A stretch of DNA of 64,000 nucleotides from Thermodesulfovibrionales bacterium (GTDB lineage: Bacteria; Nitrospirota; Thermodesulfovibrionia; Thermodesulfovibrionales; UBA1546): positions 166,084 to 230,083 of the forward strand of contig JBAQLV010000013.1 in the NCBI GenBank assembly GCA_049302185.1, given 5' to 3'. The notes under the pieces are model-generated. The model was not told where the DNA came from. It saw only the letters and a program-made list of their open reading frames with translations, and ran no database searches. Below are positions 1 through 64,000 of this stretch, piece after piece. Each line of letters starts with the position of its first letter. The stretch's first letter is position 1. The translations under genes were made by a program, and so were the position numbers.

Positions 1-1516
1 CTCTATAAGCCGCCTTGTAAAGATCTACAGGCGTATACAAGGCATCGCTGTGCTCTGCAACCCACTGGTCAGGCCCGTTGTAATATCCCCTGATGGTTAT
101 ATAGTTATGATTTTCCTGAAGGATTGGATTGTCTTCAGGGTCAAGGATGTCTTTGTGAGACTCGTATTTTCTCGGGTCGGTTGATGGTTCTATTTTTGTG
201 CTTCCGGTCATGTATATAGCCCTGACATAGACCGAGGGTATCCCAATCCGGTTAAGTTCATGGGCTAAAGCAAACTCTTCAAAGGGGCTGTTTATCCCGA
301 ATTGACGGATTTTGGGATTATAGCTGCCATTTTCCTCCATGTTATGCATTTCACCTACGCGGGAAGTTTTCCAGACAAGGTGAATATTATCTTTTGTTAT
401 CGTATAAAACACTTCTTTTGAAAATGACAATCTGATGGAAGGAGTCTTCCTCCACCTTTCAGGAAGGAAATAATCGAACAGATGTGCATTCTTTCCGACA
501 ACCCACAACCTGCCCCCTGTGCTCTCTGCGTGTCCATAAATGTAAGGTACGCCGAATATTTCTTTGTAAGACAGATGAGAGGGCAAAGGAGTCGGCGTGA
601 AACGGTTAAGCTGGTCATCAAGATATGAATGTCGTCTGGAAGATTTAACCGCATCCTCATATTCAGGTGTGCGTGACAGTAGCTCATAATCAATCACAGA
701 ATAGTTGCCGTCATTCAGCAGTTGATATAACAGCTCAATCTGTTTTCTTGGGGCATCAATATCCTGAGCGCTGCCAATCTCTTTGATGCGTTCAGTATTC
801 TCTTCACTGATTATGATATGTTCCGGTTTCATATCAGCAACGAGATATCCTTTTTTGTTTAAGTCACCTATCCCCTTGTAGTTAATCTTTTTGAGATGGT
901 TTATAAGCTCAGCGCTGTCCACATTGATAAGTTCAAAAACTTCGATAAGATTTTTGCCTTTAATCCATTCATAGATGAGTTTGTACTGCTTTAATATATC
1001 CAGATCAATGCCCGGATGTTTTGCCCTTATGCGGTTGATTTTTTCGCGCGACCTTCCGCTCTGCCATAACTGCATCTTTTCAGGCGGCACATAAATAGCC
1101 ATTGGTCTTTGTGTATTAACCCTCATCTCTTTCGGGCCATAGGTGTTTTCACGCATCTCCGTGACCAAAGAAAACTCTTCCCACGGGCTGTTGAACTCGG
1201 CGTCACAGAATTCTTCCAGAGTATGCGTATCCAGAGGAACGTCTTCTCCAACACGGCAGTTCTTGACTACAAGGTCAAGGCTTTTACCCTTAACCTCTTT
1301 TGTAGGAACCTTGTAAACAGAACTTGTGCCTTTAAGCCTAATCTTGTGTTTGTCGAACCAGTTCTTTTCATACCAGTTTGTGATATCAAAATGTTCTTCA
1401 TGGGGTTCGGCAAAACGTGTGAGATAAAGGTCTCCGCCGTCACTGGTTTTTGTGTGGACATACACAACGCCCAATACGTTGACGAGAGATTTTTTTGATA
1501 GTGTCTTTTCCAATTG
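1..1516 (-). CDS. Partial CDS running off the left edge (C-terminus outside the window); protein-kinase-like fold protein. Start uncertain (GTG/TTG candidates near 1465-1500, or ATG at 1156).
   Basis: Manual translation of the minus strand in the frame whose top coordinate is 1 mod 3 is open from 1516 to position 1. It contains a kinase catalytic-loop-like motif VADMKPEHIII followed by IDYELL. It is absent from the ORF track only because its stop lies outside the window; 1109..1498(+) and 1267..1527(-) are shadow ORFs. Confidence 0.5.
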
Positions 1517-1544
1517 CTAAATTCCAAATTATCTTGAAATACCC

Positions 1545-1640
1545 CTCACCCTTGCCCTCTCCCGCAGGGGGAGAGGAGAAATCGGTGGAAGGTGTCCTAT
1601 AAAACTTTCCCCTCCCTCGATGGGAGGGGTTAGGGGAGGG
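1545..1640. repeat. GC-rich hairpin repeats downstream of pckG (ACCCCTCACCC…CCCTCTCCC-gca-GGGGGAGAGG and CCCCTCCC-tcgat-GGGAGGGG-tta-GGGGAGGG)
   Basis: Inverted repeats read from the sequence; a related copy lies at 3507-3553 on the other side of pckG. Confidence 0.6.
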
Positions 1641-1649
1641 TGAAATATT

Positions 1650-3440
1650 TCATCCTCCAAGCCGTGCCTTAAGTTCCTTCAACTGCTTTTCAAGCCTTTC
1701 AGGCAGACGGCTGCCGAATGTTGCAAAATGTTTCTCAATATCCAGTATCTCAGCCTTCCATTCATCAAGGTCAACCTTCGTAAGCTCTTCCATGTTTTCA
1801 GCAGATAGCCCTATGCCATTAAGGTCAAGGCCTCGATCCACAGGCAATAAACCTATAGCTGATTTCTTTGCGTCAACCTTGTTGTCTGTGCGTTCGCACA
1901 TCCACTTAAGCACACGGCTGTTGTCGCTGAATCCGGGCCATAAAAATCTTCCATCATGGTTTTTCCTGAACCAGTTAACATAGAAAATCCTCGGGGCTTT
2001 AGAGCCGAGCCTGTCGCCTATATTGAGCCAGTGCTGAAAATAATCACCCATATTGTAGCTGCAAAAAGGTTTCATGGCGAAAGGATCCCTTCTCAAATTA
2101 CCAACTTCTCCGATATTGGCGAATGTGGTCTCAGAGGCTGCGGTTGCACCGAGGAAAACACCATGTTCCCATGAATAAGCCTCATAAACCAAAGGGACAA
2201 CACTGCTCCTTCTGCCGCCGAATATGAAAATATCTATAGGAACGCCATTTGGGTTTTCCCAGTCTTTGCAAATCACCGGGCACTGGGACGCAGGCGCCGT
2301 AAAGCGGGCATTAGGATGTGCTGCATCGCCCTTGCTTTCAGGTGTCCAGTCATGCCCCTTCCAGTCAATGAGATGGGATGGGACATCATCATTAATACCT
2401 TCCCACCACACATCACCGTCATCTGTAAGGGCGCAGTTAGTGAAAATAACATTCTCTTTCAGAGTATCCATTGCCATAGGATTGGTGTCATAAGAAGTGC
2501 CGGGAGCCATGCCAAAGAAGCCGTTTTCAGGGTTAATGGCATAAAGGCGTCCGTCAGTGCCAATCTTCATCCACGCAATGTCGTCGCCGATGCATTCGCA
2601 TTTCCAGCCTTTGATTGAAGGCTGCATCATGGCTAAATTAGTCTTGCCGCAGGCAGATGGGAATGCAGCAGCAATGTGATACTGCTTTCCCTCAGGATTG
2701 GTGAGTCTCAGTATGAGCATATGCTCTGCCATCCAGCCTTCTCTTTTGGCGATAGCAGATGCTATTCTCAGCGCAAGGCATTTTTTGCCGAGCAAAGCAT
2801 TGCCGCCGTAACCTGAACCGAATGACCATATCAGGTTTTCCTCAGGGAAATGGCTTATGTATTTTTTCTCAATCGGAGCGCAGGGCCACTGGACATCCTT
2901 CTGTCCCTTGGCTAATGGCGCGCCTATTGAATGGAGGCAGGGAATAAAATCCTCACCCGCATTAAGAAGTTCCATGACTCTGGCGCTTACGCGGGTCATG
3001 ATATGCATGCTTATAACAACATAAGGGCTGTCTGTAATCTCTACCCCTATCTTTGAGATTGGAGAACCTATCGGCCCCATTGAAAAAGGAATCACATACA
3101 TTGTGCGTCCCTTCATGCAGCCCTTGTATAGCTGCTTCATGGTGTCTTTTAGTTCAATTGGATCAATCCAGTTATTTGTAGGGCCTGCCGCATCTTTTGT
3201 GGATGTGCTTATGAATGTGCGGTCCTCAACGCGCGCCACATCGCTTGGGTCAGAGCGGAAAAGATAGCTGTTAGGCCGTTTCTTAAGCGGAATGGCGCTG
3301 CCGCTTGCAATCAGCTTTGACATCATAAGGTTATACTCTTCCTTAGTCCCGTTACATAAATAAATATCATCAGGCTGGCACATCTCTGCAACTTCTTTAA
3401 TCCAGTTGTTCAGTTTTTCATTTTTTGTCAAAGCAGGCAT
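1650..3440 (-). CDS. pckG: Phosphoenolpyruvate carboxykinase (GTP)
   Basis: 596 aa with GTP-PEPCK signatures: [13 protein letters not shown] (P-loop), [13 protein letters not shown] (kinase-1a), WMAEHMLIL; the length is typical of the family. Confidence 0.95.
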
Positions 3441-3506
3441 CAGTTTTTCTCCTTTAAGATTATGATGCTATCACCGAAATACTTTTTTAAAAAAGGGGAT
3501 TTAAAT

Positions 3507-3553
3507 TAACCCCACCCAGCCTCCCCTTATTTAAGGGGAGGTGTGGAGGGGTT
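3507..3553. repeat. GC-rich nested hairpin upstream of pckG (AACCCCACC-cag-CCTCCCC-ttatttaa-GGGGAGG-tgt-GGAGGGGTT)
   Basis: Shares the ACCCC(T)CACCC…CCTC(C)CC…GGGGAGG modules with 1545-1576. Confidence 0.6.
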
Positions 3554-3716
3554 ACCTTCAGCGTCAGCAAATATATTCAATTATACGAATTATGCCATCA
3601 GAAAATCCAGAGTCATGCGCAGTCAGTGGTTTTAGGTGAAGAGCTTAATTGACTTTAACATGGAAAACTATTATAGTTAAAACTGCTTTGAAAAAATTAT
3701 TAGACAGGTTAATATT

Positions 3717-4358
3717 TTGGATTTTACAGATATAATTCGGCAGATAGTCCTCCTTGCTTTTCCTGTCCTCACAGCAGTTACATTTCATGAGCTTGCTCAT
3801 GGTTATGTTGCAGACAGGCTCGGCGACCCGACTGCAAGGCTTGCAGGAAGGCTTACGATTAATCCCTTAAAACATCTTGATCCGATAGGCACCCTGGTAT
3901 TTGTCATTACGCGGATGATTGGATGGGCAAAGCCTGTTCCTGTGAATCCGTATAATCTGAGGAACCCGAAAAAGGATATGATATGGGTGTCCCTTGCAGG
4001 ACCTGCAGCTAATTTGATTATTGCTGTTCTCGCGTCTGTTGTTTTCAGGTTACTGCTGAACTTGCCTGTTTCTCCTTTTAGCGATCTGGGGCAAAAAATC
4101 CTTGATCCTCTTATCCTTATAACCCGGATTACTGTTACGATTAATATCGGTCTTGGGGTTTTTAATCTGATTCCTGTGCCGCCGCTTGATGGAAGCAAGA
4201 TATTGATGGGACTATTGCCTCACAGGCAGGCGGCTGCTTACAGCAGAATTGAGCCTTACGGTTTTTTTATCCTGCTTGCGCTTATATTCCTGAGAATTAC
4301 AGACTACGTCATAGTCCCGATAATAATTCTCATAAGATACCTTCTTTTAGGACAATAA
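3717..4358 (+). CDS. Site-2-protease-like zinc metalloprotease (peptidase M50 family), polytopic membrane protein
   Basis: HExxH motif (FHELAHGYVADRLGD) in the first transmembrane segment, multiple hydrophobic helices, and a conserved LDG motif near the C-terminus (PPLDGSKIL). Confidence 0.7.
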   Translation: MDFTDIIRQIVLLAFPVLTAVTFHELAHGYVADRLGDPTARLAGRLTINPLKHLDPIGTLVFVITRMIGWAKPVPVNPYNLRNPKKDMIWVSLAGPAANLIIAVLASVVFRLLLNLPVSPFSDLGQKILDPLILITRITVTINIGLGVFNLIPVPPLDGSKILMGLLPHRQAAAYSRIEPYGFFILLALIFLRITDYVIVPIIILIRYLLLGQ

Positions 4359-4369
4359 CACTACATGGT

Positions 4370-5332
4370 TTATTTAAGTATCCCTTTTACAATCACATCC
4401 ACCGCCTCTTCAGGTGTCAGGCCATGTGCCATAAGGGTCTCCATCTGTCTTTTATCAACGCTGCCGATGGCTGCCTCATGGGTCACTTTTGCGAGAGGAT
4501 GGGTGACATTTACGATCGGGATTGCTTTTGCTGTTGCATTGTCTTTTACTATCTCCATGCAATCAACATGTCCTCTTGCACCTTCTGCGTTACCCTCTGT
4601 GATGCCTGTGACTTCTGCCTTTGCCTCATCCTCAAGGGCAACCCTTGTCTTTATCAATCCCCTTGAATTCTTGCCGGCAAGCACAACCCTTTCCTTTATA
4701 TTGATTTCGTCATTAGCGTGTCCGAAGACCCTTGCCGTGAGTTCCGTTACAGCGTTCTCCCCCGCTTCAACGGAATAATCAATACCAAGCTTTCCGACCC
4801 TTCCCGTGGTCAGGGTAAAATCCGTAAAATAGCGGCCATTCTTTCCGATCTTCACAATTGACTTCGGGATGACCTCAATGCCTCCATACAACCCATGAAA
4901 GTGCGTTTCCGAATAGCGCATCTCGGCTCCCTCACCGATTTCAACCACCGCATCCATGATATGCCTCACCTTTTCAGCCTTTGGGAATATGCAGTGTGCG
5001 ATGAAATGAGCGGAACTGTTACTTTCTAATTTTATATCCATTTTTATTTTCTGTGTTCCCTTTTTATGCAGAACTCCAAAGCAGAGGTGAACAGGGTTCT
5101 TTATTTTGAATCCCTCTTTGACAATGACTCTTGCAGAGATGCCAGTAAGTGTTTCCTTTGCATCTACTTCAATGCCTTCAACCTTATTAGCGCTTAATAT
5201 TTTATGTCCGCTCGCGACAAGGTGCGCTATCTCATTATTTTCAAGGATAGCCTTGTCGCCTCCTGCCTCTCCATATGCCTTCATCAACGTATCAAGATCA
5301 GACATAGGCGCACACCTCTCCGTCACAGACAA
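4370..5332 (-). CDS. Fe-S cluster assembly protein of the SufB/SufD family
   Basis: 320 aa; the C-terminal region resembles the SufBD family (…EAAIGSVDKRQMETLMAHGLTPEEAVDVIVKGILK). It lies directly downstream of sufC and overlaps it, the typical sufCB(D) arrangement. Confidence 0.75.
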   Translation of the reverse strand: MSVTERCAPMSDLDTLMKAYGEAGGDKAILENNEIAHLVASGHKILSANKVEGIEVDAKETLTGISARVIVKEGFKIKNPVHLCFGVLHKKGTQKIKMDIKLESNSSAHFIAHCIFPKAEKVRHIMDAVVEIGEGAEMRYSETHFHGLYGGIEVIPKSIVKIGKNGRYFTDFTLTTGRVGKLGIDYSVEAGENAVTELTARVFGHANDEINIKERVVLAGKNSRGLIKTRVALEDEAKAEVTGITEGNAEGARGHVDCMEIVKDNATAKAIPIVNVTHPLAKVTHEAAIGSVDKRQMETLMAHGLTPEEAVDVIVKGILK

Positions 5333-6014
5333 AACATTTTCTCGATTTATAGTATTCAGCCACCTTCTCGGGGCTGCCAGAACAAACTATTCTCCCATTA
5401 CAGATTTGGGAGGCCCTGTCAGCGATTAACACGATCTCCTCTCTGTGGGTAATCAAAAGCACAGATGAACCATTTTTCTTGAAGGCATTGATGACATTGA
5501 CGATATCCTGAGTAGAAAGCATGTCGATGCCCGAATCCGGTTCGTCAAGGATAGCAAGTTTTGGATTCAATGCAAGAATGGATGCAAGCTCAATCCGTTT
5601 CCTCTCGCCTCCGCTTAAGGATTTGTCAACCATTCTGTGAAGATATAGTTCAGGATGGAGTCCAACCATCTCAAGATAATATGAAGGATTTATGTCTTTA
5701 TTTTTGAGTCTGAGATAATCGCTGACGCTTATCCCCTCAAACCTTACCGGCTCCTGCCATGCCATGGTTATGCCCAGTTTTGACCGTTCCTGGATTTTTA
5801 GGGTGTTTATCGTTTTGCCCTCAAATATTATTTCACCTGATGACGGCATGTAACCTTCGCATCCCATTATCAAATACGCGAGGGTGCTCTTACCTGTGCC
5901 GTTTGTGCCTAAAAGGGCATGGACTTCGGATGGCTCAATGGTCATGGAGAAATCATCGAGGATCGTTTTATCCCCAGCCCCGTATGTAAGCCCATTGATT
6001 TCAAGCAGAAGCAT
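5298..6014 (-). CDS. sufC: Fe-S cluster assembly ATPase SufC (ABC ATPase)
   Basis: Walker A GTNGTGKST, ABC signature LSGGERKRIEL, Walker B ILDEPDSGID. The start was moved to the internal Met (MLLLEINGL…) because the 17 residues upstream are hydrophobic junk. Confidence 0.88.
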   Translation of the reverse strand: MLLLEINGLTYGAGDKTILDDFSMTIEPSEVHALLGTNGTGKSTLAYLIMGCEGYMPSSGEIIFEGKTINTLKIQERSKLGITMAWQEPVRFEGISVSDYLRLKNKDINPSYYLEMVGLHPELYLHRMVDKSLSGGERKRIELASILALNPKLAILDEPDSGIDMLSTQDIVNVINAFKKNGSSVLLITHREEIVLIADRASQICNGRIVCSGSPEKVAEYYKSRKCFVCDGEVCAYV

Positions 6015-6361
6015 ATAATCTTCTCCTGTCATAATTTTATAACATAAAAACAGAAATAACAGCACCTATGAGAACAACGTGGAGGATATCTACTTTCATG
6101 AACAATGCAATTAATGCTGCAAATCCAAAAATTGCCTTCATAATGTCCCAATTAAATGAGAAATCTGTCAATACAGAGTAAATATCAAATACGATCCACC
6201 CGTAGCACAACCTGACATGAATCCAATCCCTATGATAAATATAAACAAAACCACCGCCCATATTGGTTTTTTGATATTGAATTCTTTATCCATTGAGCCT
6301 CGTTATAGAGGAGTATATTTTGATTTAGAATATCACAATACAAGAAAAAATATAAGAAATA

Positions 6362-6871
6362 TCAAGGTGATTTATCCGTTATATTTTTAATGAGAATATT
6401 CCCTATGAACCCGTTCATAACCCCTGTGATTGTTCCTAAGAGAATCAGAAGAGGAGTTACTATTAAGATAGCTTCAAGCTGCCGGACGAATAACAGATAT
6501 GCGATAAAAAGCTGTGAGACATTATGGAATAATGCGCCGATTAGGCTGAGACCTACAGGGCCGAAGAGTCTTGGAAATAGTGAGAATATAATCCCCATTG
6601 CTGCGGTGCTTGAAACACCGCCGCAGAAGCTCATAATAAATCCGGGGCCGAGGAATGTGCCTATGAATATTGATGAAAGGATTACCCTTATAAGCGTCAC
6701 CATCATGGCTGACCTGAAACCATAAAGGACGAGAGTTGCGAGCGTGATTATGTTTGCAATGCCAAGCCTGAGCCATGGGATTGGCGTTGGCAGAAGATTT
6801 TCAAAGCTGTGGATTGCAATTGCATACGCTGAGAGCAGCGCTATGCGGTGCTTATCCTGTGATTGCATCAA
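6362..6871 (-). CDS. Gx-transporter / heptaprenyl-diphosphate-synthase-component-I-like membrane protein (Hpre_diP_synt_I family)
   Basis: 169 aa with about 5 TM helices; the sequence pattern matches the ECF-like Gx transporter family that commonly accompanies apbE and NusG-II (DUF1312) genes. Confidence 0.55.
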   Translation of the reverse strand: MMQSQDKHRIALLSAYAIAIHSFENLLPTPIPWLRLGIANIITLATLVLYGFRSAMMVTLIRVILSSIFIGTFLGPGFIMSFCGGVSSTAAMGIIFSLFPRLFGPVGLSLIGALFHNVSQLFIAYLLFVRQLEAILIVTPLLILLGTITGVMNGFIGNILIKNITDKSP

Positions 6872-7265
6872 TGGTCTTATTCTCTCTGCCTTCTGAACCT
6901 TCTATGAATACCATTACCCTGTTAGGAAGGCATACGACTGCGCCTCTGTCTATCCATCCCTGATGCACGCATATTTTATTGGGGCAGGGGGATTCTTTTA
7001 TCCGCACCTTTCTGTTTTTAATTTCCACTACGGTGTCTCCGTTTATGCCTTTCACAGCGATTGTTGCATTGCTGTTGAGCGGAAGTTTGTATGCGAGCTT
7101 CCCGTTAACTTCAATTCTGACATCTGTTCCCTGAGGGAATGCCTCTTTAATAAAAATAAACCCTGAGATAGATATGATTATAAGCACTGCGAGCAGCAGT
7201 ATGTCCGCAAGCGTCATTCTCTCAGTCAGTTCTTTTTCGCCTCTGCGAATCTCCGATAATTTCAA
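6852..7265 (-). CDS. NusG domain II-containing protein (DUF1312), N-terminal TM anchor
   Basis: 137 aa with one N-terminal TM helix and a beta-rich domain (VRIEVNGKLAYKLPLNSNATIAVKGINGDTVVEIKNRKVRI). It overlaps both neighbours, so it is in an operon with apbE and the Gx transporter gene. Confidence 0.55.
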   Translation of the reverse strand: MKLSEIRRGEKELTERMTLADILLLAVLIIISISGFIFIKEAFPQGTDVRIEVNGKLAYKLPLNSNATIAVKGINGDTVVEIKNRKVRIKESPCPNKICVHQGWIDRGAVVCLPNRVMVFIEGSEGRENKTIDAITG

Positions 7266-8346
7266 GCTTTCCTCTCAGGTTTGGTGTTATGTGTATTTTG
7301 CCATTTTTATCCACAATTATTCCATCAATCCCCATCTCCTCAAGGAGTTTAATGCCTTTTTCAGCGCCGAGTATAAATATGCCTGTTGAAAAAGGGTCTG
7401 TTACAGAGCCGTCTTTTGCAATGATGCTTACGCTTTGACACCCATCGGCGGGATAGCCTGTTTTTGGATTAAGGATATGATGGTATCGTTTCCCTTCAAT
7501 AATAAAGTATCGCTCGTAATCTCCGGATGTTGATATTGCCATGTCAGTCATCTCTATAGTTGCCATAATCTCATCCGAAAATCCCCCATAACCCCCCTTT
7601 ACTAAAGGGGGGTTATGGGGGATTGCTCTTGGGTTTCTTATCCCTATCTTCCACGGCTTTGAATCAGGCTTTAAACCAAATGCTTTAATGTCACCTGCAA
7701 TGGATACGAGCCCTGATTTTATGCCTTCTCTTTTCAGCGCTTCCATTGTCTTGTCAGCAGCATATCCCTTTGCTATGCCTCCGAGGTCAATAAGCATTCC
7801 TTTTTTCTTGAGATAAACAGATGACGATTTTTTGTTGAGTATTATATTTTTATAGTTTACAAGCGGAAGCCTTTCTTTGATTTTTTTGTCTTCAGGTTTT
7901 GTCCTCTTATGAAAATCCCACAGGGTTGTTACAGAGCCTATTGTCACATCAAATGCGCCGTTGGTTTTTCCGGAGGCATAGACTGCCTTCTCAAGAACTG
8001 CAAATGTCTCCGGAGACACTACCACAGCTTTCAAGCCTGCATTTCTGTTTATCTCTGAAAGCTCGCTGTTGTCAGAGAAGAAATTCAGTAGCCTGTCAAG
8101 TTTTTCTATCTCCGAGAACGCCCTGTCTATTGCTTTCTCTGCATCATGACCAGAGCCTGAGACAACGCTTATTGTTACTGTGGTATCCATCACTATCCTG
8201 CTTTTGCGGTAAACCTTTTCCTTTTGAGGACTGCAGGCGCTGAGAGTGAATAGTGAATAGTGAATAGTGAACAGCAGGAAAACAGTGAACAGTGAAAGAA
8301 TAAAAAATTTGAATTTTGAATTTTGAATTTTAAACTTTTTTATCAT
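7222..8346 (-). CDS. apbE: FAD:protein FMN transferase ApbE, lipoprotein
   Basis: 374 aa; lipobox LSAC after a signal peptide; ApbE family motifs (TIGSVTTLWDF, IDLGGIAKGYAAD, AISTSGDYERYF). It carries an in-frame palindromic insert (IPHNPPLVKGGYGGF) and a heptamer-repeat-encoded signal peptide. Confidence 0.85.
   Translation of the reverse strand: MIKKFKIQNSKFKFFILSLFTVFLLFTIHYSLFTLSACSPQKEKVYRKSRIVMDTTVTISVVSGSGHDAEKAIDRAFSEIEKLDRLLNFFSDNSELSEINRNAGLKAVVVSPETFAVLEKAVYASGKTNGAFDVTIGSVTTLWDFHKRTKPEDKKIKERLPLVNYKNIILNKKSSSVYLKKKGMLIDLGGIAKGYAADKTMEALKREGIKSGLVSIAGDIKAFGLKPDSKPWKIGIRNPRAIPHNPPLVKGGYGGFSDEIMATIEMTDMAISTSGDYERYFIIEGKRYHHILNPKTGYPADGCQSVSIIAKDGSVTDPFSTGIFILGAEKGIKLLEEMGIDGIIVDKNGKIHITPNLRGKLEIIGDSQRRKRTD
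7581..7623. repeat. Nested palindromic element copy 1 (ATCCCCCATAACCCCCCTTTA-C-TAAAGGGGGGTTATGGGGGAT), in-frame inside apbE
   Basis: 21 bp perfect arms. Encodes IPHNPPLVKGGYGGF on the minus strand. Confidence 0.8.
8245..8335. repeat. Heptamer tandem arrays (AGTGAAT)n / (AACAGTG)n / (TTTTGAA)n encoding the apbE signal peptide and N-terminus
   Basis: Period-7 repeats read directly from the sequence. Translated on the minus strand they give MIKKFKIQNSKFKFFILSLFTVFLLFTIHYSLFTLSA. Confidence 0.7.
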
Positions 8347-10898
8347 GCCACTCTCGCGATATTAACTCTTGGAAGTTTATTTTTTAAAGCTATTCCTGTA
8401 TATGAATCCGGATTCATGCTCACTTCTTCAGGCGTTCCTGCGGCTATGATCCTTCCGCCTTTTTCTCCGCCCTCAGGCCCGAGGTCAATTATATAATCCG
8501 CTGACTTTATCACGTCAAGATTATGCTCGATGACAACCACCGTGTTTCCAAGGTCTATGAGGCTGTTTATGACATCAAGGAGTTTCTGGATATCGGCAAA
8601 GTGCAGTCCTGTTGTAGGTTCGTCAAGCAGATAAAGCGTATTGCCTGTTGATCTTTTCCCGAATTCTTTTGAAAGCCTTACCCTCTGCGCTTCTCCGCCT
8701 GAGAGCGTTGTTGCAGACTGGCCGAGCTGTATATAGCCAAGCCCTACGTCTTCAAGTATTTCAAGTCTCTGGCGTATAAGGGGGATTGCGCTGAGAAACT
8801 GAAGCATTTCCGAGACCGTCATCGCAAGGACATCAGCTATGTTTTTGTCTTTATATCTTATTTCAAGTGTCTCTTTATTGTATCTTTTGCTTTTGCATAC
8901 ATTGCACGGTATGTAAACATCAGGAAGGAAATGCATGGCGACTTTAAGCGTCCCTCCGCCGCGGCATGATTCACATCTTCCTCCCGCGACATTAAAACTG
9001 AATCGGGATGCAGTATATCCCCTTACCTTTGAGTCCTGAATCTGCGCAAAGAGTTCCCTGATATATGTGAATATCCCCGTATAAGTTGCCGGATTTGACC
9101 TTGGCGTGCGTCCTAACGGAGACTGGTCAACGCATATTATGCGGTCAATTTTTTCTATGCCTGTGATTTCCCTGTGCTTTCCCGGGATGAGCGCGCTTTT
9201 ATATAGTTTTCCGGCGATAGCTTTGTATAGAGTTTCAAATATTAGCGTGCTCTTGCCCGAACCTGAAACCCCTGTTATGCATATAAATAGGCCAAGCGGC
9301 ATCTTGACATCTATATCCTTAAGATTGAATTCAGACGCGCCGATAATCTTTATGAAGTCTCCCGGCTTTCTCCTCTTGGCAGGCACGGGTATGCTCAGTT
9401 CGCCTTTGAGGTATCTGCCTGTCAATGAGTTTTTGTTATCCCTGATAACAGCAGGCGGACCTTCTGCGGTTATCCATCCGCCTCGAAGCCCTCCGCCCGG
9501 CCCCATGTCAATTACATGGTCAGCCCAGTTTATGGTATCTTCATCATGTTCAACGATTATCACTGTATTTCCTGAGTCTCTTATTGACGAAAGGCTTTCA
9601 AGCAGTTTTTTGCAGTCTCTCGGATGAAGCCCGATGCTTGGCTCGTCAAGGACATAAAGCACTCCTGTAAGGGATGACCCCATCTGCGTTGCAAGCCTTA
9701 TCCTCTGCGCTTCACCGCCTGAAAGTGTCAGTGAAAGCCTGTCAACTGTCAGATAACCGAGTCCGACCTTATCAAGAAACGAAAGCCTGTCTTTGACTTC
9801 TCTCAGTACGCGTGATGCTATTATCTGTTCTCTGTCTGTAAGCTTAAGCGCATTGATGAATTGAATCGCATTTATGACAGACATCCTTGAAAATTCAGCG
9901 ATGTTTGTGTCTTTTATTTTTATGCTCAGCGCCTCTTTTCGCAGTCTCATGCCCTTGCATGTTCTGCAAGGTGATAAATGGGTTAGTTCCTCGTCATTTA
10001 TAGCTCCGAACTCCTGCTTCTCAGCTTCAAATCCTTCGCTAATGTTCTCAAATCCGATGCCGTTGCATCTCAGGCAGGCACCGTATCTACTGTTGAACGA
10101 AAAGAACCTCGGATTAATTTCAGGGTAGCTTATGCTGCAGTTGGGACATGCCATTGTCCTGCTGAAAGGGATGTCTTTATTTTTATCTATGAGATTAATT
10201 ATGACAGTGTCTGTATATTTTAATGCTGAATCAATCGCACTCTTTATCTGCCTTTCAGTCCCTGTTTTTATAAGAAGCCTGTCTATAACAATCTCGATGG
10301 TATGCCGCTGCTGTTTCTTTAGCTTTATATCCTGTGTGAGGTCAAACATCACACCGTCTATCCTCGCCCTTATAAACCCGTCACGCAGCATATCGTAAAG
10401 TTCTTTTTTATATTCGCCTTTTCTGTCTCTGACAATTGGCGCAAGTATTTGTATGCGTGTTCCCTGAGGGAGTGACACAACGGAATCTATTATGTTCTGA
10501 GGTTCCTGTGCGGCTATCAGCGAACCGCAGTTGTAGCAGTAAGGTTTTCCTATCCGTGTGTAAAGCACACGCATATAGTCATATATTTCCGTTATCGTGC
10601 CGAGAGTGGACCGCGGGCTCTTTGTAACTGTCTTCTGTTCAATTGCAATAGAAGGGGAAAGTCCCTCAATCAGGTCAACGTCAGGTTTCTGAAGCTGTTC
10701 AAGGAATTGCCTTGCATATATTGAAAGGCTTTCAACATACCGCCTCTGTCCCTCTGCGTAGATTGTGTCAATTGCAAGGGATGACTTGCCGGAGCCTGAG
10801 GGGCCGGTGATAACAGTTATCTTCTCCCTCGGTATGGATACATTGATGTTCTTGAGATTGTGCTCCCGCGCGCCCTTTATGACTATGAAGGTTTGCAT
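8343..10898 (-). CDS. uvrA: Excinuclease ABC subunit A
   Basis: 851 aa; two ABC ATPase modules (GPSGSGKSSL and GVSGSGKSTL Walker A; two LSGGEAQR signatures), zinc-finger cysteines (CPNC…, CESCRGGG). Confidence 0.95.
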   Translation of the reverse strand: MQTFIVIKGAREHNLKNINVSIPREKITVITGPSGSGKSSLAIDTIYAEGQRRYVESLSIYARQFLEQLQKPDVDLIEGLSPSIAIEQKTVTKSPRSTLGTITEIYDYMRVLYTRIGKPYCYNCGSLIAAQEPQNIIDSVVSLPQGTRIQILAPIVRDRKGEYKKELYDMLRDGFIRARIDGVMFDLTQDIKLKKQQRHTIEIVIDRLLIKTGTERQIKSAIDSALKYTDTVIINLIDKNKDIPFSRTMACPNCSISYPEINPRFFSFNSRYGACLRCNGIGFENISEGFEAEKQEFGAINDEELTHLSPCRTCKGMRLRKEALSIKIKDTNIAEFSRMSVINAIQFINALKLTDREQIIASRVLREVKDRLSFLDKVGLGYLTVDRLSLTLSGGEAQRIRLATQMGSSLTGVLYVLDEPSIGLHPRDCKKLLESLSSIRDSGNTVIIVEHDEDTINWADHVIDMGPGGGLRGGWITAEGPPAVIRDNKNSLTGRYLKGELSIPVPAKRRKPGDFIKIIGASEFNLKDIDVKMPLGLFICITGVSGSGKSTLIFETLYKAIAGKLYKSALIPGKHREITGIEKIDRIICVDQSPLGRTPRSNPATYTGIFTYIRELFAQIQDSKVRGYTASRFSFNVAGGRCESCRGGGTLKVAMHFLPDVYIPCNVCKSKRYNKETLEIRYKDKNIADVLAMTVSEMLQFLSAIPLIRQRLEILEDVGLGYIQLGQSATTLSGGEAQRVRLSKEFGKRSTGNTLYLLDEPTTGLHFADIQKLLDVINSLIDLGNTVVVIEHNLDVIKSADYIIDLGPEGGEKGGRIIAAGTPEEVSMNPDSYTGIALKNKLPRVNIARVA

Positions 10899-11309
10899 AT
10901 CGCTGTCTGGAATGTCTTAAAGACTAATACTCACTATAACTGAAAAAGGGCTTGTCTTTCAAATACATCTCCTGAGAATAGCAACAGTTCAAAATACCTC
11001 TAAGGAGGCTGCGTCTGTCTTTCGGCAATATTAAACTACCTTAACATTAGAGCAGTAGCTCAGTAGAGCAGTAGTTTTTAGTGAAACTTGTTTTTGACTG
11101 CTAAGCGTCCACTGTCAAACCCCCTGCGTCCTTGACTTTTACGCATAATAAGCATGATACTCTTAGAGAAGCTGAAGGAGTATTTTGTTATATCTAAACC
11201 GTGCAATATCCTGCGCTTGCGGTTTTTTTTATGATAATTTCTCCCTAACTTTAAACCACAGGGCAAGAGGCATAAAGCAAGCAGTAACGAATAACTGAAG
11301 GGAGATAAT

Positions 11310-11489
11310 TTGGCAAAACACGGGGGAGCATTTAAAAGCGAAAAGAGAAAAAAAGAATTGCTGCGTCATAAAAAGCAGGAAGAAAAGCGGCAGAGGCGTT
11401 TAAAGAAAGATATAAGCCAGGAACAAGATTCTAAATCAACAGTTCCCGATCAAAAGGATGAGGTTTCATTGCCTATTCAAGATGCTTAA
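11310..11489 (+). CDS. Small, highly basic protein (59 aa) with a TTG start, translationally coupled to the downstream DEAD-box helicase
   Basis: RBS GAAGGGAG lies 5 nt upstream of TTG at 11310. The ORF is stop-free to TAA at 11487-11489, 14 nt before the helicase GTG start. It is below the 60 aa cutoff of the ORF track. Product: MAKHGGAFKSEKRKKELLRHKKQEEKRQRRLKKDISQEQDSKSTVPDQKDEVSLPIQDA. Confidence 0.4.
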   Translation: MAKHGGAFKSEKRKKELLRHKKQEEKRQRRLKKDISQEQDSKSTVPDQKDEVSLPIQDA

Positions 11490-11503
11490 AGGAGAATAAT
11501 TAA

Positions 11504-13087
11504 GTGTATAAAAATTTTAATGAATTTGGCATTTCAGACAAGGTAATCATCTCGCTTTCAGAGATGGGCTTTGAAGAGCCCACCCCAATACAGAAGATGG
11601 CAATCCCGCCGGTTCTGCAGGGGAAGGATATTATCGGCCGGGCACAGACAGGCACTGGCAAGACAGCTGCCTTTGGGATACCGCTAATAGAACAAAGGCC
11701 TGAGGCAAAAGGAAGGTATCCCTACGCCATAGTTCTTGCGCCAACGCGGGAACTTGCTGTTCAGGTATCAGAAGCGATTAATAAGATGGGGACGAGAGCC
11801 GGCGTTGTCTCACTTCCCATCTACGGCGGGCAATCCATAGAACTTCAGATAAGGAGTCTGAAGAGAGGGGCAGACATTGTGGTTGGCACGCCGGGAAGGG
11901 TGCTGGACCATATAAGGAGGAAGACACTCGTTCTCAAGGATATAAAGACAGTAGTCCTTGATGAGGCTGATGAGATGCTGAGCATGGGTTTTATAGAGGA
12001 CATAGAGAAAATCCTCGGCGGAATACCCGGAGAAAGACAGACGATGCTCTTTTCTGCCACCATGCCGAAAGAAATTATCCGCATTTCAAAAAACTACATG
12101 AACAAACCTGTGCATGTGGGCGTGGATGCGAGCGAGATGGTTGTCGCCAAGACAAAGCAGGTATTTTACGAAGTGCGCGAAGAAGACAAGATAAAGGCTT
12201 TAACCCGCCTTCTGGATGTTGAAGGCCCCGCGCTTACTCTCGTATTCTGCCATACAAAAAAGGAGGTGGATGAAGTCGCGGGAAGGCTCCAGCAGATGGG
12301 CTATCCTGCAGGCGCAATCCACGGAGACTTCACTCAGAGCCACAGGGACGAAATGATGCGAAAGTTCAAGGGCGGAGACATAGATATACTCGTTGCCACA
12401 GATGTTGCGGCACGCGGACTGGACATACCTGATGTTTCCCATGTAATTAACTTCAGCATTCCGCAAGACCCTGAGGGCTACATCCACAGAATTGGCAGGA
12501 CAGGCAGGGCAGGCAAATCAGGCATTGCAATAACGTTTGTCACTCCCCGGCAGTACCGCCAGCTAAAGCTCATAGAGCAGTTTGCAAAGACGCGAATAAG
12601 TAAGGCAAAGCTTCCAAGCAGAGAAGAAGTAAGAAAGGCGAAGGAGGAAGAGCTTGCTGCGGGTGTTGAAGAGATGATAAAAGAAGGCAAACACACTCGT
12701 TTTTATGACATGGCAAAGAGGCTCTTTGAGAAATACTCTCCTGAAGACGTCTCAGCAGCGGCGCTGAGCATGCTGCTTGATACGGAGGATATGCAGGAGA
12801 TTGAGGAGCCTGGAAAAGGATATGCAGGACAGAAGAAAGATTCCGTGCGCTTATTCATGACAATAGGCAAGATGGACAAGATAAATGTGGGAGATATAGT
12901 CAAATCAATCTCTGCAGAAGCGGGTATTCCAGAACGGAAGATCAGCAATATTGCGCTTTTTGACAAGTTCAGTTTTGTAGAAGTCCCGGCTGACCTTGCC
13001 GACAGGGTTATCAGCGCCATCAACGACAGCATCATAAAAGGACGAAAGGTCAGAATCCAACATGCAAAGAAACGGGAGAGGAGATAA
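11504..13087 (+). CDS. deaD: DEAD-box ATP-dependent RNA helicase (DeaD/CsdA/CshA-like with C-terminal DbpA-type RNA-binding domain)
   Basis: Q-motif, Walker A AQTGTGKT, DEAD box (VVLDEADEM), SAT, HRIGRTGRAG motif VI; C-terminal RNA-binding extension; GTG start with RBS AGGAG. Confidence 0.9.
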   Translation: MYKNFNEFGISDKVIISLSEMGFEEPTPIQKMAIPPVLQGKDIIGRAQTGTGKTAAFGIPLIEQRPEAKGRYPYAIVLAPTRELAVQVSEAINKMGTRAGVVSLPIYGGQSIELQIRSLKRGADIVVGTPGRVLDHIRRKTLVLKDIKTVVLDEADEMLSMGFIEDIEKILGGIPGERQTMLFSATMPKEIIRISKNYMNKPVHVGVDASEMVVAKTKQVFYEVREEDKIKALTRLLDVEGPALTLVFCHTKKEVDEVAGRLQQMGYPAGAIHGDFTQSHRDEMMRKFKGGDIDILVATDVAARGLDIPDVSHVINFSIPQDPEGYIHRIGRTGRAGKSGIAITFVTPRQYRQLKLIEQFAKTRISKAKLPSREEVRKAKEEELAAGVEEMIKEGKHTRFYDMAKRLFEKYSPEDVSAAALSMLLDTEDMQEIEEPGKGYAGQKKDSVRLFMTIGKMDKINVGDIVKSISAEAGIPERKISNIALFDKFSFVEVPADLADRVISAINDSIIKGRKVRIQHAKKRERR

Positions 13088-13441
13088 TTATTTAAATACA
13101 TTTTTGGGGTTAACTGTACTATCTCACTAATTCGGTAACTTTCTGGAGTTTATCAAAAGGTGTTATTTATGATTTACCCCCCATGCTGTCAATCTACAAA
13201 AATACCATGCTGAGTCCCTGAAGGTGTCATTCTGAACTTGTCGGAGACTCGACTCTACGAGATTCAGAATCTCTTCAGGGCAAGCTTGTTTCAGTATCTA
13301 CAAAATGACATCCTGAGATAAAATTCAGGACGGCGATAGAAAAATTTTCATTTAACAATAATCTTTCATAACACTATATAGTGGTGTCAGCCCTCCACAA
13401 GCACAAAATATAGACACCCCTTAATTTTATTAATTTTTTTC

Positions 13442-13502
13442 TTGACAAGCCCCCCTTTAACCTCTATATTAGTGGTAAAAAGTGGTAGAAGGTGGAGGGA
13501 AG
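13442..13502 (+). promoter_or_regulatory. Putative Pmra promoter (TTGACA-17 nt-TATATT) followed by three direct repeats GTGGT-N5-GTGGT-N5-GTGGA; candidate MraZ operator
   Basis: -35 TTGACA at 13442-13447, a 17 nt spacer, -10 TATATT at 13465-13470. GTGG(T/A) boxes sit at 13472, 13482 and 13492 with a 10 bp periodicity, ending at the RBS GGAGG, immediately before the mraZ ATG at 13503. Confidence 0.55.
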
Positions 13503-13955
13503 ATGCCTTCTTTTTCGGGAAAATATTACTATTCAGTAGACTCAAAGGGCAGAATCATTATACCTGCGCCTTTTAGGGAAATCATTTCCGCTAATTACAG
13601 CCGGAAACTTTACATCGTCAATGCTGCGTTTGATAAGTGCCTTCATTTATATCCACAAGAGGAATGGAACAGGCTTGAAGAAAGGGTGAGGGCAATGCCA
13701 AAGATGGATGAGGCAGTAAAGTTTTTCATGAGGAAGGTTATTGCATCCGCTGTTGAGATTGAACTGGATAAGCAGGGGAGAGTGCTTATTCCCGTTGCTC
13801 ACAGAGAGGACTCAGGCATAAACGGCGAGATAGTCGTTGTCGGGCAGATAGATAAGATAGAACTCTGGGACAGAAAAGAATGGGATACGATGGTTGATCC
13901 TGCGAAGATAGACAAAAAGGCTGTTGAACAAAGACTTGTAAGCTACGGGCTTTAG
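13503..13955 (+). CDS. mraZ: Transcriptional regulator MraZ
   Basis: Duplicated MraZ/SpoVT-AbrB-like halves (YSVDSKGRIIIP… and ELDKQGRVLIP…). The start was moved to the ATG at 13503, which has the RBS GGAGG. Confidence 0.9.
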   Translation: MPSFSGKYYYSVDSKGRIIIPAPFREIISANYSRKLYIVNAAFDKCLHLYPQEEWNRLEERVRAMPKMDEAVKFFMRKVIASAVEIELDKQGRVLIPVAHREDSGINGEIVVVGQIDKIELWDRKEWDTMVDPAKIDKKAVEQRLVSYGL

Positions 13956-13967
13956 AGGCGGTGAACT

Positions 13968-14840
13968 GTGAAGGTTATTCATCTCCCTGTGATGTTAAGG
14001 GAGGTGATTATGTTGCTGAAACCAGTGTTAGGGGGGGTATATGTTGATGCAACAGTCGGGCTTGGCGGTCACGCAGAAGAAATACTCAGGCATATCGGCC
14101 ATGGAAGGCTTCTCGGCATTGACAGGGATGAAGAGGCTCTGGATATGGCAATGAAAAGAATTCCCGATAACAGGCTTACCTTGAAGAAGGGGAAATTTTC
14201 TGATATCAGCAAGCTGGCTGCCGAAGCAGGCATTTCAGAAGTGGACGGGATTTTATTTGACCTCGGCACATCCATGTTTCATCTCAAGACCGCTGAAAGA
14301 GGTTTCAGTTTTATGTCAGGAGAACCGCTTGATATGAGGATGGACAGGGAACAGGAAATTACAGCAGCGTACATTGTCAATAAATATCCTGAAAAAGAGA
14401 TAACCCGGATTTTGTGGGAGTACGGCGAAGAAAAACTCTCACGGAAAATAGCAAGGGCAGTCATTGATTACAGGGCCGAAAAGAAAATAGATACCTGCGC
14501 TGAATTATCAGATATTGTTTACAGGGTTTATAGGAAAAGAGGGAAGCATCATCCTGCAACAAAGACATTTCAGGCATTGAGGATTGCTGTGAATGATGAA
14601 CTCAATGAACTCCGAAAAGGGCTTAATGAGGCGGCAGGCATTCTTAAGAGCGGAGGCAGGCTGTGTGTTATCTCATATCATTCGCTTGAGGACAGGATAG
14701 TAAAGAACTTTATAAGGGATGAACAGAAGCAGGGCGGATTAAGGATGTTAACCAAAAAACCCATTGCCCCTTCAGACGAAGAAGTAAGATTCAATCCGTC
14801 TGCGAGGAGCGCTAAATTAAGAGGAGCGGAAAAAATATGA
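13968..14840 (+). CDS. rsmH: 16S rRNA (cytosine1402-N4)-methyltransferase RsmH (MraW)
   Basis: SAM-binding GGVYVDATVGLGGH, DLGTS, HSLEDRIVK motifs; canonical position after mraZ. Confidence 0.9.
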   Translation: MKVIHLPVMLREVIMLLKPVLGGVYVDATVGLGGHAEEILRHIGHGRLLGIDRDEEALDMAMKRIPDNRLTLKKGKFSDISKLAAEAGISEVDGILFDLGTSMFHLKTAERGFSFMSGEPLDMRMDREQEITAAYIVNKYPEKEITRILWEYGEEKLSRKIARAVIDYRAEKKIDTCAELSDIVYRVYRKRGKHHPATKTFQALRIAVNDELNELRKGLNEAAGILKSGGRLCVISYHSLEDRIVKNFIRDEQKQGGLRMLTKKPIAPSDEEVRFNPSARSAKLRGAEKI

Positions 14841-15178
14841 CCCATGTGAACCGAAGCGGTATTTTTTCTTTCTTCCTTGTCCCTCTGTCCGTAGCGCTTA
14901 TTTTGTTCGGCATCTTCTCAATTGTATGGCTGAGGTCAAGTGTAAGGACAGCAGAATACAGTATTGCCGCGCTTGACCACAGGAGGATGGAAATCCTCAG
15001 GGACAGAAAGACTCTGATGGCAGAGAAGGCAGGCCTTCTGTCAATACAGAGCGTTAAAAGCAAGGGCAGCGGAAAACTCGCTTTGGTTTTCCCTGACAGA
15101 ATAAAAGTAGTTTATGTAAAAAAGGATGGGAAGAACGCTCCATTTAAGGCATCTTTAGAAGTGAGAAGTGAGAAGTGA
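14837..15178 (+). CDS. ftsL: Cell division protein FtsL-like (single-TM bitopic)
   Basis: 113 aa with one N-terminal TM helix and a coiled-coil-like periplasmic part. ATGA overlap with the rsmH stop; it sits between rsmH and ftsI as in canonical dcw clusters. Confidence 0.6.
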   Translation: MTHVNRSGIFSFFLVPLSVALILFGIFSIVWLRSSVRTAEYSIAALDHRRMEILRDRKTLMAEKAGLLSIQSVKSKGSGKLALVFPDRIKVVYVKKDGKNAPFKASLEVRSEK

Positions 15179-15232
15179 GAAGTGAGAATTTAAAACTTCT
15201 TCTTACTTCCTACTTCCTATTTCTTACTTGAA
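15157..15232. repeat. (GAAGTGA)4 array, spacer ATTTAAAA, then an imperfectly complementary (TTCCTAC)4 array at the ftsL/ftsI junction
   Basis: Period-7 arrays in inverted orientation. Mismatches are mostly G/A, which would be G-U pairs in RNA. The ftsL stop codon lies inside the first array. Confidence 0.7.
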
Positions 15233-15240
15233 GGGGGCTA

Positions 15241-16941
15241 ATGAGGAAGAGAGCGATAATTCTTAATACCGCAATAATCTTTGGTTTTGCTGCGGTATTT
15301 TTGCGTCTTGTGGATTTGATGGTCCTTAACCACGGCAGGTTTTCCGAAAGGGCAAGGATACAACAGCTCAAGCAGGAGGATATACAGGTAAGACGCGGAT
15401 TTATATTTGACAGAAGGGGAAGGGAGCTTGGTGTGAATCTTGAAGTGGAGTCATTGTTTTGCGACCCCGCAGAAATGGTCTCTCCTCAGACTGCGGCTTA
15501 TGACATTTCAGGAGTTATAGGGAAAAAGCCCGAGGCAATGCTTGCAAAATTTTCTTCCAAGGGCAGATTTGTCTGGGTGGAAAGAAAGCTTAATACTGAA
15601 ACAGCGGAAAAGATAAAAAAAATGGATATAAAAGGGCTTGGTTTTGTGCCTGATGCAAAGAGATTTTATCCGAAAGGCAAGCTTGCTTCTCACGTTATCG
15701 GAGCTGTCGGCATTGATAATCAGGCGCTTGAAGGCGTTGAACTAAAATACAATAAATTTTTAAGAACACCCGGAGGAAAGATCCTTGTTATGAGGGATGC
15801 AAGAGGCAGGACGCTTTCTGCAGGCGTGGATATAGAGTCAAAAGGCAACAATGTGTTTCTGACTATAGATGAAGGGCTTCAGTATATAGCTGAAAAAGAA
15901 CTTGATAACGCAATGGCGCAATGGCGGGCATCTGCCGCAACCATAATAATGATGGATCCATTCACAGGCGAGGTATTGGCATTTGCAAACAGGCCTGCCT
16001 ATGATCCAAATTCCGCAGCATATGCAAAGGACTTTGAAAAAAGAAACAGGGCAATAACAGATTGTTATGAGCCGGGATCTACCTTCAAGATAATTATAGG
16101 CTCGGCAGCTATTGAAGAGGGGATTGTGAACCTCGACACAAAATTTGACTGCAGTAAGGGCGCTGTATCCGTCGGCAGATCTGTTATCCATGATATACAT
16201 AAGCACGGAGTGCTTACGTTCAAAGAGGTGATACAGAAGTCTTCAAATGTCGGAAGCGCTATGATAGGTATGCAGCTTGGCAGGGAGAGGGTATATAAGT
16301 ATGCGAAACGCTTTGGCTTTGGAGAAAAAACAGGAATAGACCTGCCGGGTGAAGTATCAGGCTGGATAAGGCTGCCTGAAAAGTGGTCAGCAGGGTCTAT
16401 AGGAGCAATATCAATAGGGCAGGAGGTTGCAGTTACGCCGCTTCAGATTCTGAGGGCTTACTCAGCGATAGCAAACGGAGGCGTTCTTGTTACACCTCAT
16501 GTAGTGTCGGAAATAAGGTCTCCGGATGATGTCCCTGTGTATTCATTTAACTCCAAGGGAAACAAGAGGGCTATCTCAAAAAAGACAGCAGAAATATTTA
16601 AGGATATATTGAAGACAGTCGCAGAGGAAGGCGGGACAGGTAAAAGCGCCTCTGTTGAGGGCAATCACGTTGCAGGCAAAACAGGGACAGCGCAGATTAT
16701 AGACCCCAGGACAAAGAGATATTCAAAGGAAAAATATGTTGGTTCATTTGTTGGGTTCGTTCCTGCAGACAATCCCATGATAGCAATGATTGTTGTTATT
16801 TATGAACCGAAGGGGCAGATTTACGGAGGGGTTATTGCCGCTCCTGTTTTTAAGGAGATTGCAAAACAATCGCTTTCGTATCTCAATGTGCCGAGGGAAG
16901 ATACAGAGGGGAAAAACATACTTGTTGTTGAGAGGAGATGA
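15241..16941 (+). CDS. ftsI: Peptidoglycan D,D-transpeptidase FtsI (PBP3)
   Basis: N-terminal TM anchor, dimerisation domain, transpeptidase motifs STFK (GSTFKII), SSN (KSSNVGSA), KTG (GKTGTAQ). Confidence 0.9.
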   Translation: MRKRAIILNTAIIFGFAAVFLRLVDLMVLNHGRFSERARIQQLKQEDIQVRRGFIFDRRGRELGVNLEVESLFCDPAEMVSPQTAAYDISGVIGKKPEAMLAKFSSKGRFVWVERKLNTETAEKIKKMDIKGLGFVPDAKRFYPKGKLASHVIGAVGIDNQALEGVELKYNKFLRTPGGKILVMRDARGRTLSAGVDIESKGNNVFLTIDEGLQYIAEKELDNAMAQWRASAATIIMMDPFTGEVLAFANRPAYDPNSAAYAKDFEKRNRAITDCYEPGSTFKIIIGSAAIEEGIVNLDTKFDCSKGAVSVGRSVIHDIHKHGVLTFKEVIQKSSNVGSAMIGMQLGRERVYKYAKRFGFGEKTGIDLPGEVSGWIRLPEKWSAGSIGAISIGQEVAVTPLQILRAYSAIANGGVLVTPHVVSEIRSPDDVPVYSFNSKGNKRAISKKTAEIFKDILKTVAEEGGTGKSASVEGNHVAGKTGTAQIIDPRTKRYSKEKYVGSFVGFVPADNPMIAMIVVIYEPKGQIYGGVIAAPVFKEIAKQSLSYLNVPREDTEGKNILVVERR

Positions 16942-16950
16942 AAAGATGAA

Positions 16951-17002
16951 GAGGCAGGATATGGTATTCTCGCTCATTCTCATCCCGATAAAATCGGGAC
17001 AG
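16951..17002 (+). repeat. Copy C (partial) of the 3'-end element after ftsI (…GTATTCTCGCTCATTCTCATCCCGATAAAATCGGGAC…), followed by a second hairpin CGCCTC-N13-GAGGCG
   Basis: About 85% identity with 49990-50036 over 47 nt. Confidence 0.5.
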
Positions 17003-17067
17003 ACTCCTCCGCCTCTGCGGATTCGCCTGAGGCGAAGAGGTTTTTGTCTCTATGAAAGTGGGGATAG

Positions 17068-18642
17068 ATGAACTTGAGGATGCTTATAAAAGATATGGAG
17101 ATAAATGAAATAATAGGCAGCGCTGATGTTGATGTAACTGGAATTGCCTATGACTCAAGGAAGGTCAAGGCAGGCGATGTCTTTGTTGCCGCAAAGGGAG
17201 AAAAGCATAACGGCCATGATTTTATCAGTGATGCGGTCAAGAAAGGCGCACTTGCAGTGGTTCATGAAAAAGCAGTAAACAGTCACTACCCCCCACTGCC
17301 CCCCCTTAGTAAGGGGGGGATTGAAGGGGGGGTAGTTTTTATCTCTGTCAGTGACAGCAGGGAGGCTCTTGCGTATCTTTCCAATAATTTTTACGAGAAG
17401 CCGTCCGATAAGTTGACTGTCATTGGAGTAACCGGAACTAATGGAAAAACAACGGCAACGTATCTTATAAAGTCAATTCTTGAGGCATGGGGAAAAGATG
17501 TCGGGCTGATAGGCACTATAAATTATCTTGTGAAGGACAGGCATTATGACGCCCCTCATACCACGCCTGAGGCGCTTGAGTTTCAGGCTGTATTGAACGA
17601 GATGGTTTCAGCGGGATGCAGCCATGTAGTGACAGAGGTATCATCCCATGCGCTTGCGCAGAAGCGGGTGGACTATACGGGTTTCAGTGTTGCAGTTTTC
17701 ACAAATCTTACAAGAGACCATCTGGATTTTCATATAACGATGGAGGAATATTTCAGGGCAAAGGAAAGACTGTTTAAAGAACTTCTTTTGAAAGACGGGA
17801 CGTCTGTAATAAATTTTGACGACCCTTATGGAAGGAGATTGATCTCCGAACTCAAGACATCGCAGCAAGGCGCGGCAAATCTACGGGATTCAAAAGCTGA
17901 AAATGTGATTACATACGGCATTGAAGCAGGAGCGGATATTGTTGCAGTAAATATTAAAAACTCATTTGACGGACTCTTGTTTGATATTAATTTCAATGGC
18001 AGGACATACAATATTCAGTCGCCGCTTATAGGTACGCACAATGTCTACAACATACTCTCTGCCGTAGGCGCTGCCGTGAGCCTGAATGTGCCGTGGGATA
18101 TGATAATAAGCGGAATAAAGAATATGGGTTCTGTAAAGGGAAGATTTCAAAAGGTTGACCTCGGACAGAATTTTCTCTGCATAGTTGACTATGCGCATAC
18201 AGAGGATGCGCTTGAAAGGCTGATATGCGCCGCCAGAGAGCTTATCAGCCAGCCACCGAAGTCACGCATTATGCATCACACCCCGCGTATTATTACTGTC
18301 TTTGGCTGCGGCGGCGACAGGGACAGGGGAAAGAGGCCGAGAATGGCCGCAATAGCAACAAAACTGAGCGATTACGTTGTGATAACCTCTGATAATCCCC
18401 GCAGCGAAGAACCGATGGAGATAATAAAAGCGATAGAGAAAGGCGCATTGAGGATGAATTATACAATTGAACCCGACAGGGAGAAGGCTATTCAGAAGGC
18501 GGTGGAGACCGCAGAAGAAGGCGATATACTGCTGATTGCAGGAAAGGGGCACGAGGATTATCAGGAGATAAAAGGCGCAAGGCATAAATTCAGAGATAGA
18601 GAGATAGCGGAGAAGGCGATAAGGAGATTATGGCGATTTTAA
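17068..18642 (+). CDS. murE: UDP-N-acetylmuramoyl-L-alanyl-D-glutamate--2,6-diaminopimelate ligase MurE
   Basis: Mur ligase P-loop [10 protein letters not shown] and the DNPR motif (TSDNPRSEEP) that marks meso-DAP-adding enzymes. Contains an in-frame palindromic insert YPPLPPLSKGGIEGG. Confidence 0.9.
   Translation: MNLRMLIKDMEINEIIGSADVDVTGIAYDSRKVKAGDVFVAAKGEKHNGHDFISDAVKKGALAVVHEKAVNSHYPPLPPLSKGGIEGGVVFISVSDSREALAYLSNNFYEKPSDKLTVIGVTGTNGKTTATYLIKSILEAWGKDVGLIGTINYLVKDRHYDAPHTTPEALEFQAVLNEMVSAGCSHVVTEVSSHALAQKRVDYTGFSVAVFTNLTRDHLDFHITMEEYFRAKERLFKELLLKDGTSVINFDDPYGRRLISELKTSQQGAANLRDSKAENVITYGIEAGADIVAVNIKNSFDGLLFDINFNGRTYNIQSPLIGTHNVYNILSAVGAAVSLNVPWDMIISGIKNMGSVKGRFQKVDLGQNFLCIVDYAHTEDALERLICAARELISQPPKSRIMHHTPRIITVFGCGGDRDRGKRPRMAAIATKLSDYVVITSDNPRSEEPMEIIKAIEKGALRMNYTIEPDREKAIQKAVETAEEGDILLIAGKGHEDYQEIKGARHKFRDREIAEKAIRRLWRF
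17287..17335. repeat. Nested palindromic element copy 2 (CTACCCCCC-actg-CCCCCCC-TTAGTAA-GGGGGGG-attgaa-GGGGGGGTAG), in-frame inside murE
   Basis: Encodes YPPLPPLSKGGIEGGV. Same architecture as the copies at 7581, 26075 and 45924. Confidence 0.8.
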
Positions 18643-20033
18643 CAGTAGAAGATGTTATCAATGCAACAGGCGGGCGTATTGTCTATAAAAACGGCAACTC
18701 CCATCCATTTACGGGCGTATCCATAGATTCACGGACAATAGGAGACGGAGAGATATTTGTTGCATTGCGCGGCGTAAGATTTGACGGGCATGATTTTATT
18801 TATAAGGCGCTTGAAAGAGGAAGCGGAGCGCTGGTGAATTTCCCTCCGGCAGAGCACCTGAAAGGCAAGGCAATAATATATGTGAAAAACACTCTCAGCG
18901 CACTACAGGATATCGCGCGTTATGTTCGCATGAGAAGCAATATTCCCGTCATAGGCATAACAGGGACAAACGGCAAGACAACGACAAAAGAATTGATAGC
19001 ATCAATCCTGAGCATAAAATACAGGGTTCATAAGAATACAGGCAATCTCAATAATCAGATTGGCCTTCCTTTGAGCCTTATAAAACTTCGTCCTGATGAT
19101 GAGGTCATTGTTCTTGAGATGGGAGCAAGCTCTCCAGGAGATATAAGGGAATTGTGCAGGATTGCAGCGCCTGATTACGGCGTTGTGACAAACATAGGGC
19201 CGGGACATCTTGAAGGTTTCGGGAGTCTTGAAACAGTCAGAGATACAAAACTTGAACTCCTTGATACTGTGAAAAAAGTTGTAGTAAGCGCAGATGATGC
19301 CTTCCTCATGCAGGGGGTTTCAGGATATCAGGGCGAAGTTATTACATTCGGCATAGAGAATAATGCTGATGTTTTTGCAAAAGATATCAGAATGAAGGAT
19401 AGAGGCTCTGATTTTCTGCTCTGCTTTGGTGAAGAGAACTGCGTAGAGATAAACTTGAATCTCCCCGGAGCTTTTAATATCTATAATGCGCTTGCCGCTT
19501 CGGCTGTAGGACAGGTCTTCAATATTGATCTTCGTGATATTAAAACCGGGATCGAATCTTTTAAAGGCGTTCCTATGAGGCTTGAGATTAAGGAATTGTT
19601 CGGGGCAACGGTTATAAGCGATGTATATAATGCAAATCCTTCATCAATGGAAGAGGCAATAAAAGAACTTGTAAGGCTGAAGAAAGGAAGGGCTATTGCT
19701 GTTCTCGGGGATATGCTTGAACTTGGAGCGTATGCAGAGGAGGCGCACAGGAAAGTTGGAGAGTGGATGTCAGCGCTTCCGATAGACGTATTTATAGGCG
19801 TCGGGCCTTTGATGGCTATAACACATTCAGAGTTTGTCAAAACAGGAAGGCAGTCATTCAGCGTCTCTACTTCGGAAGAAGCAGGAAGGATACTGACAGG
19901 GCTGTGCAGGGAAGGAGACACAATCATTGTGAAGGGTTCAAGGGGAATGGGGATGGAAAAAGTTTTAGAAATAAACCCCGTTAGAGATGTATTTCTAAAA
20001 GGGGCAAATAAAGAGGCAGAGAATGCTTTATAG
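18630..20033 (+). CDS. murF: UDP-N-acetylmuramoyl-tripeptide--D-alanyl-D-alanine ligase MurF
   Basis: Mur ligase P-loop [11 protein letters not shown]; length and position in the cluster. Confidence 0.9.
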
Positions 20034-21105
20034 TCTTCTTTATAGCTTGCATGATTGGTTTTCTCCATTTAATGTCTTCAGATATATAACGTTCAGGACC
20101 GCGCTTGCAGTGCTTACGGCAATGCTTATTACATTCATCCTCGGTCCGAGGGTTATAAAAAGACTCAGGAGGTTCAGCGTAACGCAACAGATAAGAGATG
20201 ACGGGCCCCGGACGCATATGGGCAAGACAGGAACACCCACGATGGGCGGAGCCCTCATAATAATCTCTATTCTTGCCACCGTTCTCTTGTGGGGCGACCT
20301 TACCAATAAATATATACTGATGATGATTTTTTCTCTCATAGGTTTTGGAGCGATAGGATTTATTGATGATTATCTGAAGGTTGTAAAGAGAGACTCAAAA
20401 GGACTGCGCGGCTGTTATAAATTCGGGGCGCAGGTTCTTCTTGCCTTGGCGATAAGCATGTTTCTTTACATGAACCCTAAAGACCCTTACAACGATGTCT
20501 TGAGCATTCCATTCTTTAAAAAATGGCTTTTTGATCTCGGATGGTTTTATGTGCCATTCTCTATAGTTGTTATCGTAGGGTCATCCAATGCAGTCAATCT
20601 AACGGACGGCATAGACGGCCTCGCTGTAGGGCTTGTTGGGATTGCAGTGCTTGCCACAGGAATACTTGTTTATATATCCGGCAATTTCAAGTTTTCACAA
20701 TATCTGCAGGTTCTTTATATCCCCGGCACAGGAGAGCTGACTGTATTTTGCGGCGCTATTCTTGGGGCATCTCTCGGTTTCCTCTGGTATAACTCATATC
20801 CGGCGGATGTGTTTATGGGAGATGTCGGCTCTCTGTCTCTCGGCGGCGTGCTCGGAACGCTTGCTGTAATAACAAAACAGGAGATAGTGCTTGCGGTCGT
20901 GGGAGGAATTTTTGTTATAGAGACGCTCTCGGTCGTGTTTCAGGTCGCATCGTTCAAGTTAACAGGGAAAAGGATATTCAGGATGGCGCCAATACACCAT
21001 CACTTTGAACTCAAGGGATGGCCTGAACCTAAAGTTATAGTCAGATTCTGGATAGTCGGAATAATGCTGGCTCTTCTGAGCCTTGCAACATTAAAGCTGA
21101 GGTGA
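20023..21105 (+). CDS. mraY: Phospho-N-acetylmuramoyl-pentapeptide transferase MraY
   Basis: 360 aa polytopic membrane protein with MraY signatures ([28 protein letters not shown]). Confidence 0.95.
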
Positions 21106-22265
21106 TTATGAGACAGTCAACAGAGCAACAGAGCAGTAGAGCAACAGAGCAGCAGTCTTTAGTACAGAAATCTTTAGCAACTGCGCTACTGAGCTACTGC
21201 GCTACTGGGCTGCTGCGTTTCTGGGCTACTGCTCTTATCTCACTGTTCGCTGTTCACTGTTCACTGTTCACTGCTTATGCTGATGAGATTTCCTCAAAGG
21301 CAGCGGTTGTTATGAAGGTTTCAACAGGAAGGGTCCTGTTTGCAAAAAATCCAAATCTGAAACTGCCTCCTGCAAGCACAACTAAACTTGTGACAGCCAT
21401 GGTTGTTCTTGACAGGGCTAAGATGAGCGATACAGTGACAATCAGTGAGGCAGCGGCAAATGTCCCCTCGCTTAAGAAGACCAAACTGAGGGCAGGAGAG
21501 ACTTTGACTGTAGAAACTCTGCTTTACGCTGCGCTTATAAGGTCGGCAAATGATGCAGCCTTTGCGCTTGCAGAGGTTGTTGCCGGCTCGGAGAAGAAAT
21601 TCGTGCAGCTTATGAACAGAAAGGCTATAGCAATAGGAGCATCCAACACAAGGTTTATAAATACTACAGGACTTCCCGGCAAAGGTCAGCATACAACAGC
21701 ATATGACCTCTCAAAGATAATGAGGTATGCGCTTAAATATCCTGTGATAAAAGAGATTATAGGCAAGAAAGAGGCAGAGATAGCTACGGAACAGGGCAGG
21801 ACTATAGCCCTTGAAAATACGAATAAACTTCTATGGTCTGATAACGGAGCAGTCGGCGGCAAGACAGGATATACGAAAGCGGCAAGGCATTGTTTTGTGT
21901 ACGCAGGCGAAAGAGAAGGAGAGATGGTGATAGTTGCTATTCTTGGAGCGCGGAGCAGAGAGATTTTATGGAATGAGGCGGAGAAGCTCGAAACAAGAGG
22001 TTTTGCTGTTATTGCAAGCAATGAGCAGCCGGTTGTTTATTTCACAAAGGCGGATTATCAAAAAAGTTCAAAGTTCAAAGTTCAAAGTTCAAAGTTAAAG
22101 ACATATTCAAAAAATAATAAAGCAAAATCAGATAAGGTTGCATCAAAAAAGAAGCTGAATAAGGCAAAGGCCACTAAAAAGTACAATGACAGCCCCGCAA
22201 AGGAGAGCAAAAGAACAAAGGATAAAGGGATCGCTAGAAACGTGGCATATGGAAATAAGGGATAA
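21102..22265 (+). CDS. dacC: Serine-type D-Ala-D-Ala carboxypeptidase (PBP5/6-like, peptidase S11) with a repeat-encoded N-terminus and a Lys-rich C-terminal tail
   Basis: SxxK (ASTTKLV), SxN (RSANDAA), KTG (GKTGYT) active-site triad. The N-terminal 60 aa and part of the C-terminal tail are encoded by heptamer tandem arrays. The true start may be internal. Confidence 0.8.
21105..21295. repeat. Series of heptamer arrays ((AACAGAG)n, (CTACTG[ACG]G)n, (CACTGTT)n) forming the first ~190 nt of the dacC-like ORF
   Basis: Period-7/8 repeats read directly from the sequence. Confidence 0.7.
22065..22100. repeat. (AAGTTCA)4-5 array near the dacC 3' end
   Basis: Period-7 repeat; encodes [10 protein letters not shown]. 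Confidence 0.7.
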
Positions 22266-23706
22266 GAAAATACTTGTTTTCGGCCTTGCAGAGAGCGGTG
22301 TTGGCGCTTCAAATCTGCTTGCCGGCCTTGGCGCAAAGGTAACGGTTACTGACAGAAAACCGAAGGAAGCGTTAATGAAATATGTTGAAAGGCTTTTGCC
22401 TGCGGTAAGGCTCAGTCTTGGCGGGCATCCTGACGGGATACTGCAAGGCGTGGATATGATAGTGCTAAGTCCCGGTGTGCCGCCTGACATACAGCCGTTG
22501 AAGAAGGCTATGGAGATTGGGATAAGGATTATCGGCGAACTTGAACTTGCGTATCAGATAATAAGTTCAAAATTCAAAGTTCAAAATTCAAAGCTTCCAA
22601 AATTTCTGGCGATAACAGGAACAAACGGTAAATCAACCACTACAACATTATTAAATGAGATGTTAAATAAAGGAGGCTTCAGGACAATTCTGGGAGGGAA
22701 TATCGGAAATGCCCTGACAGAGGAGATATTTGGATTAGTCAGAAGTCAGAAAACCGATGATGATTTTCTGATAACTCTTAACTCTCAACTCTCAACTCTT
22801 AACTACGTGGTCGCTGAGGTGTCAAGTTTTCAGCTTGAGGCGATAGAGATGTTCAGGCCTGATGGCGCATCCATACTCAATATCACACCTGACCATATGG
22901 ACAGATACCATTCAATGGAAAAATACAAAGACGCAAAGGCGCAGATATTCGCAAACCAGAGAGAAGGAGATTTTCTTGTCCTTAATGCGGATGACCCTGA
23001 GACACTCAAAGTTAGAAGTGAGAAGTTAGAAGTGAAAAGTGAAAAACCAAGAATCTATTATTTCAGCCGCAAAAAAGCGGTAGAAGGGGTCTATTTCAAA
23101 GATGGAGTTATTTATTCTAACTTCAACTCTTCACTCTTAACTCTTAACTCTCAACTTCTGCGTGCTGATGAGATAAACATTAAAGGTGTTCACAACCTGG
23201 AGAATGCCATGGCTGCTTCGGCCATGGCTCTCCTTGCAGGATGTCCGGCAGATGCAGTTATAAGCGCCTTGAAAGATTTTGAGGGGCTTGAACACCGTCT
23301 TGAACTTGTCAGGGAATTTGAAGGCGTTGATTACATCAATGACTCAAAAGGCACGAATGCAGATGCGGTGGTAAAGTCGCTTGAAAGTTTTTCAATGCCA
23401 GTAATCCTGATTGCAGGCGGAAGAGACAAAGACGGAGATTTTTCTCTTCTGAGTTCTCTCATAAAAAGCAGAGTAAAAAAACTCGTTCTCATCGGAGAGG
23501 CAAGGGAAAAAATAAAAAAAGTTCTTGGCGGACTGACAGAGACCATATTTGCAGATAATCTGGAAGAGGCTGTGATGATATCCAGAAAATCAGCATCAAA
23601 AGGCGATGTTGTGCTCCTCTCTCCCGCATGCGCAAGTTTTGATATGTTCAGGGATTACAAAGACAGGGGAGAGCAGTTTAAAAAGATTGTGAAGGGTTTA
23701 TCCTGA
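22249..23706 (+). CDS. murD: UDP-N-acetylmuramoylalanine--D-glutamate ligase MurD (with four in-frame heptamer-array inserts)
   Basis: Rossmann N-terminus [19 protein letters not shown], Mur ligase P-loop ITGTNGKSTTT. The start was moved to the ATG at 22249 ([13 protein letters not shown]). Low-complexity inserts: SSKFKVQNSKL, LNSQLSTLN, VRSEKLEVKSEK, NSSLLTLNSQLL. Confidence 0.9.
   Translation: MEIRDKKILVFGLAESGVGASNLLAGLGAKVTVTDRKPKEALMKYVERLLPAVRLSLGGHPDGILQGVDMIVLSPGVPPDIQPLKKAMEIGIRIIGELELAYQIISSKFKVQNSKLPKFLAITGTNGKSTTTTLLNEMLNKGGFRTILGGNIGNALTEEIFGLVRSQKTDDDFLITLNSQLSTLNYVVAEVSSFQLEAIEMFRPDGASILNITPDHMDRYHSMEKYKDAKAQIFANQREGDFLVLNADDPETLKVRSEKLEVKSEKPRIYYFSRKKAVEGVYFKDGVIYSNFNSSLLTLNSQLLRADEINIKGVHNLENAMAASAMALLAGCPADAVISALKDFEGLEHRLELVREFEGVDYINDSKGTNADAVVKSLESFSMPVILIAGGRDKDGDFSLLSSLIKSRVKKLVLIGEAREKIKKVLGGLTETIFADNLEEAVMISRKSASKGDVVLLSPACASFDMFRDYKDRGEQFKKIVKGLS
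22564..23157. repeat. Four separate heptamer arrays inside murD ((AGTTCAA/AATTCAA)n at 22564-22594; (AACTCTC/AACTCTT)n at 22773-22803; (GAAGTGA/GAAGTTA)n at 23010-23045; (AACTCTT…)n at 23119-23157)
   Basis: Period-7 repeats; each insertion length keeps the frame. Confidence 0.7.
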
Positions 23707-23707
23707 G

Positions 23708-24874
23708 ATGAATAAAACGTATGACAGATGGTTTTTGTTAATCACGTTTTTCCTGCTGGGTCTGGGGGCGCTTATGATATACAGTTCAACAGCAGTGGTA
23801 ACCCCGTCCATGGCAAAAAAAGACGTAACTCAGTTTTTCTATTTCAAAAGGCATTTGTTTACGATGCTGCTTGGGTTTGCGGCAATGTTTGCCGCTTACA
23901 GATTGAGGCCTGAGACTCTGAATAAGACAGCATTGCCTTTACTTATATTTTCCTTTCTGCTTCTTGTTCTTGTCTTTGTGCCGGGAATGGGAATATCGGC
24001 AGGCGGAGCAAAAAGATGGTTAAGGCTCTGGCCGTCAACCTTTCAGCCGTCTGAGTTGGTCAAGCTTTCAATGGTTATATTCCTTGCCAAATATATGTCA
24101 GCGTATAATTACAGGACAGACAGCTTTGTCTCTTTTATAAAGCCTATCGCAGTTATGGCAGTGTTTCAGGCCATATTTCTCAAACAGCCTGACTTTGGCG
24201 CTGCTATAAGCCTCGGTATTATTACACTTGCCATGTTGTTCTTTTCAGGCATAAGGATGAGATATCTGCTGTCCCTAACAGTGTTCGCAATTCCTGTAAT
24301 AGTAAAGCTTGTGCAAGAACCATACAGGTGGAAGCGCGTGACGTCTTTTCTTAATCCGTGGGATGACCCTCAGGGAAGCGGCTTCCAGCTTATACAATCG
24401 TTTATTGCCCTCGGCAGCGGAGGCATTAAAGGGGTCGGACTTGGCGAAAGCAAACAGAAGTTGTTGTTCCTGCCTGAAACCCATACTGATTTTATTTTCT
24501 CGCTTGTCGGCGAGGAACTCGGGCTGATAGGCGCAGGGGTAATTATTTTCCTTTTCGTGATGTTGTTTGTGAGGGGGATAGCCGCTACTAACAAGGCTAA
24601 GGACAGCTTTGTATATTATCTGTCTTTTGGCCTTTCAATAATGATTGCGCTTCAGGCGCTGATAAATTTCTCTGTTGTAACAGGGATGATTCCGACAAAG
24701 GGGCTTCCCCTGCCGTTTATAAGTTACGGGGGCTCAGCTCTGCTTGTGAATATGGCGGCAGTAGGCATTCTGCTTAATCTTTCAAAAGGAGAAGACAGCA
24801 GAAGAGTCGTTGACAGGACAAAAGAACTGGTAATGAGAAAAAAGGCTCTGAGGGCGGTATATGGGAAAAGATAG
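23708..24874 (+). CDS. ftsW: Cell division / peptidoglycan glycosyltransferase FtsW (SEDS family)
   Basis: About 10 TM helices and SEDS family conserved segments (PETHTDFIFS, GMIPTKGLPLPFISYGGS). Confidence 0.9.
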   Translation: MNKTYDRWFLLITFFLLGLGALMIYSSTAVVTPSMAKKDVTQFFYFKRHLFTMLLGFAAMFAAYRLRPETLNKTALPLLIFSFLLLVLVFVPGMGISAGGAKRWLRLWPSTFQPSELVKLSMVIFLAKYMSAYNYRTDSFVSFIKPIAVMAVFQAIFLKQPDFGAAISLGIITLAMLFFSGIRMRYLLSLTVFAIPVIVKLVQEPYRWKRVTSFLNPWDDPQGSGFQLIQSFIALGSGGIKGVGLGESKQKLLFLPETHTDFIFSLVGEELGLIGAGVIIFLFVMLFVRGIAATNKAKDSFVYYLSFGLSIMIALQALINFSVVTGMIPTKGLPLPFISYGGSALLVNMAAVGILLNLSKGEDSRRVVDRTKELVMRKKALRAVYGKR

Positions 24875-24934
24875 TTTAAAGTTCAGAGTTAGGAGTTTAG
24901 AGTTAAAAGGCAGTCACTGTTCATTGGAAGTTGT

Positions 24935-26032
24935 ATGAGGGTGATTATCGCAGGAGGCGGCACCGGAGGGCATATATTCCCGGGCATAGCCATAGCAGAG
25001 GAATTAAAAAGAAGAGAGGATAAGACAGAAGTGATATTCATAGGCACGGAATACGGAATTGAGGCGAGGATTATTCCGCGGGAAGGGTATCCGATAAAAT
25101 TTCTGAGGGCAGAAGGCTTTGTCGGCGTATCTATATTGAGGAAGATTAGAGCTTTATGGAAGATGCTGTTTTCAATAGTTGACTCTTATGGAATTCTTAA
25201 GGCGGTATCTCCTGATATTGTGATAGGAGTGGGGGGTTATGCGTCTGTGGGGCCTGTGCTTGCAGCATCCATGATGTCAATCCCTGCAATGATAGTAGAA
25301 CAGAATTCTGTGCCCGGACTTGCAAATAAACTCCTTGGAAAATTTGTTGGCGCCGTAGGTGTAACGTATCAGGAGAGCATATCGTTTTTTCCGAGGGCAA
25401 AGACATTTTTCACAGGTAATCCTATCAGGATGCGCATTCTGACAGGAAGCAGGGACGCAGCCTATAACATCTTTTCACTTGAGAGGGATAAGTTTACGAT
25501 ATTCGTCTTTGGCGGCAGTTCCGGCGCAAGGAACATAAACCGTGCAGTGGTGGATTCCTTTAATCATATGCTTGACCTCAAGGAGAAGATACAGTTTCTG
25601 CACCAGACAGGCGACAACGGCTACGAGCACGTCAGGGAGTCTTACCGGAAGTGGGGATTCATGGGTACGGTGACGCCGTTTATATATCAGATGGCAGAGG
25701 CGTACGCAGTTGCAGACCTCGTAATATCAAGGGCAGGCGCAACAACCCTGGCTGAACTCACCGCTATCGGCAAGTCTGCAATCTTAATCCCTTATCCCTA
25801 TGCAGCAGGACATCATCAGGAACTTAATGCAGGCAAGCTGCTTGAACTGAAGGCGTCAAAGATGATACTTGACCATGAATTAACAGGAGAAATCCTTGCG
25901 GAAAATATCAGAGAGCTTTATGAGAATAAAGAACTGAGGCATGAGATGGAAAAGCAAAGCAGATCCGTAGGCAGAGCGGATGCTGCTCAGAGAGTAGTTG
26001 ATATTGCGATGAGCCTTATTAGGAAACGGTGA
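24935..26032 (+). CDS. murG: UDP-N-acetylglucosamine--N-acetylmuramyl-(pentapeptide) pyrophosphoryl-undecaprenol N-acetylglucosamine transferase MurG
   Basis: GT28 N-terminus (IIAGGGTGGHIFPGIAIAEEL) and C-terminal domain motifs (GHHQELNA). Confidence 0.9.
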   Translation: MRVIIAGGGTGGHIFPGIAIAEELKRREDKTEVIFIGTEYGIEARIIPREGYPIKFLRAEGFVGVSILRKIRALWKMLFSIVDSYGILKAVSPDIVIGVGGYASVGPVLAASMMSIPAMIVEQNSVPGLANKLLGKFVGAVGVTYQESISFFPRAKTFFTGNPIRMRILTGSRDAAYNIFSLERDKFTIFVFGGSSGARNINRAVVDSFNHMLDLKEKIQFLHQTGDNGYEHVRESYRKWGFMGTVTPFIYQMAEAYAVADLVISRAGATTLAELTAIGKSAILIPYPYAAGHHQELNAGKLLELKASKMILDHELTGEILAENIRELYENKELRHEMEKQSRSVGRADAAQRVVDIAMSLIRKR

Positions 26033-26074
26033 ACAGTGAATGATAAACAAAAGGATGCAGGATACAAGATACAA

Positions 26075-26117
26075 CCCCCCTCTATCCCCCCTTAGTAAGG
26101 GGGGAATTAAAAGGGGG
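26075..26117. repeat. Nested palindromic element copy 3 (CCCCCC-tctat-CCCCCC-TTAGTAA-GGGGGG-aattaaaa-GGGGG), intergenic, upstream of murC
   Basis: Read directly from the sequence; ends 23 nt before the murC ATG. Confidence 0.8.
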
Positions 26118-26139
26118 TATCGTGCATCATGAAGGAGCG

Positions 26140-27564
26140 ATGGTGTTTGAACAATACAGAATAATTCACTTTGTCGGCATCGGAGGTATAGGGATGAGCG
26201 GGATAGCAGAGGTCCTTCATAACCTCGGCTACGAAGTCACAGGTTCGGATGTTAAGGAGTCTGATACGACAAACAGGCTGAACAGCCTCGGCATAAAGGT
26301 AGATATCGGACACAGAGCGGAAAATGTCGATGATGCCCATGTTGTGGTTATATCCTCTGCTGTTTCTAAGGACAATGCTGAGGTGGTTGAGGCAAAAAGA
26401 AAATCAATCCCTGTAATCCCGAGAGCTGAGATGCTTGCTGAACTCGCAAGGATGAAATACGGGATACTCGTTGCAGGCGCGCACGGAAAGACAACAACGA
26501 CTTCGTTAATCGCAACAGTGATTGCAAGCAGCGGGCTTGACCCTACAGTTGTTATAGGAGGAAAACTCAGGGCTACAGGAAGCAATGCAAGATTGGGGCA
26601 GGGAGATTTCCTTGTGGCAGAGGCTGACGAGAGCGACGGTTCATTCCTCAGGCTTTCTCCGACCATCGCAGTTGTGACGAATATAGACAGGGAACACATG
26701 GATTTCTTTAAGACAATGGATTCATTGAGAGATGCTTTTCTGTCTTTCATAAATAAAGTCCCGTTTTATGGAGTGTCGATAGTATGCATTGAAAATGAGG
26801 AGCTTCGTAAGCTGCTGCCTTATGTGCATAGGAGATATATCACATACGGACTCTCGCCTGACGCTGATGTGTATGCTGCTGATATAAAGAAAGGGTTTAT
26901 GACAGTGAGTTTTGATGTCGTGTATAAAGGGGGAAATCTTGGCAATTTCAGCCTGCCTGTGCCCGGTGTGCATAACATCCTCAACAGTCTCGCAGCAATA
27001 ATAGTTGCAAGGGAATTGAAGATAGAGGCAGGCCTAATAAAAGAGGCTCTGAAAAAATTCAGCGGGATACAGAGGAGATTTGAATTAAAAGGAGAAGAAA
27101 AAGGGATAAAGGTTTTTGATGACTATGGACATCATCCTACCGAAATAAAAGCGACTCTGAATGCGGCAAAGGATGGGCTTCTGGCCCGGCAGGTCGTTGC
27201 GACTCGCAACCGAGGCGCAGGGAGATTATTTGTTATATTCCAGCCTCACAGATATACGAGGACAAAAGACCTTATGGATGAGTTTACACCCTGTTTTTCT
27301 GAAGCTGACATTCTTTGCTTGATGGACATATATTCTGCAGGTGAAAAGCCTATAAATGGCATTGATTCCAATGCGCTGCTTGACCGCATCAAAAAGACAG
27401 GGCATAAGGATGCTGCTTATTTTCCCGACAGAGGGAAACTCATGGAAAATCTTCTTATGAGATTGAAAAGCGGAGACGTGGTTTTCACGCTCGGCGCAGG
27501 AGATGTCTGGAAACTCGGTGAGGAGATATTAAAGAGAATAAAGGACAGGGGAGATGGCAAATAA
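26140..27564 (+). CDS. murC: UDP-N-acetylmuramate--L-alanine ligase MurC
   Basis: IHFVGIGGIGMSGIAEVL N-terminus, Mur ligase P-loop GAHGKTTTTS. The start was moved to the ATG at 26140, which has the RBS AAGGAG. Confidence 0.9.
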   Translation: MVFEQYRIIHFVGIGGIGMSGIAEVLHNLGYEVTGSDVKESDTTNRLNSLGIKVDIGHRAENVDDAHVVVISSAVSKDNAEVVEAKRKSIPVIPRAEMLAELARMKYGILVAGAHGKTTTTSLIATVIASSGLDPTVVIGGKLRATGSNARLGQGDFLVAEADESDGSFLRLSPTIAVVTNIDREHMDFFKTMDSLRDAFLSFINKVPFYGVSIVCIENEELRKLLPYVHRRYITYGLSPDADVYAADIKKGFMTVSFDVVYKGGNLGNFSLPVPGVHNILNSLAAIIVARELKIEAGLIKEALKKFSGIQRRFELKGEEKGIKVFDDYGHHPTEIKATLNAAKDGLLARQVVATRNRGAGRLFVIFQPHRYTRTKDLMDEFTPCFSEADILCLMDIYSAGEKPINGIDSNALLDRIKKTGHKDAAYFPDRGKLMENLLMRLKSGDVVFTLGAGDVWKLGEEILKRIKDRGDGK

Positions 27565-28510
27565 AAAGCAAGCCATAGTAGATGAACGTTTGTGGAGGAA
27601 GATAATCTCTCCCCGAGAAACTCGAGGCGAGGTGAAGTTCAAGGAGCCCATGAAGGCGCATACATATCTTCAAATAGGCGGCCCGGCAGATGTCTTTGTA
27701 TGCCCGCAGGACACAGTGTCTCTGGAAAACATTCTTGCTGCGCTGAATGAAGAACGCATCCCTTTTGTAACAGTTGGCGGAGGCACTAACATCCTTGTAA
27801 AAGATGGAGGAATTTACGGAGCGGTTATTTCATTAAAGAATTTCAGGCGCAGTGACATTGCAAAGGAAGAGAAGGATATGGTCATGTTTTTTGCCGAGGC
27901 AGGGACACCGCTTCAGAAGCTTGTGAGTTTTTCAAAAGAGCACGGATACTCCGGCATTGAAGGGCTTGCCGGCATACCCGGTTTTGTCGGAGGCGCAATC
28001 GCAGGGAATGCAGGGGCGTTTGGCTATTCAATAAAAAATTCGCTTGTCTCTGTGAGGATGATGAACCCTGATAAAGGGATATACGAGATGAGCGCCTCTG
28101 AACTCGGGCTTGAATACAGGGCGTCAAAGCTGCCTGAAGATACTGTTATCTTGAGCGCAAACATGAGGCTGAGAAAGGATGTGAAAGAAGACGTAGCAAA
28201 AAGGATAAATTCTTTCCTTAAGCAGAAACGCGAGACACAGCCTCTGTCAGAGATGTCTGCAGGTTGCGTATTCAGAAATCCCGAAGGCGCATCCGCAGGA
28301 AGGCTGATAGATGAAGCAGGCTGCAAGGGAATGCGAATCGGAAATGCGGAAGTAAGCAGAATGCACGCAAATTTTTTTATCAATAAAGGCGATGCGAAGG
28401 CATCAGATTTTTTGAAGCTTATGGATGAGGTAAAAAAAAAGGTAATGAAAGTTTTCGGCACAGAGCTTGAGCCGGAGATAAGGATTCTGGGGAGAGATGT
28501 TAACAGATAA
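27554..28510 (+). CDS. murB: UDP-N-acetylenolpyruvoylglucosamine reductase MurB
   Basis: FAD-binding domain ([19 protein letters not shown]), C-terminal MurB domain ([10 protein letters not shown]). Confidence 0.9.
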
Positions 28511-29468
28511 AAAGATAGGCGTTTTAATGGGCGGCATATCCAGCGAGAGAGAGGTTTCGCTGAGAAGCGGGGGCGCGGTTTTCAATGCCCTGAAAAAACT
28601 CAGGTATAACGCTGTTGCTATAGATGCTGCGTCAAACATATGCGAGGTGTTGAAAAAAGAGAAGATTGATATAGCATTTCTTGTTCTTCACGGAGGCTGG
28701 GGAGAAGACGGCTCTATACAGGGGCTTCTTGAAGTTATGGGAATTCCTTATACAGGGTCTGATGTCATTTCCTCGGCGATTGCAATGAACAAGGCGGCGT
28801 CAAAGAAGATATTTTTTTATCACAGAATTCCATCTCCGCCATTCATAATAGTTCGGAGTTCGGAGTTCGGAGTTCGGAGTTCGTTGCAAGGATATGATCT
28901 CAAAACTCAAAACTCAAAACTCAAAACTGATTTTGAAATGCCGTGGGTTGTCAAACCTGTATGTGAAGGGTCAAGCGTTGGTGTGAGCGTAGTGAAGGAC
29001 AAAGCCCAGATTGAAAGCGCGCTCAAGAATGGTTTTTCATACGGCAACGAGATAATCATAGAAAAATACATAGAGGGCAAGGAAGTCCATATAGGGATTA
29101 TTAATGACAGGGCGCTCGGAGGTGTTGAGGTAAAGACATCACTTGAATTTTACAGCTACGAGGCAAAATACACAGCAGGTTTAACTGAATATATACTCCC
29201 TCCTAAAATAGAGGAAGCAGTGTATATGAAGGCAAAAGATATTGCCCTTTCAGCGAACAGAGCGCTCGGTTGTTCAGGAGCGACAAGGGTTGATTTGAGG
29301 ATTGATAATGACGGCAATCCCTATGTGCTTGAAGTTAACACAATACCGGGCATGACAGAAACAAGCCTCTTGCCGAAGATTGCAAAGGAGGCGGGATTTG
29401 ATTTCCCGGCGCTTGTGGAGGAGATTCTTAAAGACGCAATTGAAAGAGAGCAGAAAAGGCATAGATGA
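28497..29468 (+). CDS. ddl: D-alanine--D-alanine ligase Ddl (with in-frame heptamer-array inserts)
   Basis: ATP-grasp; N-terminal [18 protein letters not shown]; C-terminal [16 protein letters not shown]. Inserts [10 protein letters not shown] and [10 protein letters not shown] are encoded by (GTTCGGA)n and (CTCAAAA)n. Confidence 0.9.
28855..28931. repeat. (GTTCGGA)4 and (CTCAAAA)4 arrays inside ddl
   Basis: Period-7 repeats; encode SSEFGVRSS…[10 protein letters not shown]. Confidence 0.7.
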
Positions 29469-30244
29469 GGAATAACAGAAGGATAAATAAGCAAACAGCA
29501 GCGCCAAGAACTAAAAAACGGCGCTGTCTGCTTAAATTGTTTGCACTGGTTTTGCTTATAACAGGCGCATACTGGGGCGCTAAATATGCCATTGATACTG
29601 CACGCAGGACGCTGTTCCCGGTAAAAGAAATTGTGTTTTCAGGCAACAAACATATCTCCGAGAGCGAGCTAAAGGCAATCATGGGAATTAACGGAAATGA
29701 GAGTCTTCTTGGATTATCATCAAAAGAACTTGAGGCAAGGCTTTTGAAATCTCCGTGGATAAAGGCAGTCAGCTTCAGAAAGGATTTTCCGCACAGGTTT
29801 ATAGTCAGGATTGAGGAGTCAATGCCCTATGCGCTTCTTGAGATGAACGGCCGCACATTCTTTGTGGACGACAAAGGCAATCTGCTTGAAGAATTAAAAG
29901 GCGAATCCATACCGTTTTTGCCGATAATCTCAGGGGACCTGTTCAAAAACAGCAGTGTATTTTCTGAGGTATTGAATCTTGTAAGGACAATGAAGGATAA
30001 AGGTTTCATAGCTGTGAAGGATCGCATAGAGATCATAATACCGCATGGAGCAGGGCCAGAGGATATTTCGATGCAGGTTGACGGCATGCTCGTAAAAGTC
30101 GGGCATGGAGAATATGAGGAGAAACTTCAGAGGCTGCTTGAGCTTGAAGATGAGATAATGCGGAGAGGAATTCCTGTTGATTATATTGACCTCAGATTTG
30201 CAAACAAGGTCATAGTTAAACCGATAAACGAGGTCATAAGATGA
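29465..30244 (+). CDS. ftsQ: Cell division protein FtsQ (POTRA domain)
   Basis: Basic N-terminus, a single TM helix, POTRA-like segment ([22 protein letters not shown]); position between ddl and ftsA. Confidence 0.7.
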
Positions 30245-31572
30245 GAATAAGAGATCCGCTTGGACGAAAAGGAAATATTGTCGTCGGGCTTGATGTCGGC
30301 ACAACCAAAATATGCGCCATCGTAGGCGAGGTTAGAGGCGGCAAGACTGATATTATAGCCATAGGTTCGGCCCCATCAACAGGTTTAAGAAAGGGTGTTG
30401 TGATAAATATAGAATCTACTGTTGATTCAATAAAGAAGGCAGTAAAAGATGCCGAGGCAATGGCAGGCATTGAGATAAAGTCTGTTTATGTCGGGATTGC
30501 CGGAGGGCATATAAAGGGTTTTGAGAGTTATGGGGCTGTCGGCATAAAAGGGAAAGAAGTAAAGCCTCAGGATGTTGAGCGCGCCATAGATTCTGCAAGC
30601 GTTGTATATGTTCCGCTTGACAGAGAGGTTCTTCATGTAATCCCCACTGAATTCATACTTGACGGACAGGATGGGATAAAAGACCCGGTTGGCATGGCAG
30701 GGGTCAGGCTTGAGGTAAAGGTTCATATAGTTACAGGCGCTGTGCCGTCTGTGCAGAATCTTCTTAAGTGCTGCGAGAGAGCAGGCATTGATGTCATTGA
30801 TATTGTGCTTGAGCCTATTGCCTCTGCAGCGGCAGTGCTTACGGAAGACGAGAAAGACCTCGGCGCCGCGCTCGTTGATATAGGCGGAGGAACAACAGAC
30901 ATCGCGATATATAAAGATGGAAGCCTCAGGCACACAGCGGTTCTTGCGCTTGGCGGCAATCATTTTACGAATGATATCGGTATTGGTTTGAGAATCCCTG
31001 TGCAGGAGGCGGAGAGGATAAAGAAAAAATATGGCTGTGCGATTACAAGTATGGTTGATGAGGCAGAGGAGATGGATGTTGCAGGCGCAGACAAACAGGT
31101 AAGGAAAATACCGAGGCGGTATATCGCAGAGATTATACAACCGAGGTGTGAGGAACTTACAGAATTGATAAAGCGTGAAATAGAAAACAGTTCCGGACTT
31201 GAGCCCGGATTGTCTGGGGTTATTTTGACAGGCGGAGCATCCCTGCTTGCAGGGCTTGACAGGTTAATGGAGGCAAATCTGGGACTTTCGGTGAGAATCG
31301 GAATGCCTGATGGGATAGAGTCAAGCTGCGCTTCAAACTCACCTCTCTTTCAGAGTAATGTGAATAATCCGATGTATTCAACAGGGGTAGGCCTTATTCT
31401 CCACAGCATAGATGGAGAGCCTGTCCCGAACGCTTTCGGGATTAATGGAGATATGTTCAACGGGATATTTGACCGGATGAAGGAATGGGTAAGAAATCTG
31501 TTCGGTGTTAATGGTCATGAGTTGAGAGGTAAGTCCCGAACGCTTTCGGGATCAATGAGGCAGAGGATATGA
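30241..31572 (+). CDS. ftsA: Cell division protein FtsA (actin-like ATPase) with an unusual C-terminal extension created by a direct repeat
   Basis: Actin fold phosphate-1/2 motifs (VVGLDVGTTKICAIVGE, DIGGGTTDIAIY) and an amphipathic membrane-targeting helix (GIFDRMKEWVRNLF), followed by about 21 extra residues. Confidence 0.9.
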   Translation: MRIRDPLGRKGNIVVGLDVGTTKICAIVGEVRGGKTDIIAIGSAPSTGLRKGVVINIESTVDSIKKAVKDAEAMAGIEIKSVYVGIAGGHIKGFESYGAVGIKGKEVKPQDVERAIDSASVVYVPLDREVLHVIPTEFILDGQDGIKDPVGMAGVRLEVKVHIVTGAVPSVQNLLKCCERAGIDVIDIVLEPIASAAAVLTEDEKDLGAALVDIGGGTTDIAIYKDGSLRHTAVLALGGNHFTNDIGIGLRIPVQEAERIKKKYGCAITSMVDEAEEMDVAGADKQVRKIPRRYIAEIIQPRCEELTELIKREIENSSGLEPGLSGVILTGGASLLAGLDRLMEANLGLSVRIGMPDGIESSCASNSPLFQSNVNNPMYSTGVGLILHSIDGEPVPNAFGINGDMFNGIFDRMKEWVRNLFGVNGHELRGKSRTLSGSMRQRI

Positions 31573-31766
31573 GCAACAGAAAAGTTAGAAGTTAAAAGTT
31601 TAAAGTGAGTTTTTGTCATTGTCCTCCTCCGGCTTGACCGGGGGATTGACCGGACAATCCAGAACATAGTGAAAACACTGGATTCCCCGATCAAGTCGGG
31701 GAATGACATTAATGTAAATGTACAATTTATGGACAGACACTATTAACTATAAAAGGGGGGTGTTTT

Positions 31767-32945
31767 ATGTTTGAAATGGAAGAAGTGAGAGGGCAGGGAG
31801 CAAACATCAAGGTTATAGGTGTAGGAGGCGCGGGCGGCAATGCCGTTAATAACATGATAGCCTCTAACCTCCACGGAGTTGAATTCATAGCAGTTAATAC
31901 CGACAGCCAGATACTTGAGACTTCGCTTGCCGCTGCAAAGGTGCAGATAGGCTTGGAGATTACAAAAGGTCTCGGAGCAGGCTCAAACCCTGATATAGGA
32001 CGGGAGGCAGCGCTTGAAGACAGGGAGGCGATTGCAGAATCCCTCAGAGGCGCTGACATGGTATTTATAACAGCAGGGATGGGCGGCGGAACAGGCACAG
32101 GCGCTTCTCCTGTTGTAGCAAACATTGCAAGAGAATTAGGCGCCCTGACAGTTGCTATTGTTACAAAACCGTTTTTCTACGAAGGAAGGAAAAGGGCTAT
32201 CAACGCTGATATAGGCATGAAAGAGCTTCAGAGCTGTGTTGACGCCATTATCGTTATTCCCAATGACAGGATAGGACTTGTCGTTGAAAAAGGCACGCCG
32301 ATGCTAAAGTCATTTGCCGTTGCGAATGATGTCCTCAGACAGGCTGTTCAGGGAATATCAGATCTGATATTAATTCCGGGACTTATAAATCTTGATTTTG
32401 CCGATGTGAAGGCTGTAATGGCAGACGCAGGAAGGGCTGTAATGGGTATAGGTCTTGGAAGAGGAGACGGAGGAGCGCTTGAAGCAGCGAGAAAGGCTAT
32501 CTCAAACCCTCTGCTTGAAGATTCTTCAACTGAAGGCGCAAAAGGAATTATTCTGAATATCACAGGAGGTCTTAACCTGTCGCAGAGTTCTGTTCAGGAT
32601 GCCGCCGGCTTTATCTATGACCTTGCAGATAATGAGGCAAATATAATATTCGGGGCAGTGATTAATCCTAACATTGAGGATGAGGTCAGGGTAACTGTGA
32701 TTGCAACAGGTTTTGAGGGAAAGAAAGAGAAGGTAGAACTTCCTCAGGTCAAAAAGTGGAATCCTGTTAAAGAGCCGTCAAATTTTAAAGGCTCAGACAG
32801 GGTTCTTGCAAAGAGCCTTAAGCCTTATTATTCGGCATTGCCTATGCCTGCACAATGTGAGCAGGACACACCGGAGTTTATGCCTTATGAGGATCCGCTT
32901 GATGTCCCTGCATTTATGAGGAAAACAGTTCAAAAAGTTATATAG
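31767..32945 (+). CDS. ftsZ: Cell division GTPase FtsZ
   Basis: Tubulin signature GGGTGTG (GMGGGTGTGASPV), T7 loop NLDFADV, conserved C-terminal peptide (DVPAFMRK). Confidence 0.95.
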   Translation: MFEMEEVRGQGANIKVIGVGGAGGNAVNNMIASNLHGVEFIAVNTDSQILETSLAAAKVQIGLEITKGLGAGSNPDIGREAALEDREAIAESLRGADMVFITAGMGGGTGTGASPVVANIARELGALTVAIVTKPFFYEGRKRAINADIGMKELQSCVDAIIVIPNDRIGLVVEKGTPMLKSFAVANDVLRQAVQGISDLILIPGLINLDFADVKAVMADAGRAVMGIGLGRGDGGALEAARKAISNPLLEDSSTEGAKGIILNITGGLNLSQSSVQDAAGFIYDLADNEANIIFGAVINPNIEDEVRVTVIATGFEGKKEKVELPQVKKWNPVKEPSNFKGSDRVLAKSLKPYYSALPMPAQCEQDTPEFMPYEDPLDVPAFMRKTVQKVI

Positions 32946-33193
32946 TTGTTTCCCTCCATAAGGGGCTTCCGTCCCCCCGGAAGCCCCTCTCCCCCTTGGT
33001 TCGCTGAAAAAAGTATAAATGATAACGGAGGGAATAAAATGTTAAAGAAAATGTGTTTTTTAACTGCTGCTTCAGAAGGGGATTATAAAGACAATACCTA
33101 TAGGTGTTGTCAATCAAATCTCCTATATGGTATTCTTTCTCTATCGTTTTGTAGGGACTCACCTGTAAAAATAAAAAGGTGAAAGGATTTCAG

Positions 33194-34216
33194 ATGAAAT
33201 TGCGGGAGATTGCAGAACTGCTTGGCGGAGAGATTGCAGGCGGACCTGATGTAGAGATAAAAGGGGCTGCCGGGATATCCGATGCAAAAGACGGGGATAT
33301 CACATTTCTCTCAATGGCCAAACTTATCAGTGAATGCATTGAGAGCAAGGCGTCAGCAGTAATAGTAAAAGATACTGTCCCTGAGATAAAAAAACCTCAG
33401 CTTAAGGTTTCAAACCCGCAGTATGCATTCGCAAGGCTTCTTGAGCATTTTTATGTAAAGCCGTTTATAGCGTCTGGCATAAGCGATAAGGCATATGTAT
33501 CTGATAAAGCCAAGATAGGGGAAAACGGATCTGTATATCCCATGGTATTTGTCTCGGACGGAGCATCAATAGGCAGTAAAACAGTAATATATCCCGGAGT
33601 ATTCATAGGAGAAAATTCTTCTGTTGGAGATGAGTGCATAATTTACCCCAATGTGACCATCAGGGAAAATGTAAAGATCGGCAGCAGGGTGATAATCCAT
33701 TCAGGCGCTGTAATAGGCTCTGACGGTTTTGGATATGTGATGGAGAAAGGGATACATTATAAGATCCCTCAGGTAGGAGGCGTTATCATCGGAGATGGTG
33801 TTGAGATAGGAGCAAATGCCACAATAGACAGGGCAACGACAGGCAATACCATGATAGGCAGAGGCACAAAAATAGATAATCTTGTTCAGATTGCACACAA
33901 TGTAAAGATTGGAGAAAACTCCGTTATTGCAGCACAGACCGGTGTGGCAGGAAGCACAGAGATAGGGAACTATGTCGTGTTCGGCGGGCAGGTCGGCGTT
34001 GCCGACCATGCAAAGATTGATGACGGCGTCATGGTAGGAGCGCAGTCAGGAGCAATGGGACATGTCAAAAAAGGTATATATTCAGGCTCGCCCATGATTC
34101 CTCATAGGGACTGGCTTAAGTCAATAGTAATATTTGCTAAACTTCCTGAACTTAGCAAGAGAATAAAAGAACTTGAAGATATGATAAAAAATATTGAAAG
34201 GAGAGAACAGAGATGA
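33194..34216 (+). CDS. lpxD: UDP-3-O-(3-hydroxyacyl)glucosamine N-acyltransferase LpxD
   Basis: Left-handed beta-helix hexapeptide repeats; the start was moved to the ATG at 33194 (RBS AAAGGA). Confidence 0.9.
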
Positions 34217-34644
34217 TGGATATTATGGGAATACAAAACATGATTCCGCACAGGTATCCTTTCCTTATGATTGACAGGATTGTGGAGATGGAGCCGAATG
34301 TAAGAGCTGTTGGAATAAAAAATGTAACTGTTAATGAGCCTTTCTTTCAGGGACATTTCCCCGGAAACCCGATAATGCCCGGAGTTCTCATTGTTGAGGC
34401 AATGGCGCAGCTTGCAGGTGTGCTTGCATTCAGTTCAGGAATGCAGGGCAGTTCGGTTTATTTTATGAGCATAGAAAAGGCAAAGTTCAGGAAACCTGTT
34501 GTGCCCGGAGATCAGATAAAGCTTGAGATTAAAGTGCTTCAGCAGAGAGGCAATGTATGGAGATTTTCAGGACATGCGCTTGTTGATGAGAAGGTTGTAT
34601 CGGAGTCAGAATTTACGGCAATGCTCATGGCAAAGGAGAAATAA
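34213..34644 (+). CDS. fabZ: 3-hydroxyacyl-[ACP] dehydratase FabZ
   Basis: Hot-dog fold and active-site motif [19 protein letters not shown]. Confidence 0.95.
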
Positions 34645-35423
34645 TGGAGACCGGAATACATAAAACGGCAATCATAGATCCAAAGGCATCAATAGATGAA
34701 GGGGTGCAGATAGGCCCTTTCTGCATTGTAGGCGAGGGCGCCAGATTGAAGAAAGGGACCAGGTTAATATCAAATGTAATAATAGAAGGCAATACAGAGA
34801 TTGGCGAAAACTGCACAATACATCCTTTTGCAGGCATCGGGCTTCCGCCGCAGGACATAAAATACAAAGATGAAAAAACTGGCGTAAAAATAGGCAGCAA
34901 TAATATAATCAGGGAATACGTAACAATTCACAGGGCGTCAGTCGGCGGAGACGGAATAACTGAAATCGGCAGCAACAATTTCCTTATGGCTTATGTCCAC
35001 ATAGCGCATGACTGCAAAGTTGGTAACAATACTGCCATGGCAAACCTGGCCACACTTGCAGGACATGTTGTTGTTGAGGACTATGCATTTATTGGTGGTA
35101 TTGTTGCAATTCATCAGTTTACAAGGATTGGCGCTTATGCCATGGTGGGGGGCTTCAGCGGTGTGGGACAGGACATACCTCCTTATACAATGGCGTCAGG
35201 CCCAAGGGCAAAACTGTTCGGGCTTAATTCAATCGGGCTTAAGAGGAACAATTTTCCTGATTCAACAATTAATGATCTCAAGAAGGCATACAGGATACTG
35301 TTCAGGGAGAAACATACACTGAAGGATGCTCTCAAAAAGGTTCAGAAAGAATTGCCCCAGACAGATGAGATGAAACATCTTGTGGAGTTTATTGAGAAGA
35401 ATAAAAGAGGAATATGCAGGTGA
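34644..35423 (+). CDS. lpxA: Acyl-[ACP]--UDP-N-acetylglucosamine O-acyltransferase LpxA
   Basis: Hexapeptide-repeat beta-helix plus a C-terminal helical domain; position after fabZ. Confidence 0.9.
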   Translation: METGIHKTAIIDPKASIDEGVQIGPFCIVGEGARLKKGTRLISNVIIEGNTEIGENCTIHPFAGIGLPPQDIKYKDEKTGVKIGSNNIIREYVTIHRASVGGDGITEIGSNNFLMAYVHIAHDCKVGNNTAMANLATLAGHVVVEDYAFIGGIVAIHQFTRIGAYAMVGGFSGVGQDIPPYTMASGPRAKLFGLNSIGLKRNNFPDSTINDLKKAYRILFREKHTLKDALKKVQKELPQTDEMKHLVEFIEKNKRGICR

Positions 35424-35425
35424 AG

Positions 35426-35500
35426 ATGATACAGGATGCAAGATACAAGATGCAGGATAAAAAACATTGTGTATCATGCATCGTGCATCATGTATCGTTA
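35426..35500. repeat. (GATACAA/GATGCAG)n array followed by a (TGCATCG/TGCATCA)n array upstream of lpxI
   Basis: Period-7 repeats in partly inverted orientation. Confidence 0.6.
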
Positions 35501-36309
35501 TGAAGACACTTGGATTGATTGCAGGGATGGGTGAACTGCCGAAGCTTGTTGCTGACGAGGCAAGGGAGAAGGGATACCGTGTTTTTGCCATCGGCCTTGA
35601 ACCTTTGGCAGACAAGGACCTCTCAGACCATGTTGATAGTGTAAAGAGAATAAGCGTAGGCAAACTTGGCGAGATAATAAATACCCTCAAGAAGAACCAC
35701 ATTAAAGAGGCTGTGATGGCAGGGAAGGTTCCCAAGTCTCTGATCTTCAAAAGCAAAGTAATTCCTGATTTAAGGGCAGTGAAACTGCTTTTTTCCCTCA
35801 AAGACAAGAGCGATGATTCCATACTCCTTGCAATTGCAAAGGAACTTGAAAAAGACGGCATCAAACTTCTTAACACAACTGATTTCAGTTCATCTTTCAT
35901 GACGCCGGAGGGAATACTCACAGATGAAAGGCTTTCTGAAAACGAATGGAAGGACATAGCATTTGGATGGAAGATAGCAAAAGAAATAGGGCGTCTGGAC
36001 ATAGGGCAGACTGTTATTGTGAAAGATCAGGCTGTTATGGCTGTTGAGGCGATAGAGGGAACAGATGAGGCGATTCTCAGGGGCGGAAAGCTTGCAGGAA
36101 AGGGTGCTGTCGTTATTAAGGTTGCTAAGCCCAAGCAGGATATGAGGTTTGATGTTCCTGTTGTTGGAATGAACACGCTTAAGTCCATGATAGAGGTTAA
36201 TGCCCGTGTCCTTGCGATAGAGGCAGGCAAAAGCATTCTCCTTCAGCGCAAGAAGATTATAAAAGAGGCTGATGAGGCAGGGATATCTGTTGTGGGGTAT
36301 AAGGAGTAG
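35500..36309 (+). CDS. lpxI: UDP-2,3-diacylglucosamine pyrophosphatase LpxI (DUF1009)
   Basis: N-terminus MKTLGLIAGMGELPKLVADEAREKGYRVFAIGL is typical of LpxI; position directly after lpxA. The start was moved to the ATG at 35500, past upstream heptamer-repeat sequence. Confidence 0.7.
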   Translation: MKTLGLIAGMGELPKLVADEAREKGYRVFAIGLEPLADKDLSDHVDSVKRISVGKLGEIINTLKKNHIKEAVMAGKVPKSLIFKSKVIPDLRAVKLLFSLKDKSDDSILLAIAKELEKDGIKLLNTTDFSSSFMTPEGILTDERLSENEWKDIAFGWKIAKEIGRLDIGQTVIVKDQAVMAVEAIEGTDEAILRGGKLAGKGAVVIKVAKPKQDMRFDVPVVGMNTLKSMIEVNARVLAIEAGKSILLQRKKIIKEADEAGISVVGYKE

Positions 36310-37467
36310 TTACGGTTTCCAGTATTCCTCAAATTTCCCGTTTTTTGTGAACCAGACAACATAAGGCTCAACTGTTACATCGCCCTTTTCATCGAATTTT
36401 ATCTTGCCGACTGCGCCGTTAAATTCCATTGAGTGAAGTTTCTCTATAATAGCCTTGCCGTCTTTTGTTCCTGTTTCTTTTATCGCTGTAAGCATTACAT
36501 TTGCCGCATCGTATGCATATATTGAATAGGGCCCTATCTCGCCGAATTTTTTCTCATACGCATCAATAAACACCTTTGCAGTTGGGATCTTCCTTGCGTC
36601 CGGGCTGAATGTGAGATATGTGCCCTCTGCCGCATTTGCACCTGCAATCTCTATGAACTTTGGGTCTATTGTGCCGTCACCGCTCATTAGCGGAACATTA
36701 ATTCCGAGTTCTTTTGCCTGTCTTACAAGAAGCCCTGCCTCCGGATAAATGCCTCCGAAATATATGAGTTCAGGCTTTTTATCTTTCATTGCTGTGAGGA
36801 CTGTTTTGAAGTCCTTATCCCCCTGTATGATTCCTCCGTAATAGACAACCTCAACCTTGCCTGTTATGAATTTCTTGAACTCATCGGCAAGCCCCTGACC
36901 ATAAGTTGTTTTGTCATGAATTATCGCAATTTTTTTAAGTTTGAGTTTGTTTATCACAAATTCAGCTCCGACCTTTCCCTGCTGGTCATCCCTTCCGCAT
37001 ACCCTGAAGACGCCTTTGTATCCTTTTTCTGTGAGCTGAGGATTTGTAGAGCCGGGGGATATCATTGGAATTCCTGCACGGTTATATACATCTGAGGCAG
37101 GGATTGAACAGCTTGAATTAAAATGGCCTATTATTCCAACTGCGCCTGCATTCACAATCTTGTTTGCAATAGAAACTGCCTGCTTGGGCTCATGCTGATC
37201 ATCCTCAATCATTATCGCAATCTTCTTGCCGAGTACTCCGCCTTTTGCATTCCATTCCTCAACTGCAAGCGTGACGCCGTTTTTAAAATCAGTTCCCATC
37301 TTTGCCTGATCACCTGTCATTGGTCCTGCAACGCCAATCTTTATAACGTCCTCTTTTTTATGGCAGCCAGAAAATATCAGGGTTGAGACTATAAGTGCGA
37401 GTAATAGCACAGATAATTTCTTCATGGGTTTCTCCTTATCATTCGGAATTTTGAAATTTAATGCCAA
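36310..37467 (-). CDS. ABC transporter substrate-binding lipoprotein, branched-chain amino acid (LivK/LivJ) family
   Basis: Signal peptide plus lipobox (FSGCHK) and a type-I periplasmic binding fold resembling the Leu/Ile/Val-binding family. Confidence 0.75.
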   Translation of the reverse strand: MALNFKIPNDKEKPMKKLSVLLLALIVSTLIFSGCHKKEDVIKIGVAGPMTGDQAKMGTDFKNGVTLAVEEWNAKGGVLGKKIAIMIEDDQHEPKQAVSIANKIVNAGAVGIIGHFNSSCSIPASDVYNRAGIPMISPGSTNPQLTEKGYKGVFRVCGRDDQQGKVGAEFVINKLKLKKIAIIHDKTTYGQGLADEFKKFITGKVEVVYYGGIIQGDKDFKTVLTAMKDKKPELIYFGGIYPEAGLLVRQAKELGINVPLMSGDGTIDPKFIEIAGANAAEGTYLTFSPDARKIPTAKVFIDAYEKKFGEIGPYSIYAYDAANVMLTAIKETGTKDGKAIIEKLHSMEFNGAVGKIKFDEKGDVTVEPYVVWFTKNGKFEEYWKP

Positions 37468-37472
37468 TTATA

Positions 37473-38099
37473 TTAAACAATCTGATTTTCGCTGTAAAGA
37501 GCTTTTAAGAAGCGAATTACGTTATCAGCTATATCGCCTTGAATGATTCCAGATGAAACAGCAGCCGCATCTGCGCCTGAATCAAGCACGGACTTGAGAT
37601 TTTCAGTATTTATGCCCCCGATTGCAACGACAGGTATTTTTACGTGTTTCTTAATCTCTTTAAGCATTGCAATGCCTTTTGGAGCCCCTGCGTTTTTTGT
37701 CTTTGTATGGAATACAGGGCCGAATCCGATATAATCGGCCCCTCCTTTTTCGGCTTCAATTGCCTGCTTCAAATTGTGAGTTGATATCCCTATAATCTTT
37801 TCTTCCCCGACAATCTTTCTTGCTTCTTTTATTGGCAGGTCTGACTGCCCGAGATGAACGCCATCTGCATTTACTGCAAGGGCAATGTCTGTGTAATCGT
37901 TTACTATTAATACAGCGCCGAATTCATTTGTCAGTTTTCTTAATATCAATGCCTCTCTGCAGATGTCTCTGCGTGATTTGTCTTTTTCCCTGTACTGGAT
38001 ACAGCTAACACCGGCTCTTAGGACAAAAGTAACAATTTCCTTAGAGGTAAGGCTGCATCTCTTGCTATTGGTGATAAAACAAAGTCCGTTCAGATACAT
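37473..38099 (-). CDS. thiE: Thiamine-phosphate synthase ThiE
   Basis: TMP-TENI family motifs (GADYIGFGPVFHTKTK, VVAIGGI). Confidence 0.85.
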   Translation of the reverse strand: MYLNGLCFITNSKRCSLTSKEIVTFVLRAGVSCIQYREKDKSRRDICREALILRKLTNEFGAVLIVNDYTDIALAVNADGVHLGQSDLPIKEARKIVGEEKIIGISTHNLKQAIEAEKGGADYIGFGPVFHTKTKNAGAPKGIAMLKEIKKHVKIPVVAIGGINTENLKSVLDSGADAAAVSSGIIQGDIADNVIRFLKALYSENQIV

Positions 38100-38109
38100 T
38101 GTTTTGACT

Positions 38110-38421
38110 TCAAATACTCTCTATTCTGTTGCGTCCCTTCCGCTTTGCCTCGTAAAGGGCGCGGTCAGCTGCCTGAATCAGTTTCTCTTCAGTGTCTATA
38201 CTTAAGGGAGGATGAGATATGCTCGTAATGCCGATGCTTATGGTAATCCGTTCGCCAGGAATGTCAGGGAAGTTATGTTCTGAGATTGTTTTGAGTATTC
38301 TTGATGCAGCTTGCAGGGCTTCTTCTTTTTTTGTCTGGGGTAGAATTATAATAAATTCTTCACCGCCCCATCTTGCAATAGTATCTATTTCCCTTCCCAT
38401 AATTAGCTGGTAGTGTAACAT
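38110..38421 (-). pseudogene. C-terminal fragment of a GGDEF (diguanylate cyclase) domain; N-terminal half absent
   Basis: 103 aa containing RWGGEEF (the GGEEF active-site motif) and the distal GGDEF helices, but a stop codon lies immediately upstream of the first Met. There is no room for the roughly 70 residues that normally precede the GGEEF motif. Confidence 0.5.
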
Positions 38422-38602
38422 TTTTATCTGAAAAAATTGATACCTACTAAATGTGTACCTTGATTTTTAATTACTCCAGCATTGTCCCTTCGCAACTATC
38501 TTTTATCACAGTGATTCGATTATAATAAAACCCTGCGTTGTATTGCCGGAGACCATTTCCCCTGCAGCAACCAAAGAATATCAAATGGAGAATTAAACGG
38601 AT

Positions 38603-40411
38603 ATGAAACGTGAGGATATCAGGAATATAGCGATTATCGCCCATGTTGACCACGGGAAGACCACCCTTCTTGACGGGATGCTTAAGCAGTCTGGAATCTT
38701 TCGCACCCCTGAAAAAATGCAGGAGCGTATCATGGACTCTATAGACCTTGAGCGCGAACGCGGAATCACAATCATGGCAAAGAATACTGCGGTTGAGTAT
38801 AACGGCGTGAAGATAAACATTGTCGATACTCCCGGCCATGCTGATTTCGGCGGAGAGGTTGAGCGGACACTAAAGATGGTTGACGGCGTGCTGCTCCTTG
38901 TCGATGCATCCGAGGGGCCTCTTCCACAGACGCGTTTTGTTCTTAAAAAAGCGCTTGAACTCGGACTTCCGCCGATCCTTGTAATCAACAAGATAGACAG
39001 GACAGATGCCAGGATTCAGGAGGTAATGAACGAGGTCTATGATCTCTTCATCGATCTTGATGCAACTGAAGAACAGCTTGAATTTCCGGTGCTATATACA
39101 AATGCCAAAAAAGGTATTGCAAAAATAGACCTGTCTGATGAGACGGCAGACCTTCAGCCTCTCTTCGAAACAATATTAAAGACAATTCCGGCGCCAGAGG
39201 ACAATGGGAACGATATCCTGCAGCTTCTTGTTACTAACATTAACTACGACGATTATGTAGGCAGGCTCGCAATCGGCAGAATATTCTCAGGTACAGTGAA
39301 AGTAGGCGACACAGTTGCCATGGTGAAGGGAGACGATGAGACAACAAAAACAAAAGTCACGTCCCTCTACACATTTCGGGGACTCGAACGGATTGTTGCA
39401 AAAGAAGCCCGTGCAGGAGACATCGTAGCGCTTTCGGGTATAGAGGGAATAACCATTGGCGATACGATCACAAGCGCCGAAACACCAATGCCGCTGCCTC
39501 GTATTACTGTTGATGAGCCTACTATCTCCATAGTCTTTCAGGTCAATACCTCTCCTTTCGCAGGAAAGGAAGGTGATTATGTTACATCAAGGAATCTTCG
39601 TGAGCGGCTCGAAAAAGAGCTTCTATACAACGTTGCCATAAGAGTTGATTTCTCAGGAACCGATTCCTTTACGGTCATGGGAAGGGGAGAACTCCAACTC
39701 GCTATCATTATCGAGATGATGAGAAGAGAGGGATATGAACTCGCAGTCTCTATGCCTGAGACAATCACAAAAACGATTAAGGGGGTTGTCCATGAGCCGA
39801 TGGAGATCCTTGTCATAGACGTGCCTGAAGAATATGTCGGGGTAGTGACACAGCAGGTTGGCATGAGACGTGGAAAGATGCAGAAGATGATGAATAACGG
39901 CTACGGCAGGGTGAGGCTTGAGTTCAGGATACCGTCACGCGGGCTCATAGGCTTTAGATCCCAGTTCCTCACAGACACAAGGGGGACAGGGCTGCTAAAT
40001 CACCTTTTCGACGGCTACGAGCCGTGGCAGGGTATGATCACAAAGAGACAGACAGGCGCTCTCGTCTCAGACAGAGCAGGGAAATCTACAATCTACGCCC
40101 TCTTTCATCTCCAGCCCCGCGGGGCCCTGCTTATAAAGGAAAACACCTCTGTTTATGAAGGCATGATAATCGGCGAAAACTCGCGTGATAATGACCTTGA
40201 CGTAAATGTTATCAAAGAAAAGAAACTCACCAATATCAGGGCGGCAAATGCTGATGAGGCGCTGCAGCTCATTCCGCCGCATATCATGAGTCTGGAGCAG
40301 GCGATTGAGTTCATTAAAGAGGATGAACTTGTCGAGGTTACGCCCCAGTCCATACGCTTGCGCAAAAAGGTTCTCGAAGCGAATAAAAGACCGAAAATAA
40401 GGAAAGAATAA
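38603..40411 (+). CDS. typA: Translational GTPase TypA/BipA
   Basis: G1 [10 protein letters not shown]3 DTPGHADF, G4 NKID, and the BipA-specific C-terminal domain; 602 aa. Confidence 0.95.
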
Positions 40412-40423
40412 AGCGCCCGGTGA

Positions 40424-41590
40424 ATGAACACTAACGTAATTATACTCGGCGCAGGGGCAGCGGGACTGATGTGCGCTATTGAGTCAGGAAAGCGCGGCAG
40501 GACGGTTATCATTCTTGACCATGCCTCAAAGATTGGACAAAAGATTCTTGTTTCCGGAGGAGGCAGATGTAATTTTACGAATCTGCACATTCAGGCGGAG
40601 AACTACCTCTCTGCAAACCCCTATTTCTGCAAATCCGCCCTTGCACGGTTTACTCCGCAGGATTTTATTGCCATGGTAAAAAAACACCGCATCAGCTATC
40701 AAGAAAAAGAAAATGGATGCATCTTCTGCAACGGCAGTGCATGGCAGATTGTGGACATGCTCCAAAAGGAATGCAGTTCTGTTGGTGTTGAAATGCGTTT
40801 GAACTACAAAATTGAAGAGATTATAAAAAAGAACAGGTTCATCGTAAGAACGAATTCAGCAGTGATAGAATCAGAATCCCTTGTTGTAGCAACAGGAGGA
40901 CTTTCATATCCGAATCTTGGGGCAACGACTTTTGGCCATCGCATTGCCGCACAGTTCGGGCTTCGCATCGTCCCGCCGAAACCGGCGCTCGTCCCGCTCA
41001 CATTCTCACGCAGCGATCGCGAAAAATTTGGTGAGCTAAGCGGGATATCGCTTGAGGCTGTGATAAAGTGTGGAGGGCATGAATTCAAAGGAGAAATTCT
41101 TTTTACGCATCGTGGGTTAAGCGGCCCTGCCATTCTTCAGGCATCTTCATACTGGGAGCATGGCGAAGAAATCCTTGTCAATCTTCTGCCTGATATTGAA
41201 GCCCATAGCATTTTTTTCTCCAATCGCCAGAGCAGAATTGAGATGAAAAACCTGCTCAGCCGTTATCTACCCAGAAGATTCGCGCACATATGGTGTGAAT
41301 TCTATCTTCCCTCAAAACCGCTCTGTCAATATAATGATAAGGAACTGCTTGATGCTTCCCGTCTTCTCCATGAGTGGATTATAAAACCCGCCGGGACAGA
41401 AGGGTACCGGACAGCTGAGGTCACAGCTGGAGGGGTTGACACAGACGAACTGTCGTCCAAAACCATGGAGGCAAAGAAAGTCACCGGTCTCTATTTTATC
41501 GGTGAGGTCATAGACGTCACAGGAGATCTTGGCGGATATAATCTTCACTGGGCGTGGGCGTCAGGCTGGACAGCAGGGCAGTATGCATAA
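40424..41590 (+). CDS. HI0933-family NAD(P)/FAD-binding flavoprotein (YhiN/BaiN-like)
   Basis: N-terminal dinucleotide-binding motif VIILGAGAAGLMCA and HI0933-like sequence throughout. Confidence 0.8.
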   Translation: MNTNVIILGAGAAGLMCAIESGKRGRTVIILDHASKIGQKILVSGGGRCNFTNLHIQAENYLSANPYFCKSALARFTPQDFIAMVKKHRISYQEKENGCIFCNGSAWQIVDMLQKECSSVGVEMRLNYKIEEIIKKNRFIVRTNSAVIESESLVVATGGLSYPNLGATTFGHRIAAQFGLRIVPPKPALVPLTFSRSDREKFGELSGISLEAVIKCGGHEFKGEILFTHRGLSGPAILQASSYWEHGEEILVNLLPDIEAHSIFFSNRQSRIEMKNLLSRYLPRRFAHIWCEFYLPSKPLCQYNDKELLDASRLLHEWIIKPAGTEGYRTAEVTAGGVDTDELSSKTMEAKKVTGLYFIGEVIDVTGDLGGYNLHWAWASGWTAGQYA

Positions 41591-41603
41591 TGACGGGAGA
41601 TTC

Positions 41604-42197
41604 ATGAAAAAAATCGTTCTTGCCTCAGCCTCGCCAAGAAGAAAAGAGATTCTTGCGCTCACAGGTCTGCGGTTCAGCGTTGAACCGTCTGACTATGAGG
41701 AAACTCTTGATAATGCAATCAAGCCCCATAATCTTGCAAAACGCCTTTCATTGAAAAAGGCGAGGGCTGTTGCAGGAAAATACCGTGATGCGCTGATAAT
41801 AGCTGCAGATACATTTATAGTTTTCAAAGGAAAACTTTCAGGGAAGCCTCATACATCTAAAGAGGCTCGAAAAATGCTTACCATGCTCAACGGCAAATCC
41901 CACTCGGTCATCACCGGCTACACGGTTTTGGACACAAGGACAGGGAAGAAGATCACCCGCTCAGTGGAGACAAAGGTATGGCTTAAAAAAATGACCGCTC
42001 ACGAGATTGATGCGTATGTTGCAACAAAGGAGCCGCTTGACAAGGCTGGCGCCTATGCGATACAAGGACGTGGAGCTGTGATTGTGAAAAAGATAGAGGG
42101 AGATTATCTGAATGTAGTCGGGCTTCCGTTGTTTGATCTCGCCGATAGCCTGAAGAAATTCGGGATTAACTTATTGTCAGGCTGGCGTTCAAATTAA
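41604..42197 (+). CDS. maf: Maf-like nucleoside triphosphate pyrophosphatase / septum formation protein
   Basis: Maf family N-terminus LASASPRRKEIL and conserved catalytic Asp/Lys context; the start was moved to the ATG at 41604 (RBS GGGAG). Confidence 0.85.
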   Translation: MKKIVLASASPRRKEILALTGLRFSVEPSDYEETLDNAIKPHNLAKRLSLKKARAVAGKYRDALIIAADTFIVFKGKLSGKPHTSKEARKMLTMLNGKSHSVITGYTVLDTRTGKKITRSVETKVWLKKMTAHEIDAYVATKEPLDKAGAYAIQGRGAVIVKKIEGDYLNVVGLPLFDLADSLKKFGINLLSGWRSN

Positions 42198-42213
42198 ACC
42201 AACACTTTTTGTC

Positions 42214-42603
42214 CTAACGGGAAGTTTTGTTGTACTTTATGGAAATCTTGTAGCCTATCCTAGCGTGGCCTGGGAAATCTTTTCCAGCGCAGACGAGTTC
42301 CCCCTTGCCTGATTTAAGGCGGTCTTTCATCATTTTAGCAATAACAGACTCCAAGTTAAAGCCTCCGTCTATGCAATCACGTTTCATGCATTCCATCTTA
42401 AAATATGTATTGCTGTTAGGAAAGAAATTGACTGTACGCTGCATAATCACCTGGCCGCTGCTTCCACTATAGTAGTTCATGGCGACAATGACAGATGCAA
42501 CGTTCGGATAGCGTTCAGACATCAGGCCTGAATCAGCTTTCTGCTGCTTTATTTGCAGACGTTCAAAATTCTTTAGCTTACTGTTCATATGATTCCCCCT
42601 CAA
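42214..42603 (-). CDS. Hypothetical protein downstream of cspA (possible start at the internal Met, MNSKLKNF…)
   Basis: ORF of 129 aa co-directional with cspA and 44 nt downstream of its stop; no recognisable motif. Confidence 0.35.
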   Translation of the reverse strand: MRGNHMNSKLKNFERLQIKQQKADSGLMSERYPNVASVIVAMNYYSGSSGQVIMQRTVNFFPNSNTYFKMECMKRDCIDGGFNLESVIAKMMKDRLKSGKGELVCAGKDFPGHARIGYKISIKYNKTSR

Positions 42604-42647
42604 AAAGCAGAGCCCCCTGCTTAGCGCAGAGGGATCTCTTCAGTTCC

Positions 42648-42848
42648 TTATTGTTTTACAACGTTGATTGCCTTGGGACCCTTAGGGCCTTTTTCAGTAT
42701 CAAAGCTGACTCTGTCACCCTCGACAAGGGATTTGAATCCATTGCTCTGGATAGAAGAATAGTGAACAAATACATCACTGCCGTCTTCGCTTGTGATAAA
42801 GCCAAAACCTTTGGACTCATTGAACCACTTTACTGTTCCTTCTGTCAT
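42648..42848 (-). CDS. cspA: Cold shock protein (CspA family)
   Basis: 66 aa; RNP1 KGFGFI and RNP2 VFVHY motifs; the start was moved to [10 protein letters not shown]. Confidence 0.9.
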
Positions 42849-43073
42849 TTTGCGTACCTCCTTACTTGTGAATTGAACTTTCAGAAGGGCACAAATAAAA
42901 AAAGGCCGCAAAGCTAAAAGTCTTTGCGGCCTTTAATGGTCTAAAAACTTCTGAAACTCTGCAATAATGATAACACGTCTGCGGATAATTAGCAATAAAA
43001 TAATTTCTATCTGTCAAGCCAAAATAGAAATGTCCTGTTGTTACCAAACAATTCCTTTAATGTCCATTATGAC

Positions 43074-43650
43074 CTATTCCTGCTTTTTGCTTCTTGAAAG
43101 CAACTTTATGTCTTCTAATATCTCCTCTATGCTCTGATACCTGTCTTCTTTCACCTTTTTTATGCATTTAATAATCATCTCATCGAGCCAATCGGGAAGT
43201 TCAGGATTAATGTCGGTAACCCTCTGATAGCCCAACCCATCGAGACTCCCTGTGAGCGTCTCATAAAGAATTATCCCAAGCGAATAAACATCAGCGCTGG
43301 GTTGAAGTTCTATCCCCTTCAATTTTTCTGGAGACGTATATGCCGAGATGGAATACTCTGAAGTAAAGACATATTGTTGTTGCTGTCGATTATGATATTT
43401 TCAGGTGAAATGAGACCTAATTCTTTGCCTGCCTTGTATGCGTTCTGGAGTGTTTTTAGTATCTGCAGCCAAAGTTTCAAACAGTGCTTTGGCTCGATTT
43501 TGCTCCCTTTTATTATACCCCTGAGTGTTGTTTTTCCTTCAAGTGATATATTATCTCCTTGGAAAGAGGTAAGAGTATGAAGACGCTCTCTCAGTGTCCT
43601 TCAATCTATTCTCGAAAATAACTGCAGCAGAAACATACCTGCCCTCTTTT
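43074..43650 (-). pseudogene. Decayed Ser/Thr protein kinase gene: C-lobe in two frames, no N-lobe, degenerate catalytic loop
   Basis: One frame gives the kinase αE/catalytic-loop region (…HCLKLWLQILKTLQNAYKAGKELGLISPENIIIDSNNN) with HRD replaced by LIS. A frameshift leads into a second frame giving the activation-loop/C-lobe (ISAYTSPEKLKGIELQPSADVYSLGIILYETLTG…). A stop precedes the first frame and no Gly-rich loop or VAIK region is present. Confidence 0.5.
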
Positions 43651-43685
43651 TTTTAGCGCCTCTGCTGCCTTCCTGTAATCCTCTA

Positions 43686-43943
43686 TTAATGTAATGTGGT
43701 CTGAAGTTTTTTCCCTATAGTGTTCCTGTAAATAATCCTCACGATAAAGAATAGAACAACAACTGCCAGTATGATAATGATAATGAAAACCAAATGAAAT
43801 ATGCTCTTTATCTGTTCTATAACAGGATTGGCGCTGGAAGCATTCGCTTCTGCAGCGGCTATACTGCGGAAGGAAAGAAGGTTTGTGGCCAGAAATGCCG
43901 TGATAACATTTTTTGCTTTGTCCTGTATGTCAGAAATACGCAT
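43686..43943 (-). CDS. Small hypothetical membrane protein (one TM helix)
   Basis: 85 aa ORF with a strongly hydrophobic segment FHLVFIIIIILAVVVLFFIV; no similarity recognised. Confidence 0.3.
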   Translation of the reverse strand: MRISDIQDKAKNVITAFLATNLLSFRSIAAAEANASSANPVIEQIKSIFHLVFIIIIILAVVVLFFIVRIIYRNTIGKKLQTTLH

Positions 43944-44005
43944 TTTATTTAAAACTCTTATATTTTAACTGTGTTTAATAAGAGAATCGGGTTCAATTTT
44001 TCCTT

Positions 44006-44806
44006 TCACTTAAAACTCTGATCTTCAGACGGGAATGCGCCTTTTTCTATATCTTCTTTGTAATCCTTTATTGCTTTCAGCGCCTCTTCTTTGAGATTAG
44101 CGTATCTCTTTACGAATTTTGGAACGAATCTTTCGAATAACCCGATGACATCATGAAGGACAAGAACCTGTCCGTCACAGAACGGGCCTGCGCCTATGCC
44201 TATCGTAGGGATGGAAAGCTCTTCTGTTATTTTTTTTGCAAGGTTCATCGGAATCGCTTCAAGCAAGAGTGCAAATGCGCCTGCATCCTCTGCTATGTGC
44301 GCCTCTTCAATCAGTTTTTTCTGCGCTTCCTCTGTTTTTCCCTGAACCTTATATCCTCCCATCCTGTGTATTGACTGAGGAGTAAGGCCTATATGCGCCA
44401 TAACAGGTATGTCTGATTTTGTCATTGCCCTGATGTGTTCTGCCACTTCAGCTCCGCCTTCAATCTTTATTGCCGATGCGCCTGCCTCCTTCAGAAACCT
44501 TCCTGCATTCCTTACAGCATCTTCTACGCTTGCCTGATAGGACATGAACGGCATATCTCCTATGACCATTGCATTCTTTACTGCCCTTGATACCATCTTT
44601 GTGTGATATATCATCTCATCCATCGTGACAGGAAGCGTGTTCTCAAGCCCCTGAACCACCATTCCGAGAGAGTCTCCAACAAGTATTGCATCAATGCCTG
44701 CCTCATCAACTATCTGTGCGAACGGGTAGTCGTATGCTGTAAGCATTGTGATTTTTTTCTTTTCCGTCTTTTTCTTTAAAAAGTCCTGAATGGTTATTTT
44801 AGGCAT
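44006..44806 (-). CDS. panB: 3-methyl-2-oxobutanoate hydroxymethyltransferase PanB
   Basis: KPHM family motifs ([25 protein letters not shown]). Confidence 0.95.
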
Positions 44807-44898
44807 ATATTTACTCCTCTCTGATTGGTCTGAGCATCACAGGCAGGACATGGTATTTGAGCGGTTTTATTTTGCCGATATTCCTGAAACTTAAACAA

Positions 44899-44970
44899 GA
44901 AAAATAATGAGGCAAAATTCCTCGGAGGGCGTTAGCCCGAGAATGAGCGAAGATGCCATGTCCTGTCTTG
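44899..44970 (-). repeat. Copy B of the 3'-end element (inner hairpin GGGC-taac-GCCC, outer stem CTTCG/CGAGG, then AATTTTG), downstream of the lipoprotein gene
   Basis: Reverse complement aligns with 49982-50060 over about 70 nt, with covariation in the inner hairpin. Confidence 0.6.
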
Positions 44971-44984
44971 TGATTTCCCATAAT

Positions 44985-46013
44985 CTAAAAATCAAATGTA
45001 ACTGTCTCTGAAGGTTCGCTCTCTTTAAGCGGCCCGACAGCAGTTACCCTGTATGTGTGCTTAATCCCTGTTTTCTCTCTTAAAGTGAACGCAGGGGTCA
45101 CGGATTCTTTTACGAGGTTGAATCCGTCTTTTTCATTCACTTTATCGTAAATCCTGTATTTTGTCACCCACATCTCAGGATTTTCTTTCCATGAAATAAC
45201 GACTCTATCGTCTGCGACAACTGTTTGAAACCCTTCGGGCTTTGTCGGGATAAAGGTTGAAGGGTCAACCTTTATTTCCACTGATGCCTGTCCTTCACTC
45301 CGGAATTTCTTGCTCAAAAGACTGCGGATTGTATAATAAACAGGACTGCCTGTTTCCAGATTGTCGGAATATTTGAGCGCTGTCATCGGTTCTTTATTGA
45401 TTGGGTTGATACTGTATTTGCCTTTCTCGGCGCTTCTGTAAACATTATAAAGGATATTTTCACCTGCGCTATCCCATGAGATGTGCAGGGCATCATTGCC
45501 AACCTTGAATGAGATATTCTTCGGAGCAGGAGGAACAGCTTCAGGTTTTATTGCAATTATGTTTGAATCCTCGCTGAGGATGTTTTTCAGGCTTCCGGCA
45601 ATGAGTTTGTATTTATAAAGAGCGCCTGTCTTAAAATTAACATCTGTGTAGGAATTTTCCTCCTTGGGTACGGACGCTATTTTCTGAAAGCTGCTGTCTT
45701 CTGCCCTGAGAATATGAAATTCTTTCAGGTTTTCTTTTTTTGAAGTGTACGACCATGAGAGGAAAATTCTGTCTTCTCTGTGTATTGCCTTAACAGCCGC
45801 AGGCGCAGAGGGTTTTTCATATGCTTTGAGTGTAGGAGGTCCTTTTTTCCCGCAGGAGACAAGCATGAGGCAAGCAGCAAACAACAAAAAAGATGCACGA
45901 TACACGATGCATGATGCCTGATACCCCCCTTTAATTCCCCCCTTACTAAGGGGGGATAGGGGGGGGTTGTATCCTGCATCCTGTTTTAACTGCTGAGTGC
46001 TGACCGCTTTCAT
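44985..46013 (-). CDS. Hypothetical lipoprotein with fibronectin-III-like beta-sandwich repeats; the N-terminus is built from repeat elements
   Basis: Signal peptide plus lipobox (LMLVSCGKK). Upstream of that, the ORF reads through a nested palindrome ([15 protein letters not shown]) and a heptamer array, so the true start is probably internal. Confidence 0.5.
45924..45968. repeat. Nested palindromic element copy 4 (CCCCCC-tttaatt-CCCCCC-TTACTAA-GGGGGG-atag-GGGGGGGG), within the 5' region of the lipoprotein ORF
   Basis: Encodes [15 protein letters not shown] on the minus strand, in the same relative frame as in murE. Confidence 0.8.
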
Positions 46014-47383
46014 TTTATCAGCCGTTTCAGCCTCTTAATCTGTTTTTTCACTTCCGATGGAGAGGTCCCGCCTCTTGAGTTCTTTGCATTCACAGAATCT
46101 TCAGCGCTGAGACGCGAGTAGATGTCTTTTGAAATAGTATTAGAAAAATTTCTAAACTCGTTTATGGAAATTTCTCCAAGCTGCTTTTTGTTCTTAATGC
46201 AGTAACGGACAATTTTTCCTGTTATCTCATGCGCCTGTCTGAATGGAACACCTTTTTTTACGAGATATTCGGCTATATCTGTTGCAGTGGAATATGCTTT
46301 GCCTGCAGCCTCACGCATCCTCTCACTCATAAATTTTATTTGGGGCATCATCTGTGCAAGGACTGTCAGGCATGATTTAACGGTGTCCACGGTGTCAAAG
46401 ACAGGTATCTTGTCTTCCTGCATATCCCTATTATATGCAAGGGGCAGTCCCTTCATCACTGTCATGAGCGCTATCATGTTTCCGTATATTCTTCCGCTTT
46501 TCCCTCTTATTAATTCGGCAACATCAGGGTTTTTCTTCTGAGGCATTATGCTTGAGCCTGTTGTGAACGCGTCAGGCAGTTCAATAAATGAAAACTCCTC
46601 TGTTGACCAAAGGATGAGTTCTTCTGCAAAGCGAGACAGGTGCATCATGAGTATGCCTGCATCTGTTAAAAACTCTATTGCGAAGTCCCTGTCCGAGACA
46701 GCGTCAATGCTGTTTTCAGCAATGGCTTTAAATCCAAGCAGCTTCGCGGCATAAGACCTGTCAACCGGCAGTGATGTGCCTGCCAGCGCGCATGAGCCGA
46801 GAGGAAGGACATTTATCCTCTTAAGAGAATCTTCAAAGCGTTCCCTGTCCCTCCGGAGCATCTCAACATAGGCAAGGAGATGATGCGATAGGAGAACAGG
46901 CTGCGCCCTCTGCAGATGCGTATAGCCAGGCATGATGATCCCGATGTTATTTTCCGCGGCATTGAGCAGTGTTTTTTGCAGGTTTTTAATGAGCGCAATT
47001 GTTTCTTTTGTCTCAGCCCTAAGATAGAGTCTCAGGTCAAGGGCAACCTGGTCATTTCTTGAACGAGCTGTATGGAGTTTTTTACCTGCGTCCCCAATAT
47101 TTTTTATAAGCGCCGCTTCAATGTTCATGTGAATATCTTCAAGTTCAACTGCAAATCTAAATCTGCCTGTTTCAATTTCTCCTGCGATATTCTTCAGTCC
47201 GTTGATTATTGCTGATGAGTCTTTCTGAGAGATGATCTTCTGCTTGCCGAGCATCTTTGCATGGGCAATGCTTCCCTCAATGTCGTATTTCCACAGCCTA
47301 CGGTCAAATGAGATTGATTCTGTGAAATACTCTACGGTCTTTGATGTTTTTTCAGTAAACCTTCCTGCCCACGGTTTTTTCAT
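46010..47383 (-). CDS. argH: Argininosuccinate lyase ArgH
   Basis: Fumarate lyase signature [12 protein letters not shown] and full-length similarity to ArgH; 457 aa. Confidence 0.95.
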
Positions 47384-47482
47384 ACTGTGTAAGAATAAAA
47401 TTTTAATGATAATGTGTCAAGTGTTTTTGTTATAAGGCTACCCCTGCCCTGCCTTTGTAGAGTGCTGAGTTTTGCAGGGGTT

Positions 47483-47515
47483 ACCCTGTTAGAAATAGAG
47501 AATTTCTAACAGGGT
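47483..47515 (+). promoter_or_regulatory. Perfect 14 bp-arm hairpin (ACCCTGTTAGAAAT-agag-AATTTCTAACAGGGT) in the rpsO leader / argH-rpsO divergent region
   Basis: Inverted repeat read directly from the sequence. It lies about 65 nt upstream of the rpsO start. A second hairpin (CCCCTGC…GCAGGGG) lies immediately 5' of it, at 47442-47481. Confidence 0.5.
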
Positions 47516-47578
47516 TTACAGAATTAAAGCCGTTATGTTATCCTTTAACTTACCTAAAAACAGGAAGGTGGTGAGTTA

Positions 47579-47848
47579 ATGCCTCTCAATAAAGAAAAGA
47601 AACAGACGATTATGGAACAGTACAAAGTTCACGAAAAGGATACCGGCTCTCCGGAAGTTCAGCTGGCTATTCTGAGTGAGAGGATAAATTATCTTACAGA
47701 ACATTTCAGAACCCACAAAAGCGACCACCATTCACGCCGTGGACTTCTTAAACTTGTCAGTCAGAGGAGAAAGCTGCTTGATTATCTGAAGGCCTCAAGC
47801 AAGGAACGATACGCGAAGGTGATTGAACGGTTAGGGCTTAGAAAATAG
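47579..47848 (+). CDS. rpsO: 30S ribosomal protein S15
   Basis: 89 aa, with typical S15 sequence ([21 protein letters not shown]…[21 protein letters not shown]). Confidence 0.95.
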
Positions 47849-47873
47849 AAAATAGAAAAGAGAGGATTGATGA

Positions 47874-49970
47874 TTGATGACTAAAGTAGAGATTGAGATT
47901 AGAGGAAAGAAGCTTATTATTGAAACAGGCGAGATTGCAAAGCAATCAGACGGATCAGTTGTTGTAAGGTATGGCGATACAGTTGTGCTGGCGACGGCAG
48001 TCGCAGCAAAAAACGCAAGAGAAGGACTTGATTTTTTCCCCCTTACTATAGATTATCAGGAGAAGGCTTATTCTGCAGGAAAGATCCCGGGAGGATTTTT
48101 TAAGAGGGAAGGCAGGCAGAGCGAAAAGGAAGTTCTTACCTCCCGTCTTATAGACCGTCCTATACGTCCATTATTCCCGAAGGGGTTTTCTTGTGAGACT
48201 CAGGGGATTGTTTCTGTTCTTTCATACGGCGATGAGAATGTATCCGATGTCTTCGGAATAACCGGCATGTCTGCTGCGCTGATGATTTCCGATATCCCGT
48301 TTGACGGGCCTGTCGCTGCTGTTAGAGTCGGGAGGATTAACGGAGATTTCATTATAAATCCTGATTTATCGGAATTAGAGAAACTTGACATGAACCTTGT
48401 TGTCGCTGGAACTAAAGATTCTGTTCTGATGGTTGAGGGAGCAACATCTGAGGTTTCGGAGGAGGCGCTTCTTAAGGCGATAGATTATGCTCATGCAGAG
48501 ATTAAACACATTGCTGCAGTGCAGATAGACCTCAGGAATGCTGTTGGTAAGGAGAAACGCGTGGTAACTCCTCCTGTGGTTGATGAAGAGCTGAGGGCTA
48601 AAGTAAAGGAACATGTGATTGAAAGGATGAAAGAAGCGGTAAAAATACCGGGCAAGCAGACGAGGCAGGATACACTTGACCTGATTCTGGATGAGACTAC
48701 AAAGCATTTCAATACTCCAGAAAAAAATATGAGCAAAGATATAGCCGATGCATTTTTTGAACTTGAAAAAGACCTTGTAAGAAGGATGATTATAGAAAAG
48801 GGGATACGGTCTGACGGAAGAAAACCCGATGAGATAAGGCATATAAGTTCAAGGGTGGGACTGCTTCCGAGGGCTCACGGCTCTGCTCTCTTTGTGAGGG
48901 GCGAGACACAGGCGCTTGTTGTGGCAACACTCGGCACTGCTGATGACGAACAGAGGATTGACTCGCTTGAGGGAGAGAGCTATAAGACATTTATGCTCCA
49001 TTATAATTTCCCTCCTTTCAGCGTTGGAGAGGTAAAGCCGCTGCGTTCACCGGGAAGGCGAGAGATAGGACATGGAGTTCTCGCAGAAAGGGCGCTTAAG
49101 TCTGTAATCCCTTCGAAGGAAGTATTTCCTTATACAATAAGAATCGTTTCAGATATCCTTGAATCAAACGGCTCGTCTTCAATGGCGACAGTATGCGGCG
49201 GCACGCTGGCGCTTATGGATGCAGGCGTTCCGATAAAGGCTCCGGTTGCAGGCATTGCAATGGGATTGGTGCAGGAAGGCGACAAAAATATTGTTCTTAC
49301 GGATATTCTGGGGCTGGAAGACCATCTCGGCGATATGGATTTCAAGGTTACAGGAACAGAGAACGGCATTACAGCATTTCAGCTTGATGTGAAGACAGGC
49401 GGTATAAATTACTCTATCATGGAGAAGGCGCTTGAGCAGGCAAAACAGGGAAGGCTTTTCATACTCTCCAAAATAAAAGAGGCAATATCGGCGCCGAGAG
49501 AACAACTCTCTCCTCATGCGCCGAGGATATATACAATGCAGATAAAACAGGAAAAGATAAGGGATGTCATCGGCACGGGCGGGAAGGTGATAAGGGGAAT
49601 AATAGAGCAAACAGGGGTTAAGATAAACATTGATGATGCAGGCGTGATAAACATTGCGTCTGCTGATGAAACATCAGCCCAGAAGGCGATAGAGATAATC
49701 AACGGAATTATTGCGGAGGCTGAAATTGGAAGGATATATCTCGGGAAGGTAAAGCGCATTGTCGATTTTGGGGCATTTGTAGAGATAATGCCGGGCACCG
49801 AAGGCCTTCTCCACATATCGCAGATAGACTTCAAGAGAATAGATAAGGTCACTGATGTGCTCAAAGAGGGAGAAGAAGTCCTTGTAAAGGTCTTGGAGGT
49901 AGACAGGACCGGCAAAATCCGTCTTAGCAGGAAAGAGGCTATGCGGGAGAAGGATGCCGTAAAGGAATAG
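47874..49970 (+). CDS. pnp: Polyribonucleotide nucleotidyltransferase (PNPase)
   Basis: Two RNase PH domains, a KH domain and an S1 domain; 698 aa; canonical rpsO-pnp linkage. Confidence 0.95.
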   Translation: MMTKVEIEIRGKKLIIETGEIAKQSDGSVVVRYGDTVVLATAVAAKNAREGLDFFPLTIDYQEKAYSAGKIPGGFFKREGRQSEKEVLTSRLIDRPIRPLFPKGFSCETQGIVSVLSYGDENVSDVFGITGMSAALMISDIPFDGPVAAVRVGRINGDFIINPDLSELEKLDMNLVVAGTKDSVLMVEGATSEVSEEALLKAIDYAHAEIKHIAAVQIDLRNAVGKEKRVVTPPVVDEELRAKVKEHVIERMKEAVKIPGKQTRQDTLDLILDETTKHFNTPEKNMSKDIADAFFELEKDLVRRMIIEKGIRSDGRKPDEIRHISSRVGLLPRAHGSALFVRGETQALVVATLGTADDEQRIDSLEGESYKTFMLHYNFPPFSVGEVKPLRSPGRREIGHGVLAERALKSVIPSKEVFPYTIRIVSDILESNGSSSMATVCGGTLALMDAGVPIKAPVAGIAMGLVQEGDKNIVLTDILGLEDHLGDMDFKVTGTENGITAFQLDVKTGGINYSIMEKALEQAKQGRLFILSKIKEAISAPREQLSPHAPRIYTMQIKQEKIRDVIGTGGKVIRGIIEQTGVKINIDDAGVINIASADETSAQKAIEIINGIIAEAEIGRIYLGKVKRIVDFGAFVEIMPGTEGLLHISQIDFKRIDKVTDVLKEGEEVLVKVLEVDRTGKIRLSRKEAMREKDAVKE

Positions 49971-49981
49971 GGTTTAATTTA

Positions 49982-50060
49982 AAGACAGGACATAGTATCC
50001 TCGCTCATTCTCGCCCCGATAGGATCGGGGCTCCGAGGATTTTGCCTCATGATTTTTATA
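49982..50060 (+). repeat. Copy A of a ~75 nt conserved double-hairpin 3'-end element (AAGACAGGACAT…TCGCTCATTCTCG-[hairpin]-TCCGAGGA-TTTTGCCTCAT), immediately after the pnp stop
   Basis: Near-identical copies at 44899-44970 (reverse orientation) and 16951-17002. The inner hairpin is GCCCCGATaggATCGGGGC, nested in an outer stem CCTCG/CGAGG and followed by TTTTG. Confidence 0.6.
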
Positions 50061-50196
50061 TGGCTTACTGTCGGACTATCGGCAAAATAAGCCGCTTGGA
50101 CACTATGCCCTATCTTTTATTCTAAATATCAAAAATCGCTCTGAAGCGAACAAGCTATTACTTCTTATTGTCCGTTGTGCTTTAAGAAAGGACATT

Positions 50197-51444
50197 ATGT
50201 TTAAAAAAACTTATCTTGAAAACGGCATACCGGTAGTTATGGAACAGGTCAAGGATGTCCGTTCTGTCGCCCTTGGCGTATGGGTTAAGGTCGGCTCCAG
50301 GAACGAACTGCCTGAGAAGAACGGCATATCGCATTTCCTTGAACACATGTTTTTCAAAGGCACGCAGAAACGTTCTGCGAGAGATATCGCCGTTGATACG
50401 GATTCAATGGGAGGCGACCTGAATGCATTTACTTCACGGGAAAGCACAACATTCTATATCAAAGTCCTTGATGAATATTTTGATAAGGGCATAGAACTCC
50501 TGTCTGATATATTCATTCACTCTACGTTCCCGGAAGAAGATATTGAGAAAGAAAAGGGGATTATCAAAGAAGAGATAAAGATGGTTGAGGATACGCCTGA
50601 CGACTACATATATGACCTCTTCAACCAGACAATATGGGGTAGTGAAGGCATAGGACAGTCCATACTCGGCAGGAGAGAGACGATTAAATCGTTCATAAGG
50701 GAAGACCTTGTCAGCCACACAAAAAAACATTACGGGACAAAGGGCATTGTTATATCGTGCGCAGGAAATTTTGAAACAGACAGGCTTCTTGATGCGCTAA
50801 ATCATAATTTTAGTTCTCTCAGGAAAGGGTCAGAGCCTGAAAAAGAACCGCAGTCTCTGTTTAACAGCAGGATCAGAGTTCACAGCAAAGAGCTCTCTGA
50901 AGTTCATCTGTGTCTCGGCGTTGAAGGCATGCCGCAGGCAAGCAAAGACAGGTATGTATTGTTCATTCTGAATACGATTCTCGGCGGAGGCGTTAGTTCG
51001 CGGCTTTTCCAGGAGATAAGGGAGAAAAGAGGGCTTGCGTATTCTGTTTATTCATATATATCATCATACGCTGATACAGGGGTATTGGCTGTCTATGCCG
51101 GGACAGGAAAAAAGAAAGTATCGCAGGTGATAGAGCTTGTTCTCAAAGAACTCAGAGGTCTGGCAGACATGCTTTCGGATGTTGATGTAGAAAGGGCAAA
51201 GGCTCAGCTCAAGGGCAATCTTATTCTCGGCCTTGAATCAACGAGCAGCAGGATGCAGAACATTGCACGTCAGGAGATGTATTACGGCAGGTATTACTCG
51301 CCTTCGGAAATAATAAAAGAAATAAATTCTATAAACCTCAGACAGGTTAAAGAACTCACAGAGAAACTGATAAGCGGGAACGAGGTTGCCCTTACAGCGC
51401 TGGGGCCTGTCAGCGAAAATGACTTTAAGGGGATAATGGGTTAA
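50197..51444 (+). CDS. Peptidase M16 family zinc protease (insulinase-like)
   Basis: Inverted zinc-binding motif HFLEHMFFKG (HxxEH) with downstream E residues; 415 aa, a single M16 unit. Confidence 0.85.
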   Translation: MFKKTYLENGIPVVMEQVKDVRSVALGVWVKVGSRNELPEKNGISHFLEHMFFKGTQKRSARDIAVDTDSMGGDLNAFTSRESTTFYIKVLDEYFDKGIELLSDIFIHSTFPEEDIEKEKGIIKEEIKMVEDTPDDYIYDLFNQTIWGSEGIGQSILGRRETIKSFIREDLVSHTKKHYGTKGIVISCAGNFETDRLLDALNHNFSSLRKGSEPEKEPQSLFNSRIRVHSKELSEVHLCLGVEGMPQASKDRYVLFILNTILGGGVSSRLFQEIREKRGLAYSVYSYISSYADTGVLAVYAGTGKKKVSQVIELVLKELRGLADMLSDVDVERAKAQLKGNLILGLESTSSRMQNIARQEMYYGRYYSPSEIIKEINSINLRQVKELTEKLISGNEVALTALGPVSENDFKGIMG

Positions 51445-51480
51445 AGAGATAGTTTATATATGGAAAAAGCAGGTTAAACA

Positions 51481-52272
51481 GTGAAGTTTCTTGCAGCAGG
51501 ACAATCAGACAAGGGCGTTTCAAGGTCAAACAATGAGGATAATTTTTGCGTTGATGAAGATTTGCGCCTTTTTATCGTTGCCGACGGCATGGGCGGGGCT
51601 GCGGCAGGAGAGGTTGCAAGCAGGATGGCGGTAGAGACAATAAGGGATCATGTTAAGCGTTCCTCTGGGGGTAATGAGCCTTTTTGGGGCGATTATGATA
51701 AAAGGTTCTCCGATGCATCAAACAGGATTGCATCAGGCATAAGGCTCGCCAATCAGGCGATATATGAGGCATCGCAGAGCAATGTTAAATGGCGCGGCAT
51801 GGGGACAACAGTTGCTACTGCCTTGCTTGACGGCAGTAAAATGAGCATAGCGCATGCAGGGGACAGCAGGATTTATCTTATCAGGACAAGTTCAATTATC
51901 CAGCTTACTGACGACCATTCAATAGTGTCTGAGCAGGTAAAAAGCGGACTGCTCACAAAAGAAGAGGCAGAGGGCTCTGAGGTAAGAAATATTATTACAA
52001 GGGCGCTCGGCACGATGCCTTCCGTGGAAGTTGACCTTGACGAAATAGACATTATGGATGGCGACAGGGTTGTCCTGTGCAGTGACGGACTTACAACTAT
52101 GGTTCCTGACAGCGTTATCCTTTCTACAGTTGCTGTTTCTGATGAACCTGACAGGGCATGCAGCGCACTTATTGATATTGCCAATAAAAACGGAGGAAAG
52201 GATAATATAACTGTGGCGCTTGTATATTTGTTTGAGGATAAAACTTTCCCTAAAAAGAATAGCAGTTTTTAA
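51481..52272 (+). CDS. PP2C-family Ser/Thr protein phosphatase (Stp/PrpC-like)
   Basis: PP2C motifs (FIVADGMGG, metal-binding Asp residues, LCSDGL); GTG start. Confidence 0.85.
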   Translation: MKFLAAGQSDKGVSRSNNEDNFCVDEDLRLFIVADGMGGAAAGEVASRMAVETIRDHVKRSSGGNEPFWGDYDKRFSDASNRIASGIRLANQAIYEASQSNVKWRGMGTTVATALLDGSKMSIAHAGDSRIYLIRTSSIIQLTDDHSIVSEQVKSGLLTKEEAEGSEVRNIITRALGTMPSVEVDLDEIDIMDGDRVVLCSDGLTTMVPDSVILSTVAVSDEPDRACSALIDIANKNGGKDNITVALVYLFEDKTFPKKNSSF

Positions 52273-52282
52273 TTTGCCTTTG

Positions 52283-52320
52283 CCCCGTTAGAAAGCCACG
52301 TCCTTTCTAACGGGGTTTGC
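52283..52320 (+). terminator. Intrinsic terminator-like hairpin CCCCGTTAGAAAG-ccacgtc-CTTTCTAACGGGG-TTTGC after the PP2C gene
   Basis: 13 bp perfect stem 11 nt after the stop. The stem sequence (GTTAGAAA/TTTCTAAC) is shared with the hairpin at 47483-47515. Confidence 0.6.
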
Positions 52321-52399
52321 TGCAATTCTGGCAACCTGAATGACTGTATTTTTAGAACTGCTGTTTTTGATTTTTCTGAAATACCTTAAAAGCCTGCTT

Positions 52400-52719
52400 T
52401 CAACGGACAACAGCCCTAATAATTTTCAGGATAAGTCTCACCTTGTCCTCATCAGCCTCTTTAAGTAATTTACTTATATTATCAGTCAGTTCTTTACTCC
52501 TCGACAAGTGCATAAATTCAAAAAGGTCTTTTATTTCTACATTTAATGCATTGGCTATTTTCTCCAATGTGTCAAGAGAAGGATAACTTTTCCCCACTTC
52601 TATTCGGCTTAGATGTTTTGAATCATACCCACCTTTTCTGAAAGTTCTTCCTGCGATAGTCCTTTTGCCTTTCGTAACTCCTTTATTCGTGCTCCGAGTA
52701 ATTCCTTTGTCGTTTTCAT
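52400..52719 (-). pseudogene. XRE-family helix-turn-helix regulator interrupted by a -1 frameshift
   Basis: An N-terminal frame from the ATG at 52719 gives MKTTKELLGARIKELRKAKGLSQEELSEKVGMIQNI*. The HTH continues in the next frame (DSKHLSRIEVGKSYPSLDTLEKIANALNVEIKDL…) to the stop at 52400. A single missing nucleotide near GGGTATGATTC would restore one ORF of about 105 aa. Confidence 0.5.
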
Positions 52720-52834
52720 AAGTATTTGTATGTATTCATAAAATACCGCCCCTTTATTGTGATAAAATTACTCATAACATGCATTCTTGGGAATATGTTA
52801 AAATTAATAAAATCTCTATGGGAGGTGCTGGATT

Positions 52835-53050
52835 ATGAGCAGTTCAACTATTAATAACTTGATTGAAGATTTCAGCCATCTGAAGCTTGATGATAAGGAA
52901 TATGCAGTTGATGTCATAAAAAAACAGCTTATAGACGCCAAAAGGGAAGCTATTGCCAAGAAGGCGAAAGAGGCAATAGCTAATCTTAGGAAGGGGATGG
53001 TTAAAAGAGGAACACTTAAAGAACTGTACAGGGATTTAGAGAGTGATTAA
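52835..53050 (+). CDS. Hypothetical small helical protein (71 aa), divergent from the frameshifted XRE gene
   Basis: An ORF with a plausible RBS (GGGAGG); charged helical sequence; no motif recognised. Confidence 0.35.
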   Translation: MSSSTINNLIEDFSHLKLDDKEYAVDVIKKQLIDAKREAIAKKAKEAIANLRKGMVKRGTLKELYRDLESD

Positions 53051-53271
53051 GATAACATGGGACATCAGATTCAGGGGACACCATACTTAATTCTTGAAAT
53101 ATTGAAATCTTAAATAGAGCCTATTTCCCGCATTGATATTTGCTCTTCTCCTTTAATATCAGGTTTTAGTCATTCCAGCTTTTCTTCGGCCCGGATTGAT
53201 TCCCAAATAATCTGCCAAATTCACTCAACCGAATACTTGACAATTTTACTAAGGTATTTTAAGATTTTCGT

Positions 53272-53715
53272 ATGCTGAGGTTATCCAGAAAGGGACAGTA
53301 TGGCGTAAGGGCGATGTTTGAAATAGCAAGAGGGCATGGCAATAAACCTGTTCCCATAAAAGAGATAGCTGAGAGACAGGCTGTTTCTGGTGCCTACCTT
53401 GAGCAGATACTTAATAAACTTAAAAATGGAGGACTGATACGGAGCGTTAAGGGGCCTGGGGGCGGCTATGTGCTGAGTAAGAAGCCGGAAGACGTAAGCA
53501 TCAGCGCTATCCTTAATGAACTTGAAGGCCCTGTAGCCATAACGTCCTGCCTTGACCCCGAGAAGGGATGTGTAAGGGTTGATGGATGTGTAACGTATAT
53601 GCTGTGGAAATCCCTCGGCGAAAAGATAGATGCGTTTCTCATGACTGTCACATTAAAGGACTTAATTACAGGAACGCTTTTTAAGAAGAATTTAAAATTA
53701 AAAATTAAAAGTTAA
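53272..53715 (+). CDS. iscR: Rrf2-family transcriptional regulator (IscR-like)
   Basis: N-terminal wHTH of the Rrf2 family (MLRLSRKGQYGVRAMFEIA), a three-Cys cluster region (C…C……C), and a position upstream of iscS-iscU. Confidence 0.8.
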   Translation: MLRLSRKGQYGVRAMFEIARGHGNKPVPIKEIAERQAVSGAYLEQILNKLKNGGLIRSVKGPGGGYVLSKKPEDVSISAILNELEGPVAITSCLDPEKGCVRVDGCVTYMLWKSLGEKIDAFLMTVTLKDLITGTLFKKNLKLKIKS

Positions 53716-53722
53716 AAGTGAT

Positions 53723-53980
53723 ATGAAGTTTGTAGAGAACGTTAAGGCAGATGTAACAACAGACATAGTTTATATGATGTGTCCGATGCATCTGCTTAAA
53801 CTTGAGGAAAAAATCAGGGAACTGGATGACGGGCAGATACTGGAGATAATGACTGACTATGACGGCGCGCTTGAAGATATTCCCGGCTGGTGTGAAAAAA
53901 CGGGAAATGAATTTTTAGGGATGAGTGAGACGGAAGATTTTTATAAATTTTATATCAGGAAGAAGGTGAAGCGAAAATGA
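53723..53980 (+). CDS. TusA/SirA-like sulfur-carrier protein
   Basis: 85 aa with a conserved Cys in a CPxx motif near the N-terminus (VYMMCPMHLLKLEEKI) and a two-layer alpha/beta pattern typical of TusA; sits between the Rrf2 regulator and iscS. Confidence 0.55.
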   Translation: MKFVENVKADVTTDIVYMMCPMHLLKLEEKIRELDDGQILEIMTDYDGALEDIPGWCEKTGNEFLGMSETEDFYKFYIRKKVKRK

Positions 53981-55197
53981 GGAAGCGCTATTTTGACCAT
54001 GTTGCGACAAACCCTCTTGACAGCCGTGTCTTTGATGCCATGATGCCTTATTTCACGGAGGACTTTGGAAATCCCCTGAGCATTTATGACCTTGGCACAA
54101 AGGCAAAAGAGGCAATAGAAAATGCAAGGGCGCAGGCTGCATCACTCATTAATTCAAAGTCATCGGAGATAATCTTTACATCAAGCGGAGCCGAGGCAAA
54201 TAACTTTGCGCTACGAGGCATTGCGCTTGCAAGGCAGAATGAAGGAAAGCATGTAATCGTCTCTAAGATGGAGCACCATTCAATTCTTAATTCTGCGCGG
54301 TTTCTTGAAAAGATGGGTTTTGTAGTGACTTTTCTTCCTGTGGATAAGTATGGGATCGTTGACCCCGACATGGTAAAAAAATCTATAACAAAAGAGACAA
54401 CGCTCATATCTGTAATCCATGCAAGCAGTGAGGTTGGGACTATAGAGCCTATAAAAGAGATAGGCAGGATTGCAAAAGAAAAAGGGATAATCTTTCATAC
54501 AGATGCAGTTGCAGCAGCAGGAAATATCCCTGTTGATGTGAAAGAACTTGGCGTTGACCTTTTAAGCATGGCTGCGCATCAGTTTTACGGGCCTAAAGGC
54601 GCAGGCGCTCTTTATGTGAGAGAGGGACTGAGAATAGTTCCGCTTATTTACGGCGGCATACAGGAAAACGGAAGAAGAGCAGGCACTGAAAATGTCCCTG
54701 CAATTGTCGGGATGGGCAGGGCAGCAAAACTTGCAAAAGATGAGATGGCTGATAGAATGGAGCAGGCTAAGAAATTAAGGAATAAACTTATTAAGGGCGT
54801 ATCAGACATTGAAAACATTTATCTTACAGGACATCCTGTCGGAAACGACTCGCAACGAGAAAACAGGCTTCCGGCACATGCGAGTTTTACAGTTGAATTC
54901 ATAGAAGGCGAGGCAATGCTTCTGCTTCTTGCAGCAAAGGGCATTTATGCCGCTTCCGGTTCTGCATGTTCGTCAAAGGCATTAAAGGCATCGCCTGTTT
55001 TGCTGTCAATGGGCGTGTCTTCAAATCTGGCTCAGGGCTCGATTGTCTTTACGCTTGGCGCCGGCAACACAGAGGAAGATATAGATTCCCTGCTTTCTGA
55101 GTTTCCGCAGGTGATAAAAAGATTAAGAGAGATGTCCCCCTATGCAAAAGGTTGGGGAACGAAAGGAGAGGGTGGAGAATGTACAGTGCAAAAGTAA
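53977..55197 (+). CDS. iscS: Cysteine desulfurase of the NifS/IscS family (the PLP-lysine position reads as Gln)
   Basis: Class-V aminotransferase fold; SSGAEANN, DAVAAAG, active-site Cys loop ASGSACSS. The canonical SGHKIYGPKG is SMAAHQFYGPKG here (CAG at 54580-54582). Confidence 0.85.
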   Translation: MRKRYFDHVATNPLDSRVFDAMMPYFTEDFGNPLSIYDLGTKAKEAIENARAQAASLINSKSSEIIFTSSGAEANNFALRGIALARQNEGKHVIVSKMEHHSILNSARFLEKMGFVVTFLPVDKYGIVDPDMVKKSITKETTLISVIHASSEVGTIEPIKEIGRIAKEKGIIFHTDAVAAAGNIPVDVKELGVDLLSMAAHQFYGPKGAGALYVREGLRIVPLIYGGIQENGRRAGTENVPAIVGMGRAAKLAKDEMADRMEQAKKLRNKLIKGVSDIENIYLTGHPVGNDSQRENRLPAHASFTVEFIEGEAMLLLLAAKGIYAASGSACSSKALKASPVLLSMGVSSNLAQGSIVFTLGAGNTEEDIDSLLSEFPQVIKRLREMSPYAKGWGTKGEGGECTVQK

Positions 55198-55547
55198 TGG
55201 ACCATTTTACAAATCCGAGGAATGTGGGAGAGATACCTGACGCTGACGGTGTCGGCACAGAGGGGAACCCTACGTGCGGGGATGTGATGCAGATTTTTAT
55301 AAAGGTGAAGGACAACACGATAGTCGATGCAAAGTTCAAGACGTTCGGATGCGGCGCTGCTATTGCGGTAAGCAGTATGATTACGGAGATGATCAAGGGT
55401 AAGACGATTGATGAGGTGTTAGCAATATCAAAGGAGACCGTTGCAAATGAATTGGACGGACTGCCTGCGCAGAAGATGCATTGCTCTAATTTAGGAGCGG
55501 ATGCGCTTAAGAAAGCCATTGAAGATTACAGGAGCAAAAACAAATGA
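55179..55547 (+). CDS. iscU: Fe-S cluster scaffold protein IscU/NifU
   Basis: Three conserved Cys (CGDVM, GCGAAIA, HCSNLG); the start was moved to the ATG at 55179 (RBS GGTGGAG). Confidence 0.9.
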   Translation: MYSAKVMDHFTNPRNVGEIPDADGVGTEGNPTCGDVMQIFIKVKDNTIVDAKFKTFGCGAAIAVSSMITEMIKGKTIDEVLAISKETVANELDGLPAQKMHCSNLGADALKKAIEDYRSKNK

Positions 55548-55827
55548 TTCGCCATTATTTCAGTCATTCCCGAGAAAGTGGGAATCTATGATGCAGCAAT
55601 ACGCAACACAAATAAAATGCTGGATCCCTTTGATATGCCTTTTGCCTATGACCCTGCCACAGGCAGAGTCTGGTCCATCAAAAAAGGTTTTGAGAACCGG
55701 TGACCTTTACCCCGCTCGGATTTTCTAATGGGGTTTACAAGTTCAATTTCAGACTGGTAATATAGCAAGTGTCCGTGATTAGTGTCAGTGAGTAATAATT
55801 ACTGACACTCACAACTGACACTGCACT

Positions 55828-55922
<95 letters not shown>

Positions 55923-55924
55923 GA

Positions 55925-56012
55925 AACGGCAGTTAGTTAAAAGTTGAGAGTGAAAAGTGAAAAGTTTTAGAGACTCGAAACTTCTAACTTTCAACTTTAA
56001 ACTTTTAACTTA
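55925..56012. repeat. Long inverted heptamer-array hairpin (GTTAAAAGTTGAGAGTGAAAAGTGAAAAGTT-ttagagactcg-AAACTTCTAACTTTCAACTTTAAACTTTTAAC) immediately 3' of tRNA-Ser(GCU)
   Basis: Inverted repeat of period-7 units; a likely transcription terminator for the tRNA. Confidence 0.6.
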
Positions 56013-56028
56013 GATTGAGGGGGGTTAT

Positions 56029-56586
56029 ATGAACAAAAAGATTGTGATAGCAGTAATGTTAAGTTTAGCGCTGGTATATTTTGTCGGCTGTAAAAAGAAG
56101 GAACAACAGCCTGTCCCTAAGGCGCCGGCGATGCCGCAAGGGATGGGAGTGCTTCCACAAGAACATACAGCACCGCAGGGGCATCAGATGATGTCAGGCG
56201 GAAAGCTTCAGGTTGTTGTCCCTGATAACGTAAAAGGCAAGTGGAACTCTGTCAAGGTTCTAATAGAGGAGAAGGATACAAAAAAAGTACAGGAATATAC
56301 AGTTAAACTCAACAGCGAGTGGAAAATTCCAGGTTCCAATTTAAAGGTGACTGTTGGGGAGTTTCTTCCTGATTTCACGATGGACGGGGATAAAATAACT
56401 TCAGGCTCAAGTGAGCCGAATAATCCGGCGGTTGGCATAAAGATAGCAGAGGGTGGCAAGCAAATATTCCCTGCTCAGGGAAAGCAATGGGGATGGCTGT
56501 GGTCCCGCAGAGAACTGCAATCAGTGCATCCATTTGAACATCCCAAGTATAATATTATATTAAAAGAACCTGTGAAGAATGGATAG
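56029..56586 (+). CDS. Hypothetical lipoprotein
   Basis: Signal peptide plus lipobox (LVYFVGCKK); 185 aa; no motif recognised. Confidence 0.5.
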   Translation: MNKKIVIAVMLSLALVYFVGCKKKEQQPVPKAPAMPQGMGVLPQEHTAPQGHQMMSGGKLQVVVPDNVKGKWNSVKVLIEEKDTKKVQEYTVKLNSEWKIPGSNLKVTVGEFLPDFTMDGDKITSGSSEPNNPAVGIKIAEGGKQIFPAQGKQWGWLWSRRELQSVHPFEHPKYNIILKEPVKNG

Positions 56587-56595
56587 TTTGGCAAT

Positions 56596-56672
56596 GCGCC
56601 CATAGCTCAGCTGGATAGAGCGTCGGACTACGAATCCGCAGGTCGGGGGTTCGAATCCTCCTGGGCGCGCCA
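56596..56672 (+). tRNA. tRNA-Arg (anticodon ACG), CCA encoded
   Basis: Acceptor GCGCCCA/…GGGCGCG, D-arm TAGCTCAGCTGGATAGAGC, anticodon loop CTACGAA, TΨC GGTTCGAATCC. Confidence 0.9.
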
Positions 56673-56782
56673 AACGAATTTGCTTCAGCAAAATTCGAAG
56701 TCGTTAAAGACAGTGTATAGTGAATAGTGAACAGTGAATAGAACTGAATACTATTCACTCGGGTCTGTCAACTATTTCTCTG

Positions 56783-57241
56783 GTGAATAACGATAAAAAA
56801 CACATTCATTTCATGAGGCTGGCTCTTGAAGAGGCAAGTCTTGCTTTTTCTGAGGGCGAAGTGCCTGTCGGCGCTGTTCTTGTCAGTGAAGATGTTGTTA
56901 TTTCCCGGACGCACAATACCCGTGAATCATCAAAAGACCCTACTGCGCACGCAGAGATGATTGCAATAAGAATCGGAGCAGAAAAGGGCAGTAGCTGGCG
57001 GTTAGGTGAAGCCACACTCTATGTGACAAAAGAGCCGTGTATTATGTGTGCGGGTGCAATGGTGAATGCAAGGATAGCCAGACTTGTTTACGGCTGTAAA
57101 GATGAAAAAGGCGGAGCAGTTGACAGCCTTTATAAACTCCTGAGTGACAGAAGGCTTAACCATCAGGTTGAGGTTGTTTCAGGGATTCTTAAAGATGAAT
57201 GTGCAGAGATGTTGATAAAGTTTTTTAAGGAACGCAGATAG
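56783..57241 (+). CDS. tadA: tRNA-specific adenosine deaminase TadA
   Basis: CDA fold zinc motifs HAEMIAI and PCIMCAGAM; 152 aa. Confidence 0.9.
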   Translation: MNNDKKHIHFMRLALEEASLAFSEGEVPVGAVLVSEDVVISRTHNTRESSKDPTAHAEMIAIRIGAEKGSSWRLGEATLYVTKEPCIMCAGAMVNARIARLVYGCKDEKGGAVDSLYKLLSDRRLNHQVEVVSGILKDECAEMLIKFFKERR

Positions 57242-57316
57242 ATTCCTGCCATACATCTATTCTTCAATTACTTTTTTGTTTTAAACTAAAAACTACTCAC
57301 TGATAACTGTTGTTAT

Positions 57317-57406
57317 GGAGAGGTGCCAGAGAGGCTGAATGGGGCGGTCTCGAAAACCGTTGTGGGGGCAACTTCACCGGGGGTTCAAATCCCTCCCTCT
57401 CCGCCA
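57317..57406 (+). tRNA. tRNA-Ser (anticodon CGA), CCA encoded
   Basis: Acceptor GGAGAGG/CCTCTCC, anticodon loop CTCGAAA, long variable arm, TΨC GGTTCAAATCC. Confidence 0.85.
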
Positions 57407-57663
57407 TGAAAAACAGTTTAAAGTTTAGAGTTGAAAGTTAAGAGTTAAGACTAACTTACAAAATCAAGAAAGGATGGCGCTGAAGTATGGATAGGATTCT
57501 TGAAAGAAGTAAATATTTAATCTTGATTGCCATTGTCTTTGCAGCGCTTATCGCATTCAGCCATTTCAAAAGCAAGGACTGATTAGAATTCAGATGTTTG
57601 GTATCTTGACATTAAAAAGAAAAGAACCTGAACAGTGCAGTTAAAAGTTAAAATGGCCGTAGG

Positions 57664-58383
57664 GTGGATATGGGGGTTCATGATATGACAGCTTTTTTAG
57701 CGTCGCTCATCTTTGTCGTTTTAGCTGAGATGGGCGACAAGACCCAGCTTCTTGCAATGGCTTTTGCCTGTCGGTATCGCTGGCAGACAGTCATGTGGGG
57801 GGTATTAGTCGCAACAGCGGCAAATCATCTTATGGCTGCTGCACTGGGTAATTACCTGAACGCAATTGTGCCTATGGAATATGTAAAGATAGCAGCGGCT
57901 GCATCTTTCATCATTTTCGGCTTGTGGACTATACGTGGAGACAAACTGCAAGATGAGGACAAAAAATATAAGTTCAGTCCTTTCTGGACAGTAACAATAG
58001 CCTTTTTTATAGCTGAGATGGGTGACAAGACCCAATTGGCAACGATAGCCCTTGCCGTGGAATACAACACCATCATTCCTGTCTGGCTTGGGACAACGCT
58101 TGGTATGCTCATTTCCAATGCCATTGGGATAATATTCGGCATAGTAATGGGTAAGAGGATACCTGAAAGAACGATAAAATGGGCAGCAGCCTTAATCTTT
58201 ATCGGTTTTGGAGTATGGGGGCTTCATGAAACATTGCCGGGACATTTCCGCAGCCCTGTCGTTGTCGCGGCCGGCGCAGCCCTGCTCGGGCTTTCCATAT
58301 ATGTCATGTACCGGATAGGAGGCAAAGAGCCTCAGTTGGCGAATGTCTGCGAGAGGGTTGAAGCCCTCGGCAAAAAAACATGA
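57664..58383 (+). CDS. UPF0016 (GDT1/TMEM165/MneA) family cation transporter, putative Ca2+/Mn2+:H+ antiporter
   Basis: Two copies of the family signature E-x-G-D-(KR)-(TS) (LAEMGDKTQL and IAEMGDKTQL) in a duplicated 3+3 TM topology. Confidence 0.75.
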   Translation: MDMGVHDMTAFLASLIFVVLAEMGDKTQLLAMAFACRYRWQTVMWGVLVATAANHLMAAALGNYLNAIVPMEYVKIAAAASFIIFGLWTIRGDKLQDEDKKYKFSPFWTVTIAFFIAEMGDKTQLATIALAVEYNTIIPVWLGTTLGMLISNAIGIIFGIVMGKRIPERTIKWAAALIFIGFGVWGLHETLPGHFRSPVVVAAGAALLGLSIYVMYRIGGKEPQLANVCERVEALGKKT

Positions 58384-58444
58384 TTCAGACAGAGGATCAG
58401 TCGTCATATAAATCATAAAAAGAAATGGTTCCTTCAGGAACTGT

Positions 58445-61180
58445 TTGATTAATTCTAAAGGGGCATATATGCGCTGGCATCAGAAAGAGACTAAAGATAT
58501 ATTAGACGACCTGCAGTCGTCTTCAAAAGGGCTTTCTTCAGAAGAGGCGCAGAAGCGGCTGCTCGAATATGGCCCGAATGAATTAAAGGAAAAAGAAAAG
58601 AGAACTCTTTTTATGATGTTCCTTGACCAGTTCAAGGACTTCATGATTCTTGTTCTGATTGCTGCTGCAATAATTTCCGGCATTATCGGCGAACCCGCGG
58701 ATACTATAGCCATTATAGTAATCGTTGTCCTTAATGCCGTCATAGGATTTATTCAGGAATACAGGGCGGAAAAGGCTATGGCTGCCCTTAAAAAGATGGC
58801 TGCGCACACCGCCCTTGTATTGAGAGGCGGCATGCCGGCAAATATTTCCGCATCAGAAATTGTTCCGGGCGATATTGTATTGCTTGAGGCAGGGAAAGTT
58901 GTGCCTGCTGATATGAGGCTGATAGAAACCGCACAGTTGAAAGTTGAAGAGGCAGCCCTTACCGGCGAATCTATCCCGGTAGAAAAACATATAAAGGCAT
59001 TGCATGACGAGATGCTGCCGCTCGGCGACAGAAAAAATATGGCATACAAAGGCACTACCGTGTCGTACGGCAGAGGCGCCGGTATTACAGCGGCTACCGG
59101 AATGGACACCGAGCTTGGAAAGATTGCAACCATGCTTCAGGAGGAAGAAGAGGTAAAAACACCCCTTCAAAAAAGGCTCGCTGCATTTGGGAAGAAGCTT
59201 GCCATTGCGGTGCTTGCAATATGCGCCGTAGTCTTCGGCATAGGGGTTTTCAGGGGCGAACCTGCCTTGTTGATGCTCTTGACCGCCATATCCCTTGCTG
59301 TGGCAGCGATACCTGAAGCGCTTCCTGCTGTTATAACCATATCCCTTGCCCTCGGCGCAAAGAAGATGGTTAAGCAGAATGCCCTGATAAGAAAGCTCCC
59401 TGCTGTTGAGACCCTCGGCTCCGTCACATACATATGCTCTGACAAGACAGGGACGCTGACACAGAACAGGATGAGGGTGGAAGAGATATATGTGGACGAA
59501 AGAATAGTAACGAGTTACGAGTTACGAGTTATGAGTAAAGAGGAATTTGATAAACTTGTTACTTGTCACTCGTCACTTGTCACTTTTTTCAATGCCCTTG
59601 CTTTAAGCAATGACGCGAAGCCTGACAGGGATGGGAATATCATCGGCGATCCTACAGAGGTTGCTCTTTTCAATATTGCAAAAGACAAAGGTTTTGATAA
59701 GAATGAGATGGAAAATCAGATGCCGAGGGTTGCCGAAATCCCTTTTGACTCCGACAGGAAGTGCATGACGACGTTTCACAAGATACAAGATACAGGATAC
59801 AGGATACAAGATGGAAAAAATCGTGCATCGTGCATCATGAATCATGCATCTTTTATTTCTTTCACCAAAGGCGCGATTGAAGTTCTTCTGGAAAAATCAG
59901 ACGGCATCCTCAAATCAGGCGGGACAGTAAAGATAGATAGGGAAGAGATTCACAGGGTTAATGAAAGGATGGCTGCTGACGGACTGAGAGTGCTCGGTAT
60001 TGCGATGAGGGGATGGAATGAGCTTCCCTCAGACATGTCCCATGAGAATGTGGAAAGAGGACTTATAATCATAGGCCTTGTAGGCATGATGGATCCTCCG
60101 AGGGAGGAGGCAAGGGAGGCAGTGGCAATGTGCCAAACTGCAGGGATAAAACCCGTTATGATTACCGGCGACCATCCGATTACAGCATGGGCAATTGCAA
60201 GAAGGATAGGCATTATTGAGGAAGATGATGTGCACTTTAACACCATAACGGGAAGAGAACTTGAGAAGTTATCCTTACAAGAATTCGAAGAGAGGGTTGA
60301 ACATATAAGTGTTTATGCGAGGGTTGCGCCCGAGCAGAAATTAAAAATAGTAAAAGCCCTTCAGGACAAAGGTCAATTTGTTGCAATGACAGGAGACGGT
60401 GTGAATGATGCGCCCGCATTAAAAAGAGCAGACATTGGCGTTGCAATGGGAATAACTGGAACAGATGTTGCGAAAGAGTCAGCTCACATGATACTTATGG
60501 ACGATAATTTTGCGACTATTGTAAAGGCAGTAAAAGAGGGAAGAAAGATATATGACAATATAAGAAAGTTTATAAAGTACCTTCTTACAACAAACTCAGG
60601 AGAGATATGGACACTCTTCTTCGCACCCCTTGTCGGCTTGCCGATTCCGCTTCTGCCGATCCATATACTCTGGATAAACCTTGTTACGGACGGGCTCCCT
60701 GCCCTTGCCCTCTCTGCCGAGCCCGCAGAGGGAGATGTGATGAGCAGACCGCCAAGGCATCCCAAGGAGAGCATATTCGCCCACGGATTGGGGCTTCATG
60801 CCATATGGGTCGGTCTCTTGATGGGTGGAGTTGTTCTGTTTGTCCAGGCATGGGCCATCAGGACGGAACATGCTCATTGGCAGACAATGGTATTTACAGT
60901 TCTGTGCCTTACTCAGCTTGGACATGTCCTTGCCATCAGGTCGGAAAAGGAGTCATTGTTCAGGATTGGAATATTTTCAAACAAATATCTCCTCGGTGCA
61001 GTAGCATTGACCTTTGCCCTTCAGATGGCAACGATCTATATACCATTCCTGAACCCTATTTTTAAGACAGAGCCTTTGACTCTAAATGAATTAATATTTA
61101 CACTCGCCATATCATCTGTGGTATTCTTTGCAGTGGAATTAGAAAAGCTTTTCAGGAGGAAGAAATGGCTCAGGTATTGA
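58445..61180 (+). CDS. P-type ATPase, type IIA (Ca2+-transporting, PacL/SERCA-like), with in-frame heptamer-array inserts
   Basis: CSDKTGTLT phosphorylation motif, [24 protein letters not shown], 10 TM helices; 911 aa. Two low-complexity inserts ([10 protein letters not shown]…TCHSSLVT and [10 protein letters not shown]…ASCIMNHAS) are encoded by heptamer arrays. Confidence 0.9.
59497..59852. repeat. Two heptamer-array blocks inside the P-type ATPase ((GTTACGA)4 … (GTCACTT/GTCACTC)4 at 59497-59590; (GATACAA/GATACAG)5 … (GTGCATC/ATGCATC)4 at 59770-59852)
   Basis: Period-7 repeats; each block is array-spacer-(near)inverted array and in-frame. Confidence 0.7.
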
Positions 61181-62082
61181 TGGAGACTGATTTAAAGGAT
61201 ATAAAATTCCTCAGGCGCGGAAAGGTGCGCGATGTCTATGAGATAGATGACTATCTTCTGATAATAGCTACTGACAGGGTATCAGCCTTTGATGTCGTTC
61301 TTCCGAATGGAATTCAGGATAAGGGCAAAATCCTTACTCAGATATCAATATACTGGTTTAACCAGATGAAAGACATAATGGAAAACCATATTGTTGCAAC
61401 AGATGTAAAAGACTATCCAGAGGTTTTACATAAATACAAAGACATTCTTGAAGGAAGAAGCATGCTCGTTAAGAAGGCAAAGCCGATGCCTGTTGAATGC
61501 ATTGTGAGGGGGTATCTCTCAGGCTCGGGATGGAAGGAATACAAAAAATCAGGCACAGTCTGCGGCATTAAACTTCCCGATGGGCTTGTTGAATCCGCAA
61601 GGCTTGATGAGCCGATATTCACTCCAAGCACAAAGGCAGAAGAGGAGCATGACATAAACATAAGCTTTGATGAGATGAAAAAGATTGTCGGTGATGATAC
61701 TGCAAACAAGCTCAGGAATACAAGCCTCAGAGTCTATAAAAAGGCGAGGGAGATGGCAGAGAAGAAGGGAATAATAATCGCAGATACAAAGATGGAATTC
61801 GGCATATATCAAGATGCAGGATGCAAGATGCAGGATGCAAGCAGTCGGAAAGGGAAGTTGATTCTGATTGATGAAATACTCACTCCTGATTCATCACGCT
61901 TCTGGTCTATGAAGGATTATAAGCCCGGAAAAAGTCAGGACAGTTTTGACAAGCAGATTATCCGCGACTATCTTCTTACGCTTGACTGGAACCAGACATA
62001 TCCCGGCCCAAAACTTCCTGATGAAATCGTGGAAAAGACTGCTGCGAGGTATAGGGAGATATTGGGGATATTGACGGGGTAG
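61165..62082 (+). CDS. purC: Phosphoribosylaminoimidazole-succinocarboxamide synthase PurC
   Basis: SAICAR synthetase motifs ([30 protein letters not shown]); the ATG at 61165 has the RBS AGGAGG. Carries an in-frame heptamer insert ([11 protein letters not shown]). Confidence 0.9.
61801..61846. repeat. (CAAGATG/CAGGATG)n array inside purC
   Basis: Period-7 repeat encoding [13 protein letters not shown]. Confidence 0.65.
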
Positions 62083-62090
62083 GGGTATCG
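62030..62090 (+). repeat. Left copy of a ~55 nt direct repeat (purC 3' end: …GAAAAGACTGCTGCGAGGTATAGGGAGATATTGGGGATATTGACGGGGTAG)
   Basis: A second, slightly degraded copy lies at 63343-63400 (…GAAAACTGCGGCGAGGTATAAAAAGATATTGGGGATATTGACGGGGTAAG), with a 26 nt perfect core. Confidence 0.7.
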
Positions 62091-62106
62091 TAGCGCATAT
62101 CATGGT

Positions 62107-62382
62107 TTAATCCTTATATGAGGATACCTTGACCATCTCTATAGGCTGCTCCCTGCCACAATGCTTGCAAACTATTGCATCTTCTTTAATAATCTCTGCA
62201 CAGTAGGAACATTTTTTGGTATATCCTTTAGATGCCATAGGTGGAAGCAATGCAATAACAATAATAAGCAAAGGGAAAAGGGCGCATAGTATAAACCACA
62301 ATATCGGACTGCGCCCTTTTCTTATAGCTATAATGCTCCCCGCAATACCTGCAATAATAAGCAGAATAACATATCTAAACAA
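62107..62382 (-). CDS. Small membrane protein with a C-terminal zinc-ribbon (CxxC…CxxC)
   Basis: 91 aa, two TM helices, then CSYCAEIIKEDAIVCKHCGRE. Confidence 0.5.
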   Translation of the reverse strand: MFRYVILLIIAGIAGSIIAIRKGRSPILWFILCALFPLLIIVIALLPPMASKGYTKKCSYCAEIIKEDAIVCKHCGREQPIEMVKVSSYKD

Positions 62383-62413
62383 TGGGATTCTCTACTTTCT
62401 TATGATTATTAGC

Positions 62414-63271
62414 TTATTTTTTATGTATCTCACCTATACCAATAAATGGCACAGCCCCACCGCCTGTAACCTGCGGGAGGATCCCATTCCATTTTTCTAT
62501 AGCCTTGAGATTGGCCTCTATCTTTCTAAGCTCTATAAGGTCCGGTGAAATATTTGCCCTCTGCAGCCTCAAGGACTCTGCCTCTGCCCTTGCTGTTGTA
62601 ATCCTCTGCTCTGCCTCAATCTTTATTCTATCCAGGTCTCTCTTTGACTTTAGCGCAAGCTGTTCTGCTGTCTGCTTTGACTCAATGGCTTCCATAAATA
62701 TCTTGGAGAAGCTGAAACCTACGATAGAAAAAGCGTCAACTGCTATGTTGTGCGCCAAAAGTCTTTCAGCAAGGTTTGCCCTCATTGCCTCGCTTACCGC
62801 CGGTCTCTTTGTGATAAGCTCTTCTGCTGAATACTTGGCTGTCACAGCCTTTACCACCTCCTGCACTGCAGGGTCTATGATTCGCTCTTTAAAGTGTATG
62901 CCGATGGACTGATAGACAATATTCGCCTTATCCTGAACTATATGATAGTTAAGCGCAACCTCTGAACTCACTTCCTGAAGGTCAGACGATGAAGCAGCGG
63001 CATTCGTTAAAGATTTCTGAACCTTGACATCCATTATGGCAACCTTCTGCATTATAGGTATCCTGAAATGCAGCCCTTCTCCAAGCACATCCTTCTGAAC
63101 AGCGCCAAAATTAAGGACAATCCCTCTTTGACCTGCACCAACCTGCACCCATGGATTTAAAATCAGAAAACCGACCAGAATTGCTCCAATAATCAGCGCC
63201 AGCCTCATAGGTCCTTTCTTCATTGCAGACTGCATTGCCTCCTTAGCCCTGTAAACATCTCTTTCATCCAT
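62414..63271 (-). CDS. SPFH/band-7 domain protein (stomatin/prohibitin/HflC-like)
   Basis: N-terminal TM anchor, SPFH domain (RGIVLNFGAVQKDVLGEGLHFRIPIMQKVAIMDVKVQ…), and a C-terminal coiled coil. Confidence 0.8.
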   Translation of the reverse strand: MDERDVYRAKEAMQSAMKKGPMRLALIIGAILVGFLILNPWVQVGAGQRGIVLNFGAVQKDVLGEGLHFRIPIMQKVAIMDVKVQKSLTNAAASSSDLQEVSSEVALNYHIVQDKANIVYQSIGIHFKERIIDPAVQEVVKAVTAKYSAEELITKRPAVSEAMRANLAERLLAHNIAVDAFSIVGFSFSKIFMEAIESKQTAEQLALKSKRDLDRIKIEAEQRITTARAEAESLRLQRANISPDLIELRKIEANLKAIEKWNGILPQVTGGGAVPFIGIGEIHKK

Positions 63272-63342
63272 TATACTTCCTCCTTCTTTCTTTGTTAATT
63301 ATAGCACAAAGAATAAGGGACACTGTCAAGTCTTTTCTGATG

Positions 63343-63400
63343 AAATTATTGGAAAACTGCGGCGAGGTATAAAAAGATATTGGGGATATTGACGGGGTAA
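63343..63400 (+). repeat. Right copy of the purC-3'-end direct repeat
   Basis: Aligns with 62030-62090; see the left copy. Confidence 0.7.
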
Positions 63401-63525
63401 GATTGCGCCGTGCTGCCCGCCTTATCAATGATAAAGCAGTCGGCATGAAGTCGTTTTGCAAGACCCATGACAGATCGCAAAGCTCGTTAATGCCTGTGTG
63501 CGTGTTATATGAAGTGGCAGTCCCT

Positions 63526-63792
63526 TTATTCTAAGGTCGTTTCAAAGTCTTCTTCAAGCTCTACGGATATTGTATCCATGATGCTCGGTTGAACATGACC
63601 TTCGAGGTCTGTAACTTTTGACAACAAAGCATCCAAATCCTCAGCAGGAATAAATTTACAAAAATCACTGAGGCCGATTTTCTGAAAAGTAGGACGTGAT
63701 AGCTCACCCATGACTTTTTCCTGACGATCCATTGGCGCAACAATAAAAAGCTTGATATTGAGAGCGGGAACAACAGAAATCAAATCGGACAT
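63526..63792 (-). CDS. Hypothetical protein. The frame stays open upstream to 63933, so this may be the 3' part of a gene interrupted by the adjacent IS element.
   Basis: 88 aa ORF from the ATG at 63792. The same frame is stop-free for 47 more codons upstream (…DVIWIRQNAPVCAFEVETTTSIYSGLLR), ending where the IS3-like sequence begins. Confidence 0.3.
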   Translation of the reverse strand: MSDLISVVPALNIKLFIVAPMDRQEKVMGELSRPTFQKIGLSDFCKFIPAEDLDALLSKVTDLEGHVQPSIMDTISVELEEDFETTLE

Positions 63793-63947
63793 CCTGAGAA
63801 GACCGGAGTAAATTGAAGTCGTTGTTTCAACTTCAAAAGCGCAAACAGGCGCGTTTTGACGAATCCAAATAACATCGTAAGCTTCCCCTAAAAGCAGACA
63901 CTCTGTAAGTAGAGCTTTCTGGCAAAATAACCGTCAGGAGGTTCTAA

Positions 63948-64000
63948 ATGAAGAGGACGAGATTCACGGAAACACAGATCGTAGCAATCTTAAAAGAAGC
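63948..64000 (+). mobile_element. IS3-family insertion sequence, 5' end: start of transposase OrfA (HTH), running off the window
   Basis: RBS AGGAGG plus ATG at 63948, encoding MKRTRFTETQIVAILKE…, the characteristic N-terminus of IS3/IS911-type OrfA (HTH transposase_8). The left inverted repeat probably lies in 63870-63945 but cannot be delimited. Confidence 0.6.

Follow-up and report, generated by a model that had tools for sequence, protein, structure and literature searches.

Array and inverted-array heptamer hairpins in two N-domain loops of a Thermodesulfovibrionales Ca2+-type ATPase: probable neutral or selfish quasi-palindromes with local turnover

The window analysed here, a stretch of 64,000 nucleotides from a Thermodesulfovibrionales bacterium, carries a gene for a P-type ATPase of the Ca2+ type (P2) on its plus strand (58445..61180). 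The ORF starts with a TTG codon at 58445, and the likely true start is the ATG at 58469 (M9), which is also where the deposited 903-aa protein P0001 (100% identity to the ORF) begins. Pfam scans, which took in 31 window ORFs, found the five expected domains, all above cut-off (Cation_ATPase_N, E1-E2_ATPase, Cation_ATPase, Hydrolase and Cation_ATPase_C). Among solved structures the best match is Listeria LMCA1 (6zhf, E 1.7e-199), and the phosphorylation motif D333-K-T-G-T337 is invariant across the ortholog alignment. Domains, DKTGT motif and intact frame identify the product as a type II (Ca2+-pump-like) P-type ATPase. The preliminary description had named a pseudogene as the finding that would undo its reading. 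This was refuted by 120 full-length orthologs, and the two repeat blocks described below are no sign of a pseudogene.

Both blocks lie in frame within the coding sequence. Block 1 (59503-59587, within residues R353-F381) consists of a 5' arm of about 4.4 AGTTACG units (59503..59536), a 17-nt spacer that forms the hairpin loop and encodes KEEFDK (59537..59553), and a 3' arm of about 4.6 ACTTGTC/ACTCGTC units (59554..59587). Block 2 (59778-59852, residues H445-F470) is composed of five GATACAR units (59778..59812), the loop GGAAAAA (59813..59819) and about 4.4 RTGCATC units (59820..59852). All are given as read on the plus strand. Tandem Repeats Finder reported period-7 arrays at 59506-59536 (AGTTACG, 4.4 copies, 91% matches) and 59554-59585 (ACTTGTC, 4.6 copies) for block 1, and at 59778-59812 (ACAAGAT, 5.0 copies) and 59820-59850 (ATCATGC, 4.4 copies) for block 2. 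The 34-nt arms of block 1 are 74% Watson-Crick complementary across the 17-nt spacer; those of block 2 (59780-59812 and 59820-59852) pair at 25 of 33 positions, or at 28 of 33 with G.U on the minus strand. The succession of array, spacer and near-complementary array noted earlier inside the gene was thus confirmed, and the peptides quoted for it correspond to V355-T380 and I447-S469 of the ORF.

Folded as RNA, each block formed a single long hairpin of 6-bp helices interrupted by a 1x1 mismatch at each seventh base. Block 1 reached -30.5 kcal/mol on the sense strand (z -4.2), a value equalled by 0 of 200 shuffles. Block 2 reached -17.5 kcal/mol on the sense strand (z -1.8) versus -28.5 kcal/mol on the antisense strand (z -5.1). 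The suspected stable hairpins therefore exist in prediction, with block 1 folding best on the sense and block 2 on the antisense strand. DNA-parameter folds were weak for both (about -10 kcal/mol, z -1.1 and -2.2). Block 1 is base-for-base identical in the independent assembly of a sister strain (L081) and is therefore no assembly artefact. Inspection of the flanks by eye revealed no shared direct repeat, and hence no target-site duplication, around block 1 or block 2. Instead of being cleanly inserted, the blocks take the place of variable loops.

At the protein level, the blocks sit in two solvent-exposed, length-tolerant sites of the N domain. Site 1 follows the DKTGT motif by about 15 residues. 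Site 2 lies at a beta-hairpin tip, and its equivalent in LMCA1 is a 4-residue turn. In an AlphaFold2 model that was weak overall (mean pLDDT 53) and of which only the N-domain part (pLDDT 65-90) was used, block 2 is coil (pLDDT 43-46) between strands 440-446 and 470-476. The earlier placement of the blocks in the cytoplasmic N/P-domain region is thus borne out, as they fall within the N-domain region. The 'DGK' encoded by the block 2 loop resembles the WPDGK beta-turn of orthologs with an empty site. It is possible that the ancestral turn is seen here, but the match may be coincidental because A-rich loops generally encode K/N and a similar loop is present in the intergenic copy at 35425.

The nucleotide sequence of the arms also bears marks of coding constraint. 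An exact complement of block 1 arm 1 (CGTAACT) would place an in-frame TAA in arm 2, and the actual arm has C for A. In coding arrays, the alternation between AGTGAAA and AGTTAAA (G/T at unit position 4) tracks the reading frame exactly. Automated 'perfecting' of stems created new stops in 7 of 31 elements; as the script mis-defined stems with long loops, we claim stop avoidance only for block 1 and the AGTGAAA/AGTTAAA arrays. The proposal that copies survive in genes only where the frame is kept is supported by these data, and the copies are stop-free in addition.

We compared the ATPase across 200 orthologs, with L001-L041 as close and L042-L080 as distant relatives, and found that both blocks fall in hypervariable N-domain sites. 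Strong hairpins were present in 16 of 39 close orthologs at site 1 and in 10 of 38 at site 2. Among the distant ones, site 1 had a hairpin with z <= -4 in 1 of 39 and site 2 in 2 of 35, and control pieces of the same ATPase genes gave none (0/72). In different close lineages the two sites are occupied by hairpin-forming repeats with no relation to each other, some close relatives (P0047, P0082 and P0088) have almost empty sites, and site 2 of distant orthologs is often just the 11-residue 'TFHRWPDGKFV'. Array lengths vary among more distant orthologs, and alleles are reassorted among strains of 84-95% identity. Kilobase-long stretches of the window and L081 are identical, yet the two are mosaic: with near-identical flanks, L081 has a different site-2 cassette, which agrees with the allele of another relative, L082, as does the neighbouring SNP at 59875. 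On the sequence evidence, the cassette swap is a homologous recombination tract. Taken together, the blocks are lineage-specific filler in two tolerant surface loops.

Heptamer repeats are not confined to the ATPase gene. By one criterion the window holds 19 period-7 arrays and none of periods 4-6 and 8-12; in 705 kb (window plus related loci) there were 54 period-7 arrays and 0-13 of any other period from 4 to 12. Since period 7 alone is so over-represented among periods 4 to 12, chance is excluded. Of 26 arrays in the window, 13 lie inside ORFs of real housekeeping genes, among them MurD, Ddl, PurC and an S11 peptidase, and 13 in the roughly 15% that is not covered by ORFs, an approximately 6-fold enrichment outside ORFs. 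Elsewhere in the same genomes, a repeat hairpin encodes a functional-looking signal peptide of an S11 carboxypeptidase. The preliminary description had suggested insertion or expansion irrespective of context. This is too strong in view of the enrichment outside ORFs and of the location of coding copies at positions that are indel-rich loops in homologues.

Repeat finding and folding substantiated the earlier observation that the same architecture occurs between genes (15157-15232, 35426-35500 and 55925-56012). An (AGAAGTG)n...(CTTCCTA)n hairpin (15157..15229, plus strand) lies just 5' of the ribosome-binding site of a PBP gene and is absent from the orthologous spacer of L203. The hairpin at 35425..35499 (plus strand) belongs to the same GATRCAR...RTGYATC family as block 2, with a purine-purine mismatch at every seventh position as in block 2; by eye the two are about three quarters identical, sharing the unit type and differing in loop and copy number. 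The third (55935..56010, plus strand) begins 13 nt past tRNA-Ser (55828-55922), just upstream of the next gene, and has an orthologous hairpin in L082. Orthologous intergenic hairpins persist with diverged units or with one decayed arm.

Further coding copies, all on the plus strand, comprise an in-frame (AGTTCGG)5...(CTCAAAA)4 hairpin in the D-Ala-D-Ala ligase gene ddl (28850..28928), an in-frame (GATGCAR)n array in the SAICAR synthetase gene purC (61810..61841), and three sites of in-frame arrays in murD (22563..23156: 22563-22604, 22737-22804, and 23008-23045 with 23118-23156). The Ddl site holds (AGTTCGG)/(CTCAAAA) here versus (GCTGTCA)n in L203 between identical flanks. The PurC array and that of L081 differ in a concerted manner and not in copy number: four units in a row show an identical G-to-T change, and the substitution is carried by every unit in L081. 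The MurD pair 23008-23045/23118-23156 flanks a conserved native segment of 24 residues; in some orthologs MurD arm 1 is replaced and arm 2 kept, which suggests that complementary arms need not arrive together. Not every neighbouring array pair is a hairpin, as the MurD pair 22737/22772 and the arrays at 8245/8308 do not form one (z about +1).

Unit sequences are far from random. A few families, AGTGAAA-like, GATRCAR and AGTTACG, turn up again at numerous unrelated loci as well as in the two ATPase sites, and AGT/ACT is contained in 57 of 94 unit consensuses versus 16% expected. The cyanobacterial STRR units CCCCAGT and CAACAGT also contain this core. The design of array and inverted array with fixed polarity extends to very diverse metagenome contigs, in which a (GAGTTAC)n arm lies 5' of a (GTAACTC)n arm in 31 cases versus 3 reversed; these contigs range from 30 to 69% GC, and loops and flanks are unrelated. 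A composite element at 45890..45985 (plus strand) combines GATRCAY heptamers, a C-rich palindrome and YTGYATC heptamers, and a near-identical copy with the same junctions is found on the other strand at 26040-26128. The C-rich palindrome sits exactly at the centre of GATRCAY hairpins. Two more nested insertions are a 27-nt GC palindrome within arm 1 in L004 and a GC-rich element of about 110 nt between the arms of an FtsA-FtsZ hairpin.

With moderate confidence, we favour the view that the blocks are neutral or selfish quasi-palindromes of heptanucleotide repeats, subject to local turnover and retained only in permissive loops where they are in frame and stop-free. They would be members of a wider set of repeats that populates this genome and those of its Thermodesulfovibrionales relatives, chiefly in the intergenic spacers, and would do nothing for the pump. 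Arrays would arise and be homogenised locally by replication slippage, and intrastrand template switching at the quasi-palindrome, a process documented for creating and repairing hairpins (PMC8794818), would create the inverted arm and in part preserve it. Whole cassettes pass between strains through ordinary homologous recombination, as seen at site 2. Purifying selection would remove copies that break the frame, create stops or damage the fold, as the data on stops and location show, would leave copies only in permissive loops and would shape the periodic mismatches. Some observations fit less well. Plain slippage on random seeds does not predict the recurrent unit families or the AGT/ACT excess, neither slippage nor symmetric template switching explains the fixed polarity, and block 1 shows no copy-number difference between the window and L081, the one near-identical sister strain compared.

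The recurrence of unit families would be accounted for if the blocks were non-autonomous mobile palindromic elements similar to RPEs, REPINs or MITEs, inserted by an enzyme encoded elsewhere with a preference for hairpins or loops; the heptamer periodicity would then be a property of the terminal repeats. The two composite copies look like copying, nested insertions occur, and the fixed polarity resembles terminal inverted repeats. We nevertheless regard this origin as unlikely, if worth keeping in mind. Neither block has a target-site duplication, and a transposase, RAYT or reverse transcriptase was absent from the 31 window ORFs scanned with Pfam. In MurD, conserved native coding sequence separates the arms, each of which turns over on its own. 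The copies in Ddl and at site 1 take the place of native residues instead of adding to them, and the (GAGTTAC)n hairpins share neither loops nor flanks across contigs of such different GC content. The sole traceable cassette swap, moreover, is a recombination tract.

A similarly tentative proposal is that array/inverted-array heptamer hairpins form a distinct, widespread and undescribed repeat class with an AGT-type core and fixed polarity, made by a directional, sequence-preferring process, which normally resides in operon spacers and tRNA trailers and seeds new protein segments. The polarity may consist of a purine-rich arm 5' and a pyrimidine-rich arm 3', so that a seeded segment would read charged and then hydrophobic. 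In one case, the S11 carboxypeptidase, such a repeat segment may have supplied a whole signal peptide.

We consider it very unlikely that the hairpins act in the ATPase mRNA, be it as a ribosome pause at the P/N-domain boundary that helps the protein fold co-translationally, as an RNase barrier or target, or as an internal attenuator. Block 1 does form a stable sense hairpin followed by TTTTTT, and hairpin potential recurs at both sites in many relatives despite unrelated sequence. The T-run 3' of block 1 is coding (FF), however, and represents two conserved Phe/Leu codons of a native helix. A role of mRNA structure is disfavoured because the two blocks prefer opposite strands for folding, with a far better antisense fold for block 2 and for both hairpins of L082, and because A.C mismatches outnumber the tolerated G.U pairs on the sense strand across orthologs (43 versus 12). 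Many close and nearly all distant orthologs have no structure at the sites. Covariation was weak among five block-2-type alleles, which are too invariant for it, with double-sided changes at 3 of 25 pairs on the plus strand and 0 of 27 on the minus strand. A terminator and promoter scan of 55000-62500 listed no heptamer hairpin, neither block included, among 10 terminator-like sites, and Rfam 15 at gathering threshold returned only three tRNAs in the whole window and no family for the blocks. The earlier idea that the intergenic copies are terminator-like did not hold either: they have no T-run, none was flagged in the terminator scan of 55000-62500, and their place is either immediately behind a tRNA gene or, within operons, only some bases before the ribosome-binding site of the following gene. 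The short G+C-rich stem, 3-8 nt loop and T-run of an intrinsic terminator are not combined in the heptamer hairpins. About equally improbable is that the peptides are adaptive, for example as N-domain loops that vary under diversifying selection and serve regulation or interaction. Allelic diversity at the two defined sites is indeed extreme and reassorted among strains, and the S11 signal peptide looks functional. The loops lie in a cytoplasmic domain, however, and their peptides are no more than what nucleotide repeats yield when translated in three frames, the same repeats occurring intergenically as well. In addition, some close relatives have near-empty sites, and block 2 is modelled as disordered coil.

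If the reading as neutral or selfish quasi-palindromes is right, an order-wide bacterial repeat system rewrites surface loops of essential enzymes without inactivating them (the Ca2+ pump, MurD, Ddl, PurC and a carboxypeptidase), a phenomenon so far best documented for Rickettsia. It would chart, from natural variants, where these proteins tolerate insertions and would offer a tractable case for how tandem repeats and palindromes arise together. It would also be a warning for annotation and phylogenetics, because low-complexity peptides such as 'VKSEKLKV', 'VTSYELRV' and 'PPLLKGG' would be translated repeats and not homology. A new mechanism could emerge from the fixed polarity and the AGT core, which recur in contigs spanning 30-69% GC.

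Among known systems, REPs, REPINs and MITEs are likewise small imperfect palindromes scattered in intergenic operon spacers, and the C-rich palindrome of the window, with its near-identical dispersed copies, behaves like them. REPs are extragenic, with a conserved head tetranucleotide and a cognate RAYT transposase, and MITEs have target-site duplications and a parent IS; we found none of these for the heptamer hairpins. The blocks are intragenic, their flanks carry no direct repeat, the 31 ORFs scanned in the 64-kb window include no Y1 transposase, and no IS lies in the window. Template-switch (quasi-palindrome) mutagenesis, shown for rRNA and miRNA stems, likewise makes an inverted copy beside existing sequence during replication and restores pairing in one step (PMC8794818; PMC10710096). 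It is not shown for tandem-repeat arms, and alone it predicts neither the polarity nor the unit bias seen here.

Rickettsia palindromic elements (RPEs; Ogata et al., 2000, 2002; summarised in PMC10969869) are short in-frame palindromes of unrelated housekeeping genes, tolerated where the fold permits and also found between genes. The blocks share the in-frame palindrome at a permissive position. RPEs are about 100-150 bp long and occur in an obligate intracellular genus, in families that each conserve a full-length consensus and an encoded peptide. The blocks, in contrast, have tandem heptamer arms of variable unit and copy number, lack a full-length consensus, a conserved peptide and that genus, come from a free-living anaerobe lineage (Nitrospirota), and different repeats alternate at one site.

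Heptanucleotide simple sequence repeats (long SSRs, Mrazek et al., 2007; cyanobacterial STRR; GGGNATC, PMC4692102; TAACTGA of Beggiatoaceae, PMC4679880) consist of head-to-tail 7-base units, as here. The usual definition of at least three such copies applies to all four arms (4.4-5.0 copies), and the window shows the period-7 over-representation and intergenic bias of long SSRs and STRR. Both share a unique enrichment of period 7, a mostly intergenic location near gene starts or ends and occasional in-frame copies, and the AGT/ACT core of this window's units is also present in TAACTGA (PMC4679880). As of 2015 there was no detailed literature on heptameric repeats (PMC4692102). The reports describe single direct arrays; in those we examined, neither fixed-polarity paired hairpins nor systematic residence in essential-enzyme loops was found. 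RPEs and cyanobacterial-type heptamer repeats are the closest analogues of the blocks.

The window derives from a metagenome-assembled genome of a Thermodesulfovibrionales bacterium (Nitrospirota), and its open reading frame (ORF) 58445..61180 matches a deposited 'calcium-translocating P-type ATPase' with 100% identity. A Pfam scan found the full domain set of a type II P-type ATPase, and among solved relatives the Listeria Ca2+-ATPase LMCA1 is the nearest. Tandem Repeats Finder detected four period-7 arrays inside this ORF that pair into two inverted repeats: block 1 (arms 59503-59536 and 59554-59587) and block 2 (arms 59780-59812 and 59820-59852). The arrays lie where the preliminary description had placed them, and the architecture it proposed, an array facing a near-complementary array, holds for both blocks, as do the in-frame peptides it quoted, which translation of the ORF reproduces. 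Folded as RNA, each block yields a single long hairpin of 6-bp helices with one mismatch every seventh base, stable on the sense strand for block 1 (-30.5 kcal/mol, z -4.2) and on the antisense strand for block 2 (-28.5 kcal/mol, z -5.1; sense only -17.5). With DNA folding parameters both blocks are weak. A pseudogene scar, a concern of the preliminary description, is ruled out by the complete Pfam domains, the identical deposited protein and the ortholog matches, and an assembly artefact by the fact that block 1 is base-for-base the same in the sister strain L081.

An alignment of 120 orthologs showed ATPase proteins that are 75-95% identical save at two indel-rich sites, which are the exact positions of the blocks. 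Site 1 runs from 'LTxNxMxVEE', just after DKTGT, to 'ALALSNDA' and site 2 from 'RKCMTTFH' to 'F(I/V)SFTKGA'. Mapping onto LMCA1 and onto an AlphaFold2 model, which is poor overall and confident in the N domain, places block 2 in an N-domain turn or coil: site 2 is a four-residue turn (NENK) in LMCA1, and block 2 (residues 445-470) is modeled as low-confidence coil with strands 440-446 and 470-476 on either side. Block 1 (353-381) is modeled as moderately confident helices. Site 2 is presumably the exposed SERCA1a N-domain loop with the T1 tryptic site. The loop of block 2 (59813-59821; GAT GGA AAA) encodes D-G-K, the residues of the short, ancestral-type 'WPDGK' turn in insert-free orthologs (L013, L018, P0082); the arms could have grown around this native turn, or the match could be coincidence as A-rich loops encode K/N.

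The blocks are derived and variable. We excised both sites from the ATPase gene of 80 species-level genomes using protein anchors and, for each strand, compared their folding with that of dinucleotide shuffles, calling a hairpin strong at z <= -4. Among the 41 closest, Nitrospirota-type genomes, strong hairpins occurred at site 1 in 16/39 and at site 2 in 10/38, and control pieces of the same genes gave 0/72, even at z <= -3. The 39 more distant genomes, mostly Desulfobacterota-type, gave 1/39, 2/35 and, for control pieces, 2/70; here site 2 was below foldable length in 16 of 35 (e.g. 'TFHRWPDGKFV'). The hairpins of close relatives are unrelated in sequence to one another and include AGTGAAA-, GATRCAR- and AGTTACG-type heptamers, C-rich palindromes encoding 'PPLLKGG', G+C-rich palindromes encoding 'GADLRVCPKEGEHAGSPLQ', and nested hairpins; families that occupy site 1 in some genomes recur at site 2 elsewhere. 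At site 2 of the ortholog locus L004, a 27-nt G+C-rich mini-palindrome (GCTCGCCTCGGGCGAGTCGCCGAGGAG) sits at a unit boundary within arm 1 of a block-2-type hairpin and puts an extra 'ARLGRVAEE' into the protein.

Recombination exchanges these cassettes between strains. L081, whose ATPase protein is 95% identical to that of the window, matches it base for base over kilobases, block 1 included, and carries at site 2 an 84-nt AGTGAAA-type hairpin instead of the 72-nt block 2. Both sequences are mosaics in which identical patches alternate with divergent ones. L082, a more distant strain, shares the site-2 cassette of L081, and the first SNP 3' of the swapped cassette (59875) matches the L082 allele; the swap is thus a homologous-recombination tract, which rules it out as evidence of transposition. 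Sharply bounded divergent patches lie at 60301-60406 in the ATPase gene and at 60889-61218 across the ATPase/PurC junction, a mosaic such as frequent homologous recombination within a population typically leaves.

Heptamer arrays are a habit of this genome rather than a feature of the ATPase gene. One detection rule gave 19 period-7 arrays in the window and 54 in 705 kb (window plus related loci), and at most 13 arrays in the 705 kb, with none in the window, for each other period from 4 to 12. Under a slightly looser rule there were 26 window arrays, 13 within ORFs and 13 in the ~15% without ORF cover. Their unit sequences are non-random: AGT/ACT, the most enriched trinucleotide, occurs in 57/94 unit consensuses versus 16% expected. 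The other ORFs with arrays are real genes, namely MurD (three sites), D-Ala-D-Ala ligase, SAICAR synthetase and S11 carboxypeptidase. The Ddl hairpin takes the place of what in E. coli DdlB are residues ~115-135, lengthening the protein by only 7 residues net, and the MurD arrays align to gaps in Streptococcus MurD. The sole clear non-heptamer case noted is a hairpin at 21118-21232 (about -50 kcal/mol, z about -2) of paired 8-mer arrays, (CAACAGAG/CAGTAGAG)n and (CTACTGCG/CTACTGAG)n, with a (TCACTGT)n heptamer array directly after it.

Comparison of the cell-wall gene cluster with that of the relative L203 (about 88% protein identity) revealed local turnover. At the Ddl site the flanks are identical and the heptamer array differs. 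The FtsW-MurG and FtsA-FtsZ spacer hairpins are orthologous in L203; the window copy of the former is without most of its second arm, and in that of the latter a G+C-rich element of ~110 nt separates the arms. Repeats differ in the MurG-MurC spacer, and the FtsL-PBP spacer has a hairpin in the window and none in L203. The PurC array differs from that of L081, whose sequence stops within the array, by the same G-to-T in four successive units (61816, 61823, 61830, 61837; every 7 nt) and by G-to-A at 61819 and 61833, turning (GATGCAR)n into (GATTCAA)n in concert; the four-unit change is concerted evolution of the array. In MurD one complementary array pair encloses 24 conserved native residues, and several of 120 orthologs carry another array in place of arm 1 with arm 2 unaltered, so paired arms can come separately.

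The S11 D,D-carboxypeptidase (window ~21108-22265; 88% identical to L203 8941-10017) has a signal-peptide-like N-terminus wholly encoded by a repeat hairpin (window 21108-21279; L203 8941-9060). An (AGTTAAG)n arm encoding 'KTKLRVKSLELKVKK' and a (TTTTCAC)n arm encoding 'IFFILFFSLFTFHFQLSTCLA' precede DEISSK in L203; in the window the 8-mer hairpin and (TCACTGT)n encode a different charged-then-hydrophobic stretch, again followed by DEISSK. In polarity the hairpin agrees with a signal peptide, whose n-region precedes its h-region.

Other small palindromes appear to use hairpin loops as landing sites. A C-rich palindrome (ACCCCCCTTTAATTCCCCCCTTACTAAGGGGGGATAGGGGGGGGT) is present in two near-identical copies on opposite strands (45923-45967 and 26074-26118), each the exact centre of a GATRCAY...YTGYATC heptamer hairpin with common junctions (GATA|...|TTGTATC). 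Related palindromes at 7580-7624 and 17284-17340 are read in frame within ApbE and a Mur ligase, where they encode 'PPL.KGG' peptides, also seen at ATPase site 2 of other genomes. The G+C-rich palindromic element between the FtsA-FtsZ arms (31605-31723; …GGGGGATTGACCGG…GATTCCCCGATCAAGTCGGGGAATGACA…) splits a heptamer hairpin that in L203 is intact, and a further G+C-rich hairpin occupies 1545-1640.

At least 120 metagenome contigs contain an exact match to GAGTTACGAGTTACGAG, in (GAGTTAC)n arrays; the contigs among the matches listed span 30-69% G+C and many habitats. Among the same matches, a complementary (GTAACTC)n arm follows within 130 nt downstream in 31/121 arrays and lies upstream in only 3. 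The polarity belongs to the hairpin itself, being unchanged when the other strand is read, and all AGT-type hairpins of the window have it. Of 120 arrays among the matches listed, 38 fall in open frames of 200 codons or more in the stop-free orientation. Pfam-confirmed in-frame copies lie in a class I aminoacyl-tRNA synthetase (L086), a histidine kinase ATPase domain (L117), two T9SS sorting domains (L106, L134) and another MurD (L083), the last sharing its site with window 22563-22604. Strings of arrays with neighbouring unit variants are frequent (L088, L161, L180, L182).

On the best-supported reading, two permissive N-domain loops tolerate the blocks as neutral or selfish heptanucleotide-repeat quasi-palindromes. 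The blocks would arise by slippage plus template switching, the latter documented in other systems (PMC8794818). A mobile-element origin is a serious rival, favoured by recurring unit families, the duplicated composite element, nested insertions and fixed polarity; inspection of the flanks found no target-site duplication at the blocks, and Pfam scans of ORFs within the 64-kb window no transposase. An Rfam scan of the window found no family matching the blocks. A role of the blocks in mRNA or in protein is unlikely.

The blocks are under coding selection: in frame, the exact complement of block 1 arm 1 would read ...TCG TAA CTC..., and the actual arm has TCA/CAC, a difference that is the periodic U.C mismatch. 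In AGTKAAA-type coding arrays G/T tracks the frame: AGT GAA appears in the frame in which T would create TAA, and AAG TTA in the one in which G would create TGA. Stop avoidance does not account for all mismatches: the intergenic copy at 35425 shares the purine-purine mismatch that GATRCAR-family units have at position seven. We infer that T-to-C changes removing stops or softening the Phe/Leu-rich second arm were favoured. Sense-strand mismatches in strong coding hairpins comprise 43 A.C and 12 G.U, an excess opposite to that expected under selection for mRNA structure, and for block 2 and the two L082 hairpins the antisense strand gives a much better fold.

The terminator-like nature proposed for the intergenic copies did not hold up, and canonical terminators are rejected as the identity of the hairpins: the intergenic copies have no T-run, and a terminator scan of 55000-62500 flagged no heptamer hairpin. 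These copies lie immediately 5' of the ribosome-binding site that follows or, at the window's three tRNA genes, 9-40 nt past the gene. Each of these tRNA genes (Ser, Arg, Ser) has an AGT-type array or hairpin at that distance 3', in the stretches 55828-56010, 56596-56741 and 57317-57450. In L082, heptamer arrays flank a tRNA on either side (2700-2890 and ~4190-4250); the downstream one is a hairpin, and those upstream have no significant fold (z +0.9/-0.4). The metagenome matches L100 and L172 also adjoin tRNAs. Arrays after tRNA genes may be a trailer, processing or termination signal.

In the literature searched we found no description of a paired, polar array/inverted-array architecture, of such hairpins systematically in loops of essential enzymes in a free-living lineage, or of different cassettes alternating at fixed sites. 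Cyanobacterial STRR are a related case. So are the TAACTGA repeats of Beggiatoaceae (PMC4679880). The blocks behave like Rickettsia palindromic elements (PMC10969869) but depart from the defining family features, a conserved full-length consensus and the genus Rickettsia. Heptameric repeats, on which a 2015 paper noted no detailed literature, are over-represented in many bacteria (PMC4692102) and are the building blocks of these hairpins.
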